Shown here in pieces: positions 1 through 64,000 of a stretch of DNA of 64,000 bases. This DNA comes from Candidatus Omnitrophota bacterium (GTDB taxonomy: Bacteria > Omnitrophota > Gorgyraeia > Zapsychrales > Zapsychraceae). Each line of letters opens with the position of its first letter. Position 1 is the first letter of the stretch. A program made the position numbers and the translations under genes. Where the stretch lies: NCBI GenBank assembly GCA_015232535.1, contig JADFZM010000001.1, positions 35,263-99,262 on the forward strand. The letters run 5' to 3'. Below the pieces are notes generated by a model. The model was not told the DNA's origin, did no database searches, and saw only the letters and a list, made by a program, of their open reading frames with translations.

Positions 1-100
1 CGCAATTCCGGTCTCAAGAAAAGGAAAGCCTCCTCTTCTTCTTCCTTTACTCTCGATTATCGAGCGTGTCGTGTTTAATGCCATAAGAAACTCCTCTCCC

Positions 101-805
101 TCAATAGGTGACTCTGTTATATTCCCGCACGTCTTCGTCGACTTCAGCGTAATGAAACATCTTTTCTTTATATCCAAAAATAAAGGCGTAGAAACAAGCC
201 GGTATTTTCCTAACATAAGCATGGAAATGGCTGGCCGCTTCGTTATAGGCCATGCGCCTTTCCGCTATAAGGTCTTCGGAACGGATAATCCCCTGCATCT
301 GGATTTGAAAGTTTTCGCTTAATTTTAATTGCGGGTAAGCCTCGGCTAATGCTAAAACCTTAGAAATAGCGGTATCGAGGCTTTTTCCTTTTAGTTTCGA
401 GACTTCGGTTAAACCGTTTTTCTGTAAAACGTCCATGATAAGCTCGCTTTTCATCGGATCAGGGCCACCGTCGCGGCTATCGGCCATATATTGGAACATT
501 GCCCTTTCGTGTTGAGCATAGGCAATGATCGTATTAGTCAGGTTGATAAAAATATCTTTTCGCCTTTGCAGTTGGACGTCTATTTGGTGCTGTTCCATCT
601 CGGTAAAACGGGAAAGCGCGATGAATTTATTGTAGTAATAAATGCCCAGAAGGATTAAAGCTGTTGCGCAAACGGTAAGGATAATTCCGGAGGTGGTTTT
701 TAAATTATTAAAATCGATCTTTTGCCACCAATGTTTCTTAACCGGAGATAATTCTTCAAAATCCCGGGGAAACATCTTTTTAATCGTTTCGGACATTCTT
801 ACCAT
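101..805 (-). CDS. LemA family membrane protein (MamQ-like by family)
   Basis: N-terminal TM helix followed by LemA-type core (QLQRRKDIFINLTNTII...AYPQLKLSENFQIQMQGI); 234 aa. Confidence 0.75.
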   Translation of the reverse strand: MVRMSETIKKMFPRDFEELSPVKKHWWQKIDFNNLKTTSGIILTVCATALILLGIYYYNKFIALSRFTEMEQHQIDVQLQRRKDIFINLTNTIIAYAQHERAMFQYMADSRDGGPDPMKSELIMDVLQKNGLTEVSKLKGKSLDTAISKVLALAEAYPQLKLSENFQIQMQGIIRSEDLIAERRMAYNEAASHFHAYVRKIPACFYAFIFGYKEKMFHYAEVDEDVREYNRVTY

Positions 806-843
806 TTTATATGCTCCTTGGCTTTAAATAAGTCATACATTAA

Positions 844-1689
844 TTAACCGTGTTTCTTGCGCTCTAAATCCATCGCTTTTTTAAAGCAAACGATCGCGTC
901 TTTATGGTCCCCGGAATTCTCGTAAACAAAACCGAGGGCGTGGTAATAAACCGGTTCCCGTGGGTCAAGGTCGATAGCTTTTTTGTACATCTTTTTTGCT
1001 TCCTCTATTTGTTCCGATTTCTCGTAACAAGTCCCGAGGTTATAAAAGGTGTCCGCGTCGTCGGGATTGATCTCCGCCGCTTTTTGGAAATAACCTAAAG
1101 CCTCGGTATAATTTTCCAGGTGCAAAAGGCATTTGGCAAATTCGAAAATGATATCCGGATCATTCGGGGTTAATGAATCGGCTTTTTTAAAATAATCGAT
1201 AGCATCCTTGTGCTGGCTTAGGTTGACATGGCACATTGCCGACATATACATGACCTCGGCATCTTTTTCGCCTTCTTCTTCTTCTTCTTCTTCGATGTAA
1301 ATTTCAAAATGCTCGAGGGCGCGGGCGAAATCGTTTTTTTGAAAGAATTTGATCCCCTCTTCTTTTTCGAAACTGCGCTTGATGCCCTCATCATGTTTTA
1401 CAAAAATGTCTTCGTAAACCTGGCTTAATCCCTTGATTATTTTTTCGGTCGTTGAGAGCGTGCGGTAAGCGCCGAGTTTTACGTTCTTTAGGATATCGGC
1501 CTTTGGCTTTTCATATGTTGATTGTTTTGATTTTTTCGTCCTGCGGGCTTTTGAACGGCTTTCAGATGAGCCCTTTGACCCAGTATCATCGGATGAATCA
1601 TCAATATCATTTTCGATATCTGCTTCTTCTATAGGTTCTGTTCTCTTTTTTCTCTTCAATTCTTCCATTTTTCCCTCCATGGTACGCAT
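844..1689 (-). CDS. Tetratricopeptide-repeat protein with acidic/basic low-complexity N-terminus (MamA-like architecture)
   Basis: About five TPR-like helical pairs (AIDYFKKADSLTPNDPD, ALGYFQKAAEINPDDAD, AKKMYKKAIDLDPREP, AIVCFKKAMDL); a poly-Glu run is encoded by the GAA repeat at 1273-1293. Confidence 0.75.
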   Translation of the reverse strand: MRTMEGKMEELKRKKRTEPIEEADIENDIDDSSDDTGSKGSSESRSKARRTKKSKQSTYEKPKADILKNVKLGAYRTLSTTEKIIKGLSQVYEDIFVKHDEGIKRSFEKEEGIKFFQKNDFARALEHFEIYIEEEEEEEGEKDAEVMYMSAMCHVNLSQHKDAIDYFKKADSLTPNDPDIIFEFAKCLLHLENYTEALGYFQKAAEINPDDADTFYNLGTCYEKSEQIEEAKKMYKKAIDLDPREPVYYHALGFVYENSGDHKDAIVCFKKAMDLERKKHG

Positions 1690-1777
1690 GTTCTGTAAAA
1701 AGTTTTTACTTTAAATATCCTTATCTTCTGCCATTACAAAAAGTTCTGTTTCTGTGGTTTGCCTCCACTATTAAGAT

Positions 1778-1862
1778 CCCCCTCCCTCGATGGGAGGGGA
1801 AAGGGGAGGGTGGAAATTAAAATTATCACCCCCACCAAGCCTCCCCCGTCAAGGGGGAAGGA
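1778..1862. other. GC-rich structured element: perfect 8 bp GC hairpin (ccctcc-tcgat-ggaggg type), a G3-A-G4-AAA-G4-A-G3 run, and a second C5/G5 hairpin
   Basis: Read directly from sequence between the CDF gene stop (1931) and the TPR gene start (1689); it stands out in an AT-rich genome. Confidence 0.35.
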
Positions 1863-1930
1863 AATATTTCATATCTCCAATCCTATTTTATAGACAATTT
1901 TCATAAAACTATTGACACTATCGGTACGCA

Positions 1931-2884
1931 TTATTGCATGACCGGATTTAGTTGTTTACGGGTGATTACCTGTTTTGGGCTGCGAATAACCCCTATTTTC
2001 GTTTCCTCCTGATTGTCCCTGCAGGTAAAAGTTAGGGTGACGTCTTTTATCTGAATGAAACGCCTAAGAAGAGCCGCTCTTACCTCGCGGGTAATCGCAT
2101 GGCCCTCTTCCACTGTCCTTTGGGGATCGATAAATATTTCCATATCGACCCAAGCCTGTTGCCCGACCCGCCGAACGTGCATATAATTTATGCCTTTTAC
2201 CTCGCGGTATTGCATGATAACTTTCTCGATCAAGGCTTTCTTATCGGCGGGAAGCGATTCGTCGATAAGGTTTTTGAGAGCGGCAATGCCTAATTTTATG
2301 GCCATACGCCCGATCATGAGCCCGACGAAAAATGCGGCTAATGAGTCGAGAATGGTTATCCCTAAGTTTGCTAAAAATATACCGATAGTGACTCCGATCG
2401 ATGAGATCATATCCGAGCGGTTCTCGTTAGCGTTCGCTATTAAAGCCGGGGAATTCATCTTTTTGCCGGCGCAGAAACCGTAAGAAGATAAAATATAGTT
2501 GGCTAAGATAGCTACTATAGCGCAGAAAACGGCGGCCGGATGCGGCGGATGTATATTCCCGCTGGCGATAGCCAATCCGGCATCCCAGAGAATTACAATC
2601 GCTATATAAAGAAGCAAGGTATAAGCAAATACAGCTCCTAGGAATTCCGATTTGCCGCGGCCCCAGGGGTATTTTTTGTCGCTTTTTTTCTCCGAGAGCC
2701 CGACGGTAATAATTACCATTATTGTGCAAAGAACGTCCGTACCGGAGTGGATACCGTCGGCTATGAGCCCTTTTGATCCGGCCAAAGTACCGACGATTAT
2801 CTGGAATGCGGATAGGGTCGTATTGCCCAGAAGCACCATCCAGGGAACGGTTTTAGCGCATTTTACGCATTTATTTTGAATCAT
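1931..2884 (-). CDS. Cation diffusion facilitator (CDF) family divalent-metal efflux transporter
   Basis: Six TM helices with CDF signature (FQIIVGTLAGSKGLIADGIHSGTDV), His/Asp-rich TM2/TM5 sites and a C-terminal cytoplasmic metallochaperone-like domain; 317 aa. Confidence 0.85.
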   Translation of the reverse strand: MIQNKCVKCAKTVPWMVLLGNTTLSAFQIIVGTLAGSKGLIADGIHSGTDVLCTIMVIITVGLSEKKSDKKYPWGRGKSEFLGAVFAYTLLLYIAIVILWDAGLAIASGNIHPPHPAAVFCAIVAILANYILSSYGFCAGKKMNSPALIANANENRSDMISSIGVTIGIFLANLGITILDSLAAFFVGLMIGRMAIKLGIAALKNLIDESLPADKKALIEKVIMQYREVKGINYMHVRRVGQQAWVDMEIFIDPQRTVEEGHAITREVRAALLRRFIQIKDVTLTFTCRDNQEETKIGVIRSPKQVITRKQLNPVMQ

Positions 2885-2897
2885 ATTTTATAAACCT

Positions 2898-3788
2898 TCA
2901 ATCAGCCGGCAATATTTGAATAGCGATATGGCCGATATATTTGTTTTGATCGCGCAAAAGAGATTTGATCCTTTGATTTATTGTCTTTGCTTCAAGTACT
3001 GTTAATTTAGGGCTTAATTGAAGGACAACGTCCAATATTACATACCTTCCTGTCTGCCTGGCGCGCACGTCCTTAACTTTTTCAACCCCGTTTACTTTCT
3101 TTATAAAATCTTTTATCGGTTCGGTGAAATTATCCGGCATGTTTGTATCCATGACCCCTCTTGTGCCCTCTTTCAAGATCATAAAGCTCCCGTGCAGTAC
3201 ATGCAAACACTCGAAAATAGCTATTGCCGGGTCAACCCAGTGCATGCCTTGTCTGGTAACAAGCACGCCCACCGCGACCAGTAATGAGGAGATAACGTCT
3301 ATCTTATTATGCTCGGCATGGGCTTTTAATACCGGGCTGTTTAGCTCCTTACCTCCGCAATGGGAGAATTTATAGAGGAGCGCGTTCACGATGGCGCTTA
3401 AAATTGCTACAAAAAATACAACCATATGCTGTATGACCAAAATACGCTTTGCGATTACCATAAAAGAACTGAAGATAAGCGCTATAGTACCAAGGATCAT
3501 AAAAAAGCTGATAATAACCTGGGCGATGAATTCAATCTTTCCGTAACCATATGGATAGCGGGAATTAGCAGGCTTTTTTGAATACCTTACCCCTATTATT
3601 ACCGCGACGGAAGATGTTACATCGCTCAAGTTGCATAATCCGCTTCCGAGTAAAGCGCGCGACCTTCCCAAAAATCCGACAAAGATCTTAAATGCCGCCA
3701 GGATAAAATTTGCCAAGAGCCCCCAGGCAATTGTTTTATTGGCGCAGGCTTCGCATTTAGCCGGATTTTTAATTTTTGCGGCGCTCAT
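2898..3788 (-). CDS. Cation diffusion facilitator (CDF) family transporter, second tandem copy
   Basis: CDF TM core (ALLGSGLCNLSDVTSSVAVIIG ... HAEHNKIDVISSL) plus C-terminal domain; 296 aa; 4 nt from the previous CDF gene. Confidence 0.85.
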   Translation of the reverse strand: MSAAKIKNPAKCEACANKTIAWGLLANFILAAFKIFVGFLGRSRALLGSGLCNLSDVTSSVAVIIGVRYSKKPANSRYPYGYGKIEFIAQVIISFFMILGTIALIFSSFMVIAKRILVIQHMVVFFVAILSAIVNALLYKFSHCGGKELNSPVLKAHAEHNKIDVISSLLVAVGVLVTRQGMHWVDPAIAIFECLHVLHGSFMILKEGTRGVMDTNMPDNFTEPIKDFIKKVNGVEKVKDVRARQTGRYVILDVVLQLSPKLTVLEAKTINQRIKSLLRDQNKYIGHIAIQILPAD

Positions 3789-4063
3789 TATTCTTCATCC
3801 TCAAACAGAGGTTTTTCATCTTCCGGTAATTCTTCCAACTTCTTCCTTCTTTTAATTTCTCCCCCGATTATTGTAAAGGTCCAAAGCGTCGAGATAACAC
3901 CCAAAAAGAAAGACGCCAGAATTATGTAAATCAGCCCGATATGCCTGCCCTTGAAAAGGGGGATCCAAATACGGACCGGGTCCACGTTCTCGAATATAAA
4001 GAAAACAAGCAATATTACGAGCAAACTGAAAGAGGTGATTTTAAATACTGTAGCTGCCCTCAT
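3788..4063 (-). CDS. Small membrane protein, LapA/DUF1049-like, with acidic C-terminal tail
   Basis: Two hydrophobic helices then KRRKKLEELPEDEKPLFEDEE; overlaps hemL stop and CDF start by 4 nt and 1 nt (operon-embedded). Confidence 0.45.
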   Translation of the reverse strand: MRAATVFKITSFSLLVILLVFFIFENVDPVRIWIPLFKGRHIGLIYIILASFFLGVISTLWTFTIIGGEIKRRKKLEELPEDEKPLFEDEE

Positions 4064-5361
4064 TTTGATTCCTTTATTTTTAATAAAGCATTCTTTATTG
4101 AATGGGCTGTTTTGCTGATTGTTGAATTATCATGAGCGGATGAAACAAAACAAGCCTCATATGCCGAAGGAGGAAAAAGTATCCCTTCCTTAATTAAGAG
4201 GGAAAACAGCTTTGCGTATTTGTTTTTATCAGCCCTTAAGGCGTCTTTATGGCTCTTAACTTTTCCGGATGTGAAAAATACCGTAAAAATTGAGGCAATC
4301 GAGTTTATCGTTAAATCCATATTCAATTTAGCGGATTCTTCTTGAATAATCGCGGTAATTTGTCCGGTTTTTACCTCCAGAGTTCCGTAAATATTATCAT
4401 TTTTATTTAAAGTTTCAAGTGTTTTAATGCCGGCGGCTGTTGCAACCGGGTTACCGGAAAGCGTTCCGGCTTGATAAACAGGCCCTATGGGTGCCAAAAG
4501 CTCCATTATCTCTTTCTTACCGCCGACCGCGCCTATGGGAAATCCGCCGCCGATAATTTTTCCCAGGCAGGTCAGGTCGGGTTTAATATCATAAAATCCC
4601 TGCGCTCCGCCTAATCCTAGACGGAAGCCGGTGATAACTTCATCAAATATAAGCACTATTTTTTCTTTGAGCGTTATTTCACGTAATTTTTTAAGAAAAT
4701 CTTTTTCGGGTAAAACTACCCCTGTGTTGCACAAAACAGGTTCAACGATCACGCAGGCAATTTCATTCTTGTTCTTTTCGATAGCGGAATTCAGAGTTGC
4801 AATATCGTTAAAAGGAACGGAAATAGTGTCTTTAGTATAAGCCGGCAATATGCCCTCGCCCGAAGGAATCCCTAAGGTTAAATTTCCCGAGCCGCTTTTA
4901 ACCAAAAGGCTGTCGAAGTGGCCGTGATAACTGCCGTCAAACTTGATGATCTTTGTCTTTCCGGAAAATGCCCGGGCGAGGCGGATTGATGTCATGCAGG
5001 CCTCGGTGCCGGAGGTTACTAAACGTAACCTATCGATGCTTTTGATATTTTTCTTAATTAGTTCAGCGAGGCGGACTTCTCTTTCGGTTGCTAATCCGAA
5101 ACTCGAGCCGTTTCTAACCGCCGAAATAGCCGCTTTTACGACCGGCTCATAAGCGTGGCCTAATATCCCGACCCCCCAACTCATAACATAATCGATGTAT
5201 TTATTGCCTTTTGTATCGAATATATAAGGCCCGGTTGCTTTCTCGGCAAAGATTATCGGGGTTTCCATTGCTTTAAAACTCCGCACCGGAGAATTGACCC
5301 CTCCGACCAGAGATTTGATGCTTCTTTCGGAAATAGATTTTGGTTTATCAATTGCCATCAT
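4060..5361 (-). CDS. hemL: Glutamate-1-semialdehyde 2,1-aminomutase
   Basis: Class III aminotransferase fold, 433 aa, SLVGGVNSPVRSF ... YIDYVMSWG motifs typical of HemL. Confidence 0.93.
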   Translation of the reverse strand: MMAIDKPKSISERSIKSLVGGVNSPVRSFKAMETPIIFAEKATGPYIFDTKGNKYIDYVMSWGVGILGHAYEPVVKAAISAVRNGSSFGLATEREVRLAELIKKNIKSIDRLRLVTSGTEACMTSIRLARAFSGKTKIIKFDGSYHGHFDSLLVKSGSGNLTLGIPSGEGILPAYTKDTISVPFNDIATLNSAIEKNKNEIACVIVEPVLCNTGVVLPEKDFLKKLREITLKEKIVLIFDEVITGFRLGLGGAQGFYDIKPDLTCLGKIIGGGFPIGAVGGKKEIMELLAPIGPVYQAGTLSGNPVATAAGIKTLETLNKNDNIYGTLEVKTGQITAIIQEESAKLNMDLTINSIASIFTVFFTSGKVKSHKDALRADKNKYAKLFSLLIKEGILFPPSAYEACFVSSAHDNSTISKTAHSIKNALLKIKESK

Positions 5362-5843
5362 AATAAACTCCCAAGCGAGAGCATTTCTTTCTTAAGTTCT
5401 TTTCGGGTAAAGAGCACTGCCGGCTTGATGCGGAAACCCGCCCCTTTTTCATTGACAAAATTTCTGATCTCTTTTACTGATTTAGCGTGCATCATGGTAA
5501 ATGTATCGTAATTAAATGATTTATGCGGTGTTCTTTTATAACAATGCGAGATGCGGTCATCATCAATAAATGTCTTTTTTATGAACTCATCTTTATTGCC
5601 GCAGGTAAACCCGTCCATATTCCAGGCGATAAGTGCGTTTTTCGCGTAACCGGCCCTTTTGTGGTTAAGGACCCCTCGCAGATTCTTAATTATCTTTTTT
5701 TGAGAAAGTTTGTTCAGGATCGCTATTAGCTCCTCTTCTTGCATAAGCAAAGCCGCCGCGGCCTTTGTGAATGGACGGGGCGAGATCTCAAGCTCATTTT
5801 TAGAGAAATACCCGGCAACTTTCTTTTCTTTATCAGTTAACAT
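5358..5843 (-). CDS. Siroheme decarboxylase subunit (AhbA/AhbB, NirD/L/G/H family, AsnC-type HTH)
   Basis: About 160 aa AsnC-like HTH plus C-terminal domain; sits with a paralogous neighbour between radical SAM heme genes and hemL. Confidence 0.7.
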   Translation of the reverse strand: MLTDKEKKVAGYFSKNELEISPRPFTKAAAALLMQEEELIAILNKLSQKKIIKNLRGVLNHKRAGYAKNALIAWNMDGFTCGNKDEFIKKTFIDDDRISHCYKRTPHKSFNYDTFTMMHAKSVKEIRNFVNEKGAGFRIKPAVLFTRKELKKEMLSLGSLL

Positions 5844-6300
5844 TAAGGTTAAGCCTTAATTTATATAATTTTTCCGTAGGAAGGCTGACTATTTCCTTTG
5901 GTTTTAACTTCTTTTTCAATTCATCGAGATTAAATTTAAGCTCCTGTTTTGAGCGGGCGCTTAATGTGAACCACATGTTTAAGCGGTGTTCCCTTAAGTA
6001 ATTGTGGCTTATATTTTGTCGGTTATTGATTATTTCCCTAGTCGTTTTTATTTTCTCTTCGGGGATTTGACAACCGATCAAAGTGCTGACAAGCCCGAGC
6101 TTCTTCGTGTTAAAACTGAAATTAATCCTTTTAAGCAGTTTTTCCTTCTTAAGCCATTTAAGGCGCGAAATAAGCTCTCTTTCTTCGATCCCGCATGATT
6201 TTGCCAAGCTTTTATAAGGCTCGGCAGAGATCTCCAAGCCCTGCTGGGTTTTTGATAAAATACTTTTCATTAAATCGTCTAAATAATATTTCTTACTCAT
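5833..6300 (-). CDS. Siroheme decarboxylase subunit (AhbA/AhbB family), start moved to internal Met
   Basis: AsnC-type HTH (LAKSCGIEERELISRLKWLKKEKLL). The ATG at 6298-6300 forms an ATGA overlap with the upstream radical SAM stop; the ORF-track N-terminal extension would overlap that gene. Confidence 0.68.
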   Translation of the reverse strand: MSKKYYLDDLMKSILSKTQQGLEISAEPYKSLAKSCGIEERELISRLKWLKKEKLLKRINFSFNTKKLGLVSTLIGCQIPEEKIKTTREIINNRQNISHNYLREHRLNMWFTLSARSKQELKFNLDELKKKLKPKEIVSLPTEKLYKLRLNLNVN

Positions 6301-7316
6301 GAGGCAACCGCCTCTTTTGCTAAAACGCAAGTCCTGTCTTCGGACATAAAATCTCCCGTATCGGCAAAGGCCCTGGCGCGGCAACCGCGGCAAGAAATCT
6401 TATATCCGCAATCTCCGCAGCTTCCTCTGAGGTCATTTTTCCTCAATGCGTTAAACACAATCGATCCTTTCCAGACTTTCCCGATGGAATTCTTCCTTAA
6501 GTTACCGGCGGTAATGGGCAAGTATCCGCAGGGATAAACGTATCCTCTTGAGGAGATGAATAAAACCGATGTTCCCGCCAGGCATCCTCCGGACATTTTG
6601 CCTTCCGAAAACCTTACATATTGCGGGGCGCAAGTCGGGCGTATCTCTAAAGAAGATGACTCCGAGATGTTTTTTATTTCCCTAAGAGCTTCTTCAATAT
6701 CATTTGCCTCTAATCTTGATTTATCATCGATTTCCTTCCCGCAGCCGACCGGAACAAGAACAAAATAATGAACAGCCATGGCTTTTATCGAAAGAGCTAA
6801 ATCGGCGATTGTGCGGATTTCGTTAAGGTTGTTCTTGGTCACGGTAAAGTTGATTTGAAAAGGGATTTGCTCTTTCCTTAATATGTCAGCGGCATTCACG
6901 GTCTGTTTAAAGGCGCCTAAAACTCCCCGGGAAGAATCATGCTTCTTTTCATCGCTTGAATCAAGGCTTAGGCTGACGCGGCGGACACCGTATTTTTTTA
7001 TAAGGCCGGCCTCTTTCTCTTTTAATAGAACACCGTTAGTAGCTAAGGCCAAAGTTAATCCTTTTTGAGCGGCATAAAACATGATTTCAAAGATGTCTTC
7101 TCTTAATAAAGGCTCGCCGCCGCTTAAGACTAGAACGGAAGAGCCGAAGGATGTTTTTATAGAATCGATCAGGCGAAAGGCTTCGGCAGTTGTCAGCTCA
7201 TCGCCCGATTCGCTTTTTGTCATCCGGCAAAAGGCGCACTTAAGGCTGCACTTTTTTGTTGTTTCCCAAAATATCATTCTGGGGATCAGATCCACTTTGT
7301 TGCCTCCTTGGCCCAA
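6297..7316 (-). CDS. Radical SAM/SPASM protein of the NirJ-like AhbC/AhbD type (Fe-coproporphyrin synthase or heme synthase)
   Basis: CxxxCxxC cluster (CSLKCAFC), SGGEPLL glycine-rich SAM motif, C-terminal SPASM Cys cluster (GSCGDCGYKISCRGCRARAF). Confidence 0.75.
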   Translation of the reverse strand: MGQGGNKVDLIPRMIFWETTKKCSLKCAFCRMTKSESGDELTTAEAFRLIDSIKTSFGSSVLVLSGGEPLLREDIFEIMFYAAQKGLTLALATNGVLLKEKEAGLIKKYGVRRVSLSLDSSDEKKHDSSRGVLGAFKQTVNAADILRKEQIPFQINFTVTKNNLNEIRTIADLALSIKAMAVHYFVLVPVGCGKEIDDKSRLEANDIEEALREIKNISESSSLEIRPTCAPQYVRFSEGKMSGGCLAGTSVLFISSRGYVYPCGYLPITAGNLRKNSIGKVWKGSIVFNALRKNDLRGSCGDCGYKISCRGCRARAFADTGDFMSEDRTCVLAKEAVAS

Positions 7317-8275
7317 TAACTGATAATTATGTCCGCGCCGGCGCGTTTAATAGACTGAAGTATTTCAAGCGCAACCGACTTTTCGTCCAGCCACCCTTTT
7401 AAGTGCGCCGCTTTGACCATTGAATATTCTCCGCTGACATTGTATGCGGCTATAGGGATATTCACTTTATCGCGTATGGATTGTATTATATCCAGATAAG
7501 ACAAGGCCGGTTTCACCATGACTATATCCGCGCCTTCCTCGATATCGAGAAATATTTCGCGAATGGCCTCTCTTTTGTTGCCGAAATCCATTTGATACCC
7601 TTTTCTGTCGCTTCCCTTCGGGGTTGAATCGTATATCCCCCGGAACGGGCCGTAAAAATTCGAAGCATATTTTGCGGAATAACTAATAATTGATGTGTCG
7701 GTAAACCCGTTTTTGTCGAGGGTTTCTCTGATTGCTTTCACCTGCCCGTTTGCCATAGCGGACGGCGCAACCATATCCGCTCCCGCTTTAGCGTAAGAAA
7801 CGGCGATTTTGGCTAAAGTTTCCGCGGTTTTTGAGTCATCAATTTGAAGATGAGCCCCGTTTTTGCCGCTTGTTTTCTTAGCTATGCCGCAATGGCCGTG
7901 GTCTGTAAAAGCGCATAAGCATACATCAGCGATAATTATCAAATCGCTCGACTTTTTAATGTTCTTTATAGCCTTATGGAATTGGCTTTCTTCGTTATAA
8001 CTAGATGAGCCGGAGGAGTCTTTTTTAGGCGATGAACCAAAAAGCAAAATGCTTTTTATGCCGGACTTTCCCAAAGCCTCCGCCTCTCTAAGAAGGCATT
8101 CGCTCGAGAATTTATTAATGCCCGGCATCGAAGGCACAGCTTCGGTACCTTTGCCATCTTTGAAAAAGATAGGCATTATTAAATCATCAATATTTAATTC
8201 TGTTTCGCGCACTAAAGAACGTAACAGAGGGTTTTTTCTTAATCTGGTAGTCTTATTTTTGAGCGACAAAGGCAT
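7286..8275 (-). CDS. hemB: Porphobilinogen synthase (delta-aminolevulinate dehydratase)
   Basis: N-terminus MPLSLKNKTTRLRKNPLLRSLVRETELNIDDLIMPIFF aligns with classical HemB start; active-site region DVCLCAFTDHGHCG; the start at 8275 is an internal Met of the ORF-track call. Confidence 0.92.
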   Translation of the reverse strand: MPLSLKNKTTRLRKNPLLRSLVRETELNIDDLIMPIFFKDGKGTEAVPSMPGINKFSSECLLREAEALGKSGIKSILLFGSSPKKDSSGSSSYNEESQFHKAIKNIKKSSDLIIIADVCLCAFTDHGHCGIAKKTSGKNGAHLQIDDSKTAETLAKIAVSYAKAGADMVAPSAMANGQVKAIRETLDKNGFTDTSIISYSAKYASNFYGPFRGIYDSTPKGSDRKGYQMDFGNKREAIREIFLDIEEGADIVMVKPALSYLDIIQSIRDKVNIPIAAYNVSGEYSMVKAAHLKGWLDEKSVALEILQSIKRAGADIIISYWAKEATKWI

Positions 8276-8325
8276 TTTTATTAAATTGTTGAAATCGTTT
8301 ATATTGTTAAGCTGTTTGATCAAGG

Positions 8326-9483
8326 TTAAAGTATTGATTTTGATTCGTTTACTAAAACATCCTCTGTTTTTGTTGAAGTTTGCTCTAAGTAACAAGCCGG
8401 GTCTTCAGCCCAAAGTGAGCCGTAATAAGCCTTTGCCCGGGCCCGGCATCCGCCGCATATTTCTTTATGCCGGCAAGAACCGCAGCGGCCTTCTAAGTGG
8501 TCTTTCTTATTTCTAAATTGTTGAAGCAGTTCATTGTTCCGGTCGTTAAGAATATCAAATAGCGGTTTTTTGCGCACATTGCCTAAGAGCGAATCACGCA
8601 AGAATTGACATGGAAAAACGTCGCCGTTTGAATCAAGATAAACAACCCTATCCCCCGCAGAACAGCCGCGGTGCGCTGTTATGCATGAAACAGCCTCTTT
8701 TTTATCCGCAAGGTTTTCAAGCATAAAAATACCGTCTGCAGGATTATCGGTTGTAAGCACTTCAAATTCAGGGTCTTTAAGTGATATTTCTCGGACCTTA
8801 AGCAAGAATTTCTCCATTAATTTCCTTTTGTCCTCCAGAGGCAGGTCTTGTTCTGACGAAGCCCTTCCGGAATATACCAAATGATAAAGGCAGAAGCGCT
8901 TAGTGCCGCTTTGAACTGTTTTATCAAGCACATAAAATAGGTCATAACTATTTGAAGCGGTTAAAGTAAATCTTACCCCGGTTTTCACTCCGGAATTGTT
9001 TAAGAGCTTTATACCTTCCCAGCTTGCGTTAAATGAGCCGGTAGAGCCGCGGAAAATATCATGCCATTCTTCCCTGCCGTCTATGCTGACTCCTACATAA
9101 TCGACTTTGGCTTCTTTGATCTTCTTGGCCATTTTGGTATTTATCAAGGTGCCGTTAGTTGAAAGCCCGACGCGCAGCCCTTCGTCCTTGCAGGCTTTGA
9201 TAATATCGAAAATATTAGGGCGTAAAAGCGGCTCCCCTCCGCTAAGCAATACAATCGGGGGGTTTAGCTTCTTGATCTCACTTGCCAGGTTTATGCACTC
9301 TGTATCGGTAAAATCAGCTTCTTTTAATTCCGGAGATGATTCGCGATAACAATGAGCGCATTTTAAATTGCATTTGCTTATAATATTCCAGACAAACAAA
9401 GGGCCCATTGCCCTTAAGGTATGTTCGGTCCTCTCGCCTTTATGTATTTTAGTCCATGGGATCATAATGAATTCTCCAGGCAA
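8326..9483 (-). CDS. Radical SAM/SPASM protein of the NirJ-like AhbC/AhbD type
   Basis: CNLKCAHCY cluster, LSGGEPLL motif, C-terminal SPASM cluster (GRCGSCRHKEICGGCRARA). Confidence 0.75.
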   Translation of the reverse strand: MPGEFIMIPWTKIHKGERTEHTLRAMGPLFVWNIISKCNLKCAHCYRESSPELKEADFTDTECINLASEIKKLNPPIVLLSGGEPLLRPNIFDIIKACKDEGLRVGLSTNGTLINTKMAKKIKEAKVDYVGVSIDGREEWHDIFRGSTGSFNASWEGIKLLNNSGVKTGVRFTLTASNSYDLFYVLDKTVQSGTKRFCLYHLVYSGRASSEQDLPLEDKRKLMEKFLLKVREISLKDPEFEVLTTDNPADGIFMLENLADKKEAVSCITAHRGCSAGDRVVYLDSNGDVFPCQFLRDSLLGNVRKKPLFDILNDRNNELLQQFRNKKDHLEGRCGSCRHKEICGGCRARAKAYYGSLWAEDPACYLEQTSTKTEDVLVNESKSIL

Positions 9484-10970
9484 GATTTGATCAATCCGGC
9501 AACCGTATGTTCTTTTGCCGAATGTATCTGCCTTATCCCGATTTTCTTGAGCATCCCGGTTGTGACAGGGCCGATAGAATAAAACGGGGTCTCTTCGGTT
9601 AAGGAGCCGTTTATATTGCTTGGAATATTGGCAAAGAATGTTTTAACTGATTTAGGGCTTAAAAAGAATATTCCGTCGGACTTCTTGGCGAGGGCCTTGG
9701 CTATCCTTGTTTTATCGGGCTGCCCTTCAATGTTATACACTGTGCAATCGGTTAGCTTAGCCCCGGCTCTAATTAAAATTCCTTTTAGATAATCGCGGTC
9801 AAGGCTTGTGCGTAAAAGAGCGATATTTTTATCATTAATACCTTTATTTCTCAGAGCTATGGCTAAATTCCTGGTGGTGAACTTATCCGGCATAAGCGCC
9901 GGGTTTATACCGAATTTTATGAATTCTCCCGCTGTTCCTGACCCGACGCAAGCAATCCTTCCTTTTAGCAGGGTTTTATTTCTGTTTAATGCAAAAAATC
10001 TCTTCAGAAAATAATATACGCCGTGTCGGGAGGTAAAAACAAGCCAGTCAAAGGCCTTAATATCGGCGATTATGTTATCAAGGTATGATGTGTCCTTATT
10101 TGGAACGACTTTTATCATCGGTAGTCGTTCAACCTTAGCGCCTAATGATTCTAACCCGAGGGAAATATCATTGTTTAATGTTTCGCTGGCTGTTGAGATA
10201 AAACTTTTGTTTGAAAGAGGTTTTAAGTTAGGATTCAGGCGGTAAGCAAGCTTAACCGTATCGCCTATAACACAGATAGCCGGAGCTTTTAAATCAGCGG
10301 ATTTATTGGCGATCCGAGCTAAATTAGACATAACAACTTTTTCTTTATCCGTCGTGCCACTTTGAATGACAGCGGACGGAGTTTTAGGGTCTTTACCGAA
10401 GGCGATGAGTTTATCGGTTATTGATTTAAGGTTAGATAATCCCATCATGATTACTAGAGTTCCCGAGAAATTGGCGGCGTGTTTCCAGTTTATGCTTTCT
10501 TTTTCTTTAGACGGGTCTTCGTGGCCGGTTAAAACCATAAAACCGCTTGAAACGCCACGGAAAGTGAGAGGTATCCCGCACACTTCGGGAACAGAATAAA
10601 AAGAGCTTACTCCCGGAATAACTTCGCAATCAATATTGTTTTCTCTTAAAAACAGCATTTCTTCCTGGCCGCGGCCGAAAATAAAAGGATCGCCGCCTTT
10701 AACTCTGGCGACTGTCTTGCCTTTTGAGGCAAAAGATAGGATGGTTTGGTTTATCTTTTCTTGATCTATCGATCGTCCCTTTTCTTTTCCTACAAATTTT
10801 AAGATTGCGGATGGCTTGGCATATTTTAATATGTCTTTGGAAATAAGCCGGTCGAAAAGGATAACGTCTGATTTCTTCAGGCATTCAACGGCTTTGAGGG
10901 TTAAAAGCTTAGGGTCCCCCGGTCCTGAGCCGATCAAATAAACTTTTCCATTTTTTATTTTATTATTCAT
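9462..10970 (-). CDS. cobA: Uroporphyrinogen-III C-methyltransferase fused to uroporphyrinogen-III synthase
   Basis: N-terminal half has the SUMT signature (VYLIGSGPGDPKLLTLKA ... VARVKGGDPFIFGRGQEE); C-terminal half is HemD-like (AFDWLVFTSRHGV). Confidence 0.88.
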   Translation of the reverse strand: MNNKIKNGKVYLIGSGPGDPKLLTLKAVECLKKSDVILFDRLISKDILKYAKPSAILKFVGKEKGRSIDQEKINQTILSFASKGKTVARVKGGDPFIFGRGQEEMLFLRENNIDCEVIPGVSSFYSVPEVCGIPLTFRGVSSGFMVLTGHEDPSKEKESINWKHAANFSGTLVIMMGLSNLKSITDKLIAFGKDPKTPSAVIQSGTTDKEKVVMSNLARIANKSADLKAPAICVIGDTVKLAYRLNPNLKPLSNKSFISTASETLNNDISLGLESLGAKVERLPMIKVVPNKDTSYLDNIIADIKAFDWLVFTSRHGVYYFLKRFFALNRNKTLLKGRIACVGSGTAGEFIKFGINPALMPDKFTTRNLAIALRNKGINDKNIALLRTSLDRDYLKGILIRAGAKLTDCTVYNIEGQPDKTRIAKALAKKSDGIFFLSPKSVKTFFANIPSNINGSLTEETPFYSIGPVTTGMLKKIGIRQIHSAKEHTVAGLIKSCLENSL

Positions 10971-11862
10971 TAATCTTTTTCAACTGTATCTTTAAACTGG
11001 CGATTAAATTGTCTGTAATTCCTGAGGCATTGTCTTTCGCCCCTTTTTCACTTTCCTTTATGAAACATTTTGCTTTTTCGCTGTAATATTTCGCGTTTAT
11101 TGAAAAGTTGCCTTTAATAAATTTGGCATAAACACCGAACGGTGTCCGGCAACCTATTCCTAAAGCTTTCAATACATTTCTCTCTAAAAGAGCGGATTTC
11201 TCCGTTTCAATACAAGAGCTTTTTCTAAGAATACTGTTTAAATCCTTATCGTTATCCCTTGTTTGAGCGCAAATTATGCCTTGCCCGGCCGCAGGGACAA
11301 AGCTTTCGCTGTCGAAATACCGGACGATCAAGTTTTCATATCCTAATCGTTTCAAACCGCAAGCAGCCAATATAAGCCCGTCGTATTTGCCCCCGTTCAT
11401 CTTTCTGATGCGGGTATCGATATTCCCTCTTATGGGCAATACAATCGCTTTGGGCTCGATTTCTTGTATAAAGTACATCCGACGCGGGCTGTCTGTGCCG
11501 AGCTTCAAACCCGCGAGTTGGCCCGATTTTAAACCATCGCGCAGTACCAGGCAATCTCTTCGGTCTTCTCTTTTGGCGAAACAGGACAACTTAGTGCCTT
11601 TTTGAAGTTTCACCGGGACATCTTTTAAACTATGCACGGCGCAATCAATTTCTTTATTTATAAGTGCTCGCTCGATTTCTTTTGTGAAAATGCCTGTTCC
11701 GATAGCCGTAATCTTATTTTTGCGGTCCCGGTCGCCTTGGGTCAGGATAGTTTTTATCCGGTAATCAAGGTTTACATTCTTTCTTTTTAAAAAGGCTATG
11801 AATTCAAAGAGCTGTTTATTCGCTAAAGCGCTTTTCCTTATACCAAAGATTATTCTGCGCAT
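10963..11862 (-). CDS. hemC: Hydroxymethylbilane synthase (porphobilinogen deaminase)
   Basis: KTILTQGDRDRKNKITAIGTGIFTKEIERALINKEIDCAVHSLKDVP motif block. Confidence 0.9.
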   Translation of the reverse strand: MRRIIFGIRKSALANKQLFEFIAFLKRKNVNLDYRIKTILTQGDRDRKNKITAIGTGIFTKEIERALINKEIDCAVHSLKDVPVKLQKGTKLSCFAKREDRRDCLVLRDGLKSGQLAGLKLGTDSPRRMYFIQEIEPKAIVLPIRGNIDTRIRKMNGGKYDGLILAACGLKRLGYENLIVRYFDSESFVPAAGQGIICAQTRDNDKDLNSILRKSSCIETEKSALLERNVLKALGIGCRTPFGVYAKFIKGNFSINAKYYSEKAKCFIKESEKGAKDNASGITDNLIASLKIQLKKINE

Positions 11863-12905
11863 AAAAGTAACGAAGGAAGTACGCCTGTGTTCTTTTTCTG
11901 ATCGAGGTACATTTCCCTTCGGATTATCTCCTCCGCTTTGTTCGCTTCGATCGAGCGGCTATAGAGTGTTCTATCAATTACCGGCGATAAGTCATCGATA
12001 TTGTATAGCTTTACACCGGCAATATTCCTAACCGCTTCCTCAACATTTCGAGGCACGCCAAGATCGACGAAAATAATTCTTTTATGACGGCCGTGCAATA
12101 TCGCGCTCACCATATCTTTGCTGATAATATGAGGAGCGGCAGTGGCGGCGACAACTATATCTGAAAGCGCGATTTCTTTTGCTATCTTTGAGAAATCGGT
12201 AACGCGCACGTTAAGCTTAACTGCGGCGTTTTTGGCTTTTGCTATATCGCGGTTTGTAACAACGATTTCCTTAAGGGGAAGCTCGGATAGTTTCTTTGTT
12301 GTCATAACGCCTATTTTCCCGGCGCCGATTACAAGAATTCTTTTATTCGATAAATCCTGTTCCTTTTTAATAAGGTCGACAACAACTCCGGATATCGAGG
12401 TAACTCCGCGGGATATGCCGGTCAAGCTGCGAACTTTCTTCCCTATGCGCAGGGAATCCTGAATAGTTTTATGCAGTATAGAGCCTATTGCCTTTGATGA
12501 ATCGGCTTTTTCATAGGCCTTTTTGATCTGGCCGAGGATCTGGTTTTCTCCTAAAACCATTGAGTCCAGGCCGCTCGCCACCCGGTTAAGGTGTATGACC
12601 GCCTCTTCGTTGGTTTTATTGTAGAAGTAATGCTCAATATAACTTTGCGGTAATTTATGCGTGCGGCAGATAAAATTTGTCAGCTTAGCGGTAATTTTAG
12701 AAATGCTTTCTCCTACGGCATATATCTCGACCCGGTTACATGTTGAGAGCATCAAAGCCTCTTCTATATCCAAATTGGATGATAGTTCGCGGTAATATTT
12801 ACTCAGCGATTTATCCTCAAAGCTGAATTTTTCGCGTATTTCTAGCGGGGCCTTTTTGTGGTTTGTCCCGATAAGAACAATATTTAAGTTATTGCTGATA
12901 GGCAT
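11850..12905 (-). CDS. hemA: Glutamyl-tRNA reductase
   Basis: LSTCNRVEIY catalytic Cys motif; NADP-binding LVIGAGKIG. Confidence 0.9.
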   Translation of the reverse strand: MPISNNLNIVLIGTNHKKAPLEIREKFSFEDKSLSKYYRELSSNLDIEEALMLSTCNRVEIYAVGESISKITAKLTNFICRTHKLPQSYIEHYFYNKTNEEAVIHLNRVASGLDSMVLGENQILGQIKKAYEKADSSKAIGSILHKTIQDSLRIGKKVRSLTGISRGVTSISGVVVDLIKKEQDLSNKRILVIGAGKIGVMTTKKLSELPLKEIVVTNRDIAKAKNAAVKLNVRVTDFSKIAKEIALSDIVVAATAAPHIISKDMVSAILHGRHKRIIFVDLGVPRNVEEAVRNIAGVKLYNIDDLSPVIDRTLYSRSIEANKAEEIIRREMYLDQKKNTGVLPSLLLCAE

Positions 12906-13677
12906 GATGGCTTACCATAAACAGGCTTACGCCGAAGAAAGTTGTTAACATGGCTAAAAATCCCACAACCGAGATGACCGATAGCCAAAAGTGTTTAAGT
13001 TTAAATGCTTTTTCCAGGATCACAGCCAAAGCGTAAATTATAAGGGTGATTAGCGCCCAGGTCTCTTTTGGGTCCCAGTTCCAATAAGTTCCCCAGGCTG
13101 TATGCGCCCAAATCGAGCCGGTCGCTATGCCGAAGAATAAAAGTATTACTCCGAAAATAATAAGGCCGCTATTCAAAGGCTGAAGGCCTTTTGTGTCTTT
13201 GCCCCTTTTCTCGGCGATTATCGAATAAACGCTTATAGCAAAAGAAATCCCAAAGGCGCTGTAACTTAAAATAATTGCCGGAACGTGTATTCCCAGCCAA
13301 AAACTTTTTAAGAGCGGGTTAAGCGGTTGGATTGTTTTATCCAGCGTTAGGTCGTATATTAAGATAATATCAAACAATAAAAACGCCAATCCCTGTATGA
13401 TCTTCCCGGTATTTTCTTTGATAAAAATGATATAGACAGCGCTTAAAAGCCAGGCGTAAAAATAAGTGATCTCAAAAAGCGAGACCATTGGCAGATGCCC
13501 CTGTTCGCGGTACCTTATAATAAGGTAAAAGAAACCGGCGGTTAAAGCGACTATCAGCCATTGCTTTGAGTAAGTGAAAAAAACGGGCTGCTTTTTGGAA
13601 ACGAAAAGAAGATACAAAACAGTCCCGATCAGATAAAAGAATGCGGATGTATAGAAAAATAATATGTTATATTGCAT
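12889..13677 (-). CDS. CcsA/HemX-family cytochrome c assembly membrane protein
   Basis: Polytopic membrane protein with Trp-rich WWD motif (WAHTAWGTYWNWDPKETWALI) and conserved His residues; it occupies the hemX position of the hem operon. Confidence 0.78.
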   Translation of the reverse strand: MQYNILFFYTSAFFYLIGTVLYLLFVSKKQPVFFTYSKQWLIVALTAGFFYLIIRYREQGHLPMVSLFEITYFYAWLLSAVYIIFIKENTGKIIQGLAFLLFDIILIYDLTLDKTIQPLNPLLKSFWLGIHVPAIILSYSAFGISFAISVYSIIAEKRGKDTKGLQPLNSGLIIFGVILLFFGIATGSIWAHTAWGTYWNWDPKETWALITLIIYALAVILEKAFKLKHFWLSVISVVGFLAMLTTFFGVSLFMVSHHAYQQ

Positions 13678-14122
13678 TAGCTAGTTTATCCCTAATTGCT
13701 TTTGCTTTTGCCGGGCTTTGGCCGTTTGTAGAAATACCTATGGTCAGCCCTTTTCTTTTTAATATTGCCGGCATTATTATTGAGCCCGGCCCGCTTTTAT
13801 CTACTACATTGACTAAGGTATTCGCTTTATTAGCGTCGGATAATACTTTCTTATTGACTTTAGCGTTATCTGTTGCCGCTACTATCAATTTATATTTCTT
13901 TAATGAAATATTCTTAGGATAAAGGGATTTTATGCATTTTATCTTCCCTTTTGACCTTAAACGTTCAATCGGCGCGATTATTTCCGGGCTGATACAGGTA
14001 ATTTTTGCCCCGAAATTTCTGAAGACCGATATTTTCCTATAAGCTACTTTTCCTCCGCCGACGACCAAACAATTTTCGCCTTTTACCTTGAGGCATACCG
14101 GCATATAGCTGCATAATTTCAT
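13667..14122 (-). CDS. Precorrin-2 dehydrogenase / sirohydrochlorin ferrochelatase (SirC/CysG N-domain type)
   Basis: Rossmann GGGKVA motif (CLVVGGGKVAYRKI); about 150 aa; first gene of the heme operon. Confidence 0.78.
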   Translation of the reverse strand: MKLCSYMPVCLKVKGENCLVVGGGKVAYRKISVFRNFGAKITCISPEIIAPIERLRSKGKIKCIKSLYPKNISLKKYKLIVAATDNAKVNKKVLSDANKANTLVNVVDKSGPGSIIMPAILKRKGLTIGISTNGQSPAKAKAIRDKLANAI

Positions 14123-14132
14123 GTCAGTTAAT

Positions 14133-15323
14133 TTACCTCTTTTTTAAAATAATATGACAAACATTACATTTCCCGCGGTATTCATGCGGGGAAACAGCTC
14201 CTTTTAATATAGGAGGAGGATTAGGCAAAATATCTCCCGCATCAGTCGGCAGCTGTCCTCCTGTTTTCATAATAATATGACAGGCGGTACAAGGCTTATT
14301 ACGGCTTCTGTGCGGGCTAAGAGCTCCGGGTGTTATCGGTTGAGCGGCCTCGTTTTGTGAAAACCCTAAACTTCTTTTTGATGAAATAGTATATTCGATG
14401 ATTTGCCCTCTGCGGGAAACTATAACCTTAGCCTTAAACCTGTTTTTTACCATTCTGGTTGCTTCAGTAAAAGCAACTAAATCCGGGGTGGCTATCTTTT
14501 CAATTCCAACAACCATATCTCCGGCCAAAACTCCCGATTCAGCCGCCTCGAGAGATATCTCATCGATCAACAACCCCTTTGTATTCGGCGGGATATTGAA
14601 TTCCGTGGCTAACTCAGGCGTAAGGGGAATAAGCTCCATACCGAGCCAATGCCCTTCGATAAGTTCTTTCGATGCCGCCCCTTGCTCTTTAGGAGTAGGC
14701 AGCTGCAAATTAGGGTCAACCGGAGCCGCATTCATTGTGCCGGCTTCGGCTGTTTCTGCCGGAGAATTATTGGCAAAAGCGATTTGATGAGCCGCAGGAT
14801 CGGCATTGTTTTGCTGTTGGGGTTTAGCTTCTAAGGGTACAGAGTTAGAATCCCCGGGAGCGTTTTTACCCGTAACGCCCATATCAAGGTTAAAAACGCG
14901 CTTGATATTGTCATGAATGCCTAATTTGTTTTCCAGGGTTATATAAAGCGGCTGGCCGTTTCTTAATATATCTAAAAGAGCGCCTTGGTCCAAGCTTGTA
15001 TCTTTCGTAACCTTTAGAAAGTCGGATATTTTCTTTGTTTTCTTATTATTGATCGATTTTATAAGGTCTCCGCTGCGTACACCCGAACTGTAAGCCGGAT
15101 CCTCACACCAATTTACAACAACCCCAGCTTCATCTTTCGGTATATAAAATTCCATGGCATTAGCCGGTGTGATATCGCTTACCGACATTCCGGCCCACTC
15201 TGCCTCACCTGCCCCGATGTGCATCAGCGCCGCGAGAAAAATAAGGCCTATCAAGCAAACGGATAATATAAGGAAGAACCTTTGCTTGTTTTTATGTTTA
15301 TATTCGGCTAAGATGTTAGGCAT
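14133..15323 (-). CDS. Membrane-anchored PDZ-PDZ protein with two C-terminal CxxCH heme motifs of magnetochrome type (MamP / MamE-Cter-like)
   Basis: N-terminal TM, two PDZ-like segments (GVRSGDLIKSI; GVLAGDMVVGIEKI), then SPHRSRNKPCTACHIIM and SPHEYRGKCNVCHIIL. Confidence 0.6.
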   Translation of the reverse strand: MPNILAEYKHKNKQRFFLILSVCLIGLIFLAALMHIGAGEAEWAGMSVSDITPANAMEFYIPKDEAGVVVNWCEDPAYSSGVRSGDLIKSINNKKTKKISDFLKVTKDTSLDQGALLDILRNGQPLYITLENKLGIHDNIKRVFNLDMGVTGKNAPGDSNSVPLEAKPQQQNNADPAAHQIAFANNSPAETAEAGTMNAAPVDPNLQLPTPKEQGAASKELIEGHWLGMELIPLTPELATEFNIPPNTKGLLIDEISLEAAESGVLAGDMVVGIEKIATPDLVAFTEATRMVKNRFKAKVIVSRRGQIIEYTISSKRSLGFSQNEAAQPITPGALSPHRSRNKPCTACHIIMKTGGQLPTDAGDILPNPPPILKGAVSPHEYRGKCNVCHIILKKR

Positions 15324-15335
15324 AATTAATTATTT

Positions 15336-15611
15336 TTAGTCTTTTTTGATGGAGGCTTTTTCTTCTGGTTTTAACTCGATCCGCTCAATTGCCGTATTAC
15401 AATCTTTACAGACCCAAAGTTGTCTTTTAGACCCGGTCATGTATAAGCCCATAATGAGTAAGGGTATCCCCAGAACCGGACCGATGAAAAAAAGCGATGA
15501 AAATACACCGCCAACTATTAATACTCCTCCGAATTTACGGCTGTGGCGCGGCCCGGAATAAGGCTGCATTTCTCCGTTACACAAATTACAAATAAGCGAT
15601 TTATCAGACAT
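15336..15611 (-). CDS. Small membrane protein with split zinc-ribbon (CxxC ... CxxC) flanking a TM hairpin
   Basis: CNLCNGEM at N-terminus, hydrophobic core, CKDCNTAI at C-terminus; 91 aa. Confidence 0.45.
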   Translation of the reverse strand: MSDKSLICNLCNGEMQPYSGPRHSRKFGGVLIVGGVFSSLFFIGPVLGIPLLIMGLYMTGSKRQLWVCKDCNTAIERIELKPEEKASIKKD

Positions 15612-15630
15612 TGATTCCCTTTCTAAGTGG

Positions 15631-15816
15631 CTACTTAATAAGATCGTTAATGGCTTTTTCCTTGCTTTCGTCTATTTCCGTGTCATTTGCGGTATCGCAG
15701 GTGTCTTTTTTATCTTTGGAGCAACAAGATGAATTTGATTTTTTGCATACGCTTGAGGTGATTGCTCCGGCGACTAAACCTAATAAAATAAGGGCTGCGA
15801 ATGATAATGGTTCCAT
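15631..15816 (-). CDS. Small Leu/Gly-rich TM peptide with acidic Cys-rich C-terminal tail (Mms6-like architecture)
   Basis: FAALILLGLVAGAI helix followed by CKKSNSSCCSKDKKDTCDTANDTEIDESKE. Confidence 0.4.
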   Translation of the reverse strand: MEPLSFAALILLGLVAGAITSSVCKKSNSSCCSKDKKDTCDTANDTEIDESKEKAINDLIK

Positions 15817-15878
15817 TTTTCCTCCGTTATTAGTTTGTTTTAAACAATATCAACAATTTTTCAAGAACAAAAAAATTA

Positions 15879-17411
15879 TTATCTGGGTTTCTTACCGATT
15901 CCGACTTTAACCGAGCTTGGTGCTTGCTGTTGCGTTGTATTCCCCATTATCTGATGACAATTTGAGCAGACTCCCCTATATTCGTGCGTCATTGCAGCAT
16001 TAGGCGAAATAGGCGGCGCTGTTACTTGCACTTGTTGAGCTGCCTGAGCTACCGGAGCAAAGCCCTGATTATTGAAGTTTTGCTGGGCATTATATTGATT
16101 CGGGTAATAAGCACCTCCACGGGCCATGATCTGTTTGCAGTTAGGGCAACGGGGAAATTCATTGGCGCCGTTTTGTGAATACATCCTCCAATTGCAATTT
16201 GGACAAAGGAAATAACCGAGCGATTCCTGTCCTTGCCAGAAGTTTGGCTGGTTAACAGTCGGATTCGCTTGCATTTGGTTTTGCATTTGATTCGGCATTT
16301 GATTTGCCGCTAATTCCGGCAATTGCGGCCAACCGTTATTTGCCATATCTTTTGCCATCTGTGATCCGCAATTCGGGCAATTAGGATAACCATTGCCTGT
16401 GTTGGCAGCTTTTAATCTCCAGTTGCAAGAGGGACAAACAAATGGCTGTTCTCCCCACCCAAATGCAACTTGTGTCCCCGGGTTGAGTTTATTCATTGTA
16501 TCAGGATCGGGTAAATTCATCCCTTGTACCATTGCCCCTTGCATCCATCCCTGGCGCGGAAGCGGACAGACCGGACGCATTACATTCATATTCTGCATCC
16601 CCCATCCTGCATTCATCGCATCCGGCATCAATTGTCCGGCGGTAGGATATACTTGCCCGATAGGATTCATATCCTGAATTCCGAACGCTACACCCTGCCC
16701 GGGAATTTGCTGTTGCATTCTCAAGCGGCAATTGGGGCAAATCGGGCATATGTTAGAGTTGTTATTTCCGGCTTGCTGAAACTTACAATTGGGGCAGTAA
16801 AACATACAGCCCCCTCCCTGTCCTTGGCCGGCAAAACCGGCTTGGGCTACGGGCATACTATTCGCTTGCATTTGGCCTGGATTAATGGGTAATGAAGCTT
16901 GGCCGATCCTTGCCTGACGGTAAAGGTTAATTACTTTCTTGGTCGAGCCCGTATACCCGCCGAAAACTCGAATTCCGAATTGCATCAGAATATTATAACT
17001 TTGCGGGTCGATATTTCCGACAATAACCGCTTCCTCTCCTTTTCCCGCCACCAGATAAGCGATTTGCGGGTTAGGAACAGTGCCGTAATAAAGGTTCGGG
17101 ATCGCCTCCTCGAGTTTCTTTGTAAGAGGGTTTATTACTAAGAAGAATTTGGCTTGCTGCAATGAAGGCGCGACATTCGAATTAAAAGTGGAATTATCAG
17201 CGGCAACAACGATTTTTCCGCAAGCCGGATTACCTTGATTTTTAGACTTAATGTCAGGTGAGAATATGGCGTATACGCCAATAAGTAAAACAAGGATAAT
17301 AGAGGCAAAGATAAAATATGTGTTCATATCCATATCCTTTACCCTGGCTTTAAAATCCTCAACGGTTATCGTAGGGATTTTGCTTGTTTTGGCTTTCATA
17401 TTCTTTATCAT
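15879..17411 (-). CDS. Chimeric membrane protein: TM anchor, NifX/NifB-C-like (Nitro_FeMo-Co-type) domain, Gln/Asn/Met-rich region with three CPxC...CPNC knuckle pairs, and a C-terminal magnetochrome-type CxxCH
   Basis: FFLVINPLTKKLEEAIPNLYYG ... AYLVAGKGEEAVIVGNIDPQSYNILMQFGIRVFGG; CPNC/CPSC pairs spaced 11-13 aa; THEYRGVCSNCHQIM near the C-terminus. Confidence 0.6.
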   Translation of the reverse strand: MIKNMKAKTSKIPTITVEDFKARVKDMDMNTYFIFASIILVLLIGVYAIFSPDIKSKNQGNPACGKIVVAADNSTFNSNVAPSLQQAKFFLVINPLTKKLEEAIPNLYYGTVPNPQIAYLVAGKGEEAVIVGNIDPQSYNILMQFGIRVFGGYTGSTKKVINLYRQARIGQASLPINPGQMQANSMPVAQAGFAGQGQGGGCMFYCPNCKFQQAGNNNSNICPICPNCRLRMQQQIPGQGVAFGIQDMNPIGQVYPTAGQLMPDAMNAGWGMQNMNVMRPVCPLPRQGWMQGAMVQGMNLPDPDTMNKLNPGTQVAFGWGEQPFVCPSCNWRLKAANTGNGYPNCPNCGSQMAKDMANNGWPQLPELAANQMPNQMQNQMQANPTVNQPNFWQGQESLGYFLCPNCNWRMYSQNGANEFPRCPNCKQIMARGGAYYPNQYNAQQNFNNQGFAPVAQAAQQVQVTAPPISPNAAMTHEYRGVCSNCHQIMGNTTQQQAPSSVKVGIGKKPR

Positions 17412-17448
17412 GTCCTATCCTTCAGTTAATATTGTTGAATTTGTTTAA

Positions 17449-18036
17449 TCATTTTAACATCGGCGAATAAGGTATAGCCGGACCGAAGACCGGAGAACCG
17501 AGCTGCCAGCTACCTTTATTTGTGCCCATTAAAGGCCCGTATTGATAATCGAAGGGAATTGTTATGAATATCTTCTTCCCATCGCGATATACATCCAGGA
17601 AAATACCTCCGGAGTATTTCACATTATTAGCCAGGTCGGCAAAATCCTGGGCGGATTTTATAGGTTTTTGTCCGATGGAAACTATCACATCCCCTGATTT
17701 AATCCCGTACTTTTGAGCAGGGCCAAGGCCTTCGTCCAGTACAAGCACCCCTTTTATCTTTTTTGGAATTTTGAATTCTTTCCTTAAACTGCGGGAAAGA
17801 TATATCACATTCATACCGATCCAGTTCATACTATCGCCTGGTTCGATCAGAGTATTTTTAACGGCAGTTGTCGGTTCGGTTCGTTCAGGCGCTTCGGGAA
17901 TAATTTCTAAAGATGATAATATCCAGCAGAAGGCTATAATAGAGAAGATAACAATACCGACAAACATTACCGGTTCCTTTTTCGCGAATTCCTTAACCTT
18001 GATTTTAAAATTATTGAATTCTTTATTTTTTTTCAT
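17449..18036 (-). CDS. Membrane-anchored PDZ domain protein
   Basis: N-terminal TM, PDZ core (KGVLVLDEGLGPAQKYGIKSGDVIVSIGQKPIKSAQDFADL). Confidence 0.7.
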   Translation of the reverse strand: MKKNKEFNNFKIKVKEFAKKEPVMFVGIVIFSIIAFCWILSSLEIIPEAPERTEPTTAVKNTLIEPGDSMNWIGMNVIYLSRSLRKEFKIPKKIKGVLVLDEGLGPAQKYGIKSGDVIVSIGQKPIKSAQDFADLANNVKYSGGIFLDVYRDGKKIFITIPFDYQYGPLMGTNKGSWQLGSPVFGPAIPYSPMLK

Positions 18037-18039
18037 AGT

Positions 18040-19467
18040 TTATTGTATTTTTACCAGAATTTCGTCTGTTTTGCCGTTTCTTAATATTCTAACGTTTACC
18101 CCGTCTCCGCTTTTAAAGTGCGCGACTACATTCCTTATATCCTCGGCTGATTTAATTGGTACACCGGCTATAGCGACAACTATATCTCCCCTTTGTATCC
18201 CGGCGAAACTAGCCGGCGATTCGTCCAATACCCTATTTACCAAAACCCCTTTCCACGGAGATATTTTGAATTGCCGCGCGATTATCTCGTTTATAGGCAT
18301 AACTTCTAATCCGAAACGTACCGGAAGCGGCGCTCCGGGCGCGGGATTGGTTGTGGGCAAAGCCGCGGCCAGCATACCTTTTCTATCAACCGGAAGAGGG
18401 AAATTTCTTTTTAAAGCCTTTCCTAAGAAATCTTTGCAATCATTTATCGGAATAGCGAAACCTGTGCCGCTAAAAACACCGGTCGGAGCGTAAATTGCCG
18501 TATTAATGCCGATGACATCTCCGTTTAAGTCAACCAGCGGCCCACCCGATGAGCCGCGATTTATAGGAGCATCGGTTTGGAATAAATTTTGGTAACGGAT
18601 TCCTTCAATCAAGATCGATTTTCTTATCCCGCTAATGATACCGCTGGTGACGGTTTGCTCTATCCCGAAGGGGCTTCCAACGGCAACAACGTAATCGCCT
18701 ATTTGGCTGAAACTGGAATCGCCTAATTTTACCTCGGGGAACGGGCCGTCCGCTCTTAATTTTACGAGCGCTAAATCTAAATTCGGTTCCTCCGCTACGA
18801 TGTCTGCCCTTATATCGCGGGAGGGATTGCCAAAGACCGTAACTATAATATCGGTCGCGTCTTTTGTTACGTGATAATTAGTGAGCACGTAGCCGCGTTC
18901 ATCGATCACAATCCCTGCTCCGACATTTTCGTAACCTTTATTCTCGATGAATTTATCAATGGCACCGTCGAAGGGCGGAACAAATTGCATGTTTTGCGCA
19001 TCGGCAGGTTTCCTTATGTTCGTTCGAACAACCCTGATCGCGTGTATATCGCATACGGAAGGAATTATGGCGTTTACAGCATCTTTTAATGAATTTTGAA
19101 ACTTGCTATCGGTATTCGCGACTAACTGCATACCGCCGTTAGGAGTAGCTTTAGTTATTGCCGCGACTTTATAATTGGAAGACGGATTTTGATTTGGCTG
19201 ATAAGGAACACCTCCGTTAGGAAGAGCTTGGGTTATCGCCTGTGCCTGAGTATAGGCTGCTTGAGTGACCGGGGACGGAAATTGGGGCTCTCCTGCCTTT
19301 GGCATCTTGATTTTTGCCCTGGTATTTACAGTTTCGGTCTCAATTCCCTGGTTTATGTCTTCATGCCGCATTATTACCCAGAAAAGGAGCATAACCCCGA
19401 CTACGGCAAGCGCCGCAATCCAGGGCCCGAGAGGCTTTGTGCAAAATGAATCGTTAGGGTCTTCCAT
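18040..19467 (-). CDS. HtrA/DegP-family trypsin-like serine protease with C-terminal PDZ and N-terminal TM anchor (MamE-like)
   Basis: Intact catalytic triad: LTNYHV (His), DLALVKL (Asp), NRGSSGGPLVD (Ser); PDZ GIQRGDIVVAIAGVPI; no CxxCH in this polypeptide. Confidence 0.85.
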   Translation of the reverse strand: MEDPNDSFCTKPLGPWIAALAVVGVMLLFWVIMRHEDINQGIETETVNTRAKIKMPKAGEPQFPSPVTQAAYTQAQAITQALPNGGVPYQPNQNPSSNYKVAAITKATPNGGMQLVANTDSKFQNSLKDAVNAIIPSVCDIHAIRVVRTNIRKPADAQNMQFVPPFDGAIDKFIENKGYENVGAGIVIDERGYVLTNYHVTKDATDIIVTVFGNPSRDIRADIVAEEPNLDLALVKLRADGPFPEVKLGDSSFSQIGDYVVAVGSPFGIEQTVTSGIISGIRKSILIEGIRYQNLFQTDAPINRGSSGGPLVDLNGDVIGINTAIYAPTGVFSGTGFAIPINDCKDFLGKALKRNFPLPVDRKGMLAAALPTTNPAPGAPLPVRFGLEVMPINEIIARQFKISPWKGVLVNRVLDESPASFAGIQRGDIVVAIAGVPIKSAEDIRNVVAHFKSGDGVNVRILRNGKTDEILVKIQ

Positions 19468-19492
19468 TTTGGTAATGATTATCTCCTAATAA

Positions 19493-19714
19493 TTAAAAAG
19501 TAAACTTTCCTGCTTCAACCGGCATTTCAGCGCCTGGAACCGGATAGGCTATAGGTGTCGCTGATGTATGCGAAGTTGCTCTTTTGTGTTTCCTGCCTTG
19601 GCCGGGATTATTGCGAAATTCATAAAATATCGCGGTTGAAATAATCACGCACACGGTAAAAATTATCAAGAACCCAACCCAAGGGTTTAGGCATTTTTCC
19701 CTGTTGACTATCAT
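19493..19714 (-). CDS. Small single-TM protein with basic His/Arg/Lys tail
   Basis: WVGFLIIFTVCVIISTAIFY helix then GRKHKRATSHTSA; 73 aa. Confidence 0.35.
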   Translation of the reverse strand: MIVNREKCLNPWVGFLIIFTVCVIISTAIFYEFRNNPGQGRKHKRATSHTSATPIAYPVPGAEMPVEAGKFTF

Positions 19715-19729
19715 AGTAATTTCCCCGGA

Positions 19730-19900
19730 TTACTTCTTGTCTTTTAATAATTTTAACCCGGTGTTCAAGGCGATCAGTCCTCCGACCAGAAGGGCTAATG
19801 GTATGAAGCCTCTTAAAAAGTCGCCGAAATTATCCCACCATCCGATGATTCCCATTAATCCGAGTACCGCCGCTATTGCCCCACCGATAACATGTGCCAT
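19730..19900 (-). CDS. Unannotated 56 aa two-helix membrane protein, MamI-like (below the ORF-track cutoff)
   Basis: Translation MAHVIGGAIAAVLGLMGIIGWWDNFGDFLRGFIPLALLVGGLIALNTGLKLLKDKK; strong RBS AAAGGAG 7 nt upstream of the ATG (rev-comp of 19898-19900); stop TAA at 19730-19732. Confidence 0.5.
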   Translation of the reverse strand: MAHVIGGAIAAVLGLMGIIGWWDNFGDFLRGFIPLALLVGGLIALNTGLKLLKDKK

Positions 19901-19956
19901 TTCTACTCCTTTCGTTTAATATCAATGACTTTTGAAAACTTTTAAAATTTTTAAGA

Positions 19957-20265
19957 CTATCCGTTCTTAAAACGGACTCCGAAGCCGCCTCTGGGATTTT
20001 CCCATTTGATCGCGCCATCCGTACATATAACCCGACAACTTCCACATTCTAAACAATTTTCGTAGGCAACTTCTATTGTCCCATGATTCTCTTCGTATGA
20101 TTTGGCCGGGCACACAATAAGGCAAGCTTTGTGCTGGCATTTCTTGCATATTTTCTTATTTATCGTAATATGGCTTATCTTATCCTTTTTGTTTTTTACC
20201 AAAAAAAGCTTATCTTCAATGGATAATTTCTTGTTCTGCTTGTTTTCTTGTTCTAAGGTTTTCAT
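19957..20265 (-). CDS. fixX: FixX-type ferredoxin-like protein
   Basis: C-terminus [32 protein letters not shown] matches the FixX family. The start at MKTLEQ gives an ATGA overlap with the fixC stop; the ORF-track start at 20289 is also possible. Confidence 0.78.
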
Positions 20266-21578
20266 ATTAAATTGCTCCATGCTCCCCACATTTCACGGGC
20301 TAAGCGGGTAAATTTCACGTTTTTCTTTACTTTCCTAAAAATCTCTTTCTTAACGGCGGTCTTAGGCTTCTCAGAAACCCGGAAATAATCGACTAAAATA
20401 TCGTTCATTAAAGTAGGATAATCATTGATCAGCGACTTATTTTTGTGCAGGAATGAGAGGAAGTTCTTGCAGTTCTTAATGTCTTGCAAGACAAAGCTAT
20501 CTTTGAGCTTTTCTTCGTAAAGGGATAAAGTTTGCGAAGAAAAATCGTTTTTACGGCGCGCCTCCATGATAGTATCGGCCGCATATATTCCGGAGGCCAT
20601 CGCTAAGTTTACTCCTTCATGGAAGAAAGATGTGTTGAGTAATCCGGCCGCATCCCCAATTACTAGAAGCCCGTCGCGATAAAGCTTTGGCAAAGAGTCA
20701 AATCCGTCGGAGGGTATCATATGCGCCATGTATTCGACAATTTCAGCGCCTTTCAATAAAGGAGCGATCGAAGGATGGGATTTAAAATCCTCCAAAATAT
20801 CATTGGGGTTTTTTCCGTTTCTGTTTTTTATAAAGTCGCTAAGCGAAAAACCGACTCCCACCGAAAGGCTGTCTTTATTCGTGTAAATAAAACCGTTTCC
20901 TAAAAGGCCTTGAACTGCTTCGCCGAAATATTCAAATGCCGCGCCCTGCCTTCCGGCCAGGCCGAAACGGTCTTCAATAACATTTTGGGGTAGGCGCATA
21001 TTTTCTTTAATCGCGATGGAGCGGCGTTCGGGGTCGATTTTCTTTCGAAGCTTGGCTTTTTCGGTGAGTATAGAATTCGCGCCTTCGGCACAGACAATCA
21101 TATCCGCCAAAAGATTATCTTCATCTCCCGAGCCGCTTGTTATACCGACAATCTTGCCTTTTTCGTAAAGAAAATCACTAACACAATAATCGGTTATGAT
21201 GCTTACTCCGGCCCCTTCGGCTTTTTTGGCCAGCCATCCGTCCATTGTTCCGCGCAAGGTAATAAAGGAGTGATTGTAAGGCTTCTCATTAAAGGCGCTG
21301 GGCATCATGTCAAAGGCTAATTCGCTTTTCCCGGCTAAAATAGAGAATTTTCTTTTTCCCACGAATCTTTCCCATGGGGCTTCATCAAAAAATTCCGGAA
21401 AGATTTTTTCCATGATGCTGGAAAAGAAAATGCCACCGAACATATTTTTAGCTCCGGGGTATTCTCCCCTTTCTATAACTACGACTTCCGCGCCTCTTTT
21501 GGCAAGGGAATAAGCGCAGGTAAGGCCCGCTGGCCCAGCCCCGACAATTATCACCTCAACTTTATCATTTTGGCTCAT
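20262..21578 (-). CDS. fixC: FixC-type FAD-dependent oxidoreductase (ETF-quinone oxidoreductase family)
   Basis: N-terminal FAD fold [32 protein letters not shown]; [28 protein letters not shown] ... VIGDAAG block typical of FixC. Confidence 0.85.
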
Positions 21579-22150
21579 AACAAGAATTTATTTAAAGGTA
21601 CTTTAGCGATCCTGTTTTTTAATGAAGCAAAATATTTCCCCGATATAAACAATCCCTTCTTAAGTTTTCCTCCTAAGTCGGCGCTTTCATCTTTTAGAAT
21701 ATGGCTATCGGTTTTTATAATTGTATCTTGTTTAGCATTTTGTATTTCATGGTATTCTTTTGGAAAGTACACCTTAAGATAACCGCATTTTGGGCAGTCA
21801 ATACCGCACTCTACTTTAAGGCCCGCATACTCTCTTAAGCTCAAGAAACAACGGTTTATCTTTTCTTTATATACAAGGCAATCATTGCAATTGTGCTTAT
21901 TTGATCCAAGGCTCTCCTTTGCTTCCCAGCAAGGTATGATTTTAACCTGCGGCTTGATGTTGTTTTTGATGCGGTTCTTGAAACTTTTTTTACTAAGCAA
22001 AGATACTATGCTTTCTTTAGGGATCCTTTGATGCCCGCCAAGCGTGGAGACGGCTTTAATTTTCCCTTGTTTTATCCAGTGCAGAACGCTAAAGCGGCTG
22101 ACGTGAAGTATTTTAGAGGCCTGAGTGGTAGTAAGATATTCTGGCTGCAT
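21575..22150 (-). CDS. Excisionase/MerR-type HTH DNA-binding protein with Cys-rich C-terminal domain (putative metal/redox-responsive regulator)
   Basis: TTTQASKILHVSRFSVLHWIKQGKIKAVSTLGGHQRIPKESIV HTH; then CNDC ... CGIDCPKCG cysteine pairs; first gene after a 667 bp AT-rich leader. Confidence 0.6.
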   Translation of the reverse strand: MQPEYLTTTQASKILHVSRFSVLHWIKQGKIKAVSTLGGHQRIPKESIVSLLSKKSFKNRIKNNIKPQVKIIPCWEAKESLGSNKHNCNDCLVYKEKINRCFLSLREYAGLKVECGIDCPKCGYLKVYFPKEYHEIQNAKQDTIIKTDSHILKDESADLGGKLKKGLFISGKYFASLKNRIAKVPLNKFLL

Positions 22151-22817
22151 TAAATTTATATATAATTAGTTAAAATTGCGATAAATAAGATGCGTGAATT
22201 ATAACAACCATATAAAAATTTATCAAGAAATATTTTTCTCTTCAAAAACTTTTTAGTTGTTGAAATTGTTGATGTTAAGCGCCTAAAATAGGATTAAAAA
22301 TACGTCGGAGTGATGAAATTTTATCTAATGTTAAGCGGTTTATTCTAATTGTCGCATGTTTTTACGCGTTTCTATAAAAGGTAATATTTAGATATTAAAA
22401 ACCTATTTCTCATTAAAATTAGCTATCCTTATTTGTTCTAATTCGTTTATTCACTTAAATTGAGTAAAATTGAGAAGTTTTTAATTATTTTATTGAAGCA
22501 TAAAACAACTGAATTGGGAATACTGAAAAATTGGCTTTAAATGTAGTGTAACACTGTAGGAAGCGAAACAAAGCATAATATTTTCCTGTAGCAGATAGTT
22601 TGTACATGGTTATTAGATATGATAAGACAATGAGTGTAACTTAATAGAGTCATTCAAATGAAAGTTGGAACATGGCAAGAATATCTAGCTGTTGCTTATT
22701 CAAATGGCAGCGTCATATTAAATAAAGTAGTTTGAATATGTTGGTTTTCCGCATCTCAAGTATAATATAAATTGTTGAAATTGTTTAATCTTTGATATAT
22801 TTGTCGACGGAATTGAA
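22151..22817 (-). promoter_or_regulatory. Long AT-rich intergenic leader/promoter region carrying two copies of the ATTGTTGAAATTGTT-type motif
   Basis: 667 bp without credible ORF; motif copies at 22254-22278 and 22768-22790; TATAAT-like hexamers present. Confidence 0.4.
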
Positions 22818-25800
22818 TTAAGGGCAGTGTTTTCTGATAGAATCCCTGAGTTGCCTTAACTGGATGGGTTTAGCCAAGAGATCATTCATTCCTGAGTCAA
22901 AGCATTTTTGCTCGTCCATTCTTACTATTTCGGCCGTTAAGGCTATTATAGGCAAAGTTTTGTTGATATTATTACGGATAAATATAGTTGCTTCTATGCC
23001 ATCCATCTCCGGCATTTGAATATCCATAAAGCATATATCATAAGTCCCGGTCTTCACCTTTTCCACCGCTTCCCTGCCGTTAGTTGCATAATCCCCAATG
23101 CATTCCAAAGTATCTAGGTATGCCTTCATAAGCTCCTGATTTGTGATACTGTCATCCACAACAAGAACTTTCTTACCGGTGCAGGTTAGTTCATTCGCAA
23201 GATGCCGGGTAATAATTCCTTCATCTGTTCGCTTATCACCTAAAACAGTAGCGATAAGCTTTATTAGTTCATTTTCGATTATTGGTTTCGGCAAATAACC
23301 GTTAAATCCTGAGGATTTCGCGTCTTCGGCAGAGCCGATGCGCAAGTCAGATGTTAAAGCGATTATTTTTAAGCTATTAAATTGACCTAATTTTCTTATT
23401 TGTCTTGCCAGTTCGTAACCGTCATTGTCCGGCATCATAATATCGGTCAAAACCAAATCGATCTTAAATGGTTCATCTTTTATGGCATTGATAAAAGAAA
23501 TAGCATCCTCAACCGATGTTGCTGATTTAACAACTTCAATCCCGGCGTTTTGGCAATAAGTATTTACCAATTCCAGAGATTTTAAGTTATCATCAACAAT
23601 AACGGCTTTTTTCCCTTTAAGTTCTTTTATGCTAAGCGGCAAAATATCGTTATTAAATGATTCATCGGCTTGCTTAAAAGTCAATCTGATAAAGAATTCA
23701 CTGCCTTGTCCCAAGACAGATTCGGCCCAAACAGAGCCTCCCATTATTTTGACAAGCGAGCGCACAATGGCTAAGCCTAAACCGGTCCCTCCGAATTTAC
23801 GGGTGGTTGAAGTATCGGCTTGTTCAAAGGCATCAAATATCGTCTTTGTCTTGTCTTCAGGAATTCCTATCCCTGTATCTTTAACGCTTAATTTTAAAGT
23901 GATTTCGCCATTTTCTGTATTTCGGCTTTCTTCGCGAACGATAATGCCGACACTTCCGGCTTTTGTGAATTTAGCGGCATTAGTAAGAAGGTTTACAAAA
24001 ATCTGGCGTAATCTCGTAGGGTCGCCTTTAAGGAGGCAATTTAATTCTCGGGGAATATCAATATATGAGTCTAACAATTGTTCGCTCATTTTCGGTAATA
24101 TCAGGTGGAAAACATCTTTAATTAAGTAACGCAGGTCAAAATTAATGTTCTCCAGCTTTATCTTTTCCGATTCTATTTTGGAAAAGTTTAATATATCTTC
24201 GATTATGGCCAAAAGAAGTTCTCCTCCCGAGCGTATAGATTGGAGATAATGCCTTTGTTTTTCATCGATTGACGTCCTAGTCAAAAGGTCAGTAAAGCCG
24301 ATTATCGCGTTCATTGGGGTGCGGATTTCATGGCTCATATTTGCCAAGAATTCGGTCTTGGCTTTGGCTAATTTCTCGGACTTTTTGCTCGCCTCTTCAT
24401 ATTTGTCCCGGAGCGTTTCAGCTGTTTCCAGCGATTTCAGAAGATCATCATTTGCTTTCTTTAAAAGATTCTCCGATTTCTTTCTTTCCGATATATCACG
24501 TAAAATACCCACAGCCTGCCATTCCCCTGATAGGAATACCGAAGATAAGGAGAGGTCAACCGGTATTTCAGTGCCGTCTTTTTTAATGGCGGATAACTCA
24601 AGAGTTTTTCCTATGGCGAAACCTTTGCCGGAATTTTGCCATTGGGGAAAGGCCGCTTTATGCGCTTCATGAAATCGGGATGGAGATAATATTTCATGTA
24701 AAGGCTTGCCGATTATCTCATCTGGCTTATAACCTAAGATTTTTTCTCCGGCCGGATTCCAGAAGGAAACCAGGCCTTTATTATCCATCATTATAATCGC
24801 GTCTTGAGCTGAATCGGTTATAGAACGTATCCTCATCGAGCTTTCTTTTAACAGCTCTTCGTCTTTCTTCCTTTGGGTGATATTTTTTGCGATATGCACA
24901 GTCCCAATCACTTCTCCTTTGTCATCGAATATCGGAGAAACGTTTACTTCCAAAAACGCGTTTAATCTAGGTTCGAATATTTCCGAGGTGTTATGTGATT
25001 TATTTTCTAACGTTCTTACGTGCGGGCAAGCTGAATGTGGGTTTTCCAGCCCGTGAACTAAAACGTGGCATTTCTTGCCGATTACTTCTTTTGGCGTAAG
25101 ATTAAAGGCATCGGCATAAGCTTTGTTTACCCGTAGCAATCTGCATTCCTTATCCTGAATCGAAATCATATCCTGAATTGAGTTAAAGGTTTCTTCCCAT
25201 TCCCTGGATATTTTCTTAAGGCTTTTCTCCGCGAGCTGCCGGGAAGCGATTTCGGCATTTAAATTATTAATGGAGGTAACCGAATCTTTGAGGTCATTAG
25301 CCATTTTATTAAAAGCGCGGGATATTTGGCCAATCTCATCATTTGAATCGACTTTTATTTGATTGAAGAGCATTCCTGATGAGATTACCTCAATTCCCCG
25401 TTTTAGCTTTTGAAGTTGATTTGTAATTATTTTCCCCAAGAAAATACCGACGGCTAAAGCGGCAAAAGGTATAACCAAAAGGATCAAAAGTAAAATAAGC
25501 TGTATCTTTCTAAGCGGAGCAAAAGCTTCGCTTGTGTCGATCTCGGCTAAAAGGCACCATTTCATTTGCGTGTTCCACACATGGGTGCCTAAGGTCATGA
25601 CCCCGCGGTAATCTTCAGCAATAATTAGGCCTTCATGTTTATCATGAGAGTTTTTAAAAGTTGTTTCATGATCTTTATCCAAATCGGCCAAACATTGCCT
25701 AAAATTCGCGGTATTGACTTTTTGCTTTAGAAAAGCGCCTTTAATAAACCGCGAATTGCTTATCATGTAACCGTATTTATTTACTAAATAAGTTTCCCCC

Positions 25801-26405
25801 GTCTTGCCAAACCCGTATTCGTTTTTGAGTATGGTGTTAAGATAATCCATTTTGATTTCGGCTATAATAACCCCGAGCAACTCTCCGTCGGTACTATTCT
25901 TGATGGGGGCTGAAATAGCGATCATTGCCTCACGGATTCCCTCATGGGCATAGGGATGCTTTATGAAAGTCCCTTCCCGGGCCGCCAAAAAAGAGGAATC
26001 GGCTGAAATATCTTTGTTTAACATATTTTCGTCGGTTGAAAGGATAATTTTCCCGGTTGTGTCAGAAATATAGTAATCGTTTAAGTTGGTTATGGCATTG
26101 CGGTATTTTAAGAGGTCCTTTTGGGCGGTTATGAACATCTCTTGGCTTGATTGCGGGTCATTTTTGTATTTAAGGAGAAAGCCTTTTAATATTTCGTTTT
26201 CAGCTGACTGTATGACGCTTAAGCGAAGCATATCCAGATAAGATTTTACAGTTTGGTCTTTTGCGGCGACGGTATCTTTGAGGTGCTTTTTTACTTCATC
26301 TTTTAATGATCCTGTTACAATAACACATATGAAGGCAAGGGAGACGGTAGCCAGCACAAAGGCGGTGAAAAAGAAATATAGAGAGATCTTATTGGCTATT
26401 TTCAT
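22818..26405 (-). CDS. Hybrid sensor histidine kinase: periplasmic Cache-like sensor, HAMP, two PAS, HisKA, HATPase and two receiver domains
   Basis: TM-flanked N-terminal sensor; H-box FLANMSHEIRTPMNAI; G-boxes GTGLGLAI; receiver motifs TDIMMPDNDG and MDIQMPEMDG. Confidence 0.9.
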   Translation of the reverse strand: MKIANKISLYFFFTAFVLATVSLAFICVIVTGSLKDEVKKHLKDTVAAKDQTVKSYLDMLRLSVIQSAENEILKGFLLKYKNDPQSSQEMFITAQKDLLKYRNAITNLNDYYISDTTGKIILSTDENMLNKDISADSSFLAAREGTFIKHPYAHEGIREAMIAISAPIKNSTDGELLGVIIAEIKMDYLNTILKNEYGFGKTGETYLVNKYGYMISNSRFIKGAFLKQKVNTANFRQCLADLDKDHETTFKNSHDKHEGLIIAEDYRGVMTLGTHVWNTQMKWCLLAEIDTSEAFAPLRKIQLILLLILLVIPFAALAVGIFLGKIITNQLQKLKRGIEVISSGMLFNQIKVDSNDEIGQISRAFNKMANDLKDSVTSINNLNAEIASRQLAEKSLKKISREWEETFNSIQDMISIQDKECRLLRVNKAYADAFNLTPKEVIGKKCHVLVHGLENPHSACPHVRTLENKSHNTSEIFEPRLNAFLEVNVSPIFDDKGEVIGTVHIAKNITQRKKDEELLKESSMRIRSITDSAQDAIIMMDNKGLVSFWNPAGEKILGYKPDEIIGKPLHEILSPSRFHEAHKAAFPQWQNSGKGFAIGKTLELSAIKKDGTEIPVDLSLSSVFLSGEWQAVGILRDISERKKSENLLKKANDDLLKSLETAETLRDKYEEASKKSEKLAKAKTEFLANMSHEIRTPMNAIIGFTDLLTRTSIDEKQRHYLQSIRSGGELLLAIIEDILNFSKIESEKIKLENINFDLRYLIKDVFHLILPKMSEQLLDSYIDIPRELNCLLKGDPTRLRQIFVNLLTNAAKFTKAGSVGIIVREESRNTENGEITLKLSVKDTGIGIPEDKTKTIFDAFEQADTSTTRKFGGTGLGLAIVRSLVKIMGGSVWAESVLGQGSEFFIRLTFKQADESFNNDILPLSIKELKGKKAVIVDDNLKSLELVNTYCQNAGIEVVKSATSVEDAISFINAIKDEPFKIDLVLTDIMMPDNDGYELARQIRKLGQFNSLKIIALTSDLRIGSAEDAKSSGFNGYLPKPIIENELIKLIATVLGDKRTDEGIITRHLANELTCTGKKVLVVDDSITNQELMKAYLDTLECIGDYATNGREAVEKVKTGTYDICFMDIQMPEMDGIEATIFIRNNINKTLPIIALTAEIVRMDEQKCFDSGMNDLLAKPIQLRQLRDSIRKHCP

Positions 26406-26421
26406 TTTTACTTCTAATGAC

Positions 26422-27423
26422 CTAATTTTTGTAATAAAGAGAACGTAACAAGGAAGTGTTTATTGCCGTATCTGCCTTGGGAATAACGGGTATCCTTACG
26501 TTTTTATGTTTAATATCGCTAATAAAGTTAAATGCTTTTTCCCATTCCTTAAATTCCCGTTCCGAATTTTGATCTTCATAATTTAGCCATCTTAAGCCCA
26601 AAACTTGGGCCTGGTATTCTTCCGGCTTAAGGCCGTAATGCGGGGCGATTATCCGGGACGATTCAGCAGGGTTTTCTCGATAGTACTTTAATGATTTAAA
26701 CCAGCCGCGCATTAGCCTCATTGCAAGCTGAGGATTGTTTTTTATAATCTCGTTTCTAAAGCTTAATACGTCAATGATAACTCCGGGATTGTTTTTTGTG
26801 GTGACCAAAATGCGGCTCCCCTCTCTTTTTAAGCATAGAGAAAGGTTTGGCTCCCAGGTAACAACCGCATCCACTTCTTTTTCGGTAAATAGTTTTACAA
26901 TCTCTTCTGGCGATGTCGGAACACTGCTTATATCGTTTAGAGAAAGGCCATTTTCGTTGAAAACATAGGAAATAAACATCTCTCCAACATCATCCCGTAC
27001 AAGGCCGACTTTCTTACCTTTAAGGTCGAAGATGTTGTTGATGGTTCCATCGACAACGATACCGTCTGCGCCAAACGAATAATCAATTTCAAGCACCATG
27101 GTAATCGGTGTATCATAAGCCAATTTGGATACTAATAGATCTATAGTGCCGGCTTCGGCATCAAGCATCCCCTCTTTAAACGCTTCACGGCGCGCACTAT
27201 CCAGAGGTTCATCAACGATATTCAGGTCAATTCCCTCATCTTTAAAAATACCCAGTTCCTTCCCAAGGAAGAACGGCCCGTACCCGACCCATTTTTGAAA
27301 AGCTAAATTTACCATGTCGAGTTTCTTGGGAGGCGGATTATTATTGCAGCTCAAATTAAGAGACAAGAAAAACAATAAGACAGTTAGTACAATGAGAGGT
27401 TTTGAAAAGATATTTTTTATCAT
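26422..27423 (-). CDS. Periplasmic substrate-binding protein, NMT1/SsuA/TauA-like (ABC-type nitrate/sulfonate/bicarbonate family)
   Basis: Signal peptide then LAFQKWVGYGPFFLGKELGIF fold; 333 aa; immediately downstream of the hybrid kinase. Confidence 0.7.
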   Translation of the reverse strand: MIKNIFSKPLIVLTVLLFFLSLNLSCNNNPPPKKLDMVNLAFQKWVGYGPFFLGKELGIFKDEGIDLNIVDEPLDSARREAFKEGMLDAEAGTIDLLVSKLAYDTPITMVLEIDYSFGADGIVVDGTINNIFDLKGKKVGLVRDDVGEMFISYVFNENGLSLNDISSVPTSPEEIVKLFTEKEVDAVVTWEPNLSLCLKREGSRILVTTKNNPGVIIDVLSFRNEIIKNNPQLAMRLMRGWFKSLKYYRENPAESSRIIAPHYGLKPEEYQAQVLGLRWLNYEDQNSEREFKEWEKAFNFISDIKHKNVRIPVIPKADTAINTSLLRSLYYKN

Positions 27424-27434
27424 AGCTGTCCTGT

Positions 27435-27791
27435 TTATAAAGGTAATTCGGAAAAGTTTTTTGTTAACAAAGAAAAAAGCTCCTTTATTTCTTCAATCTT
27501 TTCTTGTTTTTTTGAAAGTTCATTTATTTGCATTGCCGGTTTGGAAATTGAGTCCAGGATCATATTGGCGAAGCTTCCCTTCATCCGGTGAGAGATAGTC
27601 TGAATTTTGGGGAAATCAACCTTGGCTATCGCTTCTTCTAAAGCCGAAATGTCTTTTTTTCCCTCGACGAGGCACAGCTTGGCTATTTTCAGGTAAGCTT
27701 GCGGAGGTATTTGAAGTTGGTTGCTATTTTTTATTACCAGCTGTTCATAATCATTTTTATTTGTGTAATTATTTTTTGTCTCATCGTTCAT
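27435..27791 (-). CDS. Histidine phosphotransfer (Hpt) domain protein
   Basis: ISHRMKGSFANM phospho-His motif in a 118 aa all-helical protein. Confidence 0.7.
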   Translation of the reverse strand: MNDETKNNYTNKNDYEQLVIKNSNQLQIPPQAYLKIAKLCLVEGKKDISALEEAIAKVDFPKIQTISHRMKGSFANMILDSISKPAMQINELSKKQEKIEEIKELFSLLTKNFSELPL

Positions 27792-27818
27792 CTTGAAATC
27801 CTTGTTAAATAATTAAAA

Positions 27819-28601
27819 TTAGAAAAACCTTAAATATTTTCGGCATAAGCCGGTTATGAAAATAGGAATAAGGAAAATGCCGGTAAACTCCTGAAAAACA
27901 GCCAGGACTTTATTAAAACCTACAGGCAGTATATCGCCGTACCCTATTCTAGTTACCGTGATATAGCTAAAATAAATTGCCTCCATAAAACTTGGTTTTC
28001 GCACTATGTTGGTGAAAACAAGATGGCCTTGATTGTAAAATATTGCTGAAAAAAGGATAAGGAAACCACCGAATATAATAGTCCTTTGCGGCCGCTCTCC
28101 GTGGCCCCAAAGAAGCGAAGAAAAAGTTAAGGATATCCATGTAAAGAACCGCTTAAAAGCGGTTTTGAAATTGGGTCCTTTGGTTTTAGTTCCGAAAGGA
28201 GTATGCCGGACCCAAAATTTAAGGTTAGGAGTGAGGGATTTTCTGTAACATTCCTGGGAGAGGAAAAAACATTCCGAGAAGCCGACATAGCCCAGGTCCC
28301 TTTCGTGGCAGATACCGGCATGTTTGTAAAGCATGCTGGCATATTCGTAATCGCCTGATTTCTCCGCTTCCTGGGCCCCTTTTTCATAATAAGAGGCGGC
28401 ATAATAATATAGGGATTGACGGCCCGCTTTGAATTCACAACAGCTGGCGGCGGAGGTAAAACAAATAGCGGACTGCTTATGTTCGCCCGATTCCTGAAAA
28501 GACCTGGCCGCTTCAGAAAATAATTTTGCCGCATCGTCAAATTTTTGCTCATCAAGAAGCTTTTGAGCTTCTTTTTCTATTGCTTTAATGTCGCTGATCA
28601 T
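27819..28601 (-). CDS. Two-TM potassium channel with N-terminal cytoplasmic helical (TPR-like) domain
   Basis: Pore helix plus selectivity filter TVTRIGYGD; two flanking TM helices. Confidence 0.75.
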   Translation of the reverse strand: MISDIKAIEKEAQKLLDEQKFDDAAKLFSEAARSFQESGEHKQSAICFTSAASCCEFKAGRQSLYYYAASYYEKGAQEAEKSGDYEYASMLYKHAGICHERDLGYVGFSECFFLSQECYRKSLTPNLKFWVRHTPFGTKTKGPNFKTAFKRFFTWISLTFSSLLWGHGERPQRTIIFGGFLILFSAIFYNQGHLVFTNIVRKPSFMEAIYFSYITVTRIGYGDILPVGFNKVLAVFQEFTGIFLIPIFITGLCRKYLRFF

Positions 28602-28627
28602 CGTGATATAAGCCTGTTCTATTTATG

Positions 28628-28912
28628 CTATTTCTTTTTTATCGTTTTTGAAGCGAACCCGAATGATTTTCCAAGGGAGAACATGATTTGGTCAAGGTAA
28701 TTCTGACTATTAGAGGGCTTAGGGGTGCTTCTTGTTAATTGTTTCGTTTTCTTTATTATTATCGGAGTTGCCTTAGAAGCCTGTTTGCGTATTTTCTTTA
28801 AACGCCGCATTACCGCATTAATTTTCCTGGCCTTAGTGCTTTTTGAAGATGAGGCGGATACATTAACAGCTTTGATCTTGCCAAGCTTCTTTTTTCTTTT
28901 TTTTGCTGTCAT
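28628..28912 (-). CDS. Lys/Arg-rich small protein with conserved C-terminal motif ILGKSFGFxS; paralog of 31188-31457
   Basis: Ends FSLGKSFGFASKTIKKK; the paralog ends YILGKSFGFVSGSLKIKQK. Confidence 0.5.
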   Translation of the reverse strand: MTAKKRKKKLGKIKAVNVSASSSKSTKARKINAVMRRLKKIRKQASKATPIIIKKTKQLTRSTPKPSNSQNYLDQIMFSLGKSFGFASKTIKKK

Positions 28913-28958
28913 TATCTCTCTCCTTTTATCTCTTGCTTTATTATGCTCTGTTCCAATA

Positions 28959-28989
28959 AAATTGTTTAAATTGTTTAAATTGTTTAAAC
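28959..28989. repeat. Tandem 10 bp repeat (ATTGTTTAAA x3) in the intergenic region between the actin-like gene and the small basic gene
   Basis: aattgtttaaattgtttaaattgtttaaaca read directly; 10 bp period equals one helical turn. Confidence 0.8.
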
Positions 28990-28990
28990 A

Positions 28991-30196
28991 TTATTTAGCT
29001 TTGGAACGGCTTAATAGCTGAGAGTTTATCAGGCAACCTTTTGAAACGCAATTAAAAGGGTCTTTGGCTTGTCTAATTTCGTTTATGGGAACCACCATAT
29101 CGATGTTCTTAATTTCCTGTTTTACAACATCTAGGAATCCTCCGACCATTGATGTGCCACCGGCGAAAACAATGTCTATCGGCTCATCGAACTGAGGCGC
29201 TTTATCCGGGCGACGGAAAACTTGAGAAATTTGCCCTAGGAAATAACGGATGTAGTTTTTGTAAAACAGGGCTATTGCTTCTTGCTCCCTTGTTTCCGGT
29301 TTTAAAATGCTCATCCCCTTTTCCTTAACCAAGCCGGCTTTGTTCGGAGATATGCTTAGCACATTCGAAGACTGGAGGTCTATCATATCGCCTCCTTGCG
29401 CTATCGAAAATTCCATTACGACAACCGATTTATAAGCGACGCATATATTTGTCATGCCGCCGCCGCAAGATACCCCAATACCGGTGAACTTCTTCTCCGC
29501 AAGTTCGGATAGTATTACCGCAAAGCCTTCGTTTATCGGACATACTTTGTAGCCGAAACAGGAAAGCATCGTTTCGATAACATTCCGGTGATAATTAACG
29601 TCCATCATGCTGTCCACCGGTTGCGCCGGAACGCAGAAACAGCATATCTCGTTAGGGACTCTCGGTTCCCACAATAAACCCTTCACTATCATATTCATTA
29701 TAGGTATTGCTTCGCGTTCCAACGGATTAATAACTCCCACGTTCATCGGCCTTTGGGTGTTGCGGTCAAAATAATTCGAGAAATCGAAAGCGTCTTTGCC
29801 TAGGATGCAAGGCCTTTCTTTTATCCTTTGCTCGGATATGTTCATTTTCTGCAAAAGTTCTTTGGTTGAGTCATCATCGCGGACAAAAAGAAACGCGTTA
29901 CGGCTATATTTTACCTCTACACCCTTTGCTGTTTCGCGGGAAGAAACGATGTTGGCGGTTCCCATATCAAGGCCGACGCCTAATAAATTAATGTCAGTAT
30001 CAACATCCCCGCTTTGGGAAGGTATTTGAGCAACATCATTTTGGGAGGGGATTTGCGCTTTCTCAACGATAGTCCGGGGTTTTGAAGGCTGGCGGCGGTC
30101 TACAGCATGAATCGCTTTTTTAATTGGTTTTTTATTCTTAAGTTTCTTATTGATCGTTTTTTTTGGCATTGGTCTTTTTCTTTCTTCTAAAGGCAT
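28991..30196 (-). CDS. Actin-like ATPase (MamK/MreB/ParM superfamily)
   Basis: Phosphate-1 loop LGVGLDMGTANIV, GIGVSCGGGMTNI, adenosine motif DIVFAGGTSMVGGF; basic low-complexity N-terminal extension. Confidence 0.75.
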   Translation of the reverse strand: MPLEERKRPMPKKTINKKLKNKKPIKKAIHAVDRRQPSKPRTIVEKAQIPSQNDVAQIPSQSGDVDTDINLLGVGLDMGTANIVSSRETAKGVEVKYSRNAFLFVRDDDSTKELLQKMNISEQRIKERPCILGKDAFDFSNYFDRNTQRPMNVGVINPLEREAIPIMNMIVKGLLWEPRVPNEICCFCVPAQPVDSMMDVNYHRNVIETMLSCFGYKVCPINEGFAVILSELAEKKFTGIGVSCGGGMTNICVAYKSVVVMEFSIAQGGDMIDLQSSNVLSISPNKAGLVKEKGMSILKPETREQEAIALFYKNYIRYFLGQISQVFRRPDKAPQFDEPIDIVFAGGTSMVGGFLDVVKQEIKNIDMVVPINEIRQAKDPFNCVSKGCLINSQLLSRSKAK

Positions 30197-31181
30197 TTTC
30201 AGCGATCGCGCCTATAAGGCAACCGCGGGCAATTGCGTACAAAGGGTCATCGGCCAGAAAGACATTATTGATTTGAACGGGGAATTTTGTTTTCTCGATC
30301 TCACTTTTCAATATTTGGGTAAATCCTGTCGGAAGGGCTGTCCCTCCGGCGCATACGATCTCAATGGGCTTTTTAAAAACCGATCCCATAGATTTTTCTT
30401 CCAGCCTGGCGCGCAGGCATTGTACGGCATAACGAATAAGCTCTTTGTAATATATCGTTATTGCTTTCTGGGTTCTGTCTTGAGGGTTTTTAAGGTTTAT
30501 CCCTTTTTCTTTAACAGAATTGACTTGGCCCTGGCGTATGGCAAGGGCTTTGGCGGCATTTTCGTCTATCCAGTCTCCGGCACGGTTAATGGAAAAACTA
30601 TCGAGTGAATTAGCCCTATCGCTTACGCAAAAATTAAGCATTCCACAGCCGCAGGAAATCCCTATACCGGTAAAGCCGAATTCGGCCAAACTGCTATATA
30701 CGACAGCCATCCCTTCATTAACCGACTTAGCCTTGTAACCTAAAGACTCAATGATCTCCTCTAAAATACCCGTGTGATAGACGACGCGGAATTCATTTAT
30801 AAAAGCTTCGGCCGGAATAGAGTAATAACAAATAGAATTGTTCTCGGAAGCTTTGCCTAAAAGGGCGGTTACGAGTATTTTAAGAATAATCTCGGCTTTT
30901 TCTTCTTTTGGATTAAGGACTCCGTCCTGCATCGGACGGCTTAGGGCAGAACCCATCGTATTAGCCATTTTGTAAGCAGATTCCGCTAAGATGTATAACT
31001 CTTCTCCGATTTCGGCGTATTGCATCCCTTCTTCTTTCAAGAACGAGGTCATTGATTGCTCGATCTTTACTTTTAGAAAGGCATGGCGCAGTTTCTTTAA
31101 AACAATTTTTTCATCTTGAGAAAGGGAAGCGCTGATAAGGTTCATTGTCCCTATATCAATGCTTTTTATTTCTTTTATCAT
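30147..31181 (-). CDS. Actin-like ATPase (MamK-like), second tandem paralog
   Basis: IKSIDIGTMNLIS, GIGISCGCGMLNF, IEIVCAGGTALPTGF motifs. Confidence 0.75.
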   Translation of the reverse strand: MIKEIKSIDIGTMNLISASLSQDEKIVLKKLRHAFLKVKIEQSMTSFLKEEGMQYAEIGEELYILAESAYKMANTMGSALSRPMQDGVLNPKEEKAEIILKILVTALLGKASENNSICYYSIPAEAFINEFRVVYHTGILEEIIESLGYKAKSVNEGMAVVYSSLAEFGFTGIGISCGCGMLNFCVSDRANSLDSFSINRAGDWIDENAAKALAIRQGQVNSVKEKGINLKNPQDRTQKAITIYYKELIRYAVQCLRARLEEKSMGSVFKKPIEIVCAGGTALPTGFTQILKSEIEKTKFPVQINNVFLADDPLYAIARGCLIGAIAENAFRRKKKTNAKKNDQ

Positions 31182-31187
31182 AAATGG

Positions 31188-31457
31188 TTACTTTTGTTTT
31201 ATTTTTAACGAGCCGGATACAAAGCCGAATGATTTTCCCAGAATGTAAAAAAATCTGCTTAAAATGCCCTTTTGGCCTCTTGTTTCAGATTCTATTTCGA
31301 TTTCATCATTTATTTTTTGGGCAACAGGCGTTTTAACTTTTTTTAGTTTATGCGAGCTAGCCTCTACCTCGAAGGATTTTATCGTCTTAGTCGGAATATC
31401 CTCCAGATGCACGATTGGGGGGTTATCTTGCTTTGGGGAATTATTAGTTTCAGACAT
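31188..31457 (-). CDS. Small protein paralogous to 28628-28912 (shared C-terminal ILGKSFGF motif), acidic N-terminal half
   Basis: C-terminus GILSRFFYILGKSFGFVSGSLKIKQK; 7 nt upstream of the actin-like gene. Confidence 0.5.
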   Translation of the reverse strand: MSETNNSPKQDNPPIVHLEDIPTKTIKSFEVEASSHKLKKVKTPVAQKINDEIEIESETRGQKGILSRFFYILGKSFGFVSGSLKIKQK

Positions 31458-31488
31458 GCATTTAGCCTTTTTATGGATTAGAGTATTA

Positions 31489-31908
31489 TTATTTAAACTT
31501 TTCCGATACTTTTTTCAGTAATTTATCGTTTTCGAATGGCTTAAGGATGTAATCATCGCAACCGGAGTCAAAAGCATCCAGCCAGGGCTCTTTTGATGCG
31601 GTAAGCATAATTATGGGTATCGAACTGCCATAACCGTACTTTATCCCTCGCGACTCTTCTTCTTTTCTGATATTCTTTAAGACTTCCAAGCCGTTTATCC
31701 CGGGCATATTGATATCCAGGATTATCAGCTGAAAATGATTATCTTTTATTGATTTAAGGTAGGTTGAAATCCCTTCTTCTCCGTCGGATACGCCGGTTAT
31801 TTCATAGCCTTCTTTTTCAAGAGTTTTCTGGACAAGAGTCCTTGTCCCCCGATCATCTTCAATGACTAGAATTCTTTTAGGCATTTTACACCCTCTCTTT
31901 TGAGCCAT
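31489..31908 (-). CDS. Stand-alone response regulator receiver (CheY-like)
   Basis: KRILVIEDD ... LIILDINMPGINGLEVLKNIRK ... KP motifs. Confidence 0.85.
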   Translation of the reverse strand: MAQKRGCKMPKRILVIEDDRGTRTLVQKTLEKEGYEITGVSDGEEGISTYLKSIKDNHFQLIILDINMPGINGLEVLKNIRKEEESRGIKYGYGSSIPIIMLTASKEPWLDAFDSGCDDYILKPFENDKLLKKVSEKFK

Positions 31909-32000
31909 TAGCTAATAATACATAATAATTATACTGATTATATTATGAAATACGCTGGGTGTAGAGGATTTTTTAAAGAAATTAAGAAACAGCTTATTAT

Positions 32001-32336
32001 TCAGCTTAGTTCTTTTAATGCGGTTTCACGATTATCATGGATTGAGATCATCTTATGCATTTTTGTTATTTCAAAAATGCCGCGGATTTCTTTGTTTACG
32101 TTGCAGATGTTGAATTTACCGTTAGCTTTTTTTAGCATTTGCGTCATTTCGATTAATGTTGCCAAGCCGGAACTGCCGACAAAGCCGACTTTCTCAAAAT
32201 CAACAATCACTTTGCTGGCACCGGCTTTAAGCAATTTAATAAACGAATCCCTTAGCTTTATGGAATCTTCAACGTTGAGCTCTCCGTCAAGCGCTACAAC
32301 ATTGATCCCGTTAATCAAATCAACTTTAATTTTCAC
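32001..32336 (-). CDS. STAS-domain anti-sigma-factor antagonist (RsbV/SpoIIAA-like)
   Basis: LDGELNVEDS ... VDFEKVGFVGSSGLATLIEM with phosphorylatable Ser. Confidence 0.85.
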   Translation of the reverse strand: MKIKVDLINGINVVALDGELNVEDSIKLRDSFIKLLKAGASKVIVDFEKVGFVGSSGLATLIEMTQMLKKANGKFNICNVNKEIRGIFEITKMHKMISIHDNRETALKELS

Positions 32337-32749
32337 TTCTCCTCCTTTTTCTTGTTGAGGAATTTAACCATTTTAATGGTTCGCCCCTCATTCATGAACT
32401 CAAATTTATCCATGATTTTCTCTATCAGGAATATCCCCCGTCCGCTTAGCCTCTCTAAGTTCTTTGAGGTTAGAGGGTTAGGTATATTCTTATAGTCGAA
32501 ACCTGTTCCCTCATCAGACACCTGCATGATCAAATTTCCGTTTTGAATATTTATTTCCAATTTTACTTTAAGGTCGGGATTAAGCTTATTGCCGTGCTTG
32601 ACCGCATTGACCATCGCCTCATAAAGGGCCAGTTTGATATTAAAAATAGCTCCCGGGTCCAGGCCGATGTCAGAAAGCTTAGCCAGCACCGAAGAAAGCA
32701 ATTCGTTTATCAATTCAGTTTTCGAGGGTATGGTTTTTGATATATTCAT
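32333..32749 (-). CDS. Anti-sigma regulatory factor / serine kinase (RsbW/SpoIIAB-like, HATPase_c)
   Basis: EAMVNAVKHGN ... SDEGTGFD ... GRGIFLI motifs; 4 nt overlap with the STAS gene. Confidence 0.8.
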   Translation of the reverse strand: MNISKTIPSKTELINELLSSVLAKLSDIGLDPGAIFNIKLALYEAMVNAVKHGNKLNPDLKVKLEINIQNGNLIMQVSDEGTGFDYKNIPNPLTSKNLERLSGRGIFLIEKIMDKFEFMNEGRTIKMVKFLNKKKEEK

Positions 32750-32828
32750 GTCGAATCTCTTAATTTAAAATAATTTTATACATATTACCAAATTAACCCA
32801 AATATGTAAAAGGATAAGTTGGCGAATT

Positions 32829-34763
32829 TCAGGATATTTTAATTACAATGTATGTTATGTCATCCGATTGCTTATGCTGCGGCTCGAATTTGCGTATGTC
32901 TTTTTCTATAGCCAGCGATATTTCCTGGGCTGTTTTGTTCCTGTTTTTATCGATAACCGAGAAAAGGCGTTCTTTACCGTATAATTTCGAGCGTGAATCC
33001 CTGGCTTCGGTAATGCCGTCAGTATAGAAAATAAATATGTCTCCTTTGGAAAATTTTACGCTGTTTCCGGAATACGCGCTTTCCGTCATGCCCAAAGGAT
33101 AGCCGTCTTCAACATCAAGGAGTTGCCCCTGGGCGCTTCGGGAAAGATGCAGTACGGGAAGATGCCCTCCGTTGGCGTAATTCATGATTTTCTTTTCTGT
33201 GTCAAAAATCGCGTAAAAGATCGTGACGAATAAATTGCTGGAAGATTCTTTTCTTAGTTTTTCGTTTAAGCTGTAAAGGACTTGCTGAGGAGGGGCATCG
33301 GGTAAAGCAAAGAATTTAAACGATCCGGAAACTGTTGTCATAAATAAGCTGGCCGGTATGCCTTTACCCGAAACATCACCGATCATGACCCCTAATGTCG
33401 TCGGGGTGAACTCGTAAAAGTCGTATAAATCCCCGCCCACTTGCCGGGCGGTGAGAATCTTGGCGGCTATATCCATATTATTAGTTCGGGGAAGTATTTT
33501 AGGAAGGAAGCTTTCCTGGATTTTTTTAGCGATCAAAAGCTCATTCTCGAAAAGTATTTTCTTCCTCCATTCGATTACCGATATCATAAGCGCACCGATT
33601 AAGTAAAGAAAAGGCAAGGCAATTAAGGGATAAAACATATCTATCCATACACCGAATAATATAAAAAGCAGAAATGCCGTGAAAAAATAAAGCGTAACGG
33701 TTAAGATGAGAATACCGAAAGCCTTGTTTGGTTTTCCGGCAAATATTCCCCAGGAAATAAAAGAAGCAAAAACAATTAAAAGAAACAAGTTAAATTCTTT
33801 CGGAGCGCGCGTTATAAATCGCCTGTTGATAATAGAATTGATAAGATCAGCGTGAATGGCCAAAGCCGGATACAGCGAGGAAAACGGCGTGGGATGTAGA
33901 TCGGTTGTACCCGTCGCTGTCAACCCTATGATGCATATTTTGTCTTTAAAAAAATTTGGGTCCAAAAATGGTTTTTCCCCTGATCGAATTGAGGCATATG
34001 AGCGCAGGATATCGACAAAGGAATAGTGCTTATAGAATTTCCCCCATTCACCGGCATAATTAACAATGGAGTTTGATTCTTTATCCAAAGGGATTTTAAC
34101 ATATCGGCCCAGGCGAATATATTTGCCGGGTCTATAAATAATATCCTTTTGATCGATTCCAAGATAATCTGAAACTAAGCGCAGGGATACATACGGAACG
34201 ATTTCTTCATTATATTTGATCAAAAGCGGCACTTTGCGGTATTTTCCGTCCGGGTCAGGGATGATATTTATGGGCCCGGCCCCTTTGGAAACTGTATTAA
34301 AAAAAGCCAGGTTTTGCGCGTTAAAACCCTTGGCAATTAAGATATTTTGTCCTTTACTCGAGTCAAGGTCAAAAACGTAGGGTAAATACACATTTCCAGC
34401 CTCTTTTATCGCTTTCTCCATTTCAGCGTCGTTTTGGTCACTTTCCGAGAAGAAAATATCAAATAAAACCGCTTTTGCACCGTATTCTGATAGAACTTTA
34501 ATGAGTAGCGAATGATAACGGCGGTCAAAGGGGAAACGGCCAAGCTTTTTTATCGAGTCATCGGCTATTTCAACAATTACAACTTTTTCGGTGGTTTTTA
34601 TCGGCGGGCGCAGGCGAAACCGCAGATCGAGCATGTTCAGTTCATTTACTTCAAAAACCCTAAGATAAGATCCGTATACTACAATGACAGCCGCAAAAGA
34701 GAAAATAATAACAAGCAGGAAGTTTTGAATGGATATCCAGGAAAAGTTTAACAGTTTTTTCAT
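32829..34763 (-). CDS. CHASE2 sensor fused to PP2C/SpoIIE-type serine phosphatase (RsbU-like)
   Basis: N-terminal TM, extracytoplasmic CHASE2, three TM helices, C-terminal PP2C block (GGDLYDF ... GDVSGKGIPASLFM ... YTDGITEA). Confidence 0.8.
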   Translation of the reverse strand: MKKLLNFSWISIQNFLLVIIFSFAAVIVVYGSYLRVFEVNELNMLDLRFRLRPPIKTTEKVVIVEIADDSIKKLGRFPFDRRYHSLLIKVLSEYGAKAVLFDIFFSESDQNDAEMEKAIKEAGNVYLPYVFDLDSSKGQNILIAKGFNAQNLAFFNTVSKGAGPINIIPDPDGKYRKVPLLIKYNEEIVPYVSLRLVSDYLGIDQKDIIYRPGKYIRLGRYVKIPLDKESNSIVNYAGEWGKFYKHYSFVDILRSYASIRSGEKPFLDPNFFKDKICIIGLTATGTTDLHPTPFSSLYPALAIHADLINSIINRRFITRAPKEFNLFLLIVFASFISWGIFAGKPNKAFGILILTVTLYFFTAFLLFILFGVWIDMFYPLIALPFLYLIGALMISVIEWRKKILFENELLIAKKIQESFLPKILPRTNNMDIAAKILTARQVGGDLYDFYEFTPTTLGVMIGDVSGKGIPASLFMTTVSGSFKFFALPDAPPQQVLYSLNEKLRKESSSNLFVTIFYAIFDTEKKIMNYANGGHLPVLHLSRSAQGQLLDVEDGYPLGMTESAYSGNSVKFSKGDIFIFYTDGITEARDSRSKLYGKERLFSVIDKNRNKTAQEISLAIEKDIRKFEPQHKQSDDITYIVIKIS

Positions 34764-34935
34764 TTATTTTGGTTAAATAATTGCAAAATATGAAAGAAAT
34801 TGATTTTATTTCGCAATTATATCACTTTAACCGCAAAATAAAAGAATATCTTTGAGCAGGATATATTTATAGTTTAATAAGCGATAAGTTTCCATATATC
34901 TTTTATTGAGATCTATTCTCTTCCTTTCTGCTTGC

Positions 34936-36183
34936 TTAAAAGCTCACATTAAGCCGTAGAACCGCCACTTGAGTGTTCTTTATCGACGGATCAACGCTTG
35001 GATTATAGATTACTTGATAATCCGGCTGCAGAGAGATATTTTCATGCAGATGGATAAGGTATGTTGCTTCAATTATGTCTTCTTCTTTATCAAAATCACC
35101 CGTTAGTCGATAGCTGTTTCCGCTTGATGCTCGCCCAAAAGCTAGCCCGAAGACATCCTCATTTCTGTTTGGAAATAGGCCGGTATAATTTATGCCTAAT
35201 CCGATATAGCTATCGATCGTATTTCGGTCTTCAGGGGATTGCCCATATTGAAAAAATATCCCTAAGCCTTCATTTTCATTTTCATTTTCTTTGAATAACA
35301 TTTGGTCAATTATTGCATATATTCCCCGGTTCCCATTATGTTTTATCGGATCTCCGTTTCCATCAGTATCTGTCAGGTCATCTGTATTTTTACTATTATA
35401 CCAGCCACCGATTTTAATCGTTCCCGGTAAATCGCCATAGAGAAGCGGAGTATTTCCTTTAATCTGAATTTCGTATATCGCAAATGTCCCTCTTTCATTA
35501 TTCCAAACAGGGTTTAAACCATGGGGGTTATTGTTCTCATCGCCGGGATCGCCGCTCAGAATAGCACTTAAGAGAGAAAGATGCTCGTTCGGATCAAGCT
35601 TTAAGCGCAGGCCGGGCGCGGCCAAAGGGTATGTTGAGGCTGTTGTATTAAGCGATACGGCAGGGTTAAGGCCAAAAGAGCTGTTAATAAAAAGCGAACC
35701 GTAATCGGTAACATTGAATTCGGAGTTGATATCGTACAAGCCTCCTCTAGCGGATAATTTATCGTTTATAAAACGCTGCTCGTACCACACCTCAAACAAC
35801 CTAAACAGGCGGGGTGCCTCAATATTGTCTAATCCTTGCATATCTCCGGTAAAATCAGCTGATGGAAACCCATTGCCGAAAGTATATATTGTGTTGATGA
35901 AAAACGTGCCTCCTTCCCATAAGGATGCCTTTGAAGTATCTATCTCAAGAGAGCTATCCAATAGTCCTAAATAAGAATCGCCTCTTTTTGTGCCGCCGGT
36001 TTTATTAAACGTTATATCACCGGTATAATCTAATCCGAATGAATATCCTTTTTCTTCTAATTTAGAACGGCATTCTTTAAGAGTTAACTTCTCCCAAAGC
36101 GGTATTTCCGACGCCTCGGCATACATGGCAAATGAAACCAGTAAAGAGTTTAAGATTAATAAGAGTCTTCTTAACTTTTTCAC
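34936..36183 (-). CDS. Outer-membrane beta-barrel porin, carbohydrate-selective (OprB-like) type
   Basis: Signal peptide, alternating beta pattern, terminal aromatic residue (LRLNVSF). Confidence 0.5.
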   Translation of the reverse strand: MKKLRRLLLILNSLLVSFAMYAEASEIPLWEKLTLKECRSKLEEKGYSFGLDYTGDITFNKTGGTKRGDSYLGLLDSSLEIDTSKASLWEGGTFFINTIYTFGNGFPSADFTGDMQGLDNIEAPRLFRLFEVWYEQRFINDKLSARGGLYDINSEFNVTDYGSLFINSSFGLNPAVSLNTTASTYPLAAPGLRLKLDPNEHLSLLSAILSGDPGDENNNPHGLNPVWNNERGTFAIYEIQIKGNTPLLYGDLPGTIKIGGWYNSKNTDDLTDTDGNGDPIKHNGNRGIYAIIDQMLFKENENENEGLGIFFQYGQSPEDRNTIDSYIGLGINYTGLFPNRNEDVFGLAFGRASSGNSYRLTGDFDKEEDIIEATYLIHLHENISLQPDYQVIYNPSVDPSIKNTQVAVLRLNVSF

Positions 36184-36305
36184 AGCTAGATCCTTTCTTT
36201 TGTTAAGACAATTGTTAATTTTAAATTGATTTTACTAATCCGAACTCAGGGCTGGATTCGAATTCAAACTGTAAGATAATATAAAGTTAATCTTTAAAGA
36301 GCATA

Positions 36306-36425
36306 CTAATAATGTTTCGTTCTGAATGCGGCAAATTTTCGTAGCCGATGTGCTTTATGTCTAAATTGCTCGCTGTAAAAGAATCCGGCGAACATAGCTG
36401 TCCCTAGGATTATTTCAATAATCAT
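36306..36425 (-). CDS. Unannotated 39 aa hydrophobic peptide directly behind a Fur box and GGAGG RBS
   Basis: MIIEIILGTAMFAGFFYSEQFRHKAHRLRKFAAFRTKHY; RBS GAGAAGGAGG immediately upstream; Fur box at 36441-36470. Confidence 0.3.
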   Translation of the reverse strand: MIIEIILGTAMFAGFFYSEQFRHKAHRLRKFAAFRTKHY

Positions 36426-36440
36426 GCCTGCCTCCTTCTC

Positions 36441-36470
36441 GTGAATTTGATAATCATTATCATGGTGATG
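36441..36470. promoter_or_regulatory. Fur box (gtgaatttGATAATCATTATCatggtga)
   Basis: Near-perfect match to the GATAATGATAATCATTATC Fur consensus; shares its 23 nt core with the box at 39273-39295. Confidence 0.55.
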
Positions 36471-36478
36471 GCAAAAAA

Positions 36479-36631
36479 TTAACAATGTTTATCTTTTGGG
36501 TTCTCAGCGCAATTAAGGTTTTTCGACCCGCATTTGTGGCAGGCCTCATTTTCTTTGAATGAATTCCTCAAATAAAGTGCCATGCCCAATAACGATATTG
36601 AAAGTATAAAAATCAATGATAATGTTTCCAT
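36479..36631 (-). CDS. FeoB-associated Cys-rich small membrane protein
   Basis: METLSLIFILSISLLGMALYL TM then CHKCGSKNLNC ... HC; 18 nt downstream of feoB. The longer ORF-track call (to 36742) would overlap feoB. Confidence 0.55.
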   Translation of the reverse strand: METLSLIFILSISLLGMALYLRNSFKENEACHKCGSKNLNCAENPKDKHC

Positions 36632-36648
36632 ATTCCACCGCCTTTCGA

Positions 36649-38760
36649 TCAAACAAAGCCCAGTATCAATCCTCCCTGGTATGCGATGAACGAAACTAAC
36701 CAGGCCAAAATCAAACTGTAACCCACACCGAATAGGGTCCATTTTAACGAACCAAGTTCGCGGTACATGACGCCAAGAGTACCGACGCAGGGAATATAAA
36801 TGAGCGTAAAAAGCATGAAAGATAATGCGGCCATTGGCGTCATATCTTTCTTTAGCGCGTTTCGAAGAGTATCATTTTCTTCATTAACATTTTCTCCCGC
36901 TTGATATAAAACCCCGAAGGTCGATACAACTATTTCTTTTGCGGCGATGCCGGTTAAAAGAGCGATCCCTCCCTTCCATCCGAACCCTAATGGCTCAAGA
37001 ACCGGTTCAATAAATTTTCCGGCCCGTCCGGCATAGCTGTTTAAGATATGCTCGTCATGGCTTAACGCTATCTGGGAATCTGACTTTGGTTTTGGGAAAG
37101 CGGTCATAAACCAAATAAGGATTGAGGCAATAAGTATTATACCGCCGACTTTTCTTAAGAAGATTGAAGCTTTTTCCCACATATGAATGAGAATGCTTTG
37201 CACGCGCGGAATGCGGTAGGGTGGAAGTTCCATAACAAAGGGGGCTGCCTCTCCCTTAAATATAGTTTTGCGGAAGAGCTGGCCGACTAATATCGCTAAA
37301 ATTATACCGGTTATATAAATTGAAAAAATAACTGTCCCCGCGTTTCTACCGAAGAAAGTTCCGGCAAGAAGCACATAAACCGGCAATCGCGCGCTGCAGC
37401 TGACCAAAGGATTTATCAGGATAGTCAAGATCCGGTCAGTCTTATTTTCTAAGGTCCTTGCCCCCATAATAGCTGATGTATTGCAGCCAAATCCCATTAT
37501 CATCGGGATAAAGCTCTTGCCGTGTAGCCCTAATGTATGCATCACCCTGTCCATTATGAACGCGGCCCGGGCCATATAGCCTGTATCTTCAAACAAAGAT
37601 ATGAAGAAAAATAATATAAGAATATTCGGCAGGAATACGACAACGCCCCCTATACCTGAAATTATGCCGTTTACTACCAAGTCGTTTAACATCCCATCCG
37701 GAATTGCCGATGAGGCAAAATTGCTAACATGCCCGACAAGGGATTCGATCCAATCCGTAGGATAACCGCCCAATTTAAAAGTTGTTTGGAACATGACCCA
37801 GAGTAGGCCGATAAGGATCGGTATCCCAAGAAGACGGTTGGTTAAAACCTTATCGATTTTATCCGAAAATGTGATACGGTCGAAGGAGCGGTGGCTATAG
37901 GCTTCCTGCAACAGCCCTTTGATAAATCCGTAACGTGCATCGGCTAAAATTATTTCCGATTCGTCATCGAGTATTTTCTCGATATGAGCATGGCTTGAAG
38001 CGACTTGTTTTTCGATATCATCTTTTGCTTGAGCCCGGCCGTATATTTCTTCCGCAACGTTTTTATCATGTTCTAACAACTTTACGGCCAGCCACCTTGT
38101 ATAAAACATTTTCGGTATTACCGGGTCTTTTTTAAGTTCGGCCTGAATTTTCTTTATCTCTTCTTCTACTTCCGCGCCGTAGTTAATGTGGATGTGACGA
38201 GATAACGGCTCTTTTACTTCTTTAATGGCGACCGCTTCTTTAAGCAGGTCTTGAATCCCTTTTCCTATAGTCCCGATTGTGTTCACTACCGGCATACCTA
38301 AAAGTTCCGCCAGCTTCTTCTTATCAATATGAATACCTTTATGCTCGGCTTCGTCAGTCATATTAAGCGCGACAACCGCTTTACAGCCGAGTTCGATAAG
38401 CTGGGTAGTCAAATACAAGTTTCTTTCCAGATTCGTCGAATCGATCACATTTATTATCACATCCGGGCGTTCTTTTATAATGAAATCACGGGCAACCAGC
38501 TCTTCCATAGAGAAAGCGGTCAAGCTGTATGTCCCGGGCAAATCAACAACTTCGATAGTATAGCCTCCGTAATGAGCGTAGCCTTCTTTCTTCTCAACGG
38601 TGACTCCGGCCCAGTTACCTACATGTTGGCGCATTCCGGTAAGAGCGTTAAAAATAGATGTCTTTCCGGAATTAGGATTACCGGCAAGCGCAACTTTTAT
38701 TCTCTTTTGTACCAATTCCACATTAGAGGCTGTTTCATCAATTTCTTTCGTTAACATCAT
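36649..38760 (-). CDS. feoB: Ferrous iron transport protein B
   Basis: G-domain GNPNSGKTSIFNALTG, DLPGTYSL, NMTD; C-terminal polytopic gate domains; 703 aa. Confidence 0.95.
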   Translation of the reverse strand: MMLTKEIDETASNVELVQKRIKVALAGNPNSGKTSIFNALTGMRQHVGNWAGVTVEKKEGYAHYGGYTIEVVDLPGTYSLTAFSMEELVARDFIIKERPDVIINVIDSTNLERNLYLTTQLIELGCKAVVALNMTDEAEHKGIHIDKKKLAELLGMPVVNTIGTIGKGIQDLLKEAVAIKEVKEPLSRHIHINYGAEVEEEIKKIQAELKKDPVIPKMFYTRWLAVKLLEHDKNVAEEIYGRAQAKDDIEKQVASSHAHIEKILDDESEIILADARYGFIKGLLQEAYSHRSFDRITFSDKIDKVLTNRLLGIPILIGLLWVMFQTTFKLGGYPTDWIESLVGHVSNFASSAIPDGMLNDLVVNGIISGIGGVVVFLPNILILFFFISLFEDTGYMARAAFIMDRVMHTLGLHGKSFIPMIMGFGCNTSAIMGARTLENKTDRILTILINPLVSCSARLPVYVLLAGTFFGRNAGTVIFSIYITGIILAILVGQLFRKTIFKGEAAPFVMELPPYRIPRVQSILIHMWEKASIFLRKVGGIILIASILIWFMTAFPKPKSDSQIALSHDEHILNSYAGRAGKFIEPVLEPLGFGWKGGIALLTGIAAKEIVVSTFGVLYQAGENVNEENDTLRNALKKDMTPMAALSFMLFTLIYIPCVGTLGVMYRELGSLKWTLFGVGYSLILAWLVSFIAYQGGLILGFV

Positions 38761-38987
38761 AACTCCTTTTGAGGTATAATTTCGATAAGGTGGGCTAAAC
38801 TTCTATCTAGTGCCAAGCGGCATCCTCCTAAACCGACAATTAGGTTATTCCCTGAAGTGTATTGCATTATCTCTACTTCTTTGCCTGAAACAAAACCTAA
38901 TTCAGCTAAAAATATTTTTAAATCAAACTTACCGCGTAACCCGACTACAACTCCCTTGTTTCTAAGCCCTAACATTGAAAGAGGCAT
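38757..38987 (-). CDS. feoA: FeoA family protein
   Basis: SH3-like FeoA fold, LAELGFVSGKEVEI; 4 nt overlap with feoB. Confidence 0.85.
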   Translation of the reverse strand: MPLSMLGLRNKGVVVGLRGKFDLKIFLAELGFVSGKEVEIMQYTSGNNLIVGLGGCRLALDRSLAHLIEIIPQKEL

Positions 38988-39019
38988 ATTGATTCTCCTT
39001 TAAAACAGAATGGTTAAGA

Positions 39020-39247
39020 TTAAGCTTTAGCCACATAAACATCGTTTGCCTCTTCTCTTCTTAAAGAAACATGATAACCCTTTAAAACAAGCTCCATAGG
39101 ATCCCCTAGTGGAGCTAATTTCTCTACATAAATATCTGTTCCCCGGACAAATCCCATTTCAAGAAGTCGTTTTTTAATACTTTTACTTCCAACCACTTTG
39201 ACAACCTTGCATTTCTCCTTTACTCCGATTTCGCTTAATTTAACCAT
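39020..39247 (-). CDS. feoA: FeoA family protein (second copy)
   Basis: LLEMGFVRGTDIYVEKLAPLGDPMEL. Confidence 0.85.
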   Translation of the reverse strand: MVKLSEIGVKEKCKVVKVVGSKSIKKRLLEMGFVRGTDIYVEKLAPLGDPMELVLKGYHVSLRREEANDVYVAKA

Positions 39248-39272
39248 TCTTGCTCCCTTCCATTATATTAGT

Positions 39273-39295
39273 CGTGAATTTGATAATCATTATCA
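39273..39295. promoter_or_regulatory. Fur box (gtgaatttGATAATCATTATCag) in the feoA-feoA-feoB promoter
   Basis: 19 bp palindromic Fur consensus match 25 nt upstream of the feoA start. Confidence 0.6.
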
Positions 39296-39314
39296 GTAAA
39301 TTCTCAAAAAAATA

Positions 39315-39749
39315 TTACTTATTGCAAGATTTGCAAATGCCGTACAGATCAAGGCGATGCCTTTGCGGCAGAAATCCGTAAGCATCAAAAAGCTTGTCTT
39401 GAAGCCTCTCGATCTCGGGATCAAGCACTTCGACAAATTTGCCGCATTTTGTACAGATAAGATGGTCGTGATGCTGGGTCTCATCCTGATATTCATAGCG
39501 CGTTGTTCCGTCATCAAGCTTAAGTTCCCGGCAAAGGCCGCATTCGCATAAGAGTTTTAGCGTCCGGTAAATAGTGGCAAAGCCTACCGAAGGGGTTTTC
39601 TTTTGCACTAAAACAAAAAGCTCGTGAGCGGTCAGATGTTTACCTGAATCTAAAAAGTCCTGCAGAATGCTCATCCTCTGCTCGCTGTGCTTTAGGTTTT
39701 TAGTAGCCAGGTAATTATGGAATATTTCAATAGCGTCTCTATTAGTCAT
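39315..39749 (-). CDS. fur: Ferric uptake regulator
   Basis: Winged-helix N-terminus; metal sites HHDHLICTKCGKFVEV and C-terminal CxxC. Confidence 0.9.
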   Translation of the reverse strand: MTNRDAIEIFHNYLATKNLKHSEQRMSILQDFLDSGKHLTAHELFVLVQKKTPSVGFATIYRTLKLLCECGLCRELKLDDGTTRYEYQDETQHHDHLICTKCGKFVEVLDPEIERLQDKLFDAYGFLPQRHRLDLYGICKSCNK

Positions 39750-39765
39750 TTTGTCGCTTTATGAA

Positions 39766-39787
39766 GTTGATATTCATTATCATGATG
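39766..39787. promoter_or_regulatory. Fur box-like operator (gtTGATATTCATTATCAtgatg) upstream of fur (autoregulation)
   Basis: Degenerate copy of the same core 17 nt upstream of the fur ATG. Confidence 0.5.
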
Positions 39788-39847
39788 AAGAATAACATTT
39801 AATGCTTCTTTTGTCAAAGGATTTTAATTTAATTTATCAGATTCAAT

Positions 39848-40231
39848 TTATATGTTTGATCCGACTAGAGGTAATTCCTTAGTGATCGAAAATGTTACTA
39901 GAAATCTTACTTTACCTTCGTCATCATCATTTTTGCAGCGATGGGCTCTTCTTAAGCGATCGACTTCTTCTTTGTTTTGGGTTTCGCTTATTTTTAGGAG
40001 GTACAGCCTTTTGCCTTTGTATCCCGGGCCGTCTTCTTTAAATAAAAAACAAGCTTTTGGGTTTTTCTGAAGGTTGCTATGGCTTAGTTTATCGGCCATG
40101 ATAAATGCGATATTCCCGTTATCCAAAACATGCGGCCGCGAATAAATCGCCGAATCAACCTCTCCTTTATTGTCCGATGTCGATAAGACGCTTATACCTT
40201 TTGTTCCCTCAAAATAATCTTTAAGTTTCAT
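39848..40231 (-). CDS. Pyridoxamine 5-prime-phosphate oxidase-like FMN-binding split-barrel protein
   Basis: 127 aa, SAIYSRPHVL ... ACFLF pattern of the PNPOx-like family. Confidence 0.55.
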   Translation of the reverse strand: MKLKDYFEGTKGISVLSTSDNKGEVDSAIYSRPHVLDNGNIAFIMADKLSHSNLQKNPKACFLFKEDGPGYKGKRLYLLKISETQNKEEVDRLRRAHRCKNDDDEGKVRFLVTFSITKELPLVGSNI

Positions 40232-40258
40232 TATAACTCCTGTTTTTTATTTGTTGGT

Positions 40259-40960
40259 TTATGATTTCTCGCAATAGAATGCGCATACTGTTCCGCCAAG
40301 CATTTTATCTGTTGATACAATTTTTAACTTTGACAAGGCTATGTATTTTACAATATCTTCGGGTTTAACAAAAGATTTTATTGAAGATGAAAGATATGAA
40401 TACGCCTTATATGATCCGCCGAATATATTAGCGATAATAGGAATTAAATTCATTAAATAATAGTGAAATATTCTTCCGAAGAATGAATTTGTCGGCGGAA
40501 AGAACTCTAAGATCGCAAGATTCCCCCCTTCCTTAAGCGAGAATGATATATCTTGCAAGGCCGTTAAAGGGTCGGGTAAGTTTCTTAGGCCAAAGGCTAT
40601 TGAAGCAATATCAAAAGTACCCTCCCGAAAAGGCAAATTATAAATATCGGCTTCTACCGGGATAATGCATTCTTCCTTCTTCGATCGGATTATTTTAGAT
40701 TGAGCTTTTATCAGCATTTCATGGGAGAAATCAACGGAGTAAATTTTAGAGTGCTTAAGTATTTTTGCGAGCTCTAAGGATATGTCGCAAGTCCCGCAGC
40801 ATAAGTCCAGGACTTGCTTATTTCTTAGCGCGGAAAAACTCTTAACCAACTTTTTCCTCCACCTCCTATCAAGGTTAAAGCTAAGTACACGGTTCAGGAG
40901 GTCATAGCGCGCAGCTATAGCAGAAAATAGTTTTGATAAATTGCGTTTATTAGTGTCCAC
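40259..40960 (-). CDS. Class I SAM-dependent methyltransferase, UbiE/MenG family
   Basis: LSKLFSAIAARYDLLNRVLSF N-terminal signature, VLDLCCGTCD motif I. Confidence 0.75.
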   Translation of the reverse strand: MDTNKRNLSKLFSAIAARYDLLNRVLSFNLDRRWRKKLVKSFSALRNKQVLDLCCGTCDISLELAKILKHSKIYSVDFSHEMLIKAQSKIIRSKKEECIIPVEADIYNLPFREGTFDIASIAFGLRNLPDPLTALQDISFSLKEGGNLAILEFFPPTNSFFGRIFHYYLMNLIPIIANIFGGSYKAYSYLSSSIKSFVKPEDIVKYIALSKLKIVSTDKMLGGTVCAFYCEKS

Positions 40961-40980
40961 TTTGGAATATAGTATCGTAT

Positions 40981-41742
40981 TTAGCTGATGATGCCTCGTA
41001 TGTACTCTTTAGTTATTTCTTCCTGCGGGTCTTCAAAGATATCGTCGGCCGGGCCATGCTCAATAAGTCGGCCCATGTAAAGGAAAAGCACATAATCCGC
41101 GAGCCGTTTCGCTTGGCGTAAAATATGGGTTACGATGATGATTGTATATTGCTGTTTAAGCTCTAAAAAACGTTTCTCTATATGCTGGCTAGATTTGGGG
41201 TCAAGCGCCGATGTCGGTTCATCGCCGAGAATTATTTCCGGGCCGACGGCAAGGCCGCGGGCTAAACACAACCTTTGCTGCTGCCCCACCGAGAGATGCG
41301 ATGCCGGAGAATGAAGCTTAGCTTTAACTTCTTCCCAAAGGCTGGCTGTTTTAAGGAAATGTTCGACTATCCTATCTAATTTGTGTTTATTCCTCTCTCC
41401 GTGCAGGCGAGGCCCGTAAGCGATATTATCATAGATGGACATCGGAAGCGGATACGGTTTTTGGGAAAGCAGGCCCATTTTCTTCCGTATGCGGGTTACT
41501 TCCACGTTCGGGCCGTAAATATCTTCCCCGTCGACAAGGACTTGGCCGGTTACTTTGATATTATCGCTTGGGTCTAAAAGGCGGTTGAATGATTTTAAAA
41601 GCGTTGTTTTCCCGCAACCGGACGGGCCGATGATTACCGTTATTTTCTTGTTTGGTATCTTAACGCTTATATCTTTTAATGCCTGGTCTTTGCCGTAAAA
41701 GACGCTTAAGTTTTCAACTTTTATATGGCCTTTTGATTCCAT
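40981..41742 (-). CDS. pstB: Phosphate ABC transporter ATP-binding protein
   Basis: Walker A GPSGCGKTT, signature LSVGQQQRL, Walker B IILGDEPTSALD; PstB-type N-terminus. Confidence 0.9.
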   Translation of the reverse strand: MESKGHIKVENLSVFYGKDQALKDISVKIPNKKITVIIGPSGCGKTTLLKSFNRLLDPSDNIKVTGQVLVDGEDIYGPNVEVTRIRKKMGLLSQKPYPLPMSIYDNIAYGPRLHGERNKHKLDRIVEHFLKTASLWEEVKAKLHSPASHLSVGQQQRLCLARGLAVGPEIILGDEPTSALDPKSSQHIEKRFLELKQQYTIIIVTHILRQAKRLADYVLFLYMGRLIEHGPADDIFEDPQEEITKEYIRGIIS

Positions 41743-41752
41743 TTTTGCCCTC

Positions 41753-42604
41753 TTATCTCACAATATGCCGGGTGAATTTCTTTGTCATTAACCGGGAGAT
41801 TATGCTTATGCTAAGAATTATTATTGTCAAAATCAAAGCCGCCGCGTAAGCTCTTCCCTGCACGGCGGGGATAGGTGAAGAAAATTGAAAGAAAATAGTC
41901 AGCGGCAAAGTAGCGACCGGGCTAAATAGCGATGTCGGAAGCGAATCGGTAAACCCGGCTGTAAAAATCAATGAAGCGGCGTCGCCTATGCCCCGGCCGA
42001 AAGCGATAAGAACTGCCGTGGATATTCCAGGAAGAGATTGCCTAACAACAACCTTAAAGGCTGTTTCAAATCGAGTTGCGCCGAGCGCGTATGAAGCATC
42101 CATTAGCGGTTGCGGTACCATTCTTATTACTTCATCCATAGAGCGGGTCATTATCGGCAAAATAAGAAAAGCAACTGTTAGCATACCTGCAAGCAACGAA
42201 CATTTAAGGCCTAAAACCAGCATCAGAGTAAAGCCGAAAGCTCCATAAACAATCGAAGGTATTCCCCATAAGACATCAAATGTAAAACGGGTAAAGTAAG
42301 CTAATTTTGATCCTTTTTTGGCATAAACATTAAGGTAAAGAGTAATCGGCAGGCTTAACAAAAATGCCAAAATGGTAGCGCCTCCAGTTAAGTATAAAGA
42401 TCCCAATATGGAATTTAAGATACCCCCTTCTTTCCCTAAATAATAACAAGTTTTGGGGGTTTGGGTAAACATTGCCCAGCTTAAATGAGGCAATCCCTTG
42501 ATTATAATCGTCAGTAAAATCATAGATAATACCGCTACAATTAAGGCCGTAGAGGCGATCATTAGAAATTTGAAGAAATTCTCTTCTAAGGAACGTTTAT
42601 CCAT
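41753..42604 (-). CDS. pstA: Phosphate ABC transporter permease PstA
   Basis: Six TM helices; EAA-like loop YALGATRFETAFKVVV. Confidence 0.85.
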   Translation of the reverse strand: MDKRSLEENFFKFLMIASTALIVAVLSMILLTIIIKGLPHLSWAMFTQTPKTCYYLGKEGGILNSILGSLYLTGGATILAFLLSLPITLYLNVYAKKGSKLAYFTRFTFDVLWGIPSIVYGAFGFTLMLVLGLKCSLLAGMLTVAFLILPIMTRSMDEVIRMVPQPLMDASYALGATRFETAFKVVVRQSLPGISTAVLIAFGRGIGDAASLIFTAGFTDSLPTSLFSPVATLPLTIFFQFSSPIPAVQGRAYAAALILTIIILSISIISRLMTKKFTRHIVR

Positions 42605-43529
42605 AATAATAACTGCTCCATTTTGAGCCGCTTAAAATCATTCTCGAAATAATATTGAAATAAAGGACAACCAGCAAAAGAAGCAAAGCCGCAAAAAGCA
42701 GGGCCGAGTCATACATAGGAATAGAAAGCATTTCTCCGTAATTGTTAGCAATAAGCGCCGGCAGCGGATAGGCCGGGTCAAATAGCGATTTGGGGATCCG
42801 GGCAACATTGCCGACTACCATAAGGACCGCGATCGTTTCTCCGAAAGCCCGCGACAAAGCCAAAACAATCGCCGCGACTATTCCCGGCATAGCACGCTTC
42901 ATAACGACATGCTTGATTGTCTGCCATTTTGTCGCCCCTAAGGCTAATGATGCATCTTTCATGTCCTTGGGCACCGCTTTTAAAATTTCAACAGAGATGT
43001 GGATAATTACCGGGAAAACCATAATTGCCAAGACTATTCCTCCGGCAGCTATGCTGTATCCTGTGGAAGAAATTCCGAATAACGGAGCAAGATAATTCTT
43101 GATAAAAGGCACGATCGCCAAAACTCCCCAAATACCGTATACTACAGACGGGATCCCGGCCAGGATATCGATCAAAGGGCTTATCAATTCACGCAATTTG
43201 GCCGGGGCATACTCGACCAAGTAAAGAGAAGTAAGCAGGCAAATCGGAATCGCAATCGCCATGGCAACCCCTGTCACCCATAAACTCCCGGCGATAAAAG
43301 GCAGGAACCCAAATAAGCCCTTGGAAGGCTTCCAAACGGTCGAGAACAAAAGGTTAGGCAAAGTCATCATTGTATGTATCGGATGGGTGCGCAAAAAAAG
43401 AACAAGTATTATTAAAAATAAAGCGAGCCCAAAGATGAGCATAAAAACAAAAAGCGACTTCTCAGCGAATCGATCTTTAAGGATTCTTATTTTCTCAAAA
43501 TTTAAAAATTGTTGAAAGAATCTAGTCAT
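42597..43529 (-). CDS. pstC: Phosphate ABC transporter permease PstC
   Basis: Polytopic permease; LALGATKWQTIKHVVM EAA loop. Confidence 0.85.
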   Translation of the reverse strand: MTRFFQQFLNFEKIRILKDRFAEKSLFVFMLIFGLALFLIILVLFLRTHPIHTMMTLPNLLFSTVWKPSKGLFGFLPFIAGSLWVTGVAMAIAIPICLLTSLYLVEYAPAKLRELISPLIDILAGIPSVVYGIWGVLAIVPFIKNYLAPLFGISSTGYSIAAGGIVLAIMVFPVIIHISVEILKAVPKDMKDASLALGATKWQTIKHVVMKRAMPGIVAAIVLALSRAFGETIAVLMVVGNVARIPKSLFDPAYPLPALIANNYGEMLSIPMYDSALLFAALLLLLVVLYFNIISRMILSGSKWSSYYYG

Positions 43530-44481
43530 TGCCTATTTTATCGAGGTCTTCATAAACAGTTTGATCGGAAACTTTCATGTAACCGTTCTCAGCCACAAAC
43601 TTCTGCCCGTCGGTTATAGCCCATCGCAAAAAGAGCCGGACTAAATTGTTCTCCGGGCGGCCGTTCGATACAAAATAAAGCTCTCTTGCCGGCGGTGACG
43701 GGTATTTGCCATCGGCGATTGCGGAGGTGATTGTTCTGACATTATCATAGAAGTTTTCATCTTTGTCTATTTTCCCGTTTGAGTTAATGTCAATTGGTAA
43801 GACGGCTATGCCGTCAATTTGTTTTTGCGAATTCAAGTCGTAAGCAAAATTAATATTGTTATAGCCAATCCCTAAGAGGTCTTTTTTAACCGCCTCCGCG
43901 ACCCCTGGGTCGCCGTAAACACCTATGCCTATCAAGTCTTCCTGTTTCCCACCTAAGTATTTTGCCCATGTTTCCGCTGCCCCGCATGAATCAGAACGGG
44001 TATAAACATTTAAGGTGCTCTTATCTTCTTTATTGATTAACTCACCCCATGTATTGATCGTTCCGCTCATAAATATATCGGAGAAACTTTTTTTGGTAAT
44101 GCCTGTGGAAAGTAAAGAAGCTAATCGCGGGTTATTCGAGTTTGCCGTGGCTACAACTGCGTCAATAACGACAGCTACGGCCCAGGCCCCTTTCTTTATT
44201 TCCTCGGGATTTATTTCGCGGGAAACCATCCCCAAATCCACTACTTTGGCCAAGCAATCAGCCATGCCCTTTCCCGCCCCTCCGGCTGAAACATCGATTT
44301 TAATGCCGGGATAAACCTTCTGAAATTCCTCCGCCCATTTTACAGCCATCGGATAAAGCGCCCAGGCGCCGGAAATCGTAATACGCCCCTTTAGGCCAGA
44401 GTTACTTTCTTGGCAAAGGGCTTTATCTAAGGGGTGAACCATCGCAAGAATCAATAATAAAATAACGTAATATTTCTTCAT
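43522..44481 (-). CDS. pstS: Phosphate ABC transporter substrate-binding protein PstS
   Basis: Signal peptide; ITISGAWALYP ... SAGGAGKG phosphate-binding fold. Confidence 0.85.
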   Translation of the reverse strand: MKKYYVILLLILAMVHPLDKALCQESNSGLKGRITISGAWALYPMAVKWAEEFQKVYPGIKIDVSAGGAGKGMADCLAKVVDLGMVSREINPEEIKKGAWAVAVVIDAVVATANSNNPRLASLLSTGITKKSFSDIFMSGTINTWGELINKEDKSTLNVYTRSDSCGAAETWAKYLGGKQEDLIGIGVYGDPGVAEAVKKDLLGIGYNNINFAYDLNSQKQIDGIAVLPIDINSNGKIDKDENFYDNVRTITSAIADGKYPSPPARELYFVSNGRPENNLVRLFLRWAITDGQKFVAENGYMKVSDQTVYEDLDKIGND

Positions 44482-44993
44482 ATAGACCTCCCTAATGGTA
44501 AATATATATTTTTACGCCCTATATTATCCGCTAAGACGGAATAATTTCAAGTCTTTTTTATTTTCATCGTCGGATAGCCCGCATAAATTGTTTAAATTGT
44601 TGCAATAAATTTATAAACTTTTTTAACTTTGGGATTATATTATCTAAAATTCGGCAGCTGAAAAACCGATATTTTTTGGCCCTATATGAACTCAGTTTAC
44701 ACCCCACTTGAAATAATATTCATCAACTAATTTGATGCTTTAAAAATATCTAAAAATATCTTTATAAGAGGAATTGATCCGGAGGTAACAGATAGACGAA
44801 ATAAGCCTTAAAATCTTAATTGTTATTCTTTTTGCCTTATTTTCCATAAAATATAGATTATCGAAGGAAACTCAGCACAAGTCTTATTTCTTGTTATGGA
44901 CAAGGCTCAAAGCATACAAAAGTTTATCGATGCCACACAAAAATGCCCTGCGAAAACTCTCAATATAAGGCTTCCTATGCCTGATTACTTGTA

Positions 44994-47666
44994 CTAAACT
45001 GCTGAACCCAATAATCCCTTCCTTATCATCCACTTAACAATTTCCAATACAGGGATAACGGTAATCGAGACTGCCACAACAATCACCCAGTCCAACAAAG
45101 GAAGGCTGAATGTTCCGAAAGGCTTATGCAAAAAGGGAAGATAAACGATCAGTATTAACAGGATCAGCTCCCAAAGAACCGACATGTTAAGCCATTTATT
45201 GGCAAATGGCCGGCGCATTATGGATTGCCGGTCTGAACGGTAGTTGTAAGCCTTAAAAAATTGAATCAGGACCAAAGAAACAAATGTCATAGTCATTGCT
45301 TCTTTTAATGACATCCCTGATTTCAGAGCCCAGGCAAATATCCCTATGTTGACTAGCGTTGACCAAATCCCACCGACGATCATCAAGATAACCACAGGCC
45401 GCGTGAATATGCCTGAGCTTTGATGGCGCGGCTTGCGGCGCATCAAATCCGCCTCCGGCGGATCGACGGCGAGTGCCAAAGCGGGAAGGCCGTCTGTTGC
45501 CAAGTTAACGTATAAAATCTGCACCGCGGTTAAAGGAATAGGCATTCCCAATAAAGTTGCCCCGGCCATTAAACCAATCTCACCGATATTCGAAGAAATA
45601 AGATACATCAGATATTTCTTAATATTCCCAAAAATGTGCCGGCCCTCTTCTACCGCGGCCACAATAGAAGCGAAATTATCATCCGTAAGGGTCATGGCCG
45701 CGACTTCTTTGGTGACATCAGTGCCAGTGATGCCCATGGCGATCCCGACATCAGCCTTTTTTAAAGCAGGAGCGTCATTTACCCCGTCTCCCGTCATCGC
45801 AACAACATGGCCGCGTTTCTGAAACGCCGCGACCACGCGTAATTTATGCGCGGGCGAAACACGGGCATAGACATCAATCCCTTCTATATCGCGCTCTAAA
45901 TCCGCGTCCGAGATACGATCCAACTCAATACCCGTAACTACTCGGCCTTTCTGTAAAATACCCAATTCACGGGCAATGGCCTGAGCGGTTAATGGATGAT
46001 CCCCGGTTATCATAACCGGCTTAATACCGGAATCCCGGCAGTTCTGTACGGCAACCTTGGCCTCGGGCCTGGGAGGATCTATCATTCCGACAAAACCAAG
46101 AAAAATCATATTTTTTTCTGCGTCCTCAATTTTGGTATTCGGCTTGTATGCTACAGCCAAGACGCGCAGGGCTTGTTTAGCCATTTCCGCGGAGGCATTT
46201 AAAAACTCACTTTTCAAGCGCGCATCCAAAAGTTCAGCCTTACCCTCCCTTAGATAAAGGCCGCAATTGTTAAGTATAACTTCATCTGCCCCTTTTGAAT
46301 AAGCCACCTGCGCTCCTTTTTCCTCGCACAAGGTAGTCATTCTCTTACTTTCAGAGCTAAAAGGGATTTCATTTATCCGTGGATTATCTTTTTCCAAAGA
46401 TGTCTTATCTAGTCCGGCCTTTGCCGCGGCAACAATTAGCGCCCCTTCGGTAGGATCCCCTTTAATGTCCCAACGGCCTTCTTCTTTAATTAAGCGAGCA
46501 TCGGATGCAAGCGTTGCAGCTCGCAATAAAGCGGCTAAGTCCTCAGTGGGTTTAACGGGAGCTCCTTTTATCGAAAAACCGCCGGCCGGGTCATAACCTG
46601 CACCATCAACATCGTAAAATTGCCCCGAAACAAATATCTTGCGTATGGTCATCTCATCTTTTGTCAAAGTTCCGGTTTTATCTGAACAAATAACAGAAGT
46701 ACATCCGAGCGTTTCCACTATCGGCAAACGGCGGATAAGGGCGTTTCGCTTAACCATCCTTTGAACACCGATTGCCAATGAAATAGTGACAACGGCCGGT
46801 AAGGCTTCCGGGACAACAGCAACCGCAAGAGCGATTCCAAAAATTACCATTTCTAGAAAAGGCTGCCCGCGGAAAACACCCAAGGCGACAATGATCACGA
46901 CAATAACTCCGGCGGCCTTGGCAAGATTCTTTCCAACATGGTCAAGATTTATTTGAAGAGGTGTTTTGGCTGTTTTAACTTCCTGAAGCATTCCGGTTAT
47001 CTTGCCGAATTCCGTATTCATACCGGTAGCAGTTACCATGGCCCGGCCTCGGCCGTAACTTACAATTGTTCCGGAATAAACCATATTATTACGGTCGCCC
47101 AAGCCCAAGTCCCCGGAGGTAAGGGCGTCTATTTTTTTCTCAACCGCAACAGATTCTCCGGTTAGAGCCGCCTCTTCAACCTGAAGATTAAAAGACTGAG
47201 CCACCCTAGAGTCGGCAGGAATTTTGTCTCCCGCTTTTATTAATATAATGTCTCCGGGAACAAGTTCTCTGGCTGGGATCTTTTCCTCCTCTTTGCCTCG
47301 AATAACGTTTGCTGTCGGGGCGGCCATTCTTTTTAAAGCTTCAATGGCACGCTCGGCGCGATACTCTTGAACAAAACTAAGAATGACCGCAAACAATACA
47401 ATAACCGCAATAGCGATAGATTCCACCGCATGCCCCAAGAACGCGGAAAGCAGTGTCGCCGATAATAGAATCTGTATCAAAATATTCTTAAACTGAGAAA
47501 AGAATAATACCCAGGGAGAAACACGCGCGGAGGCAGTCAATTCATTAGGCCCGTACAGGGCGAATCTATTCTGGGCTTCCGGCTTATCGATGCCGGTGTA
47601 AAGATCCGTCTTTAGCTCTATCGCAGCTTCTTGAAAAGATAATTGATAAAACTCTTTTTTTTCCAT
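44994..47666 (-). CDS. P2-type cation-transporting ATPase (Ca2+/Mg2+ or Na+/K+ like)
   Basis: ICSDKTGTLT phosphorylation site, TGES actuator motif, MITGDHPLTA, GDGVNDAPALKKADVGIAMG; 10 TM; 890 aa. Confidence 0.9.
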   Translation of the reverse strand: MEKKEFYQLSFQEAAIELKTDLYTGIDKPEAQNRFALYGPNELTASARVSPWVLFFSQFKNILIQILLSATLLSAFLGHAVESIAIAVIVLFAVILSFVQEYRAERAIEALKRMAAPTANVIRGKEEEKIPARELVPGDIILIKAGDKIPADSRVAQSFNLQVEEAALTGESVAVEKKIDALTSGDLGLGDRNNMVYSGTIVSYGRGRAMVTATGMNTEFGKITGMLQEVKTAKTPLQINLDHVGKNLAKAAGVIVVIIVALGVFRGQPFLEMVIFGIALAVAVVPEALPAVVTISLAIGVQRMVKRNALIRRLPIVETLGCTSVICSDKTGTLTKDEMTIRKIFVSGQFYDVDGAGYDPAGGFSIKGAPVKPTEDLAALLRAATLASDARLIKEEGRWDIKGDPTEGALIVAAAKAGLDKTSLEKDNPRINEIPFSSESKRMTTLCEEKGAQVAYSKGADEVILNNCGLYLREGKAELLDARLKSEFLNASAEMAKQALRVLAVAYKPNTKIEDAEKNMIFLGFVGMIDPPRPEAKVAVQNCRDSGIKPVMITGDHPLTAQAIARELGILQKGRVVTGIELDRISDADLERDIEGIDVYARVSPAHKLRVVAAFQKRGHVVAMTGDGVNDAPALKKADVGIAMGITGTDVTKEVAAMTLTDDNFASIVAAVEEGRHIFGNIKKYLMYLISSNIGEIGLMAGATLLGMPIPLTAVQILYVNLATDGLPALALAVDPPEADLMRRKPRHQSSGIFTRPVVILMIVGGIWSTLVNIGIFAWALKSGMSLKEAMTMTFVSLVLIQFFKAYNYRSDRQSIMRRPFANKWLNMSVLWELILLILIVYLPFLHKPFGTFSLPLLDWVIVVAVSITVIPVLEIVKWMIRKGLLGSAV

Positions 47667-47946
47667 TGGTTAACTCCTTGACCTGCCCGATTAATTGTGC
47701 CCCAAAACTTGTTAGCATTTAAGGTTATTCAGCCCAACTTAATTTAAACGTACCCTGAGCCGGGATCCTGTATCGAAGATAATTTTACGGCTTGATTTTT
47801 TCTCTTCTTTCCTCAAGCTTTCGACCAATAATTACGACTTTTATAATGTATCAAAAATTTTCCATTAAAGCAAATCATCTTAACCATAATTGAAGCCAAA
47901 ATATAGGTAAGAAAGTTTATTCCTATTCCAGGGGAAAATGGTGATA

Positions 47947-49808
47947 TCATTTATTAACAATCAAAATTATCGGCATATCAAAGGGGTTGTGGATTAAATC
48001 AACTATTTTTGATTCTAGCTTTGAAACATCCATGATCTGGTCCGCGAGATTATATAGGGTTTTACTGTTCACATCAATTATGTCCAGCAAAGATTTTTGA
48101 CGATCAGTAATATCCTCCTCTTGCAGAATGGAGCTAAAACCTTGAATGACATGCACCAGGGTCCTAAGATCAGGAGCAATGCTATTTAAAAAGTCGGATT
48201 TTGATTTGTTAGCTAATTCGGCAGAATCCTTGGCCTTCTCGAGAAGCTCCTCCACCGTTCTTCTTTCAGTTGCGTCTCGGAAAATACCGACAGCGCATTC
48301 CACTCCTTTCACTGTCATATTTGTGGATGACACATCAGCATAGAATTGAGTGCGGTCCTTGCGCAACATAGGGATATTTAAAACAACCTTCCCGGGAGCT
48401 TTGACACAATTCTCGAAATGAAGCTTTACTAGAGGCAGGTCGGCCGAAGGATGTATGTCTTTAAAAGAAAGGCTCGCGAGTTCTTATTCGGAATAACCCA
48501 GCATCTTCTGAGCTCGAGGGTTTGATAACACAATGCGCTTTGTCTTTATACATGTCCCAATGATGCCATCCATGATAGTATTAAATAAACTGCGGAACTT
48601 TTCTTCGCTTTCCATCAGTGCGTCCTCTGCCTTCTTGCGCTCGGTGATATCCCGGGAAATACCAAGAATCCCGAATATTTTTTTGTTTTGATCATAAGAG
48701 GTATCTTGAAAGTGTCAAAAATTAGCGCTCCCTTTCGGCTATTAGCCGGATCGTAAGTATTATGAACAACCTTTCCGCTTAAAGCTTCTTTGTCATCATT
48801 TTCAAACCCGCGGATTCCTTTTTGGGGATTTCCTCTTACTAGCTCAGGATCCCATCCGTTTTCAATATCCGTATGCCCGATCATTTCCTCCGGCTTCTTG
48901 CCTACAGCGGCGGCATAAGATATATTGCAAATTAAGGTGCGCAAAGAGGTGTCTTTAACAAAAATAAAATCGGGCGAAGAATTTATAATATTTCCCAGTA
49001 ATTCCTTTTGACGCTTTAATTCTTCTTCTATTTTTTTACAATCGGATATTTCTTGGCATAATTTTTCGTTGTCTCTAGACAAAGTTTTGGTTCTTTCCAT
49101 CACAAGGGCATCGAGAGCCTCTTTGAATGTCACTCCCAATTCAGCTTTCTTCCTCCAAAAACTTAAAACGCCTATTAGTAGAAAGGCCCCGCCGACATAT
49201 TGAGAAGCCCTGCCTGCCCATCCTATAGGAGTGCCTACGGCCTTCTGCAGAAACACGCCGGATAATCCTATTGCAAAAAGCGCCAGCCCGGTTGAGTAAA
49301 GCCTAATGACAAGAGTTCCTTTATCGGTAAAATACCTTATGTTAAAAAATGAACACACTTCAATCAATATTATTGCCATACCCAATACCGCTCGCCCTAT
49401 AGGTGTAGGCCCTATACCTTGGATTATAAACGGAGGCGTAATCCCTGCACATGCGGCGTAAATAATAAGCGCGGCAAATGCGGCAACAGCCAGATAGGCG
49501 GTCATCAATAATGGAAGGCGTTTCTTGACCGCTGTCGCTTCGTAAGAGATAAAATATTTTGAAAAACCTGTAATGTGAAAAATGGCGTTAAGCAGTATCC
49601 CGCTATTATATATCGTTATCACTTTGTTCGGCCCATTTGGCATTTCAATGAACCTTCCGTTAAGCGTTGCTCCGAGCCCGAGGGCTTCCATGCCGCAGCC
49701 AAACAGAAGAAAATACAATTTCCCGGTCGAAAGAAAATTCCGTGAAAGAGTATAAGCGGCTAATAGCGGGATTAAACCGAGAAAAACGGTATTACAAAAT
49801 TGGAGCAA
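47947..49808 (-). pseudogene. Decayed sensor histidine kinase (membrane sensor, PAS, degenerate H-box; no ATPase domain; at least one frameshift)
   Basis: 48615-49808 encodes TM sensor plus PAS; the PAS end ISRDITERKKAEDALMESEE reads in another frame near 48601-48660; 47947-48369 has a HisKA-like helix with the phospho-His replaced (FLNSIAPDLRT); no HATPase follows. Confidence 0.5.
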
Positions 49809-50091
49809 ATGCGGAGATTAATAAACAGTGCGGATATCAACAAAAAAAAAGGGTTCCTATGAGAGTTATGAAGAACGAAATTATTATTGACGATAAATGG
49901 CTATGGCTTATTTTCAATTAAAAGTTCCTTTAGTAGGCTCGCCGGCCTGAGCATTATCCAAGGGCTCGCGTTCGGGACAATAACAAATATTTATTGCGTA
50001 CTATTCTAATCTGGCATAACAGCAATTATTCCATTATTTTCATAAAATAAATTATCCTGGCAAGAAAATAACAAAGATCATTTGCTTCGAG

Positions 50092-50424
50092 CTAGCGATT
50101 TATGCGCGAGGCGTATGTAAAAGGTAAGAAGTATTTCCGCCAAGAACTTTCGGATGATAAAAATTCGTTTTCGCCGTAGAAATAATCGACTAGCGCTTCT
50201 CTTAAACGGGCGATTTCCCTGAGGCGAGAATATCTTTTTTCATTCTCCAGAGTGAGATCAATTAATTCAAGTGAACGTTCAAATGCCATCATGGAATATT
50301 CCTTGTTCTTTTTTGACTGCCAATTAAGGGCCCGCTCCACCTCGCCTCCTATATTTGCCATTTGCTCGACGAAAGACAACTTGCTCCATCGGCCCTCGGC
50401 AAGCCCTTTATGCTGATAGCTCAT
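50092..50424 (-). CDS. Hypothetical protein (helical, about 110 aa)
   Basis: Clean ORF; start overlaps the upstream gene stop by 4 nt. Confidence 0.4.
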   Translation of the reverse strand: MSYQHKGLAEGRWSKLSFVEQMANIGGEVERALNWQSKKNKEYSMMAFERSLELIDLTLENEKRYSRLREIARLREALVDYFYGENEFLSSESSWRKYFLPFTYASRINR

Positions 50425-50762
50425 CGCGTAATCCTTTTTGCGACTATTGCGGCAACTTTCTTTCGGATCCCTTCGCTTTCAATCCCTCGGGTTCTATTCC
50501 CCTGGGACGGCCGCATATTAATCATGGAGTCAAATTCGATAAAATCCTTATCCTGCATTTCCGGGTAAAGGTTAATACCCCAGAGGCTATTCTGTTTAGA
50601 GCCTTTATCCAGAAGTAAAGACTCTAAATCGGAGTGAAGTTCGGCATCAATTGCTAGAACCTCTTCATCGATATCGACAACCGCCTTAACTAAATTGCCG
50701 AAGGTGGCTGTTGCTATTGTTTTGATTTCCTCAAGCTTTACATTATCTGTTATTAATTTCAT
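50421..50762 (-). CDS. Hypothetical protein (about 113 aa)
   Basis: Clean ORF translationally coupled to 50092-50424. Confidence 0.4.
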   Translation of the reverse strand: MKLITDNVKLEEIKTIATATFGNLVKAVVDIDEEVLAIDAELHSDLESLLLDKGSKQNSLWGINLYPEMQDKDFIEFDSMINMRPSQGNRTRGIESEGIRKKVAAIVAKRITR

Positions 50763-50848
50763 GACCGGGGCCCACTCCTAATGATCTTTCAATTATAATA
50801 GACAATGACAGATTTCCCAATAATAATTTTGCAATGTGATAATTTTTA

Positions 50849-51233
50849 TTAATCTATAACAAACCATAAAGTTAAAAAATAAAAAATTGTCGCGAGAAAA
50901 ACAGCTAAGATAATACTTCCGACAAACAAGGAGTAATAAAAATTGAGCATATTTTTAAATGTAATCCCCTTTAAAGCAGATACGCTAAAAGGCGGATATT
51001 GCTCTCCTAAAATCAGCCTCCCTAAACTATACCCCGCCCAGGTAATAAACGGGAGTTGTCGGCAGAGAAACATTAGTTCCGGTCAAAATAGCAGTCTTGT
51101 TGGCGCGTGGAATTAATGAAGCAGAAATCACACAAAGAAGTGTATGCAATCCATATAATGGCATAACGGCAATAATCACGCCGATAGAAATCCCAAAAGC
51201 TGTTTCTTGCGGTGTATTATTAAGTTTCAACAA
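50849..51233 (-). pseudogene. DUF2062-family membrane protein split by a frameshift
   Basis: Two overlapping ORFs in different frames (51027-51233 N-terminal part; 50849-51073 C-terminal part) that together resemble one about 150 aa protein. Confidence 0.4.
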
Positions 51234-51299
51234 ACTACTTAATAACTCCTTTTTTTTGCTTTAGAAATCAATTGCTTCTCCCGCCAACAGGTCAAGTTG

Positions 51300-51968
51300 T
51301 TACCTATTCACCCCTACACTATTGTTCCAAACTTGGCACCCACGACTGCTGTCAACCCCATAGCAAACGCACCCGAAAAAAGTAACACGAATAGCTGCTC
51401 TCATCATAGGCGCTCCTCCGGCGAATGCTCCCAATGCGCCCAACCCCGCGAGAAAGAAAAGCGCGGTTCCAAAAATAATTGTGGTCAATCTCGTTTCCGT
51501 GGATACTAGCACAATGAGAAGAGGCATAGCTGCTCCGACAGTAAAAGTTGCTGCCGATGCCAACGCGGCTTGTACCGGGCGAGTACTGGAATGAGAATAA
51601 ATGCCGAGTTCATCACGAGCGTGCGCCGTCAACGCGTCATGGGCCATCAATTGCTCGGCGATCTGTTTAGCGAGTAGCGGGTCAAGGCGCCTGCCCACGT
51701 AGATTGACGACAGCTCCTGATGTTCGCTCTCATCGTATCCATCAAGTTCCTTACGCTCGCGCGCTAGATCTGCTCACTCAGTATCGAATTGTGAACTCAC
51801 CGATACGTACTCACCGGCCGCCATGGACATCGCCCCTGCGACCAAACCGGCGACGCCAGCAACTAATACCGAGCCTCGAGACGCATTAGCCGCAGCAACT
51901 CCAACAACAAGGCTTACTGTCGAAAATCCCGTCGTTAGCACCCAAAACTGTGGCACGTAGCCAACCAA
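51300..51968 (-). pseudogene. VIT1/CCC1-family iron/manganese transporter disrupted by frameshifts, within a GC-rich islet
   Basis: N-terminal fragment ...[30 protein letters not shown] and C-terminal fragment ...GAAMPLLIVLV... lie in different frames; the ANDGI block reads in a third frame; local GC is clearly above that of the flanks. Confidence 0.5.
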
Positions 51969-52041
51969 TTCGATTCGTACGATGATGTTCTCTCTGACGA
52001 CTTGTGGCCAAGCCCATTATTTCTCCCTAGAGAGGATTAAA

Positions 52042-52281
52042 TTATTGAACGGCACGCCTTACAGAATCCGCTACATCACGACCGGCATCTCTAATATCAT
52101 CTCCTACTGTCCTCCTAAAGAGCGGCCGTTGTCCGGCGATAGCCCAAATAAGGAAAGCCACCAGCAAAACTGTCAAAATACCCGTAGGCGCATACCCCCA
52201 CGACTTGCTGTACGGCCAGGAAGGCAAGGCCACAACTACCAAACCAATTATTATAAATAGTAATAAGGTTTCAGTAGACAT
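52042..52281 (-). CDS. DUF3309-family small membrane protein
   Basis: LLLFIIIGLVVVALPSWPYSKSWGYAPTG signature; GC-rich codon usage unlike the neighbours. Confidence 0.5.
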   Translation of the reverse strand: MSTETLLLFIIIGLVVVALPSWPYSKSWGYAPTGILTVLLVAFLIWAIAGQRPLFRRTVGDDIRDAGRDVADSVRRAVQ

Positions 52282-52418
52282 TTAGTTCCTCCTTTTTAAA
52301 AATGTTGGTTATTCTTTGGCAGACTACCCTTTCCAACGATAAATTTGATAAGCCAGAAGCGTAATAAAACAATCTTCCCTCGACAGCATCATTATCTTCA
52401 TTCCCCGTCGTGCCCTTG

Positions 52419-52886
52419 CTACTTTTTCTCTTCTGGCACTCCGGCTGGCGTGGTATTCTGCGAAGTATTATTTCCGATCATGCCAGCCCCCATCATTCCG
52501 CCTTTCATCATGGGACAATTTTTCATCATTTCTGCCATATCCTTCTTCATCGCTTCCATATCGACCTTGATCTCCACTTCCTTCACCGGATTAAGATCTT
52601 TATCGTATTTGATAACTTTATTGCCAGCTAAAACAATCACTCCGCCATCTGCGGTGGCGATTATTGATTTTTCCATCATTCCCTTCATCATCATGCCATG
52701 CATGGGGCACTTCTCAATCATTTCTCCCTTAGCCATCATATCGCTTTTCATCATGTGTTTTCTCATCGTGTGATCATTGCCCATCATTCCAGGCCTTCCT
52801 TGTGCGAAAGATATGGAACTTAACCCTGCCACAAACAAAACTACTGCGATTAAAGTTACTAACCTTTTTCTCATGTCTTCCCCCAT
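52419..52886 (-). CDS. Secreted Met-rich protein (candidate Cu(I)/Ag(I)-binding periplasmic protein)
   Basis: Signal peptide then many MxxM / MMxxM motifs (HMMKSDMMAKGEM, CPMHGMMMKGMM, MKKDMAEMMKNCPMMKGGMMGAGM). Confidence 0.5.
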   Translation of the reverse strand: MGEDMRKRLVTLIAVVLFVAGLSSISFAQGRPGMMGNDHTMRKHMMKSDMMAKGEMIEKCPMHGMMMKGMMEKSIIATADGGVIVLAGNKVIKYDKDLNPVKEVEIKVDMEAMKKDMAEMMKNCPMMKGGMMGAGMIGNNTSQNTTPAGVPEEKK

Positions 52887-53102
52887 TTTTAAAACTCGTT
52901 ATTATTTAAGCGCGATACTACTCTTAAAGCAAAAACCTTCAATACGAAAGTATTTTGAGCAGAAAAAGTTGGGTAGTTTATTGTCTTGCCCGGGACAATA
53001 GACAACAGCCTTCTTTGCAATGGGCTGCGGGCCTAATCATCCGGCAAATATCGTTCCTTGCCATTTTGATCCTCCTTTTTTATTCACTAGAATTTAAAAT
53101 AA

Positions 53103-53288
53103 TTACTCGACAGTAATCGCTCCTGCCGGGCAGGCGTCTGACGCGGTTTTACATTTATCTTCTAAGTCTTTTGGAATTTCTGTAACATGAACCGCCGCTT
53201 TGTCGCCCTCCATTTTAAAAACTTCAGGACAAGCATTCACACAATCTTGACTGCCCACACAAGCATCTTGATTAACTTTGGCTTTCAT
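53103..53288 (-). CDS. Small 4Fe-4S ferredoxin
   Basis: CVGSQDCVNACP ... CPAGAI cluster ligands; 61 aa. Confidence 0.75.
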   Translation of the reverse strand: MKAKVNQDACVGSQDCVNACPEVFKMEGDKAAVHVTEIPKDLEDKCKTASDACPAGAITVE

Positions 53289-53468
53289 CTTTATCTCCTC
53301 TCTTATTAAATCTTTGAACTATGTCATCGGCCGAGATTATCGGCCGCAAAGTTCCAATTGATCAGTTTATCTAGCGCAGCATTAATGTAATCTGCCCGGC
53401 GGTTCTGATTGAATACGACTATTGCGATCATTACGTTTATTAAAGAAATCATTTTAATCATCTTTGAT

Positions 53469-53678
53469 TTATTTCTGGTGTCGGGGGTTGTTATTCTTAA
53501 TCGGGGCATTGACTGTCTTTTCGGCCATCAGCCAATAATCCTGATCGCGACCCGGCTTGCAACCGTCATGTTTCCATAATTCATAAGCTTTTTTTTGAAT
53601 ACACTCCTGGACATCTCCCCTGTAACAATTATGTTCACCCATTATATTCCCCTCCTTTATTAGTTTTCCCATCGTCAC
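53469..53678 (-). CDS. DUF2934-family small protein
   Basis: [26 protein letters not shown] signature. Confidence 0.5.
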
Positions 53679-54073
53679 TTGCCGAGCAATACAGATAACT
53701 CCGCTATATGCTGTTGCTCTTCAATGATGATATGGCGAATCTCATGCTCCAGAGTTTCGTAGACATACGGCAGTTTCTCTTTATTCTCAATGACCATCTT
53801 GTAAATGGTTTTATAAAAATCGACCGCTTCTTTCTCTCCGGTCAAATTGACCGTTAGGATTTCCGTCGTTTTCTTGGCTCTATGCGTTTTAGCGATCCCC
53901 ATCGACGGCTCTCCATCGAGATAATTGCCGATCAGGTCCCTAAATTTATCTTCGTGCTTCGCTTCATCTGACGCGATTTCTTTCACGCGCGCAATGATTG
54001 GTTCAGCATCGATTCCTTTGATCAGTTCCGCATGAGCAAGGTATTGGATCCTCGCCGCATGCTCCAACTCCAA
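53675..54073 (-). CDS. Ferritin-like four-helix-bundle protein
   Basis: E/H-rich helix pairs (EHAARIQYLAHAE; EAKHEDKFRDL; EHEIRHIIIEEQQHIAEL) consistent with a di-iron site. Confidence 0.45.
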   Translation of the reverse strand: MELEHAARIQYLAHAELIKGIDAEPIIARVKEIASDEAKHEDKFRDLIGNYLDGEPSMGIAKTHRAKKTTEILTVNLTGEKEAVDFYKTIYKMVIENKEKLPYVYETLEHEIRHIIIEEQQHIAELSVLLGK

Positions 54074-54214
54074 AGCCTGATTCAGCAGGACGATTAATTC
54101 ATTTCTGATCTTTGGTATTGTGTTCTCCTTGTTGATATTTGGTTATTTTTCTTCACCGCTTCTTAAATTACGTTTAATGGGATTAACTTGAATTACAAAA
54201 CCTGCCGCCTTGTT

Positions 54215-56152
54215 TTATTTCTTCGTAACATCCTCTGCTGTAAATTCAGCGTCAATGATGTCGTCTTTATTATCTTGCCTATTTTCCTGTTTCTCAAAAT
54301 GATCCGGTCTGTGCGGTTCGGCTCTAGGACCAGCACCGGTCGGATTCGCACCAGGAGCTCCTTGCTGTTGCCCAGATGTTGCCTTATAAACTTCTTCGGC
54401 CAATTGATGTGCTGTTTTTTGTAAAGATTCCATGCCGCGCTTTATTTTATCCGCATCTTTATTTTTGATGGCGTCTTTGAGGCTATTCAATTCTTGCTCA
54501 ATGTTCCCCCGGTCAGCACTGGATACTTTATCCCCATACTCCATTAGCGCTTTTTCCGTTGAGTACACAAGGACATTCGCATGATTACCGAGTTCAACTT
54601 CTTCTTTCTTCTTTCGATCGGCGTCTGCGTATTTTTCCGCTTCTCTGACCATCTTTTCGATCTCATCTTTCGACAACTTTGTCGGAGCCGTGATCTTGAT
54701 CGACTGTTCCTTGCCTGTTCCCCTATCCTGAGCTGTGACATGCACGATACCGTTGGTGTCGATATCAAAAGTAACCTCGATCTGCGGAACACCCCGTGGT
54801 GCCGGTGGAATTCCGATTAAATCAAATCGTCCTAATTCGGTATTATCATTGGCCATCTGGCGTTCGCCTTGCAAAACCCGAATCGTAACTGCCGGCTGAT
54901 TATCATCGGCGGTGGAATAAATTTGGCTTTTTTTGGTTGGGATGGTCGTGTTTCGGTCGATCAATTTGGTAAAAACTCCGCCTAAAGTCTCAATACCTAA
55001 AGACAATGGCGTCACGTCTAATAACAGAACTTCTTTGGCCTCCCCGCGAATGATCCCGGCCTGAATAGCGGCACCCAACGCCACGCATTCCATGGGATCA
55101 ATACCACGCTCGATTTTTTGGCCAACCTCTTTTTCTAAAAACTGTTGAGTGATGGGCATGCGGGTGGGACCACCAACGAGAATGACGCGATCAATCTTAA
55201 CGGCCGCACCTAATTTATCGCTTGCGTCCTTGATGGCTTGACGCACCGGGGCGCGGCAACGGTCAATAATAGGACCGACCAAACTTTCCAATTTCGCACG
55301 GTCAATGGTCAAGGTCAAATGCTTGGGTCCGCTCGCATCTGCGGTAATGAACGGCAGGTTAATATCGGTCGAAAGAGTGCTCGAAAGCTCAACTTTGGCT
55401 TTTTCCGCAGCTTCGCGTAAACGCTGAAAGGCCATTTTGTCATTCTTAAGATCAATCCCGCTTTCTTTCTTGAATTCATTAGTAATATAGTCGATGAGAA
55501 CATTGTCCATATCGGTACCGCCAAGCTGGTTATCGCCGCTCGTGGCTAAGACTTCGAACGTACCTGCCTTATGCTCTATGTCCCATCCCATTTCAAGAAT
55601 AGTGACGTCCAGTGTGCCTCCGCCAAAATCAAAAACCATTATTTTTTGTTCCTTACCTGCTTTATCCATTCCGTAAGCCAAACAAGCTGCAGTCGGTTCA
55701 TTGATGATGCGTAAAACTTTTAACCCCGCAATCTCACCGGCGTCTTTGGTCGCCTGGCGCTGGTTGTCGTTAAAATACGCCGGCACCGTGATCACTGCTT
55801 CGTCAATCGGCTCACCGAGATATTTTTCAGCGTCAGTTTTAATTTTTTGCAGAATAAATGAACTGATCTGTTGCGGTGTGAATTCCTTACCCATAGCCTT
55901 GAACTTAAAATCCGTTCCCATTTTTCGTTTGGCAGCATAAATCGTGCCTTCGGAGTTTATCGGCGCTTGACGGCGGGCCGGCTCCCCGACTAAACGTTGT
56001 CCATCTTTAGTGAATGCCACAAATGACGGGAATGCTTTGCCCGAAGCAACCCCCGCACCTTCAGCAGACGGGATGATGACCGGTCGGCCGCCTTCCATAA
56101 CCGCAGCCGCGGAGTTGGAAGTTCCTAAATCAATTCCAATTGTTCTAGCCAT
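54215..56152 (-). CDS. dnaK: Hsp70 family molecular chaperone (DnaK-like)
   Basis: [19 protein letters not shown] and IDANGI-type blocks; substrate-binding domain plus helical lid; 645 aa. Confidence 0.88.
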
Positions 56153-56313
56153 ATGTATATCCTTTTGTTTTACAAATACTATTTATTTAATAAAACGATA
56201 CGAGCATCTTGTATCCCTGGTAAAACCTGTGCAAAGTGCGCCAGCATGTCATCCGAAGATTTCAATTTAGAAACCGTCATGTTGCCCTGGTATAATTTCG
56301 CATCATATCCGGT

Positions 56314-56613
56314 TTACTTTTTAACAATTTGTTCTATGCTTGCCATGCTGCTATTCTTGGGATCAAATTTGACCTCTCGAATATTTTTCTTAATATCCAA
56401 AGAGCTCCGTGATGTCCCAGGGAGATAAATCGTTCCGTTATTGAAATCAACAGCATAGGCAATGATGCCAGCGATAAGGAAGAATAATAATCCGATCCCA
56501 TCCAGCACAGCAACTCCGGCATCAATTTTACCGCTTTTTTGCCATTTCCGTTCAGGGTACATAATGGTCCCACAACCCGCTAATTGAAAAACTAAAACAG
56601 CACAGACGAGCAC
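56314..56613 (-). CDS. Hypothetical lipoprotein
   Basis: Lipobox LAGCG after a hydrophobic leader. Confidence 0.35.
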   Translation of the reverse strand: MLVCAVLVFQLAGCGTIMYPERKWQKSGKIDAGVAVLDGIGLLFFLIAGIIAYAVDFNNGTIYLPGTSRSSLDIKKNIREVKFDPKNSSMASIEQIVKK

Positions 56614-56663
56614 ATAAAATGTCTTACCTGTTTTTTAGCATACTCCATCCTCCTTTTGTTTGT

Positions 56664-56942
56664 TCATTTCAGGCCTTGCGGCCCATATCTATATAGCGTA
56701 CAAACACAATCTATATAGCCACACCGGTTACAAGGACGCTCTTCGCCTTCATTCTCTATCTTTTGAAATGAATCGATATGGCTCTTTTCATTACTGAGAA
56801 TTAACTCAAGGAACTCCGCTATTTCTCCTCCCTCATATCTTTCGGAAATTTTCATACTCTCCGCTCCTTTTTTAATTTGGCAATAGCGTCTTCTCGCTAT
56901 GTCATAATATCTACGCCAGTTAAACGCCTTTCCCTGTCCCAT
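56664..56942 (-). CDS. Hypothetical small Cys-rich protein
   Basis: CNRCGYIDCVC cluster; overlaps the REC gene start region. Confidence 0.3.
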   Translation of the reverse strand: MGQGKAFNWRRYYDIARRRYCQIKKGAESMKISERYEGGEIAEFLELILSNEKSHIDSFQKIENEGEERPCNRCGYIDCVCTLYRYGPQGLK

Positions 56943-57325
56943 TGATTACCTTCCCTTATTTCATTCTCAATGGCCCAAAACATGTCCAGCGGGTAGAATG
57001 GTTTTTTTAGCCACCTTTTTATGCCGCAGAAATCCAATAATGATCGGAATTCATCCCTGAAAAATGCTGACATCGCGATGATCGGCATTCTTTTCGTTTC
57101 AAAGACCCGATTGATTGTTTCGGTAATTTCAAATCCATTTTTTCGGGGCATTCTTAATTCAAGCAAGATAATATCCGGCTTACTCTCGACTACGGTATCC
57201 ATAAATAAAAGCGGATCATGAACCGCGACCGGGACATAACCACCCATAGTCAAAATATTTTCAATCTCACCAAGAAATTTTTTATCATCATCGATTACAG
57301 CTACTTTTCTATTTTTCATTTTCAT
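56897..57325 (-). CDS. Stand-alone response regulator receiver domain protein
   Basis: KVAVIDDD ... IILLELRMPRKNGFE ... KP motifs. Confidence 0.8.
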   Translation of the reverse strand: MKMKNRKVAVIDDDKKFLGEIENILTMGGYVPVAVHDPLLFMDTVVESKPDIILLELRMPRKNGFEITETINRVFETKRMPIIAMSAFFRDEFRSLLDFCGIKRWLKKPFYPLDMFWAIENEIREGNQWDRERRLTGVDIMT

Positions 57326-57439
57326 GCCCCACTTTAATTGAACGTTTTATATCTTTTAGTATCCCTGATTTTGAATAACGCGTTTCATCATACGATAAAA
57401 CACCTGATACTTTATTGATGAATATGCCTCCATCTCCCG

Positions 57440-59014
57440 TTAATGTATGTGCCCAACCTGCCCTCTGGCTGACTGCAATTTTTCGAAGAACCTGTCTTTC
57501 TTGAAATTCATGTTCCATTCCTTCATGATAATCCATCCCATAAAACGAACTAAATCGTTGCGCCATGGGCGGTACCACTTCCGCCATCCCAACTTAATGT
57601 TAGTCAGAAAAAAGATCAGCCCGGGAAACAACAATATATTTAACCCAATCTTGAAGAAATATTGGAACTGATAAAACGAAGCCATAATTTTCCTGGCTGA
57701 AAGCTGCATCTCTTCTGCGCTTAAAGGGGCATCGGGTTCGAAAATCGGAAAATTGCCGTCATAATATTCCCAGCCCACTTCTTGAAGAGCATAAACCCTT
57801 TTTTGACGTTTTAATCTTTCCCTCAATTGTGTCCCCGGCAATGGGATCGGGTTTAATATTTGGATTGTATCCAGCCGTGCCCTTCTAATAAATTGCCGAT
57901 AGCGCTTAACCCTCTCTTGGGCTGTCATTTTAAAGGAGACACCTTCCGGCATGGGATACCCGAAAATAAACATCCCATGCACTAAAAATCCATATTTGTG
58001 AAATATTTTTGTAAAAGACAACATGTCTTCAGGTTTTATAAGCTTATTCATCGCTTTCAATTCTTCGGCAATCGGAGATTCAAATCCAATTGCTACCGTA
58101 TTAATTCCTGCTTGGCGCATGCTTAAAAGGAGTTCGCTGTCTTTAGCCTTATCCAACCTTATCTGCGCCGTAAAATCCAGCCGCAGACGGATTTGTCTTT
58201 GGTAATCTCTAAGTTTATAACAAAATTGGATTGTATCATCCCTATGTTGCCCAAAAAGGTCATCAACGATAAAAAAGTGCCGGGCATCCCGTGTTTCGAC
58301 CAAAAGCCTGATTTGTTCCAAGAAGCGCTCAGGACATGCTGCCCGCGGTTTGCCCTTAACGGTGCAGAACTCACAATCCATGCCGCATCCCCGGATACGC
58401 TCGACAGGATAAATCTTTATCTTGGCATACCGAACCAACGAAAAATTCGGCATAGGCAGTTTGTCAAAATCGCTCAAGGGTACTCTGGGATGTGTGGTAA
58501 TCATTTCTCTATTTCTTAAAAACGCAATGCCCCTGACCTGAGCAATATCCCGTCTGCCTTCGATCCCTTCTAAAAGCTCTTTAACCGTTTCTTCACCCTC
58601 ACCGATAACAACGTAATCAATGCCGTGTGTCAGAGCTTCAATGATATTTTCACCCACAAAATGCTGCCCTCCGGCAATCGTGACTGCCCCTTTGCTTTTG
58701 TAAAAAAGTGCGATCTCGTAAAGCCGCGGAATTGTGCTGGTTAAACCGCCATAAAATCCAACGACATCCGCAGGCCTTTGTTGTTGTAAAAACTCGTGGT
58801 CGGCTCCGCCCTGTTTTCTTTTTGGCCCATATCTGCGGAGATTATTTTCATCAATCATTTCAGCATCCCAATTATTCATTTTATTAACGGCTGTCGCTAC
58901 ATACACAGGGCCTAACGCAGTCGTCTTGGATGCAATATTGGAATAGATATTAAATGCCGGATAGGCCGGCGCGATAACTCGAAACCTGTATCTTTTTTTT
59001 GCTCTGTCCAGCAT
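57440..59014 (-). CDS. B12-binding domain radical SAM protein (class B)
   Basis: N-terminal cobalamin-binding Rossmann region then CxxxCxxC (CGMDCEFC); hydrophobic C-terminal tail. A second frame (57309-57587) overlaps the 3-prime end, so a frameshift is possible. Confidence 0.75.
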   Translation of the reverse strand: MLDRAKKRYRFRVIAPAYPAFNIYSNIASKTTALGPVYVATAVNKMNNWDAEMIDENNLRRYGPKRKQGGADHEFLQQQRPADVVGFYGGLTSTIPRLYEIALFYKSKGAVTIAGGQHFVGENIIEALTHGIDYVVIGEGEETVKELLEGIEGRRDIAQVRGIAFLRNREMITTHPRVPLSDFDKLPMPNFSLVRYAKIKIYPVERIRGCGMDCEFCTVKGKPRAACPERFLEQIRLLVETRDARHFFIVDDLFGQHRDDTIQFCYKLRDYQRQIRLRLDFTAQIRLDKAKDSELLLSMRQAGINTVAIGFESPIAEELKAMNKLIKPEDMLSFTKIFHKYGFLVHGMFIFGYPMPEGVSFKMTAQERVKRYRQFIRRARLDTIQILNPIPLPGTQLRERLKRQKRVYALQEVGWEYYDGNFPIFEPDAPLSAEEMQLSARKIMASFYQFQYFFKIGLNILLFPGLIFFLTNIKLGWRKWYRPWRNDLVRFMGWIIMKEWNMNFKKDRFFEKLQSARGQVGHIH

Positions 59015-59037
59015 AATTAACCTCCTTATTATGGTGC

Positions 59038-59289
59038 TTATTCAAAAACAAAAACAACTTTCATTGCAGGCGCAATCATACAAATTCCGTCATTAAACAG
59101 ATCTTTTGCTCCACCTACCACCGCGGCGCCTTTTTTGATATCAAAGATGTTTGGTGCCATTTTTTTGCAGAAAACAATGCAATGATTAGGTTCTTTCTGA
59201 GCGTTTTCAATTTCTTCAAAAGATTTGGCGGGAATAATCCTTCGGTAAAAAGCTTCTGCTTTGTAATCTACCATGATTTTCCTTTCCAT
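59038..59289 (-). CDS. Hypothetical protein
   Basis: ORF only; 83 aa. Confidence 0.3.
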   Translation of the reverse strand: MERKIMVDYKAEAFYRRIIPAKSFEEIENAQKEPNHCIVFCKKMAPNIFDIKKGAAVVGGAKDLFNDGICMIAPAMKVVFVFE

Positions 59290-59607
59290 GGATTAGGTTC
59301 TCCTTATTTAAGATACTGTTTAAACAGCATCCTGCGAATACATGACAGTGATGCCTTGTGAAAGAGCCGATGCAGCTACATAAATCGCCCCATTCCCTTT
59401 GGGGCAAACTCCAAGCATATCATCAAGAAAATATTATTTCTGTTTTCAAACTGATGCCTGCATTCTGAACATTGAATTGTGTAATTTGAACATTGCAAAT
59501 GACAACCGCATATGTGCATATCTATTCCCCTCCGTCGTTTAAACAAAAAAGATTCTCTTTTTATCCCTAAGAAAGTTGCTTTTCAATATAAAGGCTTAAT
59601 TAACCTC

Positions 59608-59751
59608 TTACTTTGTCGCAGCTTTATTTGATCCTCTCGTAATCCAATGTCCAACGGTGGCGATATCATCACCAATACCTCTTAAGGTGCCACAACCAAC
59701 AACCGTCGTAAGCAATAATCCAACCAGAACAAACAAGGTTATTCTTTTCAT
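59608..59751 (-). CDS. Unannotated entericidin-like small lipoprotein (47 aa)
   Basis: MKRITLFVLVGLLLTTVVGCGTLRGIGDDIATVGHWITRGSNKAATK; lipobox VVGC plus the GxGxDI entericidin core; RBS AGGAGAA upstream. Confidence 0.5.
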   Translation of the reverse strand: MKRITLFVLVGLLLTTVVGCGTLRGIGDDIATVGHWITRGSNKAATK

Positions 59752-60010
59752 CGTGTTCTCCTGTCTTGCAACCTGAGTTTGTAAAATTTAAGACTCCCTC
59801 ATCTAATAGTTATATCGCCAACGTTGCCCACAACACCAAGTGGCGGCAATAATAATCATAACAACATTCAGAACCGACTTGATTTTGCCGTCCATGGGTA
59901 TCTACGTATTAACCGCCCATAGAAGCACCCCAGCAGTAATTAAAGCAATAACATTGGAGATTAAGGACATTTGCCTACCCTCTTTTGGCTTAGCCAGCTT
60001 TGAGTGTTAA

Positions 60011-60244
60011 TTATTTCAACAGTGAACCCCTCTGAATCTGGTCTTTACGGATGTTGTATTCTTGCTGATTAATCTTTCCATTTTTCAATTCTTCATCAAG
60101 TAATTTCATTTGCCGCTCGGCCTGAATTTCATATCCAGCTCCTGCGCCTAAAGCTCCGGCACCAGCACCACCCCAAAATTGTCCGCTACAGCCCAGGAGA
60201 GTTATTCCCAAAAGCAATACCAGTAAACCTTGAGCTTTTCTCAT
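60011..60244 (-). CDS. Small lipoprotein with glycine-zipper segment
   Basis: Lipobox LLGCS, GGAGAGALGAGAG zipper, then a coiled basic tail. Confidence 0.5.
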   Translation of the reverse strand: MRKAQGLLVLLLGITLLGCSGQFWGGAGAGALGAGAGYEIQAERQMKLLDEELKNGKINQQEYNIRKDQIQRGSLLK

Positions 60245-60280
60245 TGATATCCTCCTTAATTTTGTTTTGTTGATATCCCC

Positions 60281-60421
60281 TTAATCATTATGATCCACGG
60301 TCCTTTGAATGCTTCCTCCCGCATTCTCTACATCTTTTCCCACGCCTCGTAGCATGTTACAGCCCAAAACTGCGGTTATTAAAACTAGAACCGTTATGAA
60401 TAACATAAAATTAATTTTCAT
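60281..60421 (-). CDS. Unannotated entericidin-like small lipoprotein (46 aa)
   Basis: MKINFMLFITVLVLITAVLGCNMLRGVGKDVENAGGSIQRTVDHND; GGAGGG RBS upstream. Confidence 0.5.
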   Translation of the reverse strand: MKINFMLFITVLVLITAVLGCNMLRGVGKDVENAGGSIQRTVDHND

Positions 60422-60949
60422 TCCCTTGCCCTCCTGTACGCCTTATTAACAAAACAAACCAATTCATGGTCATTAAAGGGCTTTGAGTGCATAACACACT
60501 AACTCATTATCATCCACAATATAAATTAGTTTCTTGCCTGTGGATATTTCGCTAGACTTCGCAATCTGTAATTCATCTAATTGCATAATTGTATTTTAGG
60601 GGAGGGCGAAACTAAATCAATTATACCGAGGTATAACCCATAATTTCGATATCTCGGCTGATAAAAAGATGTAACTTTTGGATCGCGAGAGAGGTTATTA
60701 CTTTAGTAAGAGATTTCGAGGATGCTCAGTTGGGATAAAATTTTACGTTAATAGTGCTAAAATTAAATAAGAACGTCTGCCAAAATTATTGCGGGGAAAA
60801 CAACATGAACCCTACAGGGATGCCACAAATTTGGCAACAGGCTTTCGTCCAGCTAAACATAGGGTTGGGTTATATGGATAGTTCCGCATTGGGTCGAGGT
60901 TGATCTTGCTTGGCATAATCGTCTGCGCCTTGATTCTCGCAATTTTGAA

Positions 60950-61250
60950 ATCCTAAAAACAATCCTGAAAGAGCCAGGCCTGCTATTCGCAGCTAACCAT
61001 TATGATGAAACTGACCACGAAATCTGCATTGAGCTTTCCCCGCCGTTCACATCGTCAATTCGCCTACATGATGAATCCTGAAGCTTTCGAGGAATGGCAT
61101 GGGTTAGCCGGGTGGGGGATGCAACGTTTGGGATGTTTTTCCGTAGAAAGAGGCGGCAGTGGCCAAGCTGCAAAGCCTCATGCGATGGACGTTGTCAAAA
61201 AGGGGATGCCCTGATCATGTTTCCGGAAGTAGAAATCTCTATTTAAATGA
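60950..61250 (+). pseudogene. Remnant of a PlsC-family (lysophospholipid) acyltransferase, multiply frameshifted
   Basis: LLFAANHYDETDHE (HxxxxD motif) in one frame, GCFSVERGG ... VVKKGMP in a second, LIMFPE (FPEG-like) in a third; only plus-strand feature; GC above local average. Confidence 0.35.
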
Positions 61251-61355
61251 CCCCTCCGAGGCGCTAAAACACAAGAAATAATTAAAATATAATAGATACT
61301 AAAGTCTGTTGCTGTGACAAAAGCACCTGCAATTAAAAATCGGATTATTTGTTTT

Positions 61356-62789
61356 TTAGTCTTCGTAGTACAGTTTTCCTGACCGGATGATTCCTTCGAG
61401 TTCTCTTGCCGATCCCCGAACCGTTCGTTCCTGCGTTAAATAATTCACCTCTATTAATCCAAAACGCGGGACAAATCCTTCAGCCCATTCATAATTATCC
61501 AACAACGACCAGTAGAGATAACCGATCACGGGAACCCCCTCTTCTTTCGCCTGTGCAACCGCTTTAAGATGTTCGACGATAAAACTTACTCTCTCGGCAT
61601 CATCGTTTGTAGCAATGCCATTTTCTGAAATCAAAAGAGGCAGTTTATACCTCGAGAAATCCTTAAGAAACGTATACAACCCTTTCGGATAAATATCCCA
61701 CGAAAGAAAATTGTCTTTGCCCGTATGCCGATCGTGCGCTACTGTCGCCGTGCAGGCCTGGCCCAAAATTCCCGGGAATCCAAATCCATTATGGAGGACA
61801 AAATCTCGCGTATAATAATTTAGGCCAATGAAATCTAGAGTTTTTGCTTTGGACAAGTGGATATTGAAAAGTCCGATGCAATAGGCTTTTCCCCGGATCA
61901 AAGCTTGGACAAATAAATGATTAAACATCCAATGCCGAAAACGCGCCGCAATCCGATCCCTTAAAGAAGTATCTGAACAAGCCCTAAATATGAGCACACT
62001 CTGAGCAATCCCTACTTTGGATTCCTTCCAACCTTTTCGAGTATAAGTTTCTTTGATCTTTTCATACGCTAGAACATGGCCGCGGAGTAAATTTTCAAAT
62101 ACTTTAATAGCTTCTTTGGGTGACTTCACCCCGGGTGGCCATTCGCCAACCATATAACCTTTATACGTATAAACGACGGGTTCATTTAAGGTCATCCAAT
62201 AATGAACATCACCGCCTAAAGCTTCGGTCACTTTCTGGGTGTATCGGGCGAATAGTTCTGGCGTTTTCTGTGAAGACCACCCACCCTGGCGCTCCAACCA
62301 TAAAGGAAGCGTAAAATGATTCAACGTTACAATTGGCTCTATGCCTTTTGATCTAAGCGAGGCAATAACCTGCCCGTAATGACTAAGAGCTACATTGTCC
62401 CATTGACCTTCCTGAGGCTCAATGCGGCTCCACTCAATGGAGAAACGGTGTGCGGTATGACCTAAAGTTTGGGCAAGCTTAAAATCCTCCTCAAAACGAT
62501 TCCAATGATCACAAGCCTGGCCCGAACGCGCTTGAGGGATACGGGTTTGTTCCCACTCCCACCAATCATTATTGGTATTGTTTCCTTCGACCTGGTGCGA
62601 GGAAGTGGCGGCACCCCATAAGAAGTCTTTGGGAAAGGTAAATTCGTGCGGTCTCTTTTCTGTTATCGTTTTATGAGTATTCGCACAACCCACTCCCATA
62701 GAAATAAAAATAAATAACGCGAGGCATGTATGGACAATCCTTAGTTTTCTTATAATATTCGATATCTGCCACATATTTTGTGCTGTCAT
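61356..62789 (-). CDS. Glycoside hydrolase family 1 beta-glucosidase, secreted/lipoprotein form
   Basis: Acid/base TLNEP and nucleophile ISENG motifs; N-terminal signal with Cys (GVGCANTHK). Confidence 0.85.
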   Translation of the reverse strand: MTAQNMWQISNIIRKLRIVHTCLALFIFISMGVGCANTHKTITEKRPHEFTFPKDFLWGAATSSHQVEGNNTNNDWWEWEQTRIPQARSGQACDHWNRFEEDFKLAQTLGHTAHRFSIEWSRIEPQEGQWDNVALSHYGQVIASLRSKGIEPIVTLNHFTLPLWLERQGGWSSQKTPELFARYTQKVTEALGGDVHYWMTLNEPVVYTYKGYMVGEWPPGVKSPKEAIKVFENLLRGHVLAYEKIKETYTRKGWKESKVGIAQSVLIFRACSDTSLRDRIAARFRHWMFNHLFVQALIRGKAYCIGLFNIHLSKAKTLDFIGLNYYTRDFVLHNGFGFPGILGQACTATVAHDRHTGKDNFLSWDIYPKGLYTFLKDFSRYKLPLLISENGIATNDDAERVSFIVEHLKAVAQAKEEGVPVIGYLYWSLLDNYEWAEGFVPRFGLIEVNYLTQERTVRGSARELEGIIRSGKLYYED

Positions 62790-63020
62790 CCACTATTGTC
62801 TTCCTCTACAGCCGCCTATGTTGTTTGCTAATTACGAAATAGCACTACATGCGGACTAAGTGGCTGTGATCTTTCGTGCGGCCATACGATTCCTGTCTCT
62901 TATATGCCCACCGAGTGCTTTTCCGGCCTGACGTTGTAGTGACGGCCTTTTGTTTTCCTTGTGATTTTTCTTTCTCATTTTGCTCACTTGATTTGCAGCA
63001 ACTATCGTTTTTCATTCTTT

Positions 63021-63680
63021 TTATTGTCGGGTAGTGGTTGTGGTTGTCGTTGTAGTTGTACTCGTAACGGCTGGTGAGTACAGCGTAATATAACGTGCTT
63101 GTTTCTTCCCTATCTTTTCCACGAATTCAACCTTTACGACATCGCCGGGTTTTAGCAGTAATTCTACCGGCTGCTTGCTTGGGCTGTGCATAACAACTAT
63201 GGTTTTGGGGTCAAAAACAAAATCGGACGGCATATTTATTTCATCTTGGCCAATCCTTACTCTTTCTTCAACGACAAACGTTCCCGCTGCGATGTCTAGA
63301 GCCTTAATCTCGCCAAAGGCTTGCTGGAACTCAGACGCCGGGATGGGCTCAACGATGATCTTCGGGACAATTCTATCCTCTTGGCCAATGACTTCTTCGA
63401 TGGTGATAATCTGGCCTGCCCGTAAGTCCGTGACGTTCAAGAACTTTTCATCCATAGGGTCAGTGACCCACGTTTCATTCTGATTAATTCGATACGCTGA
63501 TGTTTTCGTGCCTTTCGGTGTTTCTTTATTGAGCTCTAACCTGCCCAGCTGAATATCGACCCATCCAATTTCACCTGATACGCGGCGCACATTCTCTGCC
63601 TGAGCAGAGCCTACCGAAATGCCAGTGAATAAAGTCGCGGCAGTAACCGCGAAAAATACTTTTAAATAATTTACATTCAT
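63021..63680 (-). CDS. Secreted hypothetical protein with C-terminal poly-Thr tail
   Basis: Signal peptide (FTGISVGSAQA), ends TSTTTTTTTTTTRQ encoded by an ACN repeat at about 63030-63070. Confidence 0.5.
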   Translation of the reverse strand: MNVNYLKVFFAVTAATLFTGISVGSAQAENVRRVSGEIGWVDIQLGRLELNKETPKGTKTSAYRINQNETWVTDPMDEKFLNVTDLRAGQIITIEEVIGQEDRIVPKIIVEPIPASEFQQAFGEIKALDIAAGTFVVEERVRIGQDEINMPSDFVFDPKTIVVMHSPSKQPVELLLKPGDVVKVEFVEKIGKKQARYITLYSPAVTSTTTTTTTTTTRQ

Positions 63681-64000
63681 GGAACACCTTCCTTTCCCTT
63701 GTTTTGGTTAGCTGTGACACATCCATCTTGAAAAGAATGGCCTGTCTCTTTTTTGAACTTCTCATTGACCCGACTTTCTCATTTGTCTCGCATCCCCTCC
63801 TTTTTCTTTTTTGTTTTCTCTGCTTCTTTTTCGGCTCGTTTTTTAGCTTTGATATTTTTATTAGCTTTATTGTTGTATACTTCCCCGCTGCGTTTAAATT
63901 TTGCATTTTCGTTAGCATGCTCATACGCCGATACATTGGGATTATGTCTCTTTTTGTTTTGGGCTTTTTTTAATTTCTTTTTTGCTTTCGCTTCCTTTTT

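Follow-up and report, generated by a model that had tools for sequence, protein, structure and literature searches.

Probable mamM-mamB-mamA-mamQ segment of a magnetite-type magnetosome gene cluster from an uncultured freshwater Omnitrophota bacterium

The core set of magnetosome gene clusters (MGCs) comprises mamA, B, E, I, K, M, P and Q (PMC10470508). In the mamAB operon of Magnetospirillum gryphiswaldense and M. magneticum, mamA and mamQ are adjacent, and mamP, mamE and mamI lie in the same cluster as mamM and mamB. MGCs of Omnitrophota have been described by Lin et al. (2020; Microbiome 8:152, PMC7602337; 20 metagenome-assembled genomes [MAGs], including nHLH_bin2), whose MAGs come from magnetically enriched cells and were manually checked for magnetosome clusters. 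We analyzed a 64-kb stretch of Omnitrophota DNA (the window), in which a segment at positions 101-3788 carries the same four families as the Magnetospirillum mamA, mamB, mamM and mamQ genes; between the window proteins and those of Magnetospirillum, identity is only 27-29%.

The window derives from a contig of 112,777 bp with about 42% GC, and its source is almost certainly nHLH_bin2 from Hulun Lake (Omnitrophota, f__kpj58rc, GC 42.78%; Lin et al., 2020, Supplementary Table 2, PMC7602337), so that the sequence is almost certainly the very one published there. We conclude, with a probability of roughly 0.93, that the segment is the mamM-mamB-mamA-mamQ part of a magnetite-type MGC from an uncultured freshwater Omnitrophota bacterium. 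The present analysis shows to which families the proteins belong, how the two paralogues are assigned, and that key residues and the gene order are conserved. The magnetosome reading of the four genes is right but already known: nHLH_bin2 was obtained from magnetically enriched cells, was chosen for its magnetosome cluster and had been published as a magnetotactic genome. The public NCBI annotation of these proteins reads just "cation transporter" and "LemA family protein."

Architecture and conservation of the four-gene block

The tandem of LemA, TPR and two CDF ORFs on one strand that was originally predicted is present in full (Table 1); read 5' to 3' on the minus strand, the order is the 296-residue CDF, the 317-residue CDF, the TPR protein and the LemA protein, separated by 13, 241 and 38 nt. 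The 241-nt mamB-mamA spacer is predicted to fold with a minimum free energy of -70.9 kcal/mol (z = -2.1), and the sequence of its first hairpin occurs a single time within the window. Directly upstream of mamM, and overlapping it by 1 nt, is a gene for a 91-residue two-TM protein that precedes mamM directly in all Omnitrophota relatives (77-94 bits) and that has a weak, sub-threshold match to the Pfam family LapA_dom.

Table 1. Features of the window, with positions counted from its first nucleotide
Feature	Position	Strand	Product length	Remarks
mamQ-type gene (LemA family)	101-805	-	234 aa	
mamA-type gene (TPR)	844-1689	-	281 aa	
mamB-mamA spacer	1690-1930	-	241 nt	three G+C-rich stem-loops
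mamB-type gene (CDF)	1931-2884	-	317 aa	
mamM-type gene (CDF)	2898-3788	-	296 aa	
Two-TM protein	3788-4063	-	91 aa	
Siroheme-dependent (Ahb) haem pathway	4060-14122	-		eleven genes, within the mam gene string
mamP	14133-15323	-	396 aa	two PDZ regions; two magnetochrome CxxCH motifs (CTACH, CNVCH)
CxxC...CxxC protein	15336-15611	-	91 aa	TM segments; conserved
Q/N/M-rich protein	15879-17411	-	510 aa	three zinc-ribbon-like CxxC pairs; C-terminal magnetochrome motif CSNCH
PDZ protein	17449-18036	-	195 aa	PDZ matches
MamE-type trypsin-PDZ protease	18040-19467	-	475 aa	NCBIfam MamE 249.9 bits; generic DegP 290 bits
TM protein	19493-19714	-	73 aa	
MamI	19730-19900	-	56 aa	NCBIfam MamI 49.2 bits (cutoff 80)
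Excisionase/MerR-type HTH protein	21575-22150	-	191 aa	near cluster head; TIGR01764; weak MamR-like HTH match
Volactin-family genes	28991-31181			two actin-like genes

The co-occurrence of the four families, which had been offered as support for a magnetosome role, is not due to chance: the block mamP-(small TM)-mamM-mamB-mamA-mamQ is found again in nine other Omnitrophota loci, where the last five genes are preceded either by mamP or by a haem cluster, and loci of other MAGs of Lin et al. (2020) (L001-L003, L005, L081-L084) share the order from the small TM gene to mamQ. The window order M-B-A-Q differs from the Magnetospirillum-type order M-N-O-P-A-Q-R-B (L009, L031). The accompanying argument from size, in which 296 and 317 residues were likened to a MamB of 297 and a MamM of 318 residues, turns out to be coincidental and reversed, the 296-residue protein being the MamM-like one and the 317-residue protein the MamB-like one; in Omnitrophota relatives, both CDF types have 296-304 residues, except for a few MamB-type proteins of 316.

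Assignment of the two CDF proteins

Both CDFs contain the Pfam Cation_efflux and ZT_dimer domains (PF01545 at 127 bits and PF16916 at 51 bits in the 317-residue protein). They share the fold of FieF/YiiP and other housekeeping CDFs, that is, a six-TM Cation_efflux domain followed by a ZT_dimer C-terminal domain (CTD), with the tetrahedral site at the same position in TM2/TM5, and their full-length matches in the PDB are to FieF (68-76 bits). Among NCBIfam models, the 296-residue protein matches MamM best (NF033615, 249.9 bits against the equivalog cutoff of 350; MamB 189.7, FieF 117), and the 317-residue protein matches MamB best (NF033616, 239.5 bits, likewise against 350; MamM 208, FieF 105). 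The reference sequences, which we take to be those of MamB and MamM from M. gryphiswaldense MSR-1, score 456 and 467 bits, above the cutoff of 350, and the NCBIfam MamB model may be tuned to Proteobacteria. In the reverse comparison, proteobacterial MamM ORFs match the 296-residue protein best and proteobacterial MamB ORFs the 317-residue protein.

In a neighbor-joining (NJ) tree of 120 sequences, both proteins lie inside a magnetosome CDF clade of 80 members and outside the 40 housekeeping CDFs, and on this point the original prediction holds. The bootstrap value of the clade is 53%, rising to 97% when eight sister sequences are included; its members come from magnetosome-gene contexts or magnetotactic lineages, all CDFs from magnetosome contexts are inside it, and clostridial, syntrophic and other housekeeping CDFs are outside. 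The 296-residue protein belongs to a 33-member MamM clade (71%) that includes MamM of MSR-1, and the 317-residue protein belongs to an Omnitrophota and Planctomycetota clade (98-100%) nested in the magnetosome clade. The placement of the Omnitrophota MamB-type clade relative to proteobacterial MamB has a bootstrap value of only 5-24%.

The window CDFs have in common with Magnetospirillum MamB and MamM an N-terminal CxxC motif, Cys138 and paralogue-specific transport sites. The three-cysteine signature (Cys6, Cys9, Cys138) is present in both, in 79 of the 80 magnetosome-clade CDFs and in 0 of the 40 housekeeping ones. A functional role has reportedly been found for MamB residues H46-D50-D154-D158, C6, C9 and C138 (MSR-1 numbering). 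In the 317-residue protein, C6, C9, H46, D50, C138, E154, D158 and D247 are collinear with MSR-1 MamB, and transport site A reads H-D-E-D, the MamB type, whereas housekeeping CDFs have H-D-H-D (D-D-H-D in E. coli FieF); among the 47 magnetosome-clade CDFs that are not in the MamM clade, 45 have an H-D-[D/E]-D site, and 20 of the 47 MamB-type proteins have the Glu at 154, which is Asp in Magnetospirillum MamB. The MamM transport site is x46-D50-H155-D159, where residue 46 is other than His. The 296-residue protein has C12, C15 and C144 and the MamM-type site C52-D56-H160-D164 (C-D-H-D). Its Cys at the position corresponding to 46 replaces the Tyr of Magnetospirillum MamM; in the MamM clade, this position is Tyr, Phe or Cys in 32 of 33 sequences (one is gapped), and Cys in six of six from Omnitrophota.

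In MSR-1 MamM, the CTD has a central metal site (W247/D249/H285) and a peripheral one (H264/E289) (PMC7170241). These MamM-specific residues, to which the original prediction had looked for confirmation, are for the most part missing: the 296-residue protein keeps D249 only (as D253), has I251, A289 and K268 in place of W247, H285 and H264, and has no counterpart of E289, and a structure-database search with its CTD yields no match to MamM CTD structures. The residues vary in the deltaproteobacterial MamM of BW-1 as well, which suggests that the CTD ligands define alphaproteobacterial MamM rather than the whole family. The CTD of the 317-residue protein is more MamM-like, with W245, D247 and H262, and matches MamM CTD structures.

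This resemblance bears on an alternative in which both CDFs are lineage-specific MamM duplicates, so that the organism has no proteobacterial-type MamB orthologue and the 317-residue protein lacks MamB's role in vesicle formation. It agrees with the NJ tree, where CDFs at the MamB position in Omnitrophota, Nitrospirae and Desulfobacterota lie nearer to the MamM clade than proteobacterial MamB does, at the same 5-24% support, and with the proposal by Keren-Khadmy et al. (2020; PMC7170241) that MamB arose by duplication of MamM. We nevertheless consider it unlikely: for the 317-residue protein, the MamB HMM scores 31 bits above the MamM HMM, the numbering of MSR-1 MamB is retained through position 283, proteobacterial MamBs match it best, and its H-D-[D/E]-D site is that of proteobacterial MamB, unlike that of every MamM-clade member.

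If the two proteins are MamM and MamB, precedent in Magnetospirillum suggests that these paralogous CDFs would pair in the magnetosome membrane and, by exchanging it for protons, bring cytoplasmic Fe2+ into the vesicle lumen, with MamB possibly also nucleating vesicle formation and MamM stabilizing MamB.

The MamA-type and MamQ-type proteins

The 281-residue TPR protein consists of a charged N-terminal extension of ~70-100 residues followed by about five TPRs. Matches to multiple Pfam TPR families, with three strong repeats at residues ~178-277 and weaker matches (TPR_16/ANAPC3) at ~108-203, are roughly in line with the five repeats originally counted. Its best NCBIfam model is MamA (NF040959, 123 bits against a cutoff of 200), 55 bits ahead of the next model (68 bits), a margin that favors the MamA-like identity proposed at the outset; the model is aligned end to end, from position 4 to 204 of 204, over residues 71-277. 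The MamA structures 4XI0, 5LFL and 3VTX match over about residues 132-279, and in the same PDB search generic TPR proteins score above MamA. Compared with Magnetospirillum MamA, there is an extra charged N-terminal stretch of ~70 residues. The gene is syntenic in all Omnitrophota relatives. By analogy with Magnetospirillum, the protein may self-assemble on the vesicle, forming a coat or scaffold on its cytoplasmic side.

The 234-residue LemA protein has an N-terminal cytoplasmic tail, one TM segment (~residues 38-58) and a LemA domain (PF04011, residues 73-229, 96.7 bits), and with its tail it is longer than generic LemA proteins (~185 residues). MamQ is its sole NCBIfam match (NF040966, 99.7 bits against a cutoff of 250), as the proposed MamQ identity would lead one to expect, but the protein resembles alphaproteobacterial MamQ no more closely than it does Thermotoga LemA: it aligns to Thermotoga maritima LemA (PDB: 2ETD) over residues 57-222 at 76.7 bits and to proteobacterial MamQ at 43-83 bits. 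In a LemA tree, MamQ-type proteins are not separated from generic LemA as a single clade (46%), and the window protein falls in a clade of Omnitrophota and Planctomycetota homologues (83%) in which every member of known context occupies the MamQ position of an MGC. In the Planctomycetota locus L006, as in nine Omnitrophota loci besides this one, a mamQ-type gene directly follows mamA, an adjacency also present in Proteobacteria. Sequence by itself does not distinguish the protein from generic LemA, and its assignment to MamQ follows from conserved position. Like Magnetospirillum MamQ, it might take part in membrane invagination.

The wider gene string and its embedded haem pathway

Seven mam genes (mamM, B, A, Q, P, I and the mamE-type gene) lie on one strand within positions 101-19900. 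The magnetochrome genes had been placed about 10 kb from the block, and the gene for the two-haem MamP (NCBIfam MamP, 209.6 bits) indeed lies 10.3 kb away. The 91-residue CxxC...CxxC protein is found always directly before mamP in L001 and L003-L005 (103-117 bits). The 510-residue protein has weak MamP/MamT magnetochrome matches and is conserved in Omnitrophota clusters (242-350 bits), the 195-residue PDZ protein and the 475-residue protease are syntenic in relatives, a called gene of the Pfam MamI family occupies the place of the window MamI in L084, and a homologue of the HTH gene stands ahead of the 73-residue protein and mamE in L001 and L003-L005. Within the window, MamK has no NCBIfam match, the actin-like genes being of the Volactin family, and mamL and mamO were not identified.

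The four genes form the tail of a tightly packed, ~20-kb minus-strand string that starts near the HTH gene and also holds mamI, mamE, the PDZ protein, the magnetochrome proteins and mamP. By inference, this string would be co-transcribed, and its products would transport iron, heterodimerize and form magnetosomes.

Between mamP and the small TM gene upstream of mamM is a set of haem genes (NCBIfam: sirC, ccsB/hemX-like, hemA, hemC, cobA-hemD, ahbC, hemB, ahbD, ahbA, ahbB and hemL), whose ORFs abut or overlap one another and the adjoining mam genes. The same insertion is present in L002, L081, L082 and L083 and absent in L001, L003, L004, L005 and L084. Retention of the whole arrangement, with the insertion, in four MAGs whose MamB identity is 72-76% implies purifying selection.

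Another alternative is that these are true mam homologues in a cluster that is silent or decaying, in an organism that makes no magnetosomes. Silent clusters are described for a non-magnetotactic phototroph (PMC9938234), and haem genes spanning ~10 kb, as well as fixX-fixC, interrupt the present cluster; with all ORFs intact, transport-site and cysteine residues conserved, genes closely packed on a single strand, the arrangement retained in the four MAGs and the DNA taken from magnetically collected cells, we regard this as improbable. It is scarcely credible that the block is a chance neighborhood of housekeeping genes that have nothing to do with magnetosomes, with generic LemA and TPR proteins and two CDFs for Zn/Co/Fe efflux. 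In favor of such a reading, none of the families is rare by itself, no protein of the block reaches its NCBIfam Mam cutoff, and the LemA similarities and the PDB ranking of the TPR protein point the same way. The reading is contradicted by the placement of both CDFs in the magnetosome clade, by the three-cysteine signature and by a gene order that nine further Omnitrophota loci share, together with mamP, mamE and mamI; the source MAG, moreover, comes from magnetically enriched cells.

The complete siroheme-dependent haem pathway inside the mam string may be a new side observation for this lineage; the main text of Lin et al. (2020; PMC7602337) makes no mention of haem, and the embedded pathway therefore appears to be undiscussed there. 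A combined haem-plus-magnetosome unit was found neither in that paper nor in a literature search. It is possible, though doubtful, that one family of magnetotactic Omnitrophota, kpj58rc, has brought the whole siroheme-dependent route to haem into its magnetosome operon, in the interval from mamP to mamM. If so, haem supply would be transcriptionally coupled to the production of c-type magnetochrome proteins (MamP, the MamE-type protease and the 510-residue protein), which would control iron redox during magnetite growth, and mamM-mamB-mamA-mamQ would be the 3' end of the combined transcription unit.

Family assignment of the four genes

The original prediction had read a LemA, a TPR, and two CDF genes in tandem on one strand as a MamQ-MamA-MamB/MamM-like arrangement, and translation together with Pfam searches confirms all four ORFs at the same positions and lengths (see the table). 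In reading direction, the gene for the 296-aa CDF protein is followed by those for the 317-aa CDF, TPR, and LemA proteins, with intergenic gaps of 13, 241, and 38 nt. In an NCBIfam scan, the top model for each protein is a magnetosome one: MamM for the 296-aa CDF (249.9 bits, ahead of MamB at 189.7 and FieF at 117), MamB for the 317-aa CDF (239.5 bits, ahead of MamM at 208 and FieF at 105), MamA for the TPR protein (123 bits, runner-up 68), and MamQ, the sole match, for the LemA protein (99.7 bits). None of the four reaches its curated cutoff (350 bits for MamM and MamB, 200 for MamA, and 250 for MamQ); orthologues that branch deeply escape the NCBIfam equivalog models, and the GenBank names for these proteins are generic.

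The CDF proteins had also been matched by size to MamB (297 aa) and MamM (318 aa). This pairing is the wrong way round, the 296-aa protein being MamM-type and the 317-aa protein MamB-type, and because both paralogues are mostly 296–304 aa long in Omnitrophota relatives, the size match is a coincidence; on both counts, we dropped size as evidence. Top PDB matches are a misleading guide to the paralogues (the MamB-type protein matches MamM C-terminal domain structures, the MamM-type protein none). The MamA-type protein matches its profile end to end, and MamA structures are among its longest natural PDB matches, but the PDB ranking is not decisive, as designed and OGT TPR proteins outscore MamA.

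Features of the window and coordinates of the haem insertion in other loci
Feature	Coordinates	Strand	Details
mamQ-type gene	101-805	minus	234 aa; Pfam LemA
mamA-type gene	844-1689	minus	281 aa; multiple Pfam TPR families
mamB-mamA spacer	1690-1930		241 nt; three G+C-rich stem-loops; MFE -70.9 kcal/mol, z = -2.1
mamB-type gene	1931-2884	minus	317 aa; Pfam Cation_efflux, ZT_dimer
mamM-type gene	2898-3788	minus	296 aa; Pfam Cation_efflux, ZT_dimer
Small two-TM protein gene	3788-4063		91 aa
Haem pathway	4060-14122	minus	sirC, ccsB/hemX-like, hemA, hemC, cobA-hemD, ahbC, hemB, ahbD, ahbA, ahbB, hemL
mamP	14133-15323		NCBIfam MamP, 209.6 bits; CTACH, CNVCH
CxxC...CxxC protein gene	15336-15611		91 aa; TM segments
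Magnetochrome-motif protein gene	15879-17411		510 aa; Q/N/M/G-rich; three zinc-ribbon-like CxxC...CPxC pairs; one C-terminal CSNCH
fixX-like ferredoxin and fixC-like flavoprotein genes	19957-21578
Actin-like genes, tandem and overlapping	28991-30196; 30147-31181		Pfam Volactin, 240 and 248 bits
feoB	36649-38760
Fur-family regulator gene	39315-39749
pst-type phosphate ABC transporter genes and P-type ATPase gene	40981-47666
Haem insertion elsewhere	L002:3-4104; L081:1-8834; L082:1-8589; L083:1-8595

Phylogeny and residue signatures of the CDF proteins

As references we used MamB and MamM of M. gryphiswaldense MSR-1, which reach 456 and 467 bits against their own NCBIfam models, above the 350-bit cutoff. 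A one-genome-per-species scan, started from an alignment combining both window CDFs with these references, yielded 80 comparison loci, and a neighbor-joining (NJ) tree was built from all 117 of their CDF ORFs and three references (Kimura distances, 292 columns, 100 bootstraps). MSR-1 MamM and the 296-aa protein share a 33-member clade (71% bootstrap), which also takes in CDFs from the MamM position in Nitrospirae, Desulfobacterota, and Proteobacteria. The 317-aa protein belongs to an Omnitrophota and Planctomycetota clade (98–100%) adjoining, at 24%, the MamB-position CDFs of Nitrospirae and of MAGs labelled Geobacteraceae; its link to proteobacterial MamB has a bootstrap of just 5–21%. The CDFs found in a magnetosome context form one 80-member clade (53%, or 97% when eight sister sequences are added), with clostridial, syntrophic, and other housekeeping CDFs outside it. 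The alternative that the window proteins are themselves housekeeping transporters, which the original prediction had named as its refutation, is thus contradicted by the tree, where both lie apart from the housekeeping CDFs.

The residues tell the two types apart. Up to residue 283, the 317-aa protein aligns collinearly with MSR-1 MamB, keeping the same numbering without indels, and it shares C6, C9, and C138 with that protein; at site A (residues 46-50-154-158, MSR-1 MamB numbering) it has H-D-E-D and MSR-1 MamB has H-D-D-D. The 296-aa protein carries C12, C15, and C144 with C-D-H-D at site A, and MSR-1 MamM carries C6, C9, and C139 with Y-D-H-D. Across a 120-sequence alignment of the CDFs of the 80 loci and the window, Cys6, Cys9, and Cys138 (MSR-1 MamB numbering) are present in 79 of the 80 magnetosome-clade proteins versus 0 of the 40 housekeeping ones, and site A reads [Y/F/C]-D-H-D in the MamM clade, H-D-[D/E]-D in MamB-type proteins, and H-D-H-D in housekeeping CDFs (D-D-H-D in E. 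coli FieF). The signature therefore sorts the groups across phyla, the three cysteines marking magnetosome CDFs and site A splitting the types, and it could be used to classify CDFs from different phyla when the equivalog cutoffs of NCBIfam fail. The MamM-specific C-terminal residues, proposed earlier as a check, are largely not conserved: among the metal ligands of MSR-1 MamM (W247, D249, and H285; H264 and E289; PMC7170241), the window MamM-type protein keeps only the Asp. These ligand residues vary in deltaproteobacterial MamM too (PMC7170241).

Full mamP-mamM-mamB-mamA-mamE-mamQ clusters are also present in several MAGs from lake metagenomes that carry the label Geobacteraceae, Geobacter, or Desulfuromonadales (loci L010-L012, L014, L017, L019, L020, and L026).

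Conserved gene order and source of the cluster

The order small TM protein (∼91 aa)-mamM-mamB-mamA-mamQ recurs in nine other Omnitrophota loci, the two-TM gene directly preceding mamM in all nine. In four of these (L001 and L003-L005), the genes ahead of the block encode an HTH protein, a 73-aa protein, and mamE-type, PDZ, and 510-aa-type proteins, then the 91-aa CxxC protein directly before mamP; a fifth, L084, has the same layout, except that it carries a second HTH gene and its mamI is a called gene. Past mamQ, relatives encode a ∼600-aa PDZ and CitMHS/ArsB protein, a TauE protein, small PLDc_N proteins, and a PDZ protein, and several additionally feoB, fecR, and feoA; the corresponding region of the window falls beyond coordinate 1.

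For the LemA and TPR proteins, the proposed best-hit check gave MamQ and MamA as top NCBIfam models. The LemA protein could not be told from generic LemA by score (76.7 bits to Thermotoga LemA, 2ETD, versus 43–83 bits to proteobacterial MamQ) or by NJ tree (MamQ overall is not split from generic LemA, 46%). It is accordingly the conserved position, rather than sequence alone, that underlies the MamQ assignment. About 58 close homologues have 43–64% identity, all source-named ones being from Omnitrophica, and past them the score drops sharply to generic 185–200-aa LemAs (28–38%). The window protein lies in an Omnitrophota and Planctomycetota LemA clade (83% support) whose members of known context all occupy the MamQ position of a magnetosome cluster.

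Coordinates 101–19900 lie on a single strand with mostly overlapping or closely spaced ORFs. Predicted sigma-70 promoters and terminators in 1–16000 occur at shuffle level (36 versus 32.7 and 19 versus 20.1), so the scan says nothing on operon boundaries. The first hairpin of the mamB-mamA spacer occurs once in the window; the spacer is 14–92 nt in most relatives and 254 nt in L082. Magnetochrome genes had been reported nearby, and both mamP and the gene for the 510-aa protein do carry such motifs. The 510-aa protein, which has no named family, is kept in Omnitrophota clusters (242–350 bits). The two actin-like genes, neither matched by the NCBIfam MamK model, are possibly the cluster's filament proteins, of MamK/Mad28 type. 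The feoB and Fur-family genes are found some 15 kb past the mam genes, with the phosphate transporter and ATPase genes next; this agrees with a remark by Lin et al. (2020, PMC7602337) that magnetosome clusters usually have a feoB gene alongside.

MamA is a scaffold, and MamQ acts in membrane remodelling. In Magnetospirillum, the magnetosome membrane contains a MamB-MamM heterodimer, in which MamM stabilises MamB; both proteins import iron to the lumen, and vesicle formation is additionally started by MamB (PMC7170241, PMC10470508). Distant orthologues supplied singly did not complement, and complementation improved when the Magnetovibrio pair was co-expressed (PMC10470508). By homology, conserved transport residues, and conserved context, the 296-aa and 317-aa proteins would likewise form a heterodimer importing iron into the magnetosome lumen, the latter also initiating vesicles and being stabilised by the former, with the 281-aa protein as putative scaffold and the 234-aa protein as a candidate for membrane remodelling.

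Window proteins are identical to MBF0384271, MBF0384273, MBF0384274, and MBF0384287 of a "Candidatus Omnitrophica bacterium" MAG in GenBank, and GC content is 0.36–0.46 per 2-kb window (mostly 0.40–0.45). The contig almost certainly matches the magnetotactic MAG nHLH_bin2 (BioProject PRJNA400260; Lin et al., 2020, PMC7602337), with 42.78% GC and the classification p__Omnitrophota; c__koll11; o__UBA10015; f__kpj58rc (Supplementary Table 2), from magnetically enriched cells of Hulun Lake sediment. That study retained MAGs only if manual checking found a magnetosome cluster, and it already made MamA, MamB, MamK, MamM, and MamQ trees from these genomes. Its related MAGs have accessions in the same MBF04-MBF05 range. 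The magnetosome assignment is therefore correct but already known, and it adds little: mamM, mamB, mamA, and mamQ are known core genes, and Omnitrophota clusters are already catalogued.

An embedded haem pathway

Between mamP and the small TM gene, eleven abutting genes on the same strand as the mam genes encode a complete siroheme-dependent (Ahb) haem pathway. The insertion is found in five loci from four Omnitrophota MAGs: the window, L002 and L082 (both nDJH6_bin5), L081 (JADFXT), and L083 (JADFXQ). It is missing from L001, L003, L004, L005, and L084, where mamP immediately precedes the small TM gene. The two taxonomically placed MAGs with the insertion belong to family kpj58rc; nDJH2_bin13 and nDJH2_bin18, without it, belong to GCA-002753745. 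Lin et al. (2020, PMC7602337) do not mention haem in their main text, and none of the 12 results listed by a literature search for magnetosomes with siroheme or haem biosynthesis contained the word "magnetosome", which is only weak evidence of absence. The pathway may tie the supply of haem to the magnetochrome proteins, or the genes may simply be a housekeeping operon caught inside the cluster; if they are co-regulated with the mam genes, they would directly connect haem supply, at the genome level, with biomineralisation that depends on magnetochromes.

The fixX-like and fixC-like genes, which lie between the HTH gene at the cluster head and mamI and have no counterpart in L001, L003-L005, or L084, look like a redox module inserted into the cluster in this lineage, the second insertion of that kind. 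In nDJH6_bin5, two diverged haem-mamM-mamB-mamA-mamQ copies are found on contigs JADFYJ010000024 (L002) and JADFYJ010000001 (L082), either because the segment is genuinely duplicated or because the bin mixes two strains (its contamination is reported as 3.2%).

Follow-up and report, generated by a model that had tools for sequence, protein, structure and literature searches.

Profile searches and ORF calling in a stretch of 64,000 nucleotides from an uncultured Omnitrophota bacterium (hereafter, the window) place 11 hem/ahb genes at positions 4060-14122 of the minus strand, and the whole block lies within a mamAB-like magnetosome operon, as one nested unit. The order within the block is SirC-like, HemX/CcsA-like, HemA, HemC, CobA-HemD, AhbC-like, HemB, AhbD-like, AhbA, AhbB and HemL, and that of the whole cluster is MamE, a PDZ protein, a magnetochrome protein and MamP, then the hem block, then a LapA-like protein, MamM, MamB, MamA and MamQ; the block sits exactly between mamP and the LapA-like/mamM/mamB module. 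All 14 genes named in the preliminary description, from sirC to the second CDF transporter, were recovered by ORF calls, Pfam and NCBIfam at the coordinates, in the order and on the minus strand that it gave. NCBIfam assignments agree with Pfam for the block genes, which are identified at the level of the family. We found no description of a heme-synthesis operon inside magnetosome genes in the searchable literature. The features, in the direction of reading, are:

18040..19467, minus strand, MamE-like trypsin/PDZ protease without CxxCH (NCBIfam Do-family protease 290 bits, MamE 250 bits)
17449..18036, minus strand, PDZ protein of the magnetosome cluster (Pfam PDZ_2 and PDZ_6; position conserved in all related clusters)
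15879..17411, minus strand, 510-aa magnetochrome protein (Pfam MCR 36.9 bits; one CxxCH, CSNCH at residue 482; Nitro_FeMo-Co-like domain, repeated CPxC pairs)
15336..15611, minus strand, conserved 91-aa cluster gene upstream of mamP (orthologues 51-72% identical at the same position in related loci; no family match in Pfam or NCBIfam)
14133..15323, minus strand, MamP-like protein with PDZ and two magnetochrome motifs (Pfam MCR twice, PDZ; CTACH at 345, CNVCH at 386)
13667..14122, minus strand, SirC-like precorrin-2 dehydrogenase, short 151-aa form without C-terminal domain (NAD_binding_7, Sirohm_synth_M)
12889..13677, minus strand, HemX/CcsA-like heme-handling membrane protein with WWD motif (Cytochrom_C_asm; PF01578)
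11850..12905, minus strand, hemA, glutamyl-tRNA reductase (GlutR_N, Shikimate_DH; TIGR01035 330 bits, cutoff 209)
10963..11862, minus strand, hemC, hydroxymethylbilane synthase (Porphobil_deam; TIGR00212 268 bits, cutoff 164)
9462..10970, minus strand, cobA-hemD fusion, uroporphyrinogen-III C-methyltransferase and uroporphyrinogen-III synthase (TP_methylase; PF02602 HEM4; TIGR01469 275 bits, cutoff 185)
8326..9465, minus strand, AhbC-like radical SAM/SPASM enzyme, of the Fe-coproporphyrin III synthase type (Radical_SAM, SPASM)
7286..8275, minus strand, hemB, porphobilinogen synthase (ALAD; NF006762 435 bits, cutoff 297)
6297..7295, minus strand, AhbD-like radical SAM/SPASM enzyme, heme b synthase type (Radical_SAM, SPASM; best NCBIfam match AhbD)
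5833..6300, minus strand, AhbA-like siroheme decarboxylase subunit (AsnC_trans_reg2, NirDL-like HTH)
5358..5843, minus strand, AhbB-like siroheme decarboxylase subunit (AsnC_trans_reg2, NirDL-like HTH; PF17805 and PF22451 both above cutoffs)
4060..5361, minus strand, hemL, glutamate-1-semialdehyde aminomutase (Aminotran_3; TIGR00713 530.5 bits, cutoff 527.3)
3788..4063, minus strand, 91-aa LapA-domain-like membrane protein (weak LapA_dom match)
2898..3788, minus strand, MamM-type CDF transporter (Cation_efflux, ZT_dimer; NCBIfam MamM 250, MamB 190, FieF 117 bits; equivalog cutoff 350)
1931..2884, minus strand, MamB-type CDF transporter (Cation_efflux, ZT_dimer; NCBIfam MamB 240, MamM 208 bits)
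844..1689, minus strand, MamA-like TPR protein (best NCBIfam match MamA, 123 bits; PDB matches include MamA 4XI0 and 3VTX)
101..805, minus strand, MamQ-like LemA protein (Pfam LemA; sole NCBIfam match MamQ, 99.7 bits)

The MamP-like gene, whose best NCBIfam match is MamP (209.6 bits, under the cutoff of 300), is the upstream boundary of the block, and sirC starts 10 nt after this double-magnetochrome gene, as had been claimed. At the other boundary stands hemL, the final gene of the block, whose stop overlaps the LapA-like start as ATGA. A gene is indeed present where a DUF1049 peptide had been described, but its match to that family (LapA_dom) reaches 23.3 bits against a Pfam cutoff of 28. 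Because this LapA-like gene directly follows mamP in 16 related magnetosome clusters that have no hem genes, it is, as judged from gene order, part of the magnetosome module and not of the hem operon. Nor do the CDF genes end the hem operon, as had been thought: they are of the MamM and MamB types (the C-terminal domain of the latter matches structures of MamM and magnetosome-protein CTDs), and the cluster runs on, across a 241-nt gap between the MamB-type and MamA-like genes, to MamA and MamQ. The hem block thus has magnetosome genes on both sides. The relatives' order is MamI, MamE, PDZ, magnetochrome, MamP, LapA-like, MamM, MamB, MamA, MamQ, PDZ+CitMHS and TauE, and the MamE-like gene of the window is syntenic with their Trypsin+PDZ gene following MamI. 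This mam order is shared with the mamAB-type clusters described for Omnitrophota and Nitrospirota (Lin et al. 2020, Microbiome 8:152, PMC7602337), a paper whose main text makes no mention of heme, whereas the window and about 10 relatives carry 10 kb of heme genes between mamP and the LapA-like gene.

In line with the original proposal, the block is an operon for making heme from glutamate by the siroheme-dependent (Ahb) route; it has an AhbA/AhbB pair as well as two NirJ-like radical SAM/SPASM genes that differ from each other. HemA, HemL, HemB, HemC and HemD would take glutamyl-tRNA to uroporphyrinogen III, CobA and the SirC-like protein would form sirohydrochlorin or siroheme, and AhbA/B, the AhbC-like and the AhbD-like enzymes would carry this to heme b by the oxygen-independent Ahb route. 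The SirC-like protein exceeds the TIGR01470 cutoff of 62 (112 bits) and has as best PDB matches 3DFZ SirC (E 1e-18) and CysG residues 3-145; HemA is short and, like other Omnitrophota homologues, lacks the dimerisation domain (PF00745 absent). Among the scanned ORFs of the 64-kb window (essentially all tiling minus-strand ORFs of at least 130 aa) there is no HemE, HemN, HemG, HemY or HemH domain, which bears out the earlier statement on HemE/N/G/H, and none of a sirohydrochlorin ferrochelatase (CbiX/CbiK/SirB). The pathway had been called complete; the ferrochelatase step, however, is without a candidate, unless the 151-aa SirC-like protein is bifunctional. In the Ahb cluster of Methanosarcina barkeri the iron chelatase was not identified within the cluster (PMC3942049). 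The clusters of Desulfovibrio and M. barkeri likewise combine early hem genes, an AhbA/AhbB pair and two NirJ-like enzymes, the AhbC/AhbD-type radical SAM enzymes being those formerly termed Ahb-NirJ1 and Ahb-NirJ2 (PMC3942049). In contrast to these, the 11 genes described here are contiguous and mostly overlapping, belong to a PVC-group bacterium and lie inside a magnetosome operon; moreover, HemA and SirC are short forms, and none of the Ahb proteins reaches its NCBIfam equivalog cutoff.

If each gene is given its most plausible start codon, overlaps of 1-17 nt (four ATGA and one TAATG among them) occur at 10 of the 13 junctions counted between sirC and the second CDF gene, and three are gaps, of 50 nt (rSAM1 to hemB, the widest within the hem block), 13 nt (CDF1 to CDF2) and 10 nt (mamP to sirC). 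The near-universal overlap described before thus applies to most junctions but not to these three, and some overlaps hinge on start choice. The AhbD-like gene overlaps by 10 nt if it starts at GTG 7295, which has an AGGAGG box upstream, and follows an 8-nt gap if it starts at ATG 7277; ATG 9465 of the AhbC-like gene gives an ATGA overlap, and ATG 8275 of hemB is consistent with the profile start. Starts at 9483, 8395, 7316 and 6393, which give the longest ORFs, probably lie too far upstream. Overlaps are less frequent elsewhere in the window, at 10 of 38 same-strand junctions (Fisher p = 0.002). Consensus promoter and terminator scans gave the same result as shuffled sequence, with promoter-like matches inside the block at chance frequency. 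It seems plausible, on gene packing, that the block is translationally coupled and co-transcribed.

At least 10 further Omnitrophota contigs carry the block at this site, with mamP on one side and the LapA-like gene on the other (JADFXQ, JADFXT, two contigs of JADFYJ, JADFYD, JADFYI, JADFYE and three JGI contigs). Both boundary junctions stay tight in relatives; in L029 and L032, for instance, as in the window, the hemL stop overlaps the start of the LapA-like gene. The block keeps its position on either side of the deepest split in the cluster tree. The topology of the hem tree is that of the CDF tree, and hem gene divergence equals mam gene divergence, a history common to the block and the flanking mam genes; the trees were built by neighbour joining from a small number of proteins, and some deep nodes have only 58-63% bootstrap. 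Comparison with related genomes shows the hem-mam linkage to be old and inherited. The composition of the block is host-like (GC 0.42 versus 0.44 and 0.43; codon-usage correlation 0.88-0.92). Two non-magnetosome contigs hold remnants of the arrangement: in L116, which falls inside the embedded clade (99% bootstrap), the last 22 mamP codons (77% identity) and a 24-codon hemX relic precede the operon, and in L028 a mamM fragment follows hemB. The same-site relatives, the hem-free clusters, the agreeing trees and the mamP/mamM relics point to an old integration of the block followed by repeated loss. A second heme pathway may exist in this genome outside the window; the Omnitrophota contig L028 carries HemE, a HemY-like oxidase and ferrochelatase.

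The product of the block and the role of its membrane protein each admit another reading. The AhbC-like protein scores 308 bits against NirJ1, 305 against AhbC and 302 against NirJ, each below its cutoff, and AhbC and NirJ are not distinguishable by NCBIfam score for this protein; the AhbA-like protein (NF040708 138.2 bits, cutoff 140; PDB 4CZD_A, E 2e-28) also matches NirD-like 4CH7 (E 2e-25), and the AhbB-like protein reaches 99.9 bits for NF040707 (cutoff 125). The NirJ-like and NirDL-like genes might then supply a cd1 nitrite reductase with heme d1, or siroheme might be the end product of the block, and in neither case would heme b be formed; we consider this very improbable. Heme d1 synthesis uses one NirJ, whereas two different NirJ-type paralogues are present here, the second of which fits AhbD best (319 bits, with NirJ2 second at 307, both under the cutoff of 500). 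Moreover, nirS, nirF, nirN and nirE domains are all absent from the 64-kb scan, the best named homologues of the AhbC-like protein (42-46% identical) are Fe-coproporphyrin III synthases, and its distant homologues adjoin hem and Ahb genes (AhbD-like in 37, AhbA in 31 and AhbB in 24 of 80 metagenome loci). The heme d1 genes of denitrifiers (nirDLGH, nirJ, nirE, nirF, nirN) include homologous decarboxylase subunits and a radical SAM enzyme, but the window has an AhbD-type paralogue and a full early hem set. The HemX/CcsA-like protein had been described as a cytochrome c lyase subunit, and a dedicated heme lyase or exporter for the CxxCH motifs of the magnetochromes, by which the block would supply both heme and attachment machinery, is suggested by the WWD motif and both flanking His, strictly conserved in 6 orthologues, by an alignment to the CcsA portion of CcsBA (7S9Y, E 2e-26), and by the degraded operon L034, in which the gene is kept and sirC lost. 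Such a function is nevertheless quite unlikely: its TIGR03144 score of 148 bits is below the CcsB equivalog cutoff of 187.6, the domain scan found no CcsB/ResB partner in the window, and Ile, Val, Ala or Leu stands where CcsBA has its transmembrane histidine (H858). The gene is absent from the embedded operon L030 and the stand-alone L033, and the order sirC-hemX-hemA also occurs in L048, an unrelated operon without mam genes. From this order, the score, the lack of a partner and the absence from some operon versions, a cytochrome c lyase is less likely than a HemX-type partner of hemA. HemX of Bacillus and Staphylococcus, likewise a PF01578 membrane protein adjoining hemA in an early hem operon, reduces glutamyl-tRNA reductase levels (PMC5801465); here sirC precedes hemX, the late steps are Ahb-type and not coproporphyrin-dependent, and any such effect on HemA is putative.

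Two further readings concern the nesting. The window is part of a metagenome-assembled genome, and a chimeric contig or a binning error might have brought a hem operon and a magnetosome cluster together; this has next to no probability, as composition is uniform and the same junctions occur in at least 10 independently assembled, diverged contigs (NCBI, JGI and other sources). A larger, though still minor, chance must be granted to a housekeeping heme operon that moved into the mamP/LapA-like spacer by rearrangement, is driven by promoters of its own, has no functional link with magnetosome formation and has persisted there only owing to the difficulty of moving 10 kb. The 16 related clusters without the block, where nesting is evidently not needed for the magnetosome genes to persist, agree with this, as do the stand-alone operons L033 and L048, the 136-252 nt gaps within the block of L030, which leave room for promoters, and the promoter-like matches inside the block, at their chance frequency. 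Against it, the tight stop/start junctions at both boundaries are conserved where MamM is only about 54% identical, which argues for maintained read-through; the position is unchanged over the deepest split; and the degraded L034 keeps precisely the Ahb-specific genes in the cluster.

We regard it as probable that a heme b operon nested in a mamAB-like operon is read through from the mam genes, is coupled and provides the cell's heme; both co-transcription and the provision of heme specifically for the magnetochromes are inferred. The block would form a single long, translationally coupled transcript with the mam genes and, as the heme supply of the cell, would let heme production rise in step with the iron transporters and the c-type magnetochromes.

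As judged from gene order, the hem genes interrupt a mamAB-like operon. All 14 genes of the preliminary description were recovered by Pfam and NCBIfam profile searches, in the order listed there, on the minus strand and between 14122 and 1931; start codons were picked by profile coverage, Shine-Dalgarno boxes and stop/start overlaps.

Genes between 14122 and 1931 of the window, from sirC onward
13667-14122, minus strand: SirC-like precorrin-2 dehydrogenase, 151 aa; TIGR01470, 112 bits (cutoff 62)
minus strand: Cytochrom_C_asm protein with a WWD motif (HemX/CcsA-like), 262 aa; PF01578
11850-12905, minus strand: HemA, 351 aa; TIGR01035, 330 bits
minus strand: HemC; TIGR00212
minus strand: CobA-HemD fusion; TIGR01469 (275 bits, cutoff 185) and HEM4
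minus strand: AhbC-like Radical SAM/SPASM protein; NirJ1 308, AhbC 305, NirJ 302 bits (all far under the cutoffs of 515-650)
minus strand: HemB; NF006762
minus strand: AhbD-like second Radical SAM/SPASM protein; top match AhbD (TIGR04545), 319 bits, then NirJ2, 307 bits (cutoff of 500 reached by neither)
minus strand: AhbA-like protein; 138.2 bits (cutoff 140)
minus strand: AhbB-like protein; 99.9 bits (cutoff 125)
minus strand: HemL; TIGR00713
minus strand: 91-aa membrane protein (LapA-like); weak LapA_dom match
minus strand: two CDF transporters; Cation_efflux and ZT_dimer

The tight packing remarked on earlier is borne out: from sirC to the second CDF gene, neighbours overlap by 1-17 nt at 10 of the 13 junctions, several of these overlaps hinging on start-codon choice, and the remaining three are gaps of 10, 50 and 13 nt, as against overlaps at 10 of 38 same-strand junctions in the rest of the window (Fisher p = 0.002). 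The magnetochrome gene described as adjoining the block is also present; it lies directly upstream (14133-15323), 10 nt from sirC, and encodes PDZ domains and two CxxCH magnetochrome motifs. HemA is without the C-terminal dimerisation domain PF00745, and short HemA proteins of 330-360 aa are common to other Omnitrophota homologues and a Pedosphaera homologue. SirC, likewise without its C-terminal domain, spans only CysG residues 3-145, the C-terminal part of CysG-N/SirC being missing. Rfam and tRNA scans of the whole window gave no match.

The block is predicted to encode an Ahb-type pathway to heme b. The two adjacent AsnC/NirDL-like genes match PF17805 and PF22451 above the Pfam cutoffs, in keeping with a two-subunit siroheme decarboxylase; their top NCBIfam matches are AhbA and AhbB, both just under the equivalog level, and the nearest solved structure to the AhbA-like protein is the Desulfovibrio AhbA/B complex 4CZD (4CZD_A, E 2e-28). 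A PDB sequence search with the AhbD-like protein found no solved AhbD. Context favours an AhbC identity for the first radical SAM protein: its named homologues are Fe-coproporphyrin III synthases, its gene stands beside the AhbD-like gene, AhbA/B and hem genes, and in metagenome loci with homologues an AhbD-like neighbour is found in 37 of 80, AhbA in 31 of 80 and AhbB in 24 of 80. The underlying scan, made with an alignment of the AhbC-like protein, returned mostly distant matches (36-46% identity; two were close); it yielded these context statistics and an outgroup operon. Domains of nirS, nirF, nirN and nirE were absent from the ORFs that were scanned in the 64 kb, so that linkage to heme d1 genes was not seen, and no classical or coproporphyrin late gene (hemE, hemN/F, hemG/Y, hemH, chdC) was found within the window. 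The alternative heme route proposed from the sequence thus stands in so far as it draws on two different NirJ-type paralogues (the second closest to AhbD), an AhbA/B-type pair, Fe-coproporphyrin III synthase homologues, Ahb neighbours in metagenome loci and a window free of nirS, nirF and nirN; since all four Ahb proteins score under their equivalog cutoffs, the assignment is well supported by context and falls short of proof. To call the pathway complete was an overstatement. SUMT and the dehydrogenase domain of the siroheme steps are both above their cutoffs; no sirohydrochlorin ferrochelatase (CbiX, CbiK, SirB) was found in the 64 kb. The same step is likewise without an assigned gene in the Methanosarcina barkeri clusters (PMC3942049).

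The CcsA-like gene had been taken for a cytochrome c lyase subunit, a reading that we do not favour. The protein does carry the hallmarks of CcsA/ResC, namely a WWD motif and two periplasmic flanking histidines: WGTYWNWDPKETW (WWD), GIHVP and SHHAY are kept in six orthologues and align to CcsBA (7S9Y). Its TIGR03144 score, however, is 148.3, below the CcsB equivalog cutoff of 187.6, and no ResB-like domain, that of the CcsB/ResB partner, is present in the window. At the position aligned with the transmembrane histidine of CcsBA, there is no histidine. Moreover, the gene is missing from two versions of the operon, and hence dispensable there, and the order sirC-hemX-hemA recurs in L048, an unrelated operon without mam genes. 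Together, these features speak against a lyase role. A 262-aa PF01578 membrane protein whose gene overlaps both sirC and hemA is probably HemX-like: the HemX proteins of Bacillus and Staphylococcus, likewise with PF01578 and encoded next to hemA, keep glutamyl-tRNA reductase levels low (PMC5801465). That the protein instead takes part in magnetochrome maturation is a minority possibility, to which the WWD motif and both flanking histidines in six of six orthologues, and the alignment to the CcsA half of CcsBA, lend some weight, and against which the missing partner gene in the window, the sub-cutoff score and the mam-less L048 order all count.

The two transporters are not terminal, as had been supposed of a hem operon running from magnetochrome genes into them; they are of MamM and MamB type and are followed by MamA and MamQ. 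By NCBIfam, with all Mam scores under equivalog cutoffs, the first CDF matches MamM at 250 bits (MamB 190, FieF 117) and the second MamB at 240 bits (MamM 208); searches of the PDB with the two CDF sequences could not tell MamM and MamB apart. The top models for the next two genes are MamA and MamQ, and for the upstream genes MamP and MamE; among PDB matches of the TPR (MamA-like) protein, designed TPR proteins predominate. Co-linear MamE, MamP, MamM, MamB, MamA and MamQ homologues, together with three CxxCH motifs in two proteins of this part of the cluster, make it mamAB-like. This gene order agrees with that of MAGs published as magnetotactic Omnitrophota.

Several other features of the region deserve mention. 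The spacer between mamB and mamA measures 241 nt (window 1690-1930) versus 18-100 nt in relatives, and could leave room for an internal promoter or a small unannotated gene. A 510-aa magnetochrome protein (window 15879-17411) also has a Nitro_FeMo-Co-like domain, a single C-terminal CxxCH and about six CPxC...CPNC pairs resembling zinc ribbons, and is Q/N/M-rich. Directly upstream of the mamE region (window 19957-22150) are genes for an HTH_17 protein, a FixC-like FAD oxidoreductase and a small ferredoxin-like protein; these three genes also stand ahead of MamI in two related clusters (L001, L034), with the oxidoreductase and ferredoxin-like proteins 56-70% identical, and they may form a redox module that such clusters conserve. 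Farther upstream, a tandem pair of actin-like genes (Pfam Volactin, 240 and 248 bits) may be of MamK/Mad28 type; FeoB and Fur also lie on this side, a few kb from the mam genes (window 28991-31181, 36649-39749). A VIT1 fragment occupies 51300-51698, and a tract of about 2 kb (window 59290-61355) contains only ORFs of 83 aa or fewer, with no Rfam or tRNA match and no notable repeats.

Close homologues of the MamM-type protein number about 70, nearly all from Omnitrophota. Their surroundings, in 25 genome loci and several metagenome contigs, were compared with the window by mapping its proteins onto them. In 16 clusters, including that of the complete Omnitrophota genome CP070807.1, there is no hem block, and the order is MamE, PDZ protein, (magnetochrome protein), small ORF, MamP, LapA-like, MamM, MamB, MamA, MamQ. 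About ten contigs (JADFXQ, JADFXT, two of JADFYJ, JADFYD, JADFYI, JADFYE and three from JGI) have the hem/ahb block at exactly the site it occupies in the window. Since MamP directly precedes the LapA-like gene in the hem-less clusters and the block occupies this same site, the LapA-like gene belongs to the magnetosome module; by this comparison the hem block is a 10-kb insert within a spacer of about 10-15 nt. CP070807.1 was not among the best 120 homologues of either the AhbC-like protein or HemA, which is suggestive, and no proof, of a genome without homologues of these hem genes.

The content of the block varies among its carriers. Both of its boundaries remain tight even where MamM identity is only about 54%, and the stop of hemL and the start of the LapA-like gene overlap in the window and in two related clusters (L029, L032). 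One of these, L032, encodes a 480-aa AhbD-AhbA fusion protein (9936-11378); in a further cluster, L030, the embedded block has no HemX-like gene, and L034 (8083-14123) and L035 have lost sirC, hemC, cobA-hemD and hemL and kept the HemX-like gene, hemA, hemB and all four Ahb genes. The MAG nDJH6bin5 (JADFYJ contigs 1 and 24; L030 and L010) holds two diverged copies of the hem block with mamM/B/A/Q, at 66-91% amino-acid identity, and represents either two populations binned together or a duplication of the cluster.

GC content and codon usage of the hem block equal those of the remaining window, so that it is not a recent foreign import; on these measures a foreign origin was ruled out. In a neighbour-joining tree of MamM, MamB, MamA and MamQ, hem-bearing clusters are scattered over five positions, which fall to either side of the deepest split. 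The hem-gene tree has the topology of the tree of the flanking CDF genes, and divergence of the hem proteins equals that of the Mam proteins; concatenated trees were restricted to shared genes, earlier sets with non-overlapping genes having given negative branch lengths. Two loci have hem genes outside any magnetosome cluster and carry relics.

Hem loci outside magnetosome clusters
L116 (GCA_022013145.1, JAKLQW010000096.1, 5271-5657 and 6165-6236): hem/ahb operon with relics of mamP and of the HemX-like gene
L028 (1-9720, JAQTOZ010000109.1, Omnitrophota STB_104): hem genes with a mamM relic

The L116 operon is preceded by unrelated genes, the adjacent upstream ORF encoding a lipoprotein-like protein of 128 aa whose last 22 residues, GAISPHQYRGKCNNCHVILKK, share 77% identity with the C-terminal magnetochrome of MamP from the window. 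Of the HemX-like gene, a relic of 24 codons persists between sirC and hemA. In a hem tree that has an unrelated stand-alone operon as its outgroup, L116 groups within the embedded clade (99% bootstrap). By these signs L116 looks like the scar of a magnetosome-cluster loss. L028 has the order hemA-hemB, a mamM fragment of 100 residues (55% identity), DtxR-like, AhbD-like, HemE, a HemY-like amine oxidase and ferrochelatase; the last three indicate that classical or coproporphyrin-type late heme genes exist in Omnitrophota. A further stand-alone operon, L033, has no relics and no confident placement in the tree, and its flanking FeoB, Fur and kinase were ruled out as orthologues of those in the window (27-28% identity).

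The simplest reading of this distribution is that the block integrated once, long ago, and was inherited together with the mam genes, and that lineages have since repeatedly lost either the block or the magnetosome genes. A plain parsimony count over the tree gives five gains; that the same 11 genes were gained time and again at one site seems less likely than their loss. On these gene trees, transfer of whole cluster segments between relatives is also possible. The mam operon and the hem block are probably read as one unit. We infer this from boundary spacers that are minute or negative, and from the lack of a convincing terminator in a consensus scan for promoters and terminators; that scan gave no more than shuffled sequence (42 versus 40.3 and 27 versus 26.4) and is uninformative on operon boundaries. 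Read as one unit, the genes would link heme b production to how strongly the magnetochrome proteins and the iron transporters MamM and MamB are expressed. We go further only tentatively, with the rather doubtful proposal that the heme operon serves the magnetosome island as one of its functional modules and shares a transcript with mamP and mamM/mamB. Heme b, and through it the magnetochromes' c-type hemes, would then be made in step with iron import, and heme handling at the magnetosome membrane might fall to the conserved WWD protein. The main rival is a housekeeping heme operon with its own promoters that merely resides in the mam cluster; those same spacers argue for a shared transcript, and the 16 hem-less magnetosome clusters, from which it follows that nesting is not required, favour this rival.

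None of the three elements, the Ahb pathway, HemX-type genes and Omnitrophota magnetosome clusters, is new by itself; the novelty lies in their combination. Full-text literature searches, of incomplete coverage, found no relevant report linking magnetosome gene clusters with heme-biosynthesis genes, and heme goes unmentioned in the main text of the publication from which most of the related MAGs come (PMC7602337). Omnitrophota are an uncultured phylum with patchy heme synthesis (PMC10066038).

Magnetochromes (MamP, MamE, MamT, MamX and relatives), which carry c-type heme, are believed to control the balance of Fe(II) and Fe(III) as magnetite forms. To our knowledge, the source of their heme has so far not been part of the magnetosome story. 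An anaerobic heme pathway between mamP and the iron transporters, kept through deep divergence, makes the connection between cofactor supply and biomineralisation concrete and open to test. It matters, too, for the transplantation of magnetosome clusters to foreign hosts, in which heme supply and maturation could limit function, and the hem block with adjacent mamP or mamM relics provides markers for gain and loss of magnetotaxis in Omnitrophota. Should the block be only a passenger, it would be an unusually clear case of a housekeeping operon captured within an organelle operon. Should it be a working module, this would be an organelle gene cluster equipped with its own source of cofactor, one that would persist, as the mamP and mamM relics suggest, after decay of the cluster had removed the organelle genes.

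Follow-up and report, generated by a model that had tools for sequence, protein, structure and literature searches.

MamP of the Magnetococcus-type strain MO-1 is an iron-oxidising protein that combines a PDZ domain with a double magnetochrome. Candidatus Omnitrophus magneticus SKK-01, from the work of Kolinko et al. in 2016, is reportedly a magnetotactic member of the Omnitrophota with a magnetosome gene cluster. In Desulfovibrio (Solidesulfovibrio) magneticus RS-1, the PDZ-only protein FmpA (DMR_41090, 'MamE-Cter') is the neighbour of FmpB (DMR_41100, 'MamP*') (PMC4287615), and in deep-branching magnetotactic bacteria the actin-like Mad28 proteins carry an SxGxG phosphate-2 motif, with Ser replacing Asp (PMC10653835, PMC12713370). 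The set of Lin et al. 2020 (PMC7602337) holds 168 magnetotactic-bacteria genomes, 20 of them from Omnitrophota.

The window analysed here, a stretch of 64,000 nucleotides, comes from one member of that set, nHLH_bin2 (Omnitrophota, GTDB family kpj58rc), a MAG of 73.6% completeness whose only tie to magnetotaxis is its membership of the set. We consider the block at 14133-22150 to be, with a probability of roughly 90%, the upstream half of a genuine magnetosome gene cluster from a magnetotactic member of the Omnitrophota, on the basis of domain identities, homology to a solved MamP, conserved synteny and provenance. A first-pass annotation had proposed a magnetosome-type cluster, and the Pfam magnetochrome matches, the MamP structure homology, the mam gene set and the synteny bear it out; all its open reading frames and motifs were found in place on the minus strand, and the nearest homologues belong to Omnitrophota MAGs within the 168 genomes. 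The best-scoring NCBIfam models across the cluster are MamP, MamE, MamI, MamB, MamM, MamA and MamQ; all these scores lie below the curated equivalog cut-offs, which counts against the reading, as does the lack of a mamK in the window. The cluster is already public and not new, a point that the annotation had missed, because nHLH_bin2, out since 2020, belongs to the set of Lin et al. 2020 and the 510-aa protein is already labelled "magnetochrome domain-containing" at NCBI, where MBF0384287/90/92 match window proteins exactly. Among searchable papers, we found no mention of the nested heme operon with fixCX, the architecture of the 510-aa protein or the extra PDZ of the MamP-like protein.

Magnetochrome proteins and their neighbours

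The upstream half comprises the following genes, all on the minus strand:
21575..22150, minus: HTH191, excisionase-type HTH with Cys-rich C-terminus, first gene of the array
20262-21578, minus: fixC-like FAD oxidoreductase (the fixCX pair spans 19957..21578)
19957-20289, minus: fixX-like ferredoxin, before mamI
19730..19900, minus: mamI, 56 aa, two hydrophobic segments
19493..19714, minus: sp73, small single-TM protein, kept after mamI
18040..19467, minus: MamE-type HtrA with TM anchor, trypsin domain, intact H-D-S triad and one PDZ, without magnetochrome
17449..18036, minus: PDZ195, TM-anchored single-PDZ protein (Pfam PDZ_2, 34.3 bits)
15879..17411, minus: 510-aa protein with TM helix (29-50), NifX-like domain (62-170), three Cys4 knuckles and one C-terminal magnetochrome
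15631..15816, minus: sp61, small TM protein with Cys-rich or charged tail and conserved C-terminal EKEKAIxDLI
15336..15611, minus: sp91, CxxC, two TM helices, CxxC; conserved magnetosome-cluster gene
14133..15323, minus: MamP-like protein (396 aa) with TM anchor, extra PDZ (42-130), linker, PDZ (about 218-310) and two magnetochromes

Two of the heme-binding motifs, SPHRSRNKPCTACHIIM and SPHEYRGKCNVCHIIL, lie in the 396-aa ORF (14133-15323, minus strand) and the third, THEYRGVCSNCHQIM, in the 510-aa ORF (15879-17411, minus strand). Bare CxxCH is not unusual in the window (4 in six frames versus 3.8 expected); the fuller pattern H-x2-R-[GN]-x(1-2)-CxxCH-x-I occurs 3 times, always in real ORFs, versus 0 in 100 shuffles, and the three magnetochromes account for every CxxCH in real ORFs of the 64 kb. 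In profile searches, these regions exceeded the gathering cut-off of Pfam PF18509 (magnetochrome; 30.4) with 53.2 bits over 2 stretches in the 396-aa protein and 36.9 bits over 1 stretch in the 510-aa protein, and do not score merely as generic cytochrome c. The two proteins, which had been described as adjacent, are indeed near each other, but two small conserved ORFs separate them. By analogy with known magnetochrome proteins, both would be anchored facing the magnetosome lumen or periplasm and would shuttle electrons to or from iron, yielding an Fe(II)/Fe(III) ratio that suits magnetite.

The suggested kinship of the 396-aa protein with MamP was upheld by alignment to MO-1 MamP (PDB 4JJ0; E=5.1e-37, residues 218-394), which spans the PDZ and both hemes and matches up both CxxCH motifs (nt 14277-14291 and 14154-14168) and the upstream PH..RG residues. 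Like MO-1 MamP (PDB 4JJ0/4JJ3), the protein has a TM anchor, a PDZ and a double magnetochrome with aligned His, Arg and Gly; unlike it, it carries an additional N-terminal PDZ, a long Q/P/A-rich linker and one more residue between His and Cys in the first magnetochrome, and it scores under the NCBIfam MamP equivalog cut-off (7.5e-62, 209.6 bits, cut-off 300). Judged by MamP, it is probably an iron oxidase.

In the 510-aa protein, the magnetochrome motif occupies nt 15945-15989 (CxxCH at nt 15954-15968), and the Cys4 knuckles (CPxC...CPNC; about 200-238, 320-358 and 400-433) lie within Q/N/M/P-rich disordered linkers, their Cys being invariant in an alignment of 33 sequences. The NifX-like fold was modelled confidently (AF2), with Foldseek TM-scores of 0.70-0.79 to TM1816, orange protein, TM1290, PH0822 and NafY and 0.58 to NifX. 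A search among 1.8 billion proteins placed the closest non-orthologous NifX domains in MCR-PDZ-NifX proteins, in agreement with what is published on RS-1 FmpB, and also in PDZ-NifX proteins of Desulfamplus MAGs. The protein looks like a rearranged relative of FmpB: as in FmpB/FmpA, a magnetochrome is joined to a NifX/NifB-type domain and the gene for a PDZ-only protein adjoins. Unlike in FmpB, the domain order is reversed (NifX N-terminal, single magnetochrome C-terminal), the chain lacks a PDZ, three Cys4 knuckles are inserted and the invariant NPACG Cys of the family is missing from FmpB-type domains, with identity of only 31-34%. By this comparison, its function probably corresponds to that of FmpB; a single heme would be coupled to three Cys4 metal knuckles and to a NifX-type domain for binding a ligand or a cluster. 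PDZ195, present in all Omnitrophota loci, appears analogous to FmpA/'MamE-Cter'.

The HtrA protein has an N-terminal hydrophobic anchor, and alignment of its His, Asp and Ser (TNYHV, LDLAL, GSSGGP) to the DegP triad confirmed the intact triad and TM anchor that had been proposed. It scores 5.4e-74 and 249.9 bits with NCBIfam MamE (cut-off 800), the generic DegP subfamily model scoring higher (290 bits). It resembles Magnetospirillum MamE as a membrane-anchored HtrA with intact triad, a PDZ and a gene near mamI, but differs in lacking the magnetochrome pair and having one PDZ only, the deep-branching 'MamE-Nter' layout. The first-pass annotation had predicted such a layout, with a heme-free protease separate from heme-bearing PDZ proteins, and had named Omnitrophota among 3 phyla. 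By analogy, the protease would process and sort magnetosome proteins. The 56-aa peptide had likewise been rightly called MamI-like (NCBIfam MamI E=3.4e-13, 49.2 bits, under the cut-off of 80), and its orthologues in L103-L106 carry Pfam PF26391 MamI.

Among the remaining small genes, sp91 stands before mamP-like in every Omnitrophota locus and has copies about 30% identical in Hydrogenedentota and Sumerlaeia loci. Positional orthologues of sp73 exist in most Omnitrophota loci, with no family match in Pfam/NCBIfam-type profile searches, and those of sp61, on the same plan, in L001, L002, L008, L009, L012, L013 and L014. The description of sp61 as an Mms6-like acidic peptide is not supported, as it matches no Mam/Mms model. 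HTH191 matches the NCBIfam excisionase domain (7.3e-9) versus MamR at only 2.4e-4, precedes mamI in all related loci reaching that far and is duplicated in L008 and L014; this conserved first gene of Omnitrophota magnetosome clusters is a candidate regulator. Located 48 nt upstream of it is a sigma-70-like promoter match:
22198..22226, minus: TTGATA-17-TATAAT with extended -10 TG
With 11/12 positions it is the top match in 19.5 kb; it is only suggestive, because such sites are in total no more frequent than chance predicts.

Gene order and the nested heme operon

The array consists of 27 co-oriented, tightly packed genes, in the order HTH, fixC, fixX, mamI, sp73, mamE-type HtrA, PDZ protein, NifX-Cys4-magnetochrome, sp61, sp91 and mamP-like, followed by the heme operon, lapA-like, mamM, mamB, mamA and mamQ; no junction between HTH and mamB exceeds 62 nt and many genes overlap. 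The downstream part, on the minus strand, is:
4060..14122, minus: complete siroheme-dependent heme-b operon (11 genes), between the mamP-like gene and mamM
13667-14122, minus: sirC-like
12889-13677, minus: ccsB/hemX-like
11850-12905, minus: hemA
10963-11862, minus: hemC
9462-10970, minus: cobA-hemD
8326-9483, minus: ahbC
7286-8395, minus: hemB
6297-7316, minus: ahbD
5833-6393, minus: ahbA
5358-5843, minus: ahbB
4060-5361, minus: hemL
3788..4063, minus: lapA91, small LapA-domain-like membrane protein (Pfam LapA_dom 23.3 bits, below cut-off)
2898..3788, minus: mamM (CDF), NCBIfam MamM 2.8e-74, 249.9 bits (cut-off 350), above MamB (189.7)
1931..2884, minus: mamB (CDF), NCBIfam MamB 4.8e-71, 239.5 bits (cut-off 350), above MamM (208)
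844..1689, minus: mamA (TPR), NCBIfam MamA 9e-36, 123.2 bits (cut-off 200)
101..805, minus: mamQ (LemA family), NCBIfam MamQ 1.6e-28, Pfam LemA 96.7 bits
The heme-operon ORFs were taken from the first possible start codon, so some starts are probably too far upstream. By analogy with the known Mam families, MamI, MamQ and MamB would help form the magnetosome membrane, and MamB and MamM would import iron.

Searches yielded 22 species-representative matches, including 13 Omnitrophota loci, one of which (L011) is too short to show synteny. The other 12, together with 4 further contigs, share the core order mamI, HtrA, PDZ, NifX-MCR, sp91, mamP-like, lapA-like, mamM, mamB, mamA and mamQ. Unlike other Omnitrophota clusters, the window and six relatives have fixCX before mamI and the heme operon after the mamP-like gene, where short-form clusters have lapA91 directly; the window further differs by its own extra kinase, Hpt and binding-protein genes and an upstream Volactin pair. 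The complete heme-synthesis operon is the one unusual trait of the cluster. Both insertions are clade-specific, and the first-pass annotation had passed over them; fixCX falls inside the stretch that it described and the heme operon borders that stretch.

We lean slightly towards regarding the placement of the heme operon as a neutral rearrangement, by which a housekeeping operon landed in or beside the cluster and is functionally unlinked to the magnetochromes. Operons of this type are ordinary housekeeping operons elsewhere, and the same orders stand alone in unrelated metagenomic contigs without mam neighbours; moreover, 11/18 Omnitrophota clusters lack the block, and L103 lacks the ccsB-like gene that sits at the hemX position. 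Against neutrality, the block is embedded seamlessly (+10 nt from mamP-like to sirC, -4 nt from hemL to lapA91), six other loci have it at the equivalent position, and it has been kept through long divergence, FixC and the heme proteins diverging in parallel with the Mam proteins. Furthermore, fixCX occurs only in 'long-form' clusters and always with the heme block, 8 kb away (both present in 7/18 related loci, both absent in the other 11/18), a rule that also holds within two sister pairs of opposite form, both well supported, and the magnetochromes hold the only CxxCH in real ORFs of the window. The heme operon and fixCX are probably co-transcribed with the mam array; by inference, the supply of heme would then be linked to the making of magnetochromes.

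Competing readings and flanking genes

Silence or decay of the cluster, in an organism that has magnetosome genes but makes no magnetosomes, is improbable. Such decay might be read from the 10 kb of unrelated genes that interrupt it, the additional sensor-kinase genes inserted upstream and a nearby VIT1 iron-transporter gene with an in-frame TGA, but no mam ORF is broken, the residues for catalysis and heme binding are preserved, lineages about 30% apart in MamP sequence still share the long form, and Lin et al. 2020 include the genome in their MTB set. That the PDZ, CxxCH and HtrA proteins form a general periplasmic protein-quality-control and redox module, not one for biomineralisation, is scarcely credible: HtrA and PDZ domains are ubiquitous and the generic DegP model outscores MamE, but it is the magnetochrome model, and not generic cytochrome c, that fits the heme units, the MamP structure homology holds, mamI, mamM, mamB, mamA and mamQ stand in conserved synteny, and homologues are essentially restricted to magnetosome-cluster contexts.

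The more distant genes that had been listed (CDF pair, TPR, LemA, actin-like and feoAB), as well as the PDZ protein at 17449-18036, were all found. Upstream of the array, on the minus strand, are:
28991..31181, minus: tandem actin-like pair (28991-30196, 30147-31181), Volactin family, Mad28-like
36649..39749, minus: feo-fur block
36649-38760, minus: feoB
38757-38987, minus: first feoA
39020-39247, minus: second feoA
39315-39749, minus: fur

The label 'MamK-like' does not fit the actins, which are of Volactin/Mad28 type: NCBIfam MamK gives just 18-24 bits versus 240 and 248 bits for Pfam PF25216, and the window holds no mamK. Among the listed relatives of these actins, none is named Mad28 or MamK, and the few that have a name are from MAGs of Omnitrophota and Planctomycetota. 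Compared by reported motif, both genes resemble Mad28 in having an actin fold with Ser for Asp in phosphate-2 (SxGxG), and differ from it in that Pfam places them in Volactin (PF25216).

Magnetosome gene content of the window

The open reading frames and the three heme-binding motifs that the first-pass annotation had reported lie at the coordinates it gave, all on the minus strand. A bare CxxCH is uninformative, occurring 4 times in the six frames of the window versus 3.8 times in shuffles. Extending the motif to H-x2-R-[G/N]-x(1-2)-CxxCH-x-I leaves 3 occurrences, each in a long open reading frame, versus 0 in 100 shuffles. No CxxCH was found in a plausible gene of the 64-kb window beyond these three. 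Their magnetochrome identity was confirmed with Pfam PF18509 (curated gathering threshold, 30.4 bits), which recognizes two units in a 396-aa protein (53.2 bits) and one unit in a 510-aa protein (36.9 bits). In 3 of 3 units, each approximately 20 to 25 residues long, a His corresponding to the second axial ligand stands in a P-H-x-x-R-G context before the CxxCH. Covalent binding of heme c by the three units is predicted, on the lumenal or periplasmic side. Attachment of heme c needs one of these locations, and a Lys/Arg-rich N-terminus ahead of a single transmembrane helix in the magnetochrome proteins provides a clue to topology; positive-inside N-termini similarly point to lumenal or periplasmic placement of the domains of the 510-aa protein and of PDZ195 (a 195-aa PDZ protein of the window).

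Principal features of the window
Left end of the window, minus strand: mamM, mamB, mamA, and mamQ, the top-scoring model for each being that of its own Mam family
4060-14122, minus strand: heme operon, between the mamP-like and the lapA-like/mamM genes
14133-15323, minus strand: MamP-like protein, 396 aa (NCBIfam MamP, E = 7.5e-62, 209.6 bits)
15879-17411, minus strand: 510-aa protein with a transmembrane helix, a NifX-like domain, three Cys4 knuckles, and one magnetochrome
18040-19467, minus strand: membrane-anchored HtrA protease, 475 aa (MamE, E = 5.4e-74; alignment with the DegP triad)
19957-21578, minus strand: fixC and fixX, between the helix-turn-helix (HTH) gene and mamI, 8 kb from the heme operon
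28991-31181, minus strand: two Volactin-family (PF25216) actin-like genes, in tandem and slightly overlapping
Right of the actin-like genes, minus strand: feoB, two feoA genes, and fur (39315-39749)

The 396-aa protein combines a transmembrane anchor, a PDZ domain and two magnetochromes, as MamP does, and differs from MamP by an additional N-terminal PDZ domain. MamP is by far its best model, with the 209.6 bits falling short of the NCBIfam equivalog cut-off (300 bits). Over a PDZ domain and both hemes it matches 4JJ0, a solved structure of MamP (E = 5.1e-37), with which both magnetochrome units align residue by residue. In the HtrA protease, the His, Asp, and Ser residues align with the DegP triad and the membrane anchor is present, as had been annotated. 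Its 249.9 bits against MamE do not reach the equivalog cut-off of 800 bits, and the generic DegP subfamily model outscores MamE. Unlike alphaproteobacterial MamE, this protease lacks a magnetochrome and has one PDZ domain instead of two, which agrees with the suggestion that protease and magnetochrome functions are split here as in deep-branching clusters.

The remaining core proteins likewise match Mam families below the strict thresholds. A 56-aa open reading frame, the candidate mamI, matches NCBIfam MamI with E = 3.4e-13 and 49.2 bits (cut-off, 80), and orthologues at the same position carry Pfam PF26391 (MamI). The scores of mamM, mamB, mamA, and mamQ all lie under the equivalog cut-offs; for the putative MamB/MamM pair of cation diffusion facilitators (cut-offs, 350), the best hits are reciprocal, as one member scores 239.5 bits with MamB versus 208 with MamM, and the other 249.9 bits with MamM versus 189.7 with MamB. 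Altogether, 7 of the 8 genes of the core set (mamA, B, M, Q, E, I, P, and K) are present, clustered on one strand. The gene not found in the 64-kb window is mamK; two putative Mad28-like actins are encoded there. The MamK label previously attached to these actins was not borne out: they score 18.3 and 24.3 bits against the MamK model (cut-off, 400) versus 240 and 248 bits against Volactin. Their phosphate-2 motifs, ISCGCG and VSCGGG, are of the Ser type (SxGxG), which has been reported for Mad28 (PMC10653835), and by this match to the published description the pair may be regarded as Mad28-like. Named relatives of the pair found in our search come from Omnitrophota and Planctomycetota metagenome-assembled genomes (MAGs), and the closest relative, L001, lacks the tandem at the corresponding site.

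A second label, that of an Mms6-like acidic peptide, found no support. This 61-aa protein (sp61) gave no family hit, Mam and Mms models included, even at E up to 10, and the other small open reading frames scanned gave no Mam or Mms match either. It is nevertheless the product of a real conserved gene and, rather than the LG-repeat and acidic C-terminus expected of Mms6, shows a plan consisting of MEPxS, a transmembrane helix, a variable Cys-rich/charged linker, and the conserved motif EKEKAIxDLI.

Three large proteins of the window are identical to GenBank entries MBF0384287.1, MBF0384290.1, and MBF0384292.1 from a "Candidatus Omnitrophica bacterium" MAG, with a neighboring protein bearing locus tag HQL27_00380. 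The source bin, nHLH_bin2 (GC content, 42.78%; Omnitrophota; koll11; UBA10015; kpj58rc), is listed in Supplementary Table 2 of Lin et al. 2020 (PMC7602337) among 168 genomes of magnetotactic bacteria, 20 of which are Omnitrophota, and mam genes are stated to be present in all clusters identified in that study (PMC7602337). Furthermore, the NCBI name of the 510-aa protein is already "magnetochrome domain-containing". Thus, the central claim of the first-pass annotation, a magnetosome-type cluster, is correct and already known: the finding is real and has been published, and the interpretation holds as a whole, without the Mms6 and MamK labels. As such, it makes a clean positive control, in which a rare organelle gene cluster was recognized in raw sequence from a 20-residue motif. 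Possible novelty is confined to the nested heme and fixCX genes and the rearranged FmpB-like protein, secondary observations of possible interest to magnetosome specialists.

A NifX, Cys4-knuckle, and magnetochrome protein

In the AlphaFold model of the 510-aa protein, a transmembrane helix (residues 29-50) is followed by a NifX-like domain (62-170, pLDDT >90) and by three small knuckles (pLDDT approximately 80-89) between disordered Q/N/M/P-rich linkers. Among 33 aligned orthologues, cysteines are invariant in 2 of the 3 CPxC...CPNC knuckles, in the magnetochrome CxxCH (C482 and C485), and at C64, with H476, R479, G480, and H486 at least 90% conserved. Foldseek relates the NifX-like domain to TM1816, Desulfovibrio orange protein, TM1290, PH0822, and NafY (TM-scores, 0.70-0.79), and to NifX itself with a TM-score of 0.58.

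In an exhaustive search with this domain alone, orthologues rank first, followed at 31%-34% identity by proteins with two or three magnetochromes, a PDZ domain and two NifX domains, and by Desulfamplus-MAG proteins with two PDZ and two or three NifX domains. The magnetochrome/PDZ/NifX architecture has been published for FmpB ("MamP*", DMR_41100) of Desulfovibrio magneticus RS-1, the neighbor of which, FmpA (DMR_41090), contains PDZ domains only (PMC4287615). Like FmpB, the 510-aa membrane protein joins a magnetochrome and a NifX/NifB-type domain in one chain. Whereas FmpB-type proteins run from N-terminal paired magnetochromes through PDZ to one or more C-terminal NifX domains, the 510-aa protein has the reversed order, a single magnetochrome, no PDZ domain, and three added Cys4 knuckles. 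Given the shared architecture and the PDZ-only neighbor, PDZ195 and the 510-aa protein look like a rearranged FmpA/FmpB module, carrying the FmpB theme from Desulfobacterota over to Omnitrophota. The invariant Cys64 was also considered as a feature common to FmpB-type domains; it is not shared with them, and its motif is confined to the Omnitrophota/Planctomycetota family.

Gene order and the nested heme and fixCX genes

All proteins of the window were mapped onto 22 loci from species-representative genomes and 4 further contigs. The core order in Omnitrophota is HTH regulator, mamI, sp73, HtrA, PDZ protein, NifX-magnetochrome protein, (sp61), sp91, mamP-like, lapA-like, mamM, mamB, mamA, and mamQ, followed downstream by more genes and feoB; in the window, every gene junction from the HTH gene to mamB is at most 62 nt. 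The 91-aa sp91 (15336-15611, minus strand; CxxC, two transmembrane helices, CxxC) has approximately 30% identical copies in magnetosome clusters of Hydrogenedentota and Sumerlaeia (L017, L018, and L020) and may therefore be an unnamed magnetosome gene of wide distribution.

Some clusters, including that of the window, have a long form, with fixCX before mamI and the heme operon after the mamP-like gene. The operon runs sirC-like, ccsB/hemX-like, hemA, hemC, cobA-hemD, ahbC, hemB, ahbD, ahbA, ahbB, and hemL, which together encode the entire siroheme-dependent pathway to heme b, and adjoins the cluster genes with junctions of +10 nt and -4 nt. Across 18 Omnitrophota clusters, fixCX and the heme operon are both present in 7, both absent from 11, and never found one alone. 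Besides the window, the long-form loci are L001, L002, L007, L103, L104, and L106; these six belong, in no set order, to nDJH15_bin6, nDJH15_bin13, nDJH6_bin5, nDJH6_bin13, JADFYE (probably nDJH6_bin14), and a Logan contig. All four with a confirmed GTDB family, the window included, belong to kpj58rc, as would L104, which is probably from nDJH6_bin14.

A single recent insertion is ruled out, because the long form is not monophyletic in the neighbor-joining tree of MamP and HtrA: it formed one clade in 0 of 500 bootstraps, and two well-supported sister pairs are of opposite form, namely, L106 (long) with L105 (short; bootstrap, 1.0) and L002 (long) with L010 (short; 0.95), the latter two from the same GTDB family. 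Moreover, the relative divergences of the FixC and heme proteins match those of the Mam proteins, and the blocks are thus old passengers rather than recent accidents. Identical operon orders also occur free-standing, as housekeeping heme operons in unrelated contigs. When metagenomes were scanned for further heme-mam junctions using the ccsB/hemX-like protein as query, distant relatives alone were recovered (identity, ≤38%), with no mam neighbors, and this type of operon proved common. The ccsB-like gene, considered as a dedicated cytochrome c maturation gene for the magnetochromes, is unsupported in this role; since it occupies the place normally taken by hemX in housekeeping heme operons and L103 lacks it, we claim no such gene.

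By analogy with the Mam literature, MamI, MamQ, and MamB would remodel the membrane, MamB, MamM, and FeoAB would import iron, the HtrA protease would carry out proteolytic maturation, and the lumenal magnetochrome proteins would poise the redox state of iron, with the MamP-like protein as a putative iron oxidase and the NifX-knuckle-heme protein as a possible FmpB-like auxiliary redox or metal-handling factor. What was directly observed is domain content, homology, synteny, and provenance; it is plausible that heme synthesis genes and magnetochrome genes are expressed together. A bolder possibility, with a probability of roughly 0.3, is that the magnetosome operon of a single Omnitrophota lineage captured the heme b operon of the cell and the FixCX flavoprotein-ferredoxin pair as a co-transcribed, co-selected module, the two insertions being gained or lost together because they work together, and that the NifX/Cys4-knuckle/magnetochrome protein serves in the lumen as a multi-centre electron relay found only in these bacteria. 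If this is true, the gene cluster of the organelle would itself provide for the supply of the magnetochrome cofactor. Heme synthesis has been reported in less than 75% of Omnitrophota genomes, and the co-varying heme operon and fixCX hint at how small-genome organisms, in a phylum with patchy heme synthesis, secure the cofactor for biomineralization redox proteins. Heme biosynthesis genes within magnetosome clusters are not mentioned in Lin et al. 2020 or, as far as its limited searchable coverage extends, in other literature.

Regulatory and metal-related genes in and around the cluster

HTH191 (21575-22150, minus strand) stands at the head of every related Omnitrophota cluster with sequence reaching that far; it encodes a 191-aa protein with an excisionase-type HTH domain and a Cys-rich tail and is duplicated in L008 and L014. 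Weakly similar to MamR, it could be the cluster regulator. The top promoter-like match in the region, 48 nt ahead of this gene, is weak evidence, promoter and terminator counts being at chance level; scanning the window for Rfam families and tRNAs gave no matches.

Upstream of the cluster, a CHASE2-SpoIIE phosphatase and an anti-sigma-type HATPase_c_2 kinase (32333-34763, minus strand) are conserved in most relatives, and a STAS protein is added to the pair in L103 and L104, suggesting that a regulatory module of the partner-switching kind is associated with the magnetosome cluster. Between a conserved ion-channel gene and the HTH regulator, the window encodes a hybrid sensor kinase (1195 aa), an SsuA/NMT1-type binding protein, and an Hpt protein (22818-27791, minus strand); the three relatives checked (L103, L104, and L106) have an ApbE flavin-transferase gene in this interval instead.

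At the other end, past the left edge of the window, the corresponding region downstream of mamQ in the short-form locus L105 (9673-14801) encodes a PDZ-ArsB/CitMHS permease fusion, TauE, a PLDc_N peptide, another PDZ protein, and EcsC ahead of feoB. Metal-homeostasis genes are abundant nearby in the window and include, besides fur, those for a P-type cation ATPase (44994-47666) and a ferritin-like protein (53675-54073); a putative pstSCAB phosphate transporter (40981-44481) was assigned from open reading frame sizes only. A VIT1-family iron transporter gene (51300-51968, minus strand) contains a single in-frame TGA (…SSQFDTE*ADLARE…), which could reflect a pseudogene, a sequencing error, or recoding.
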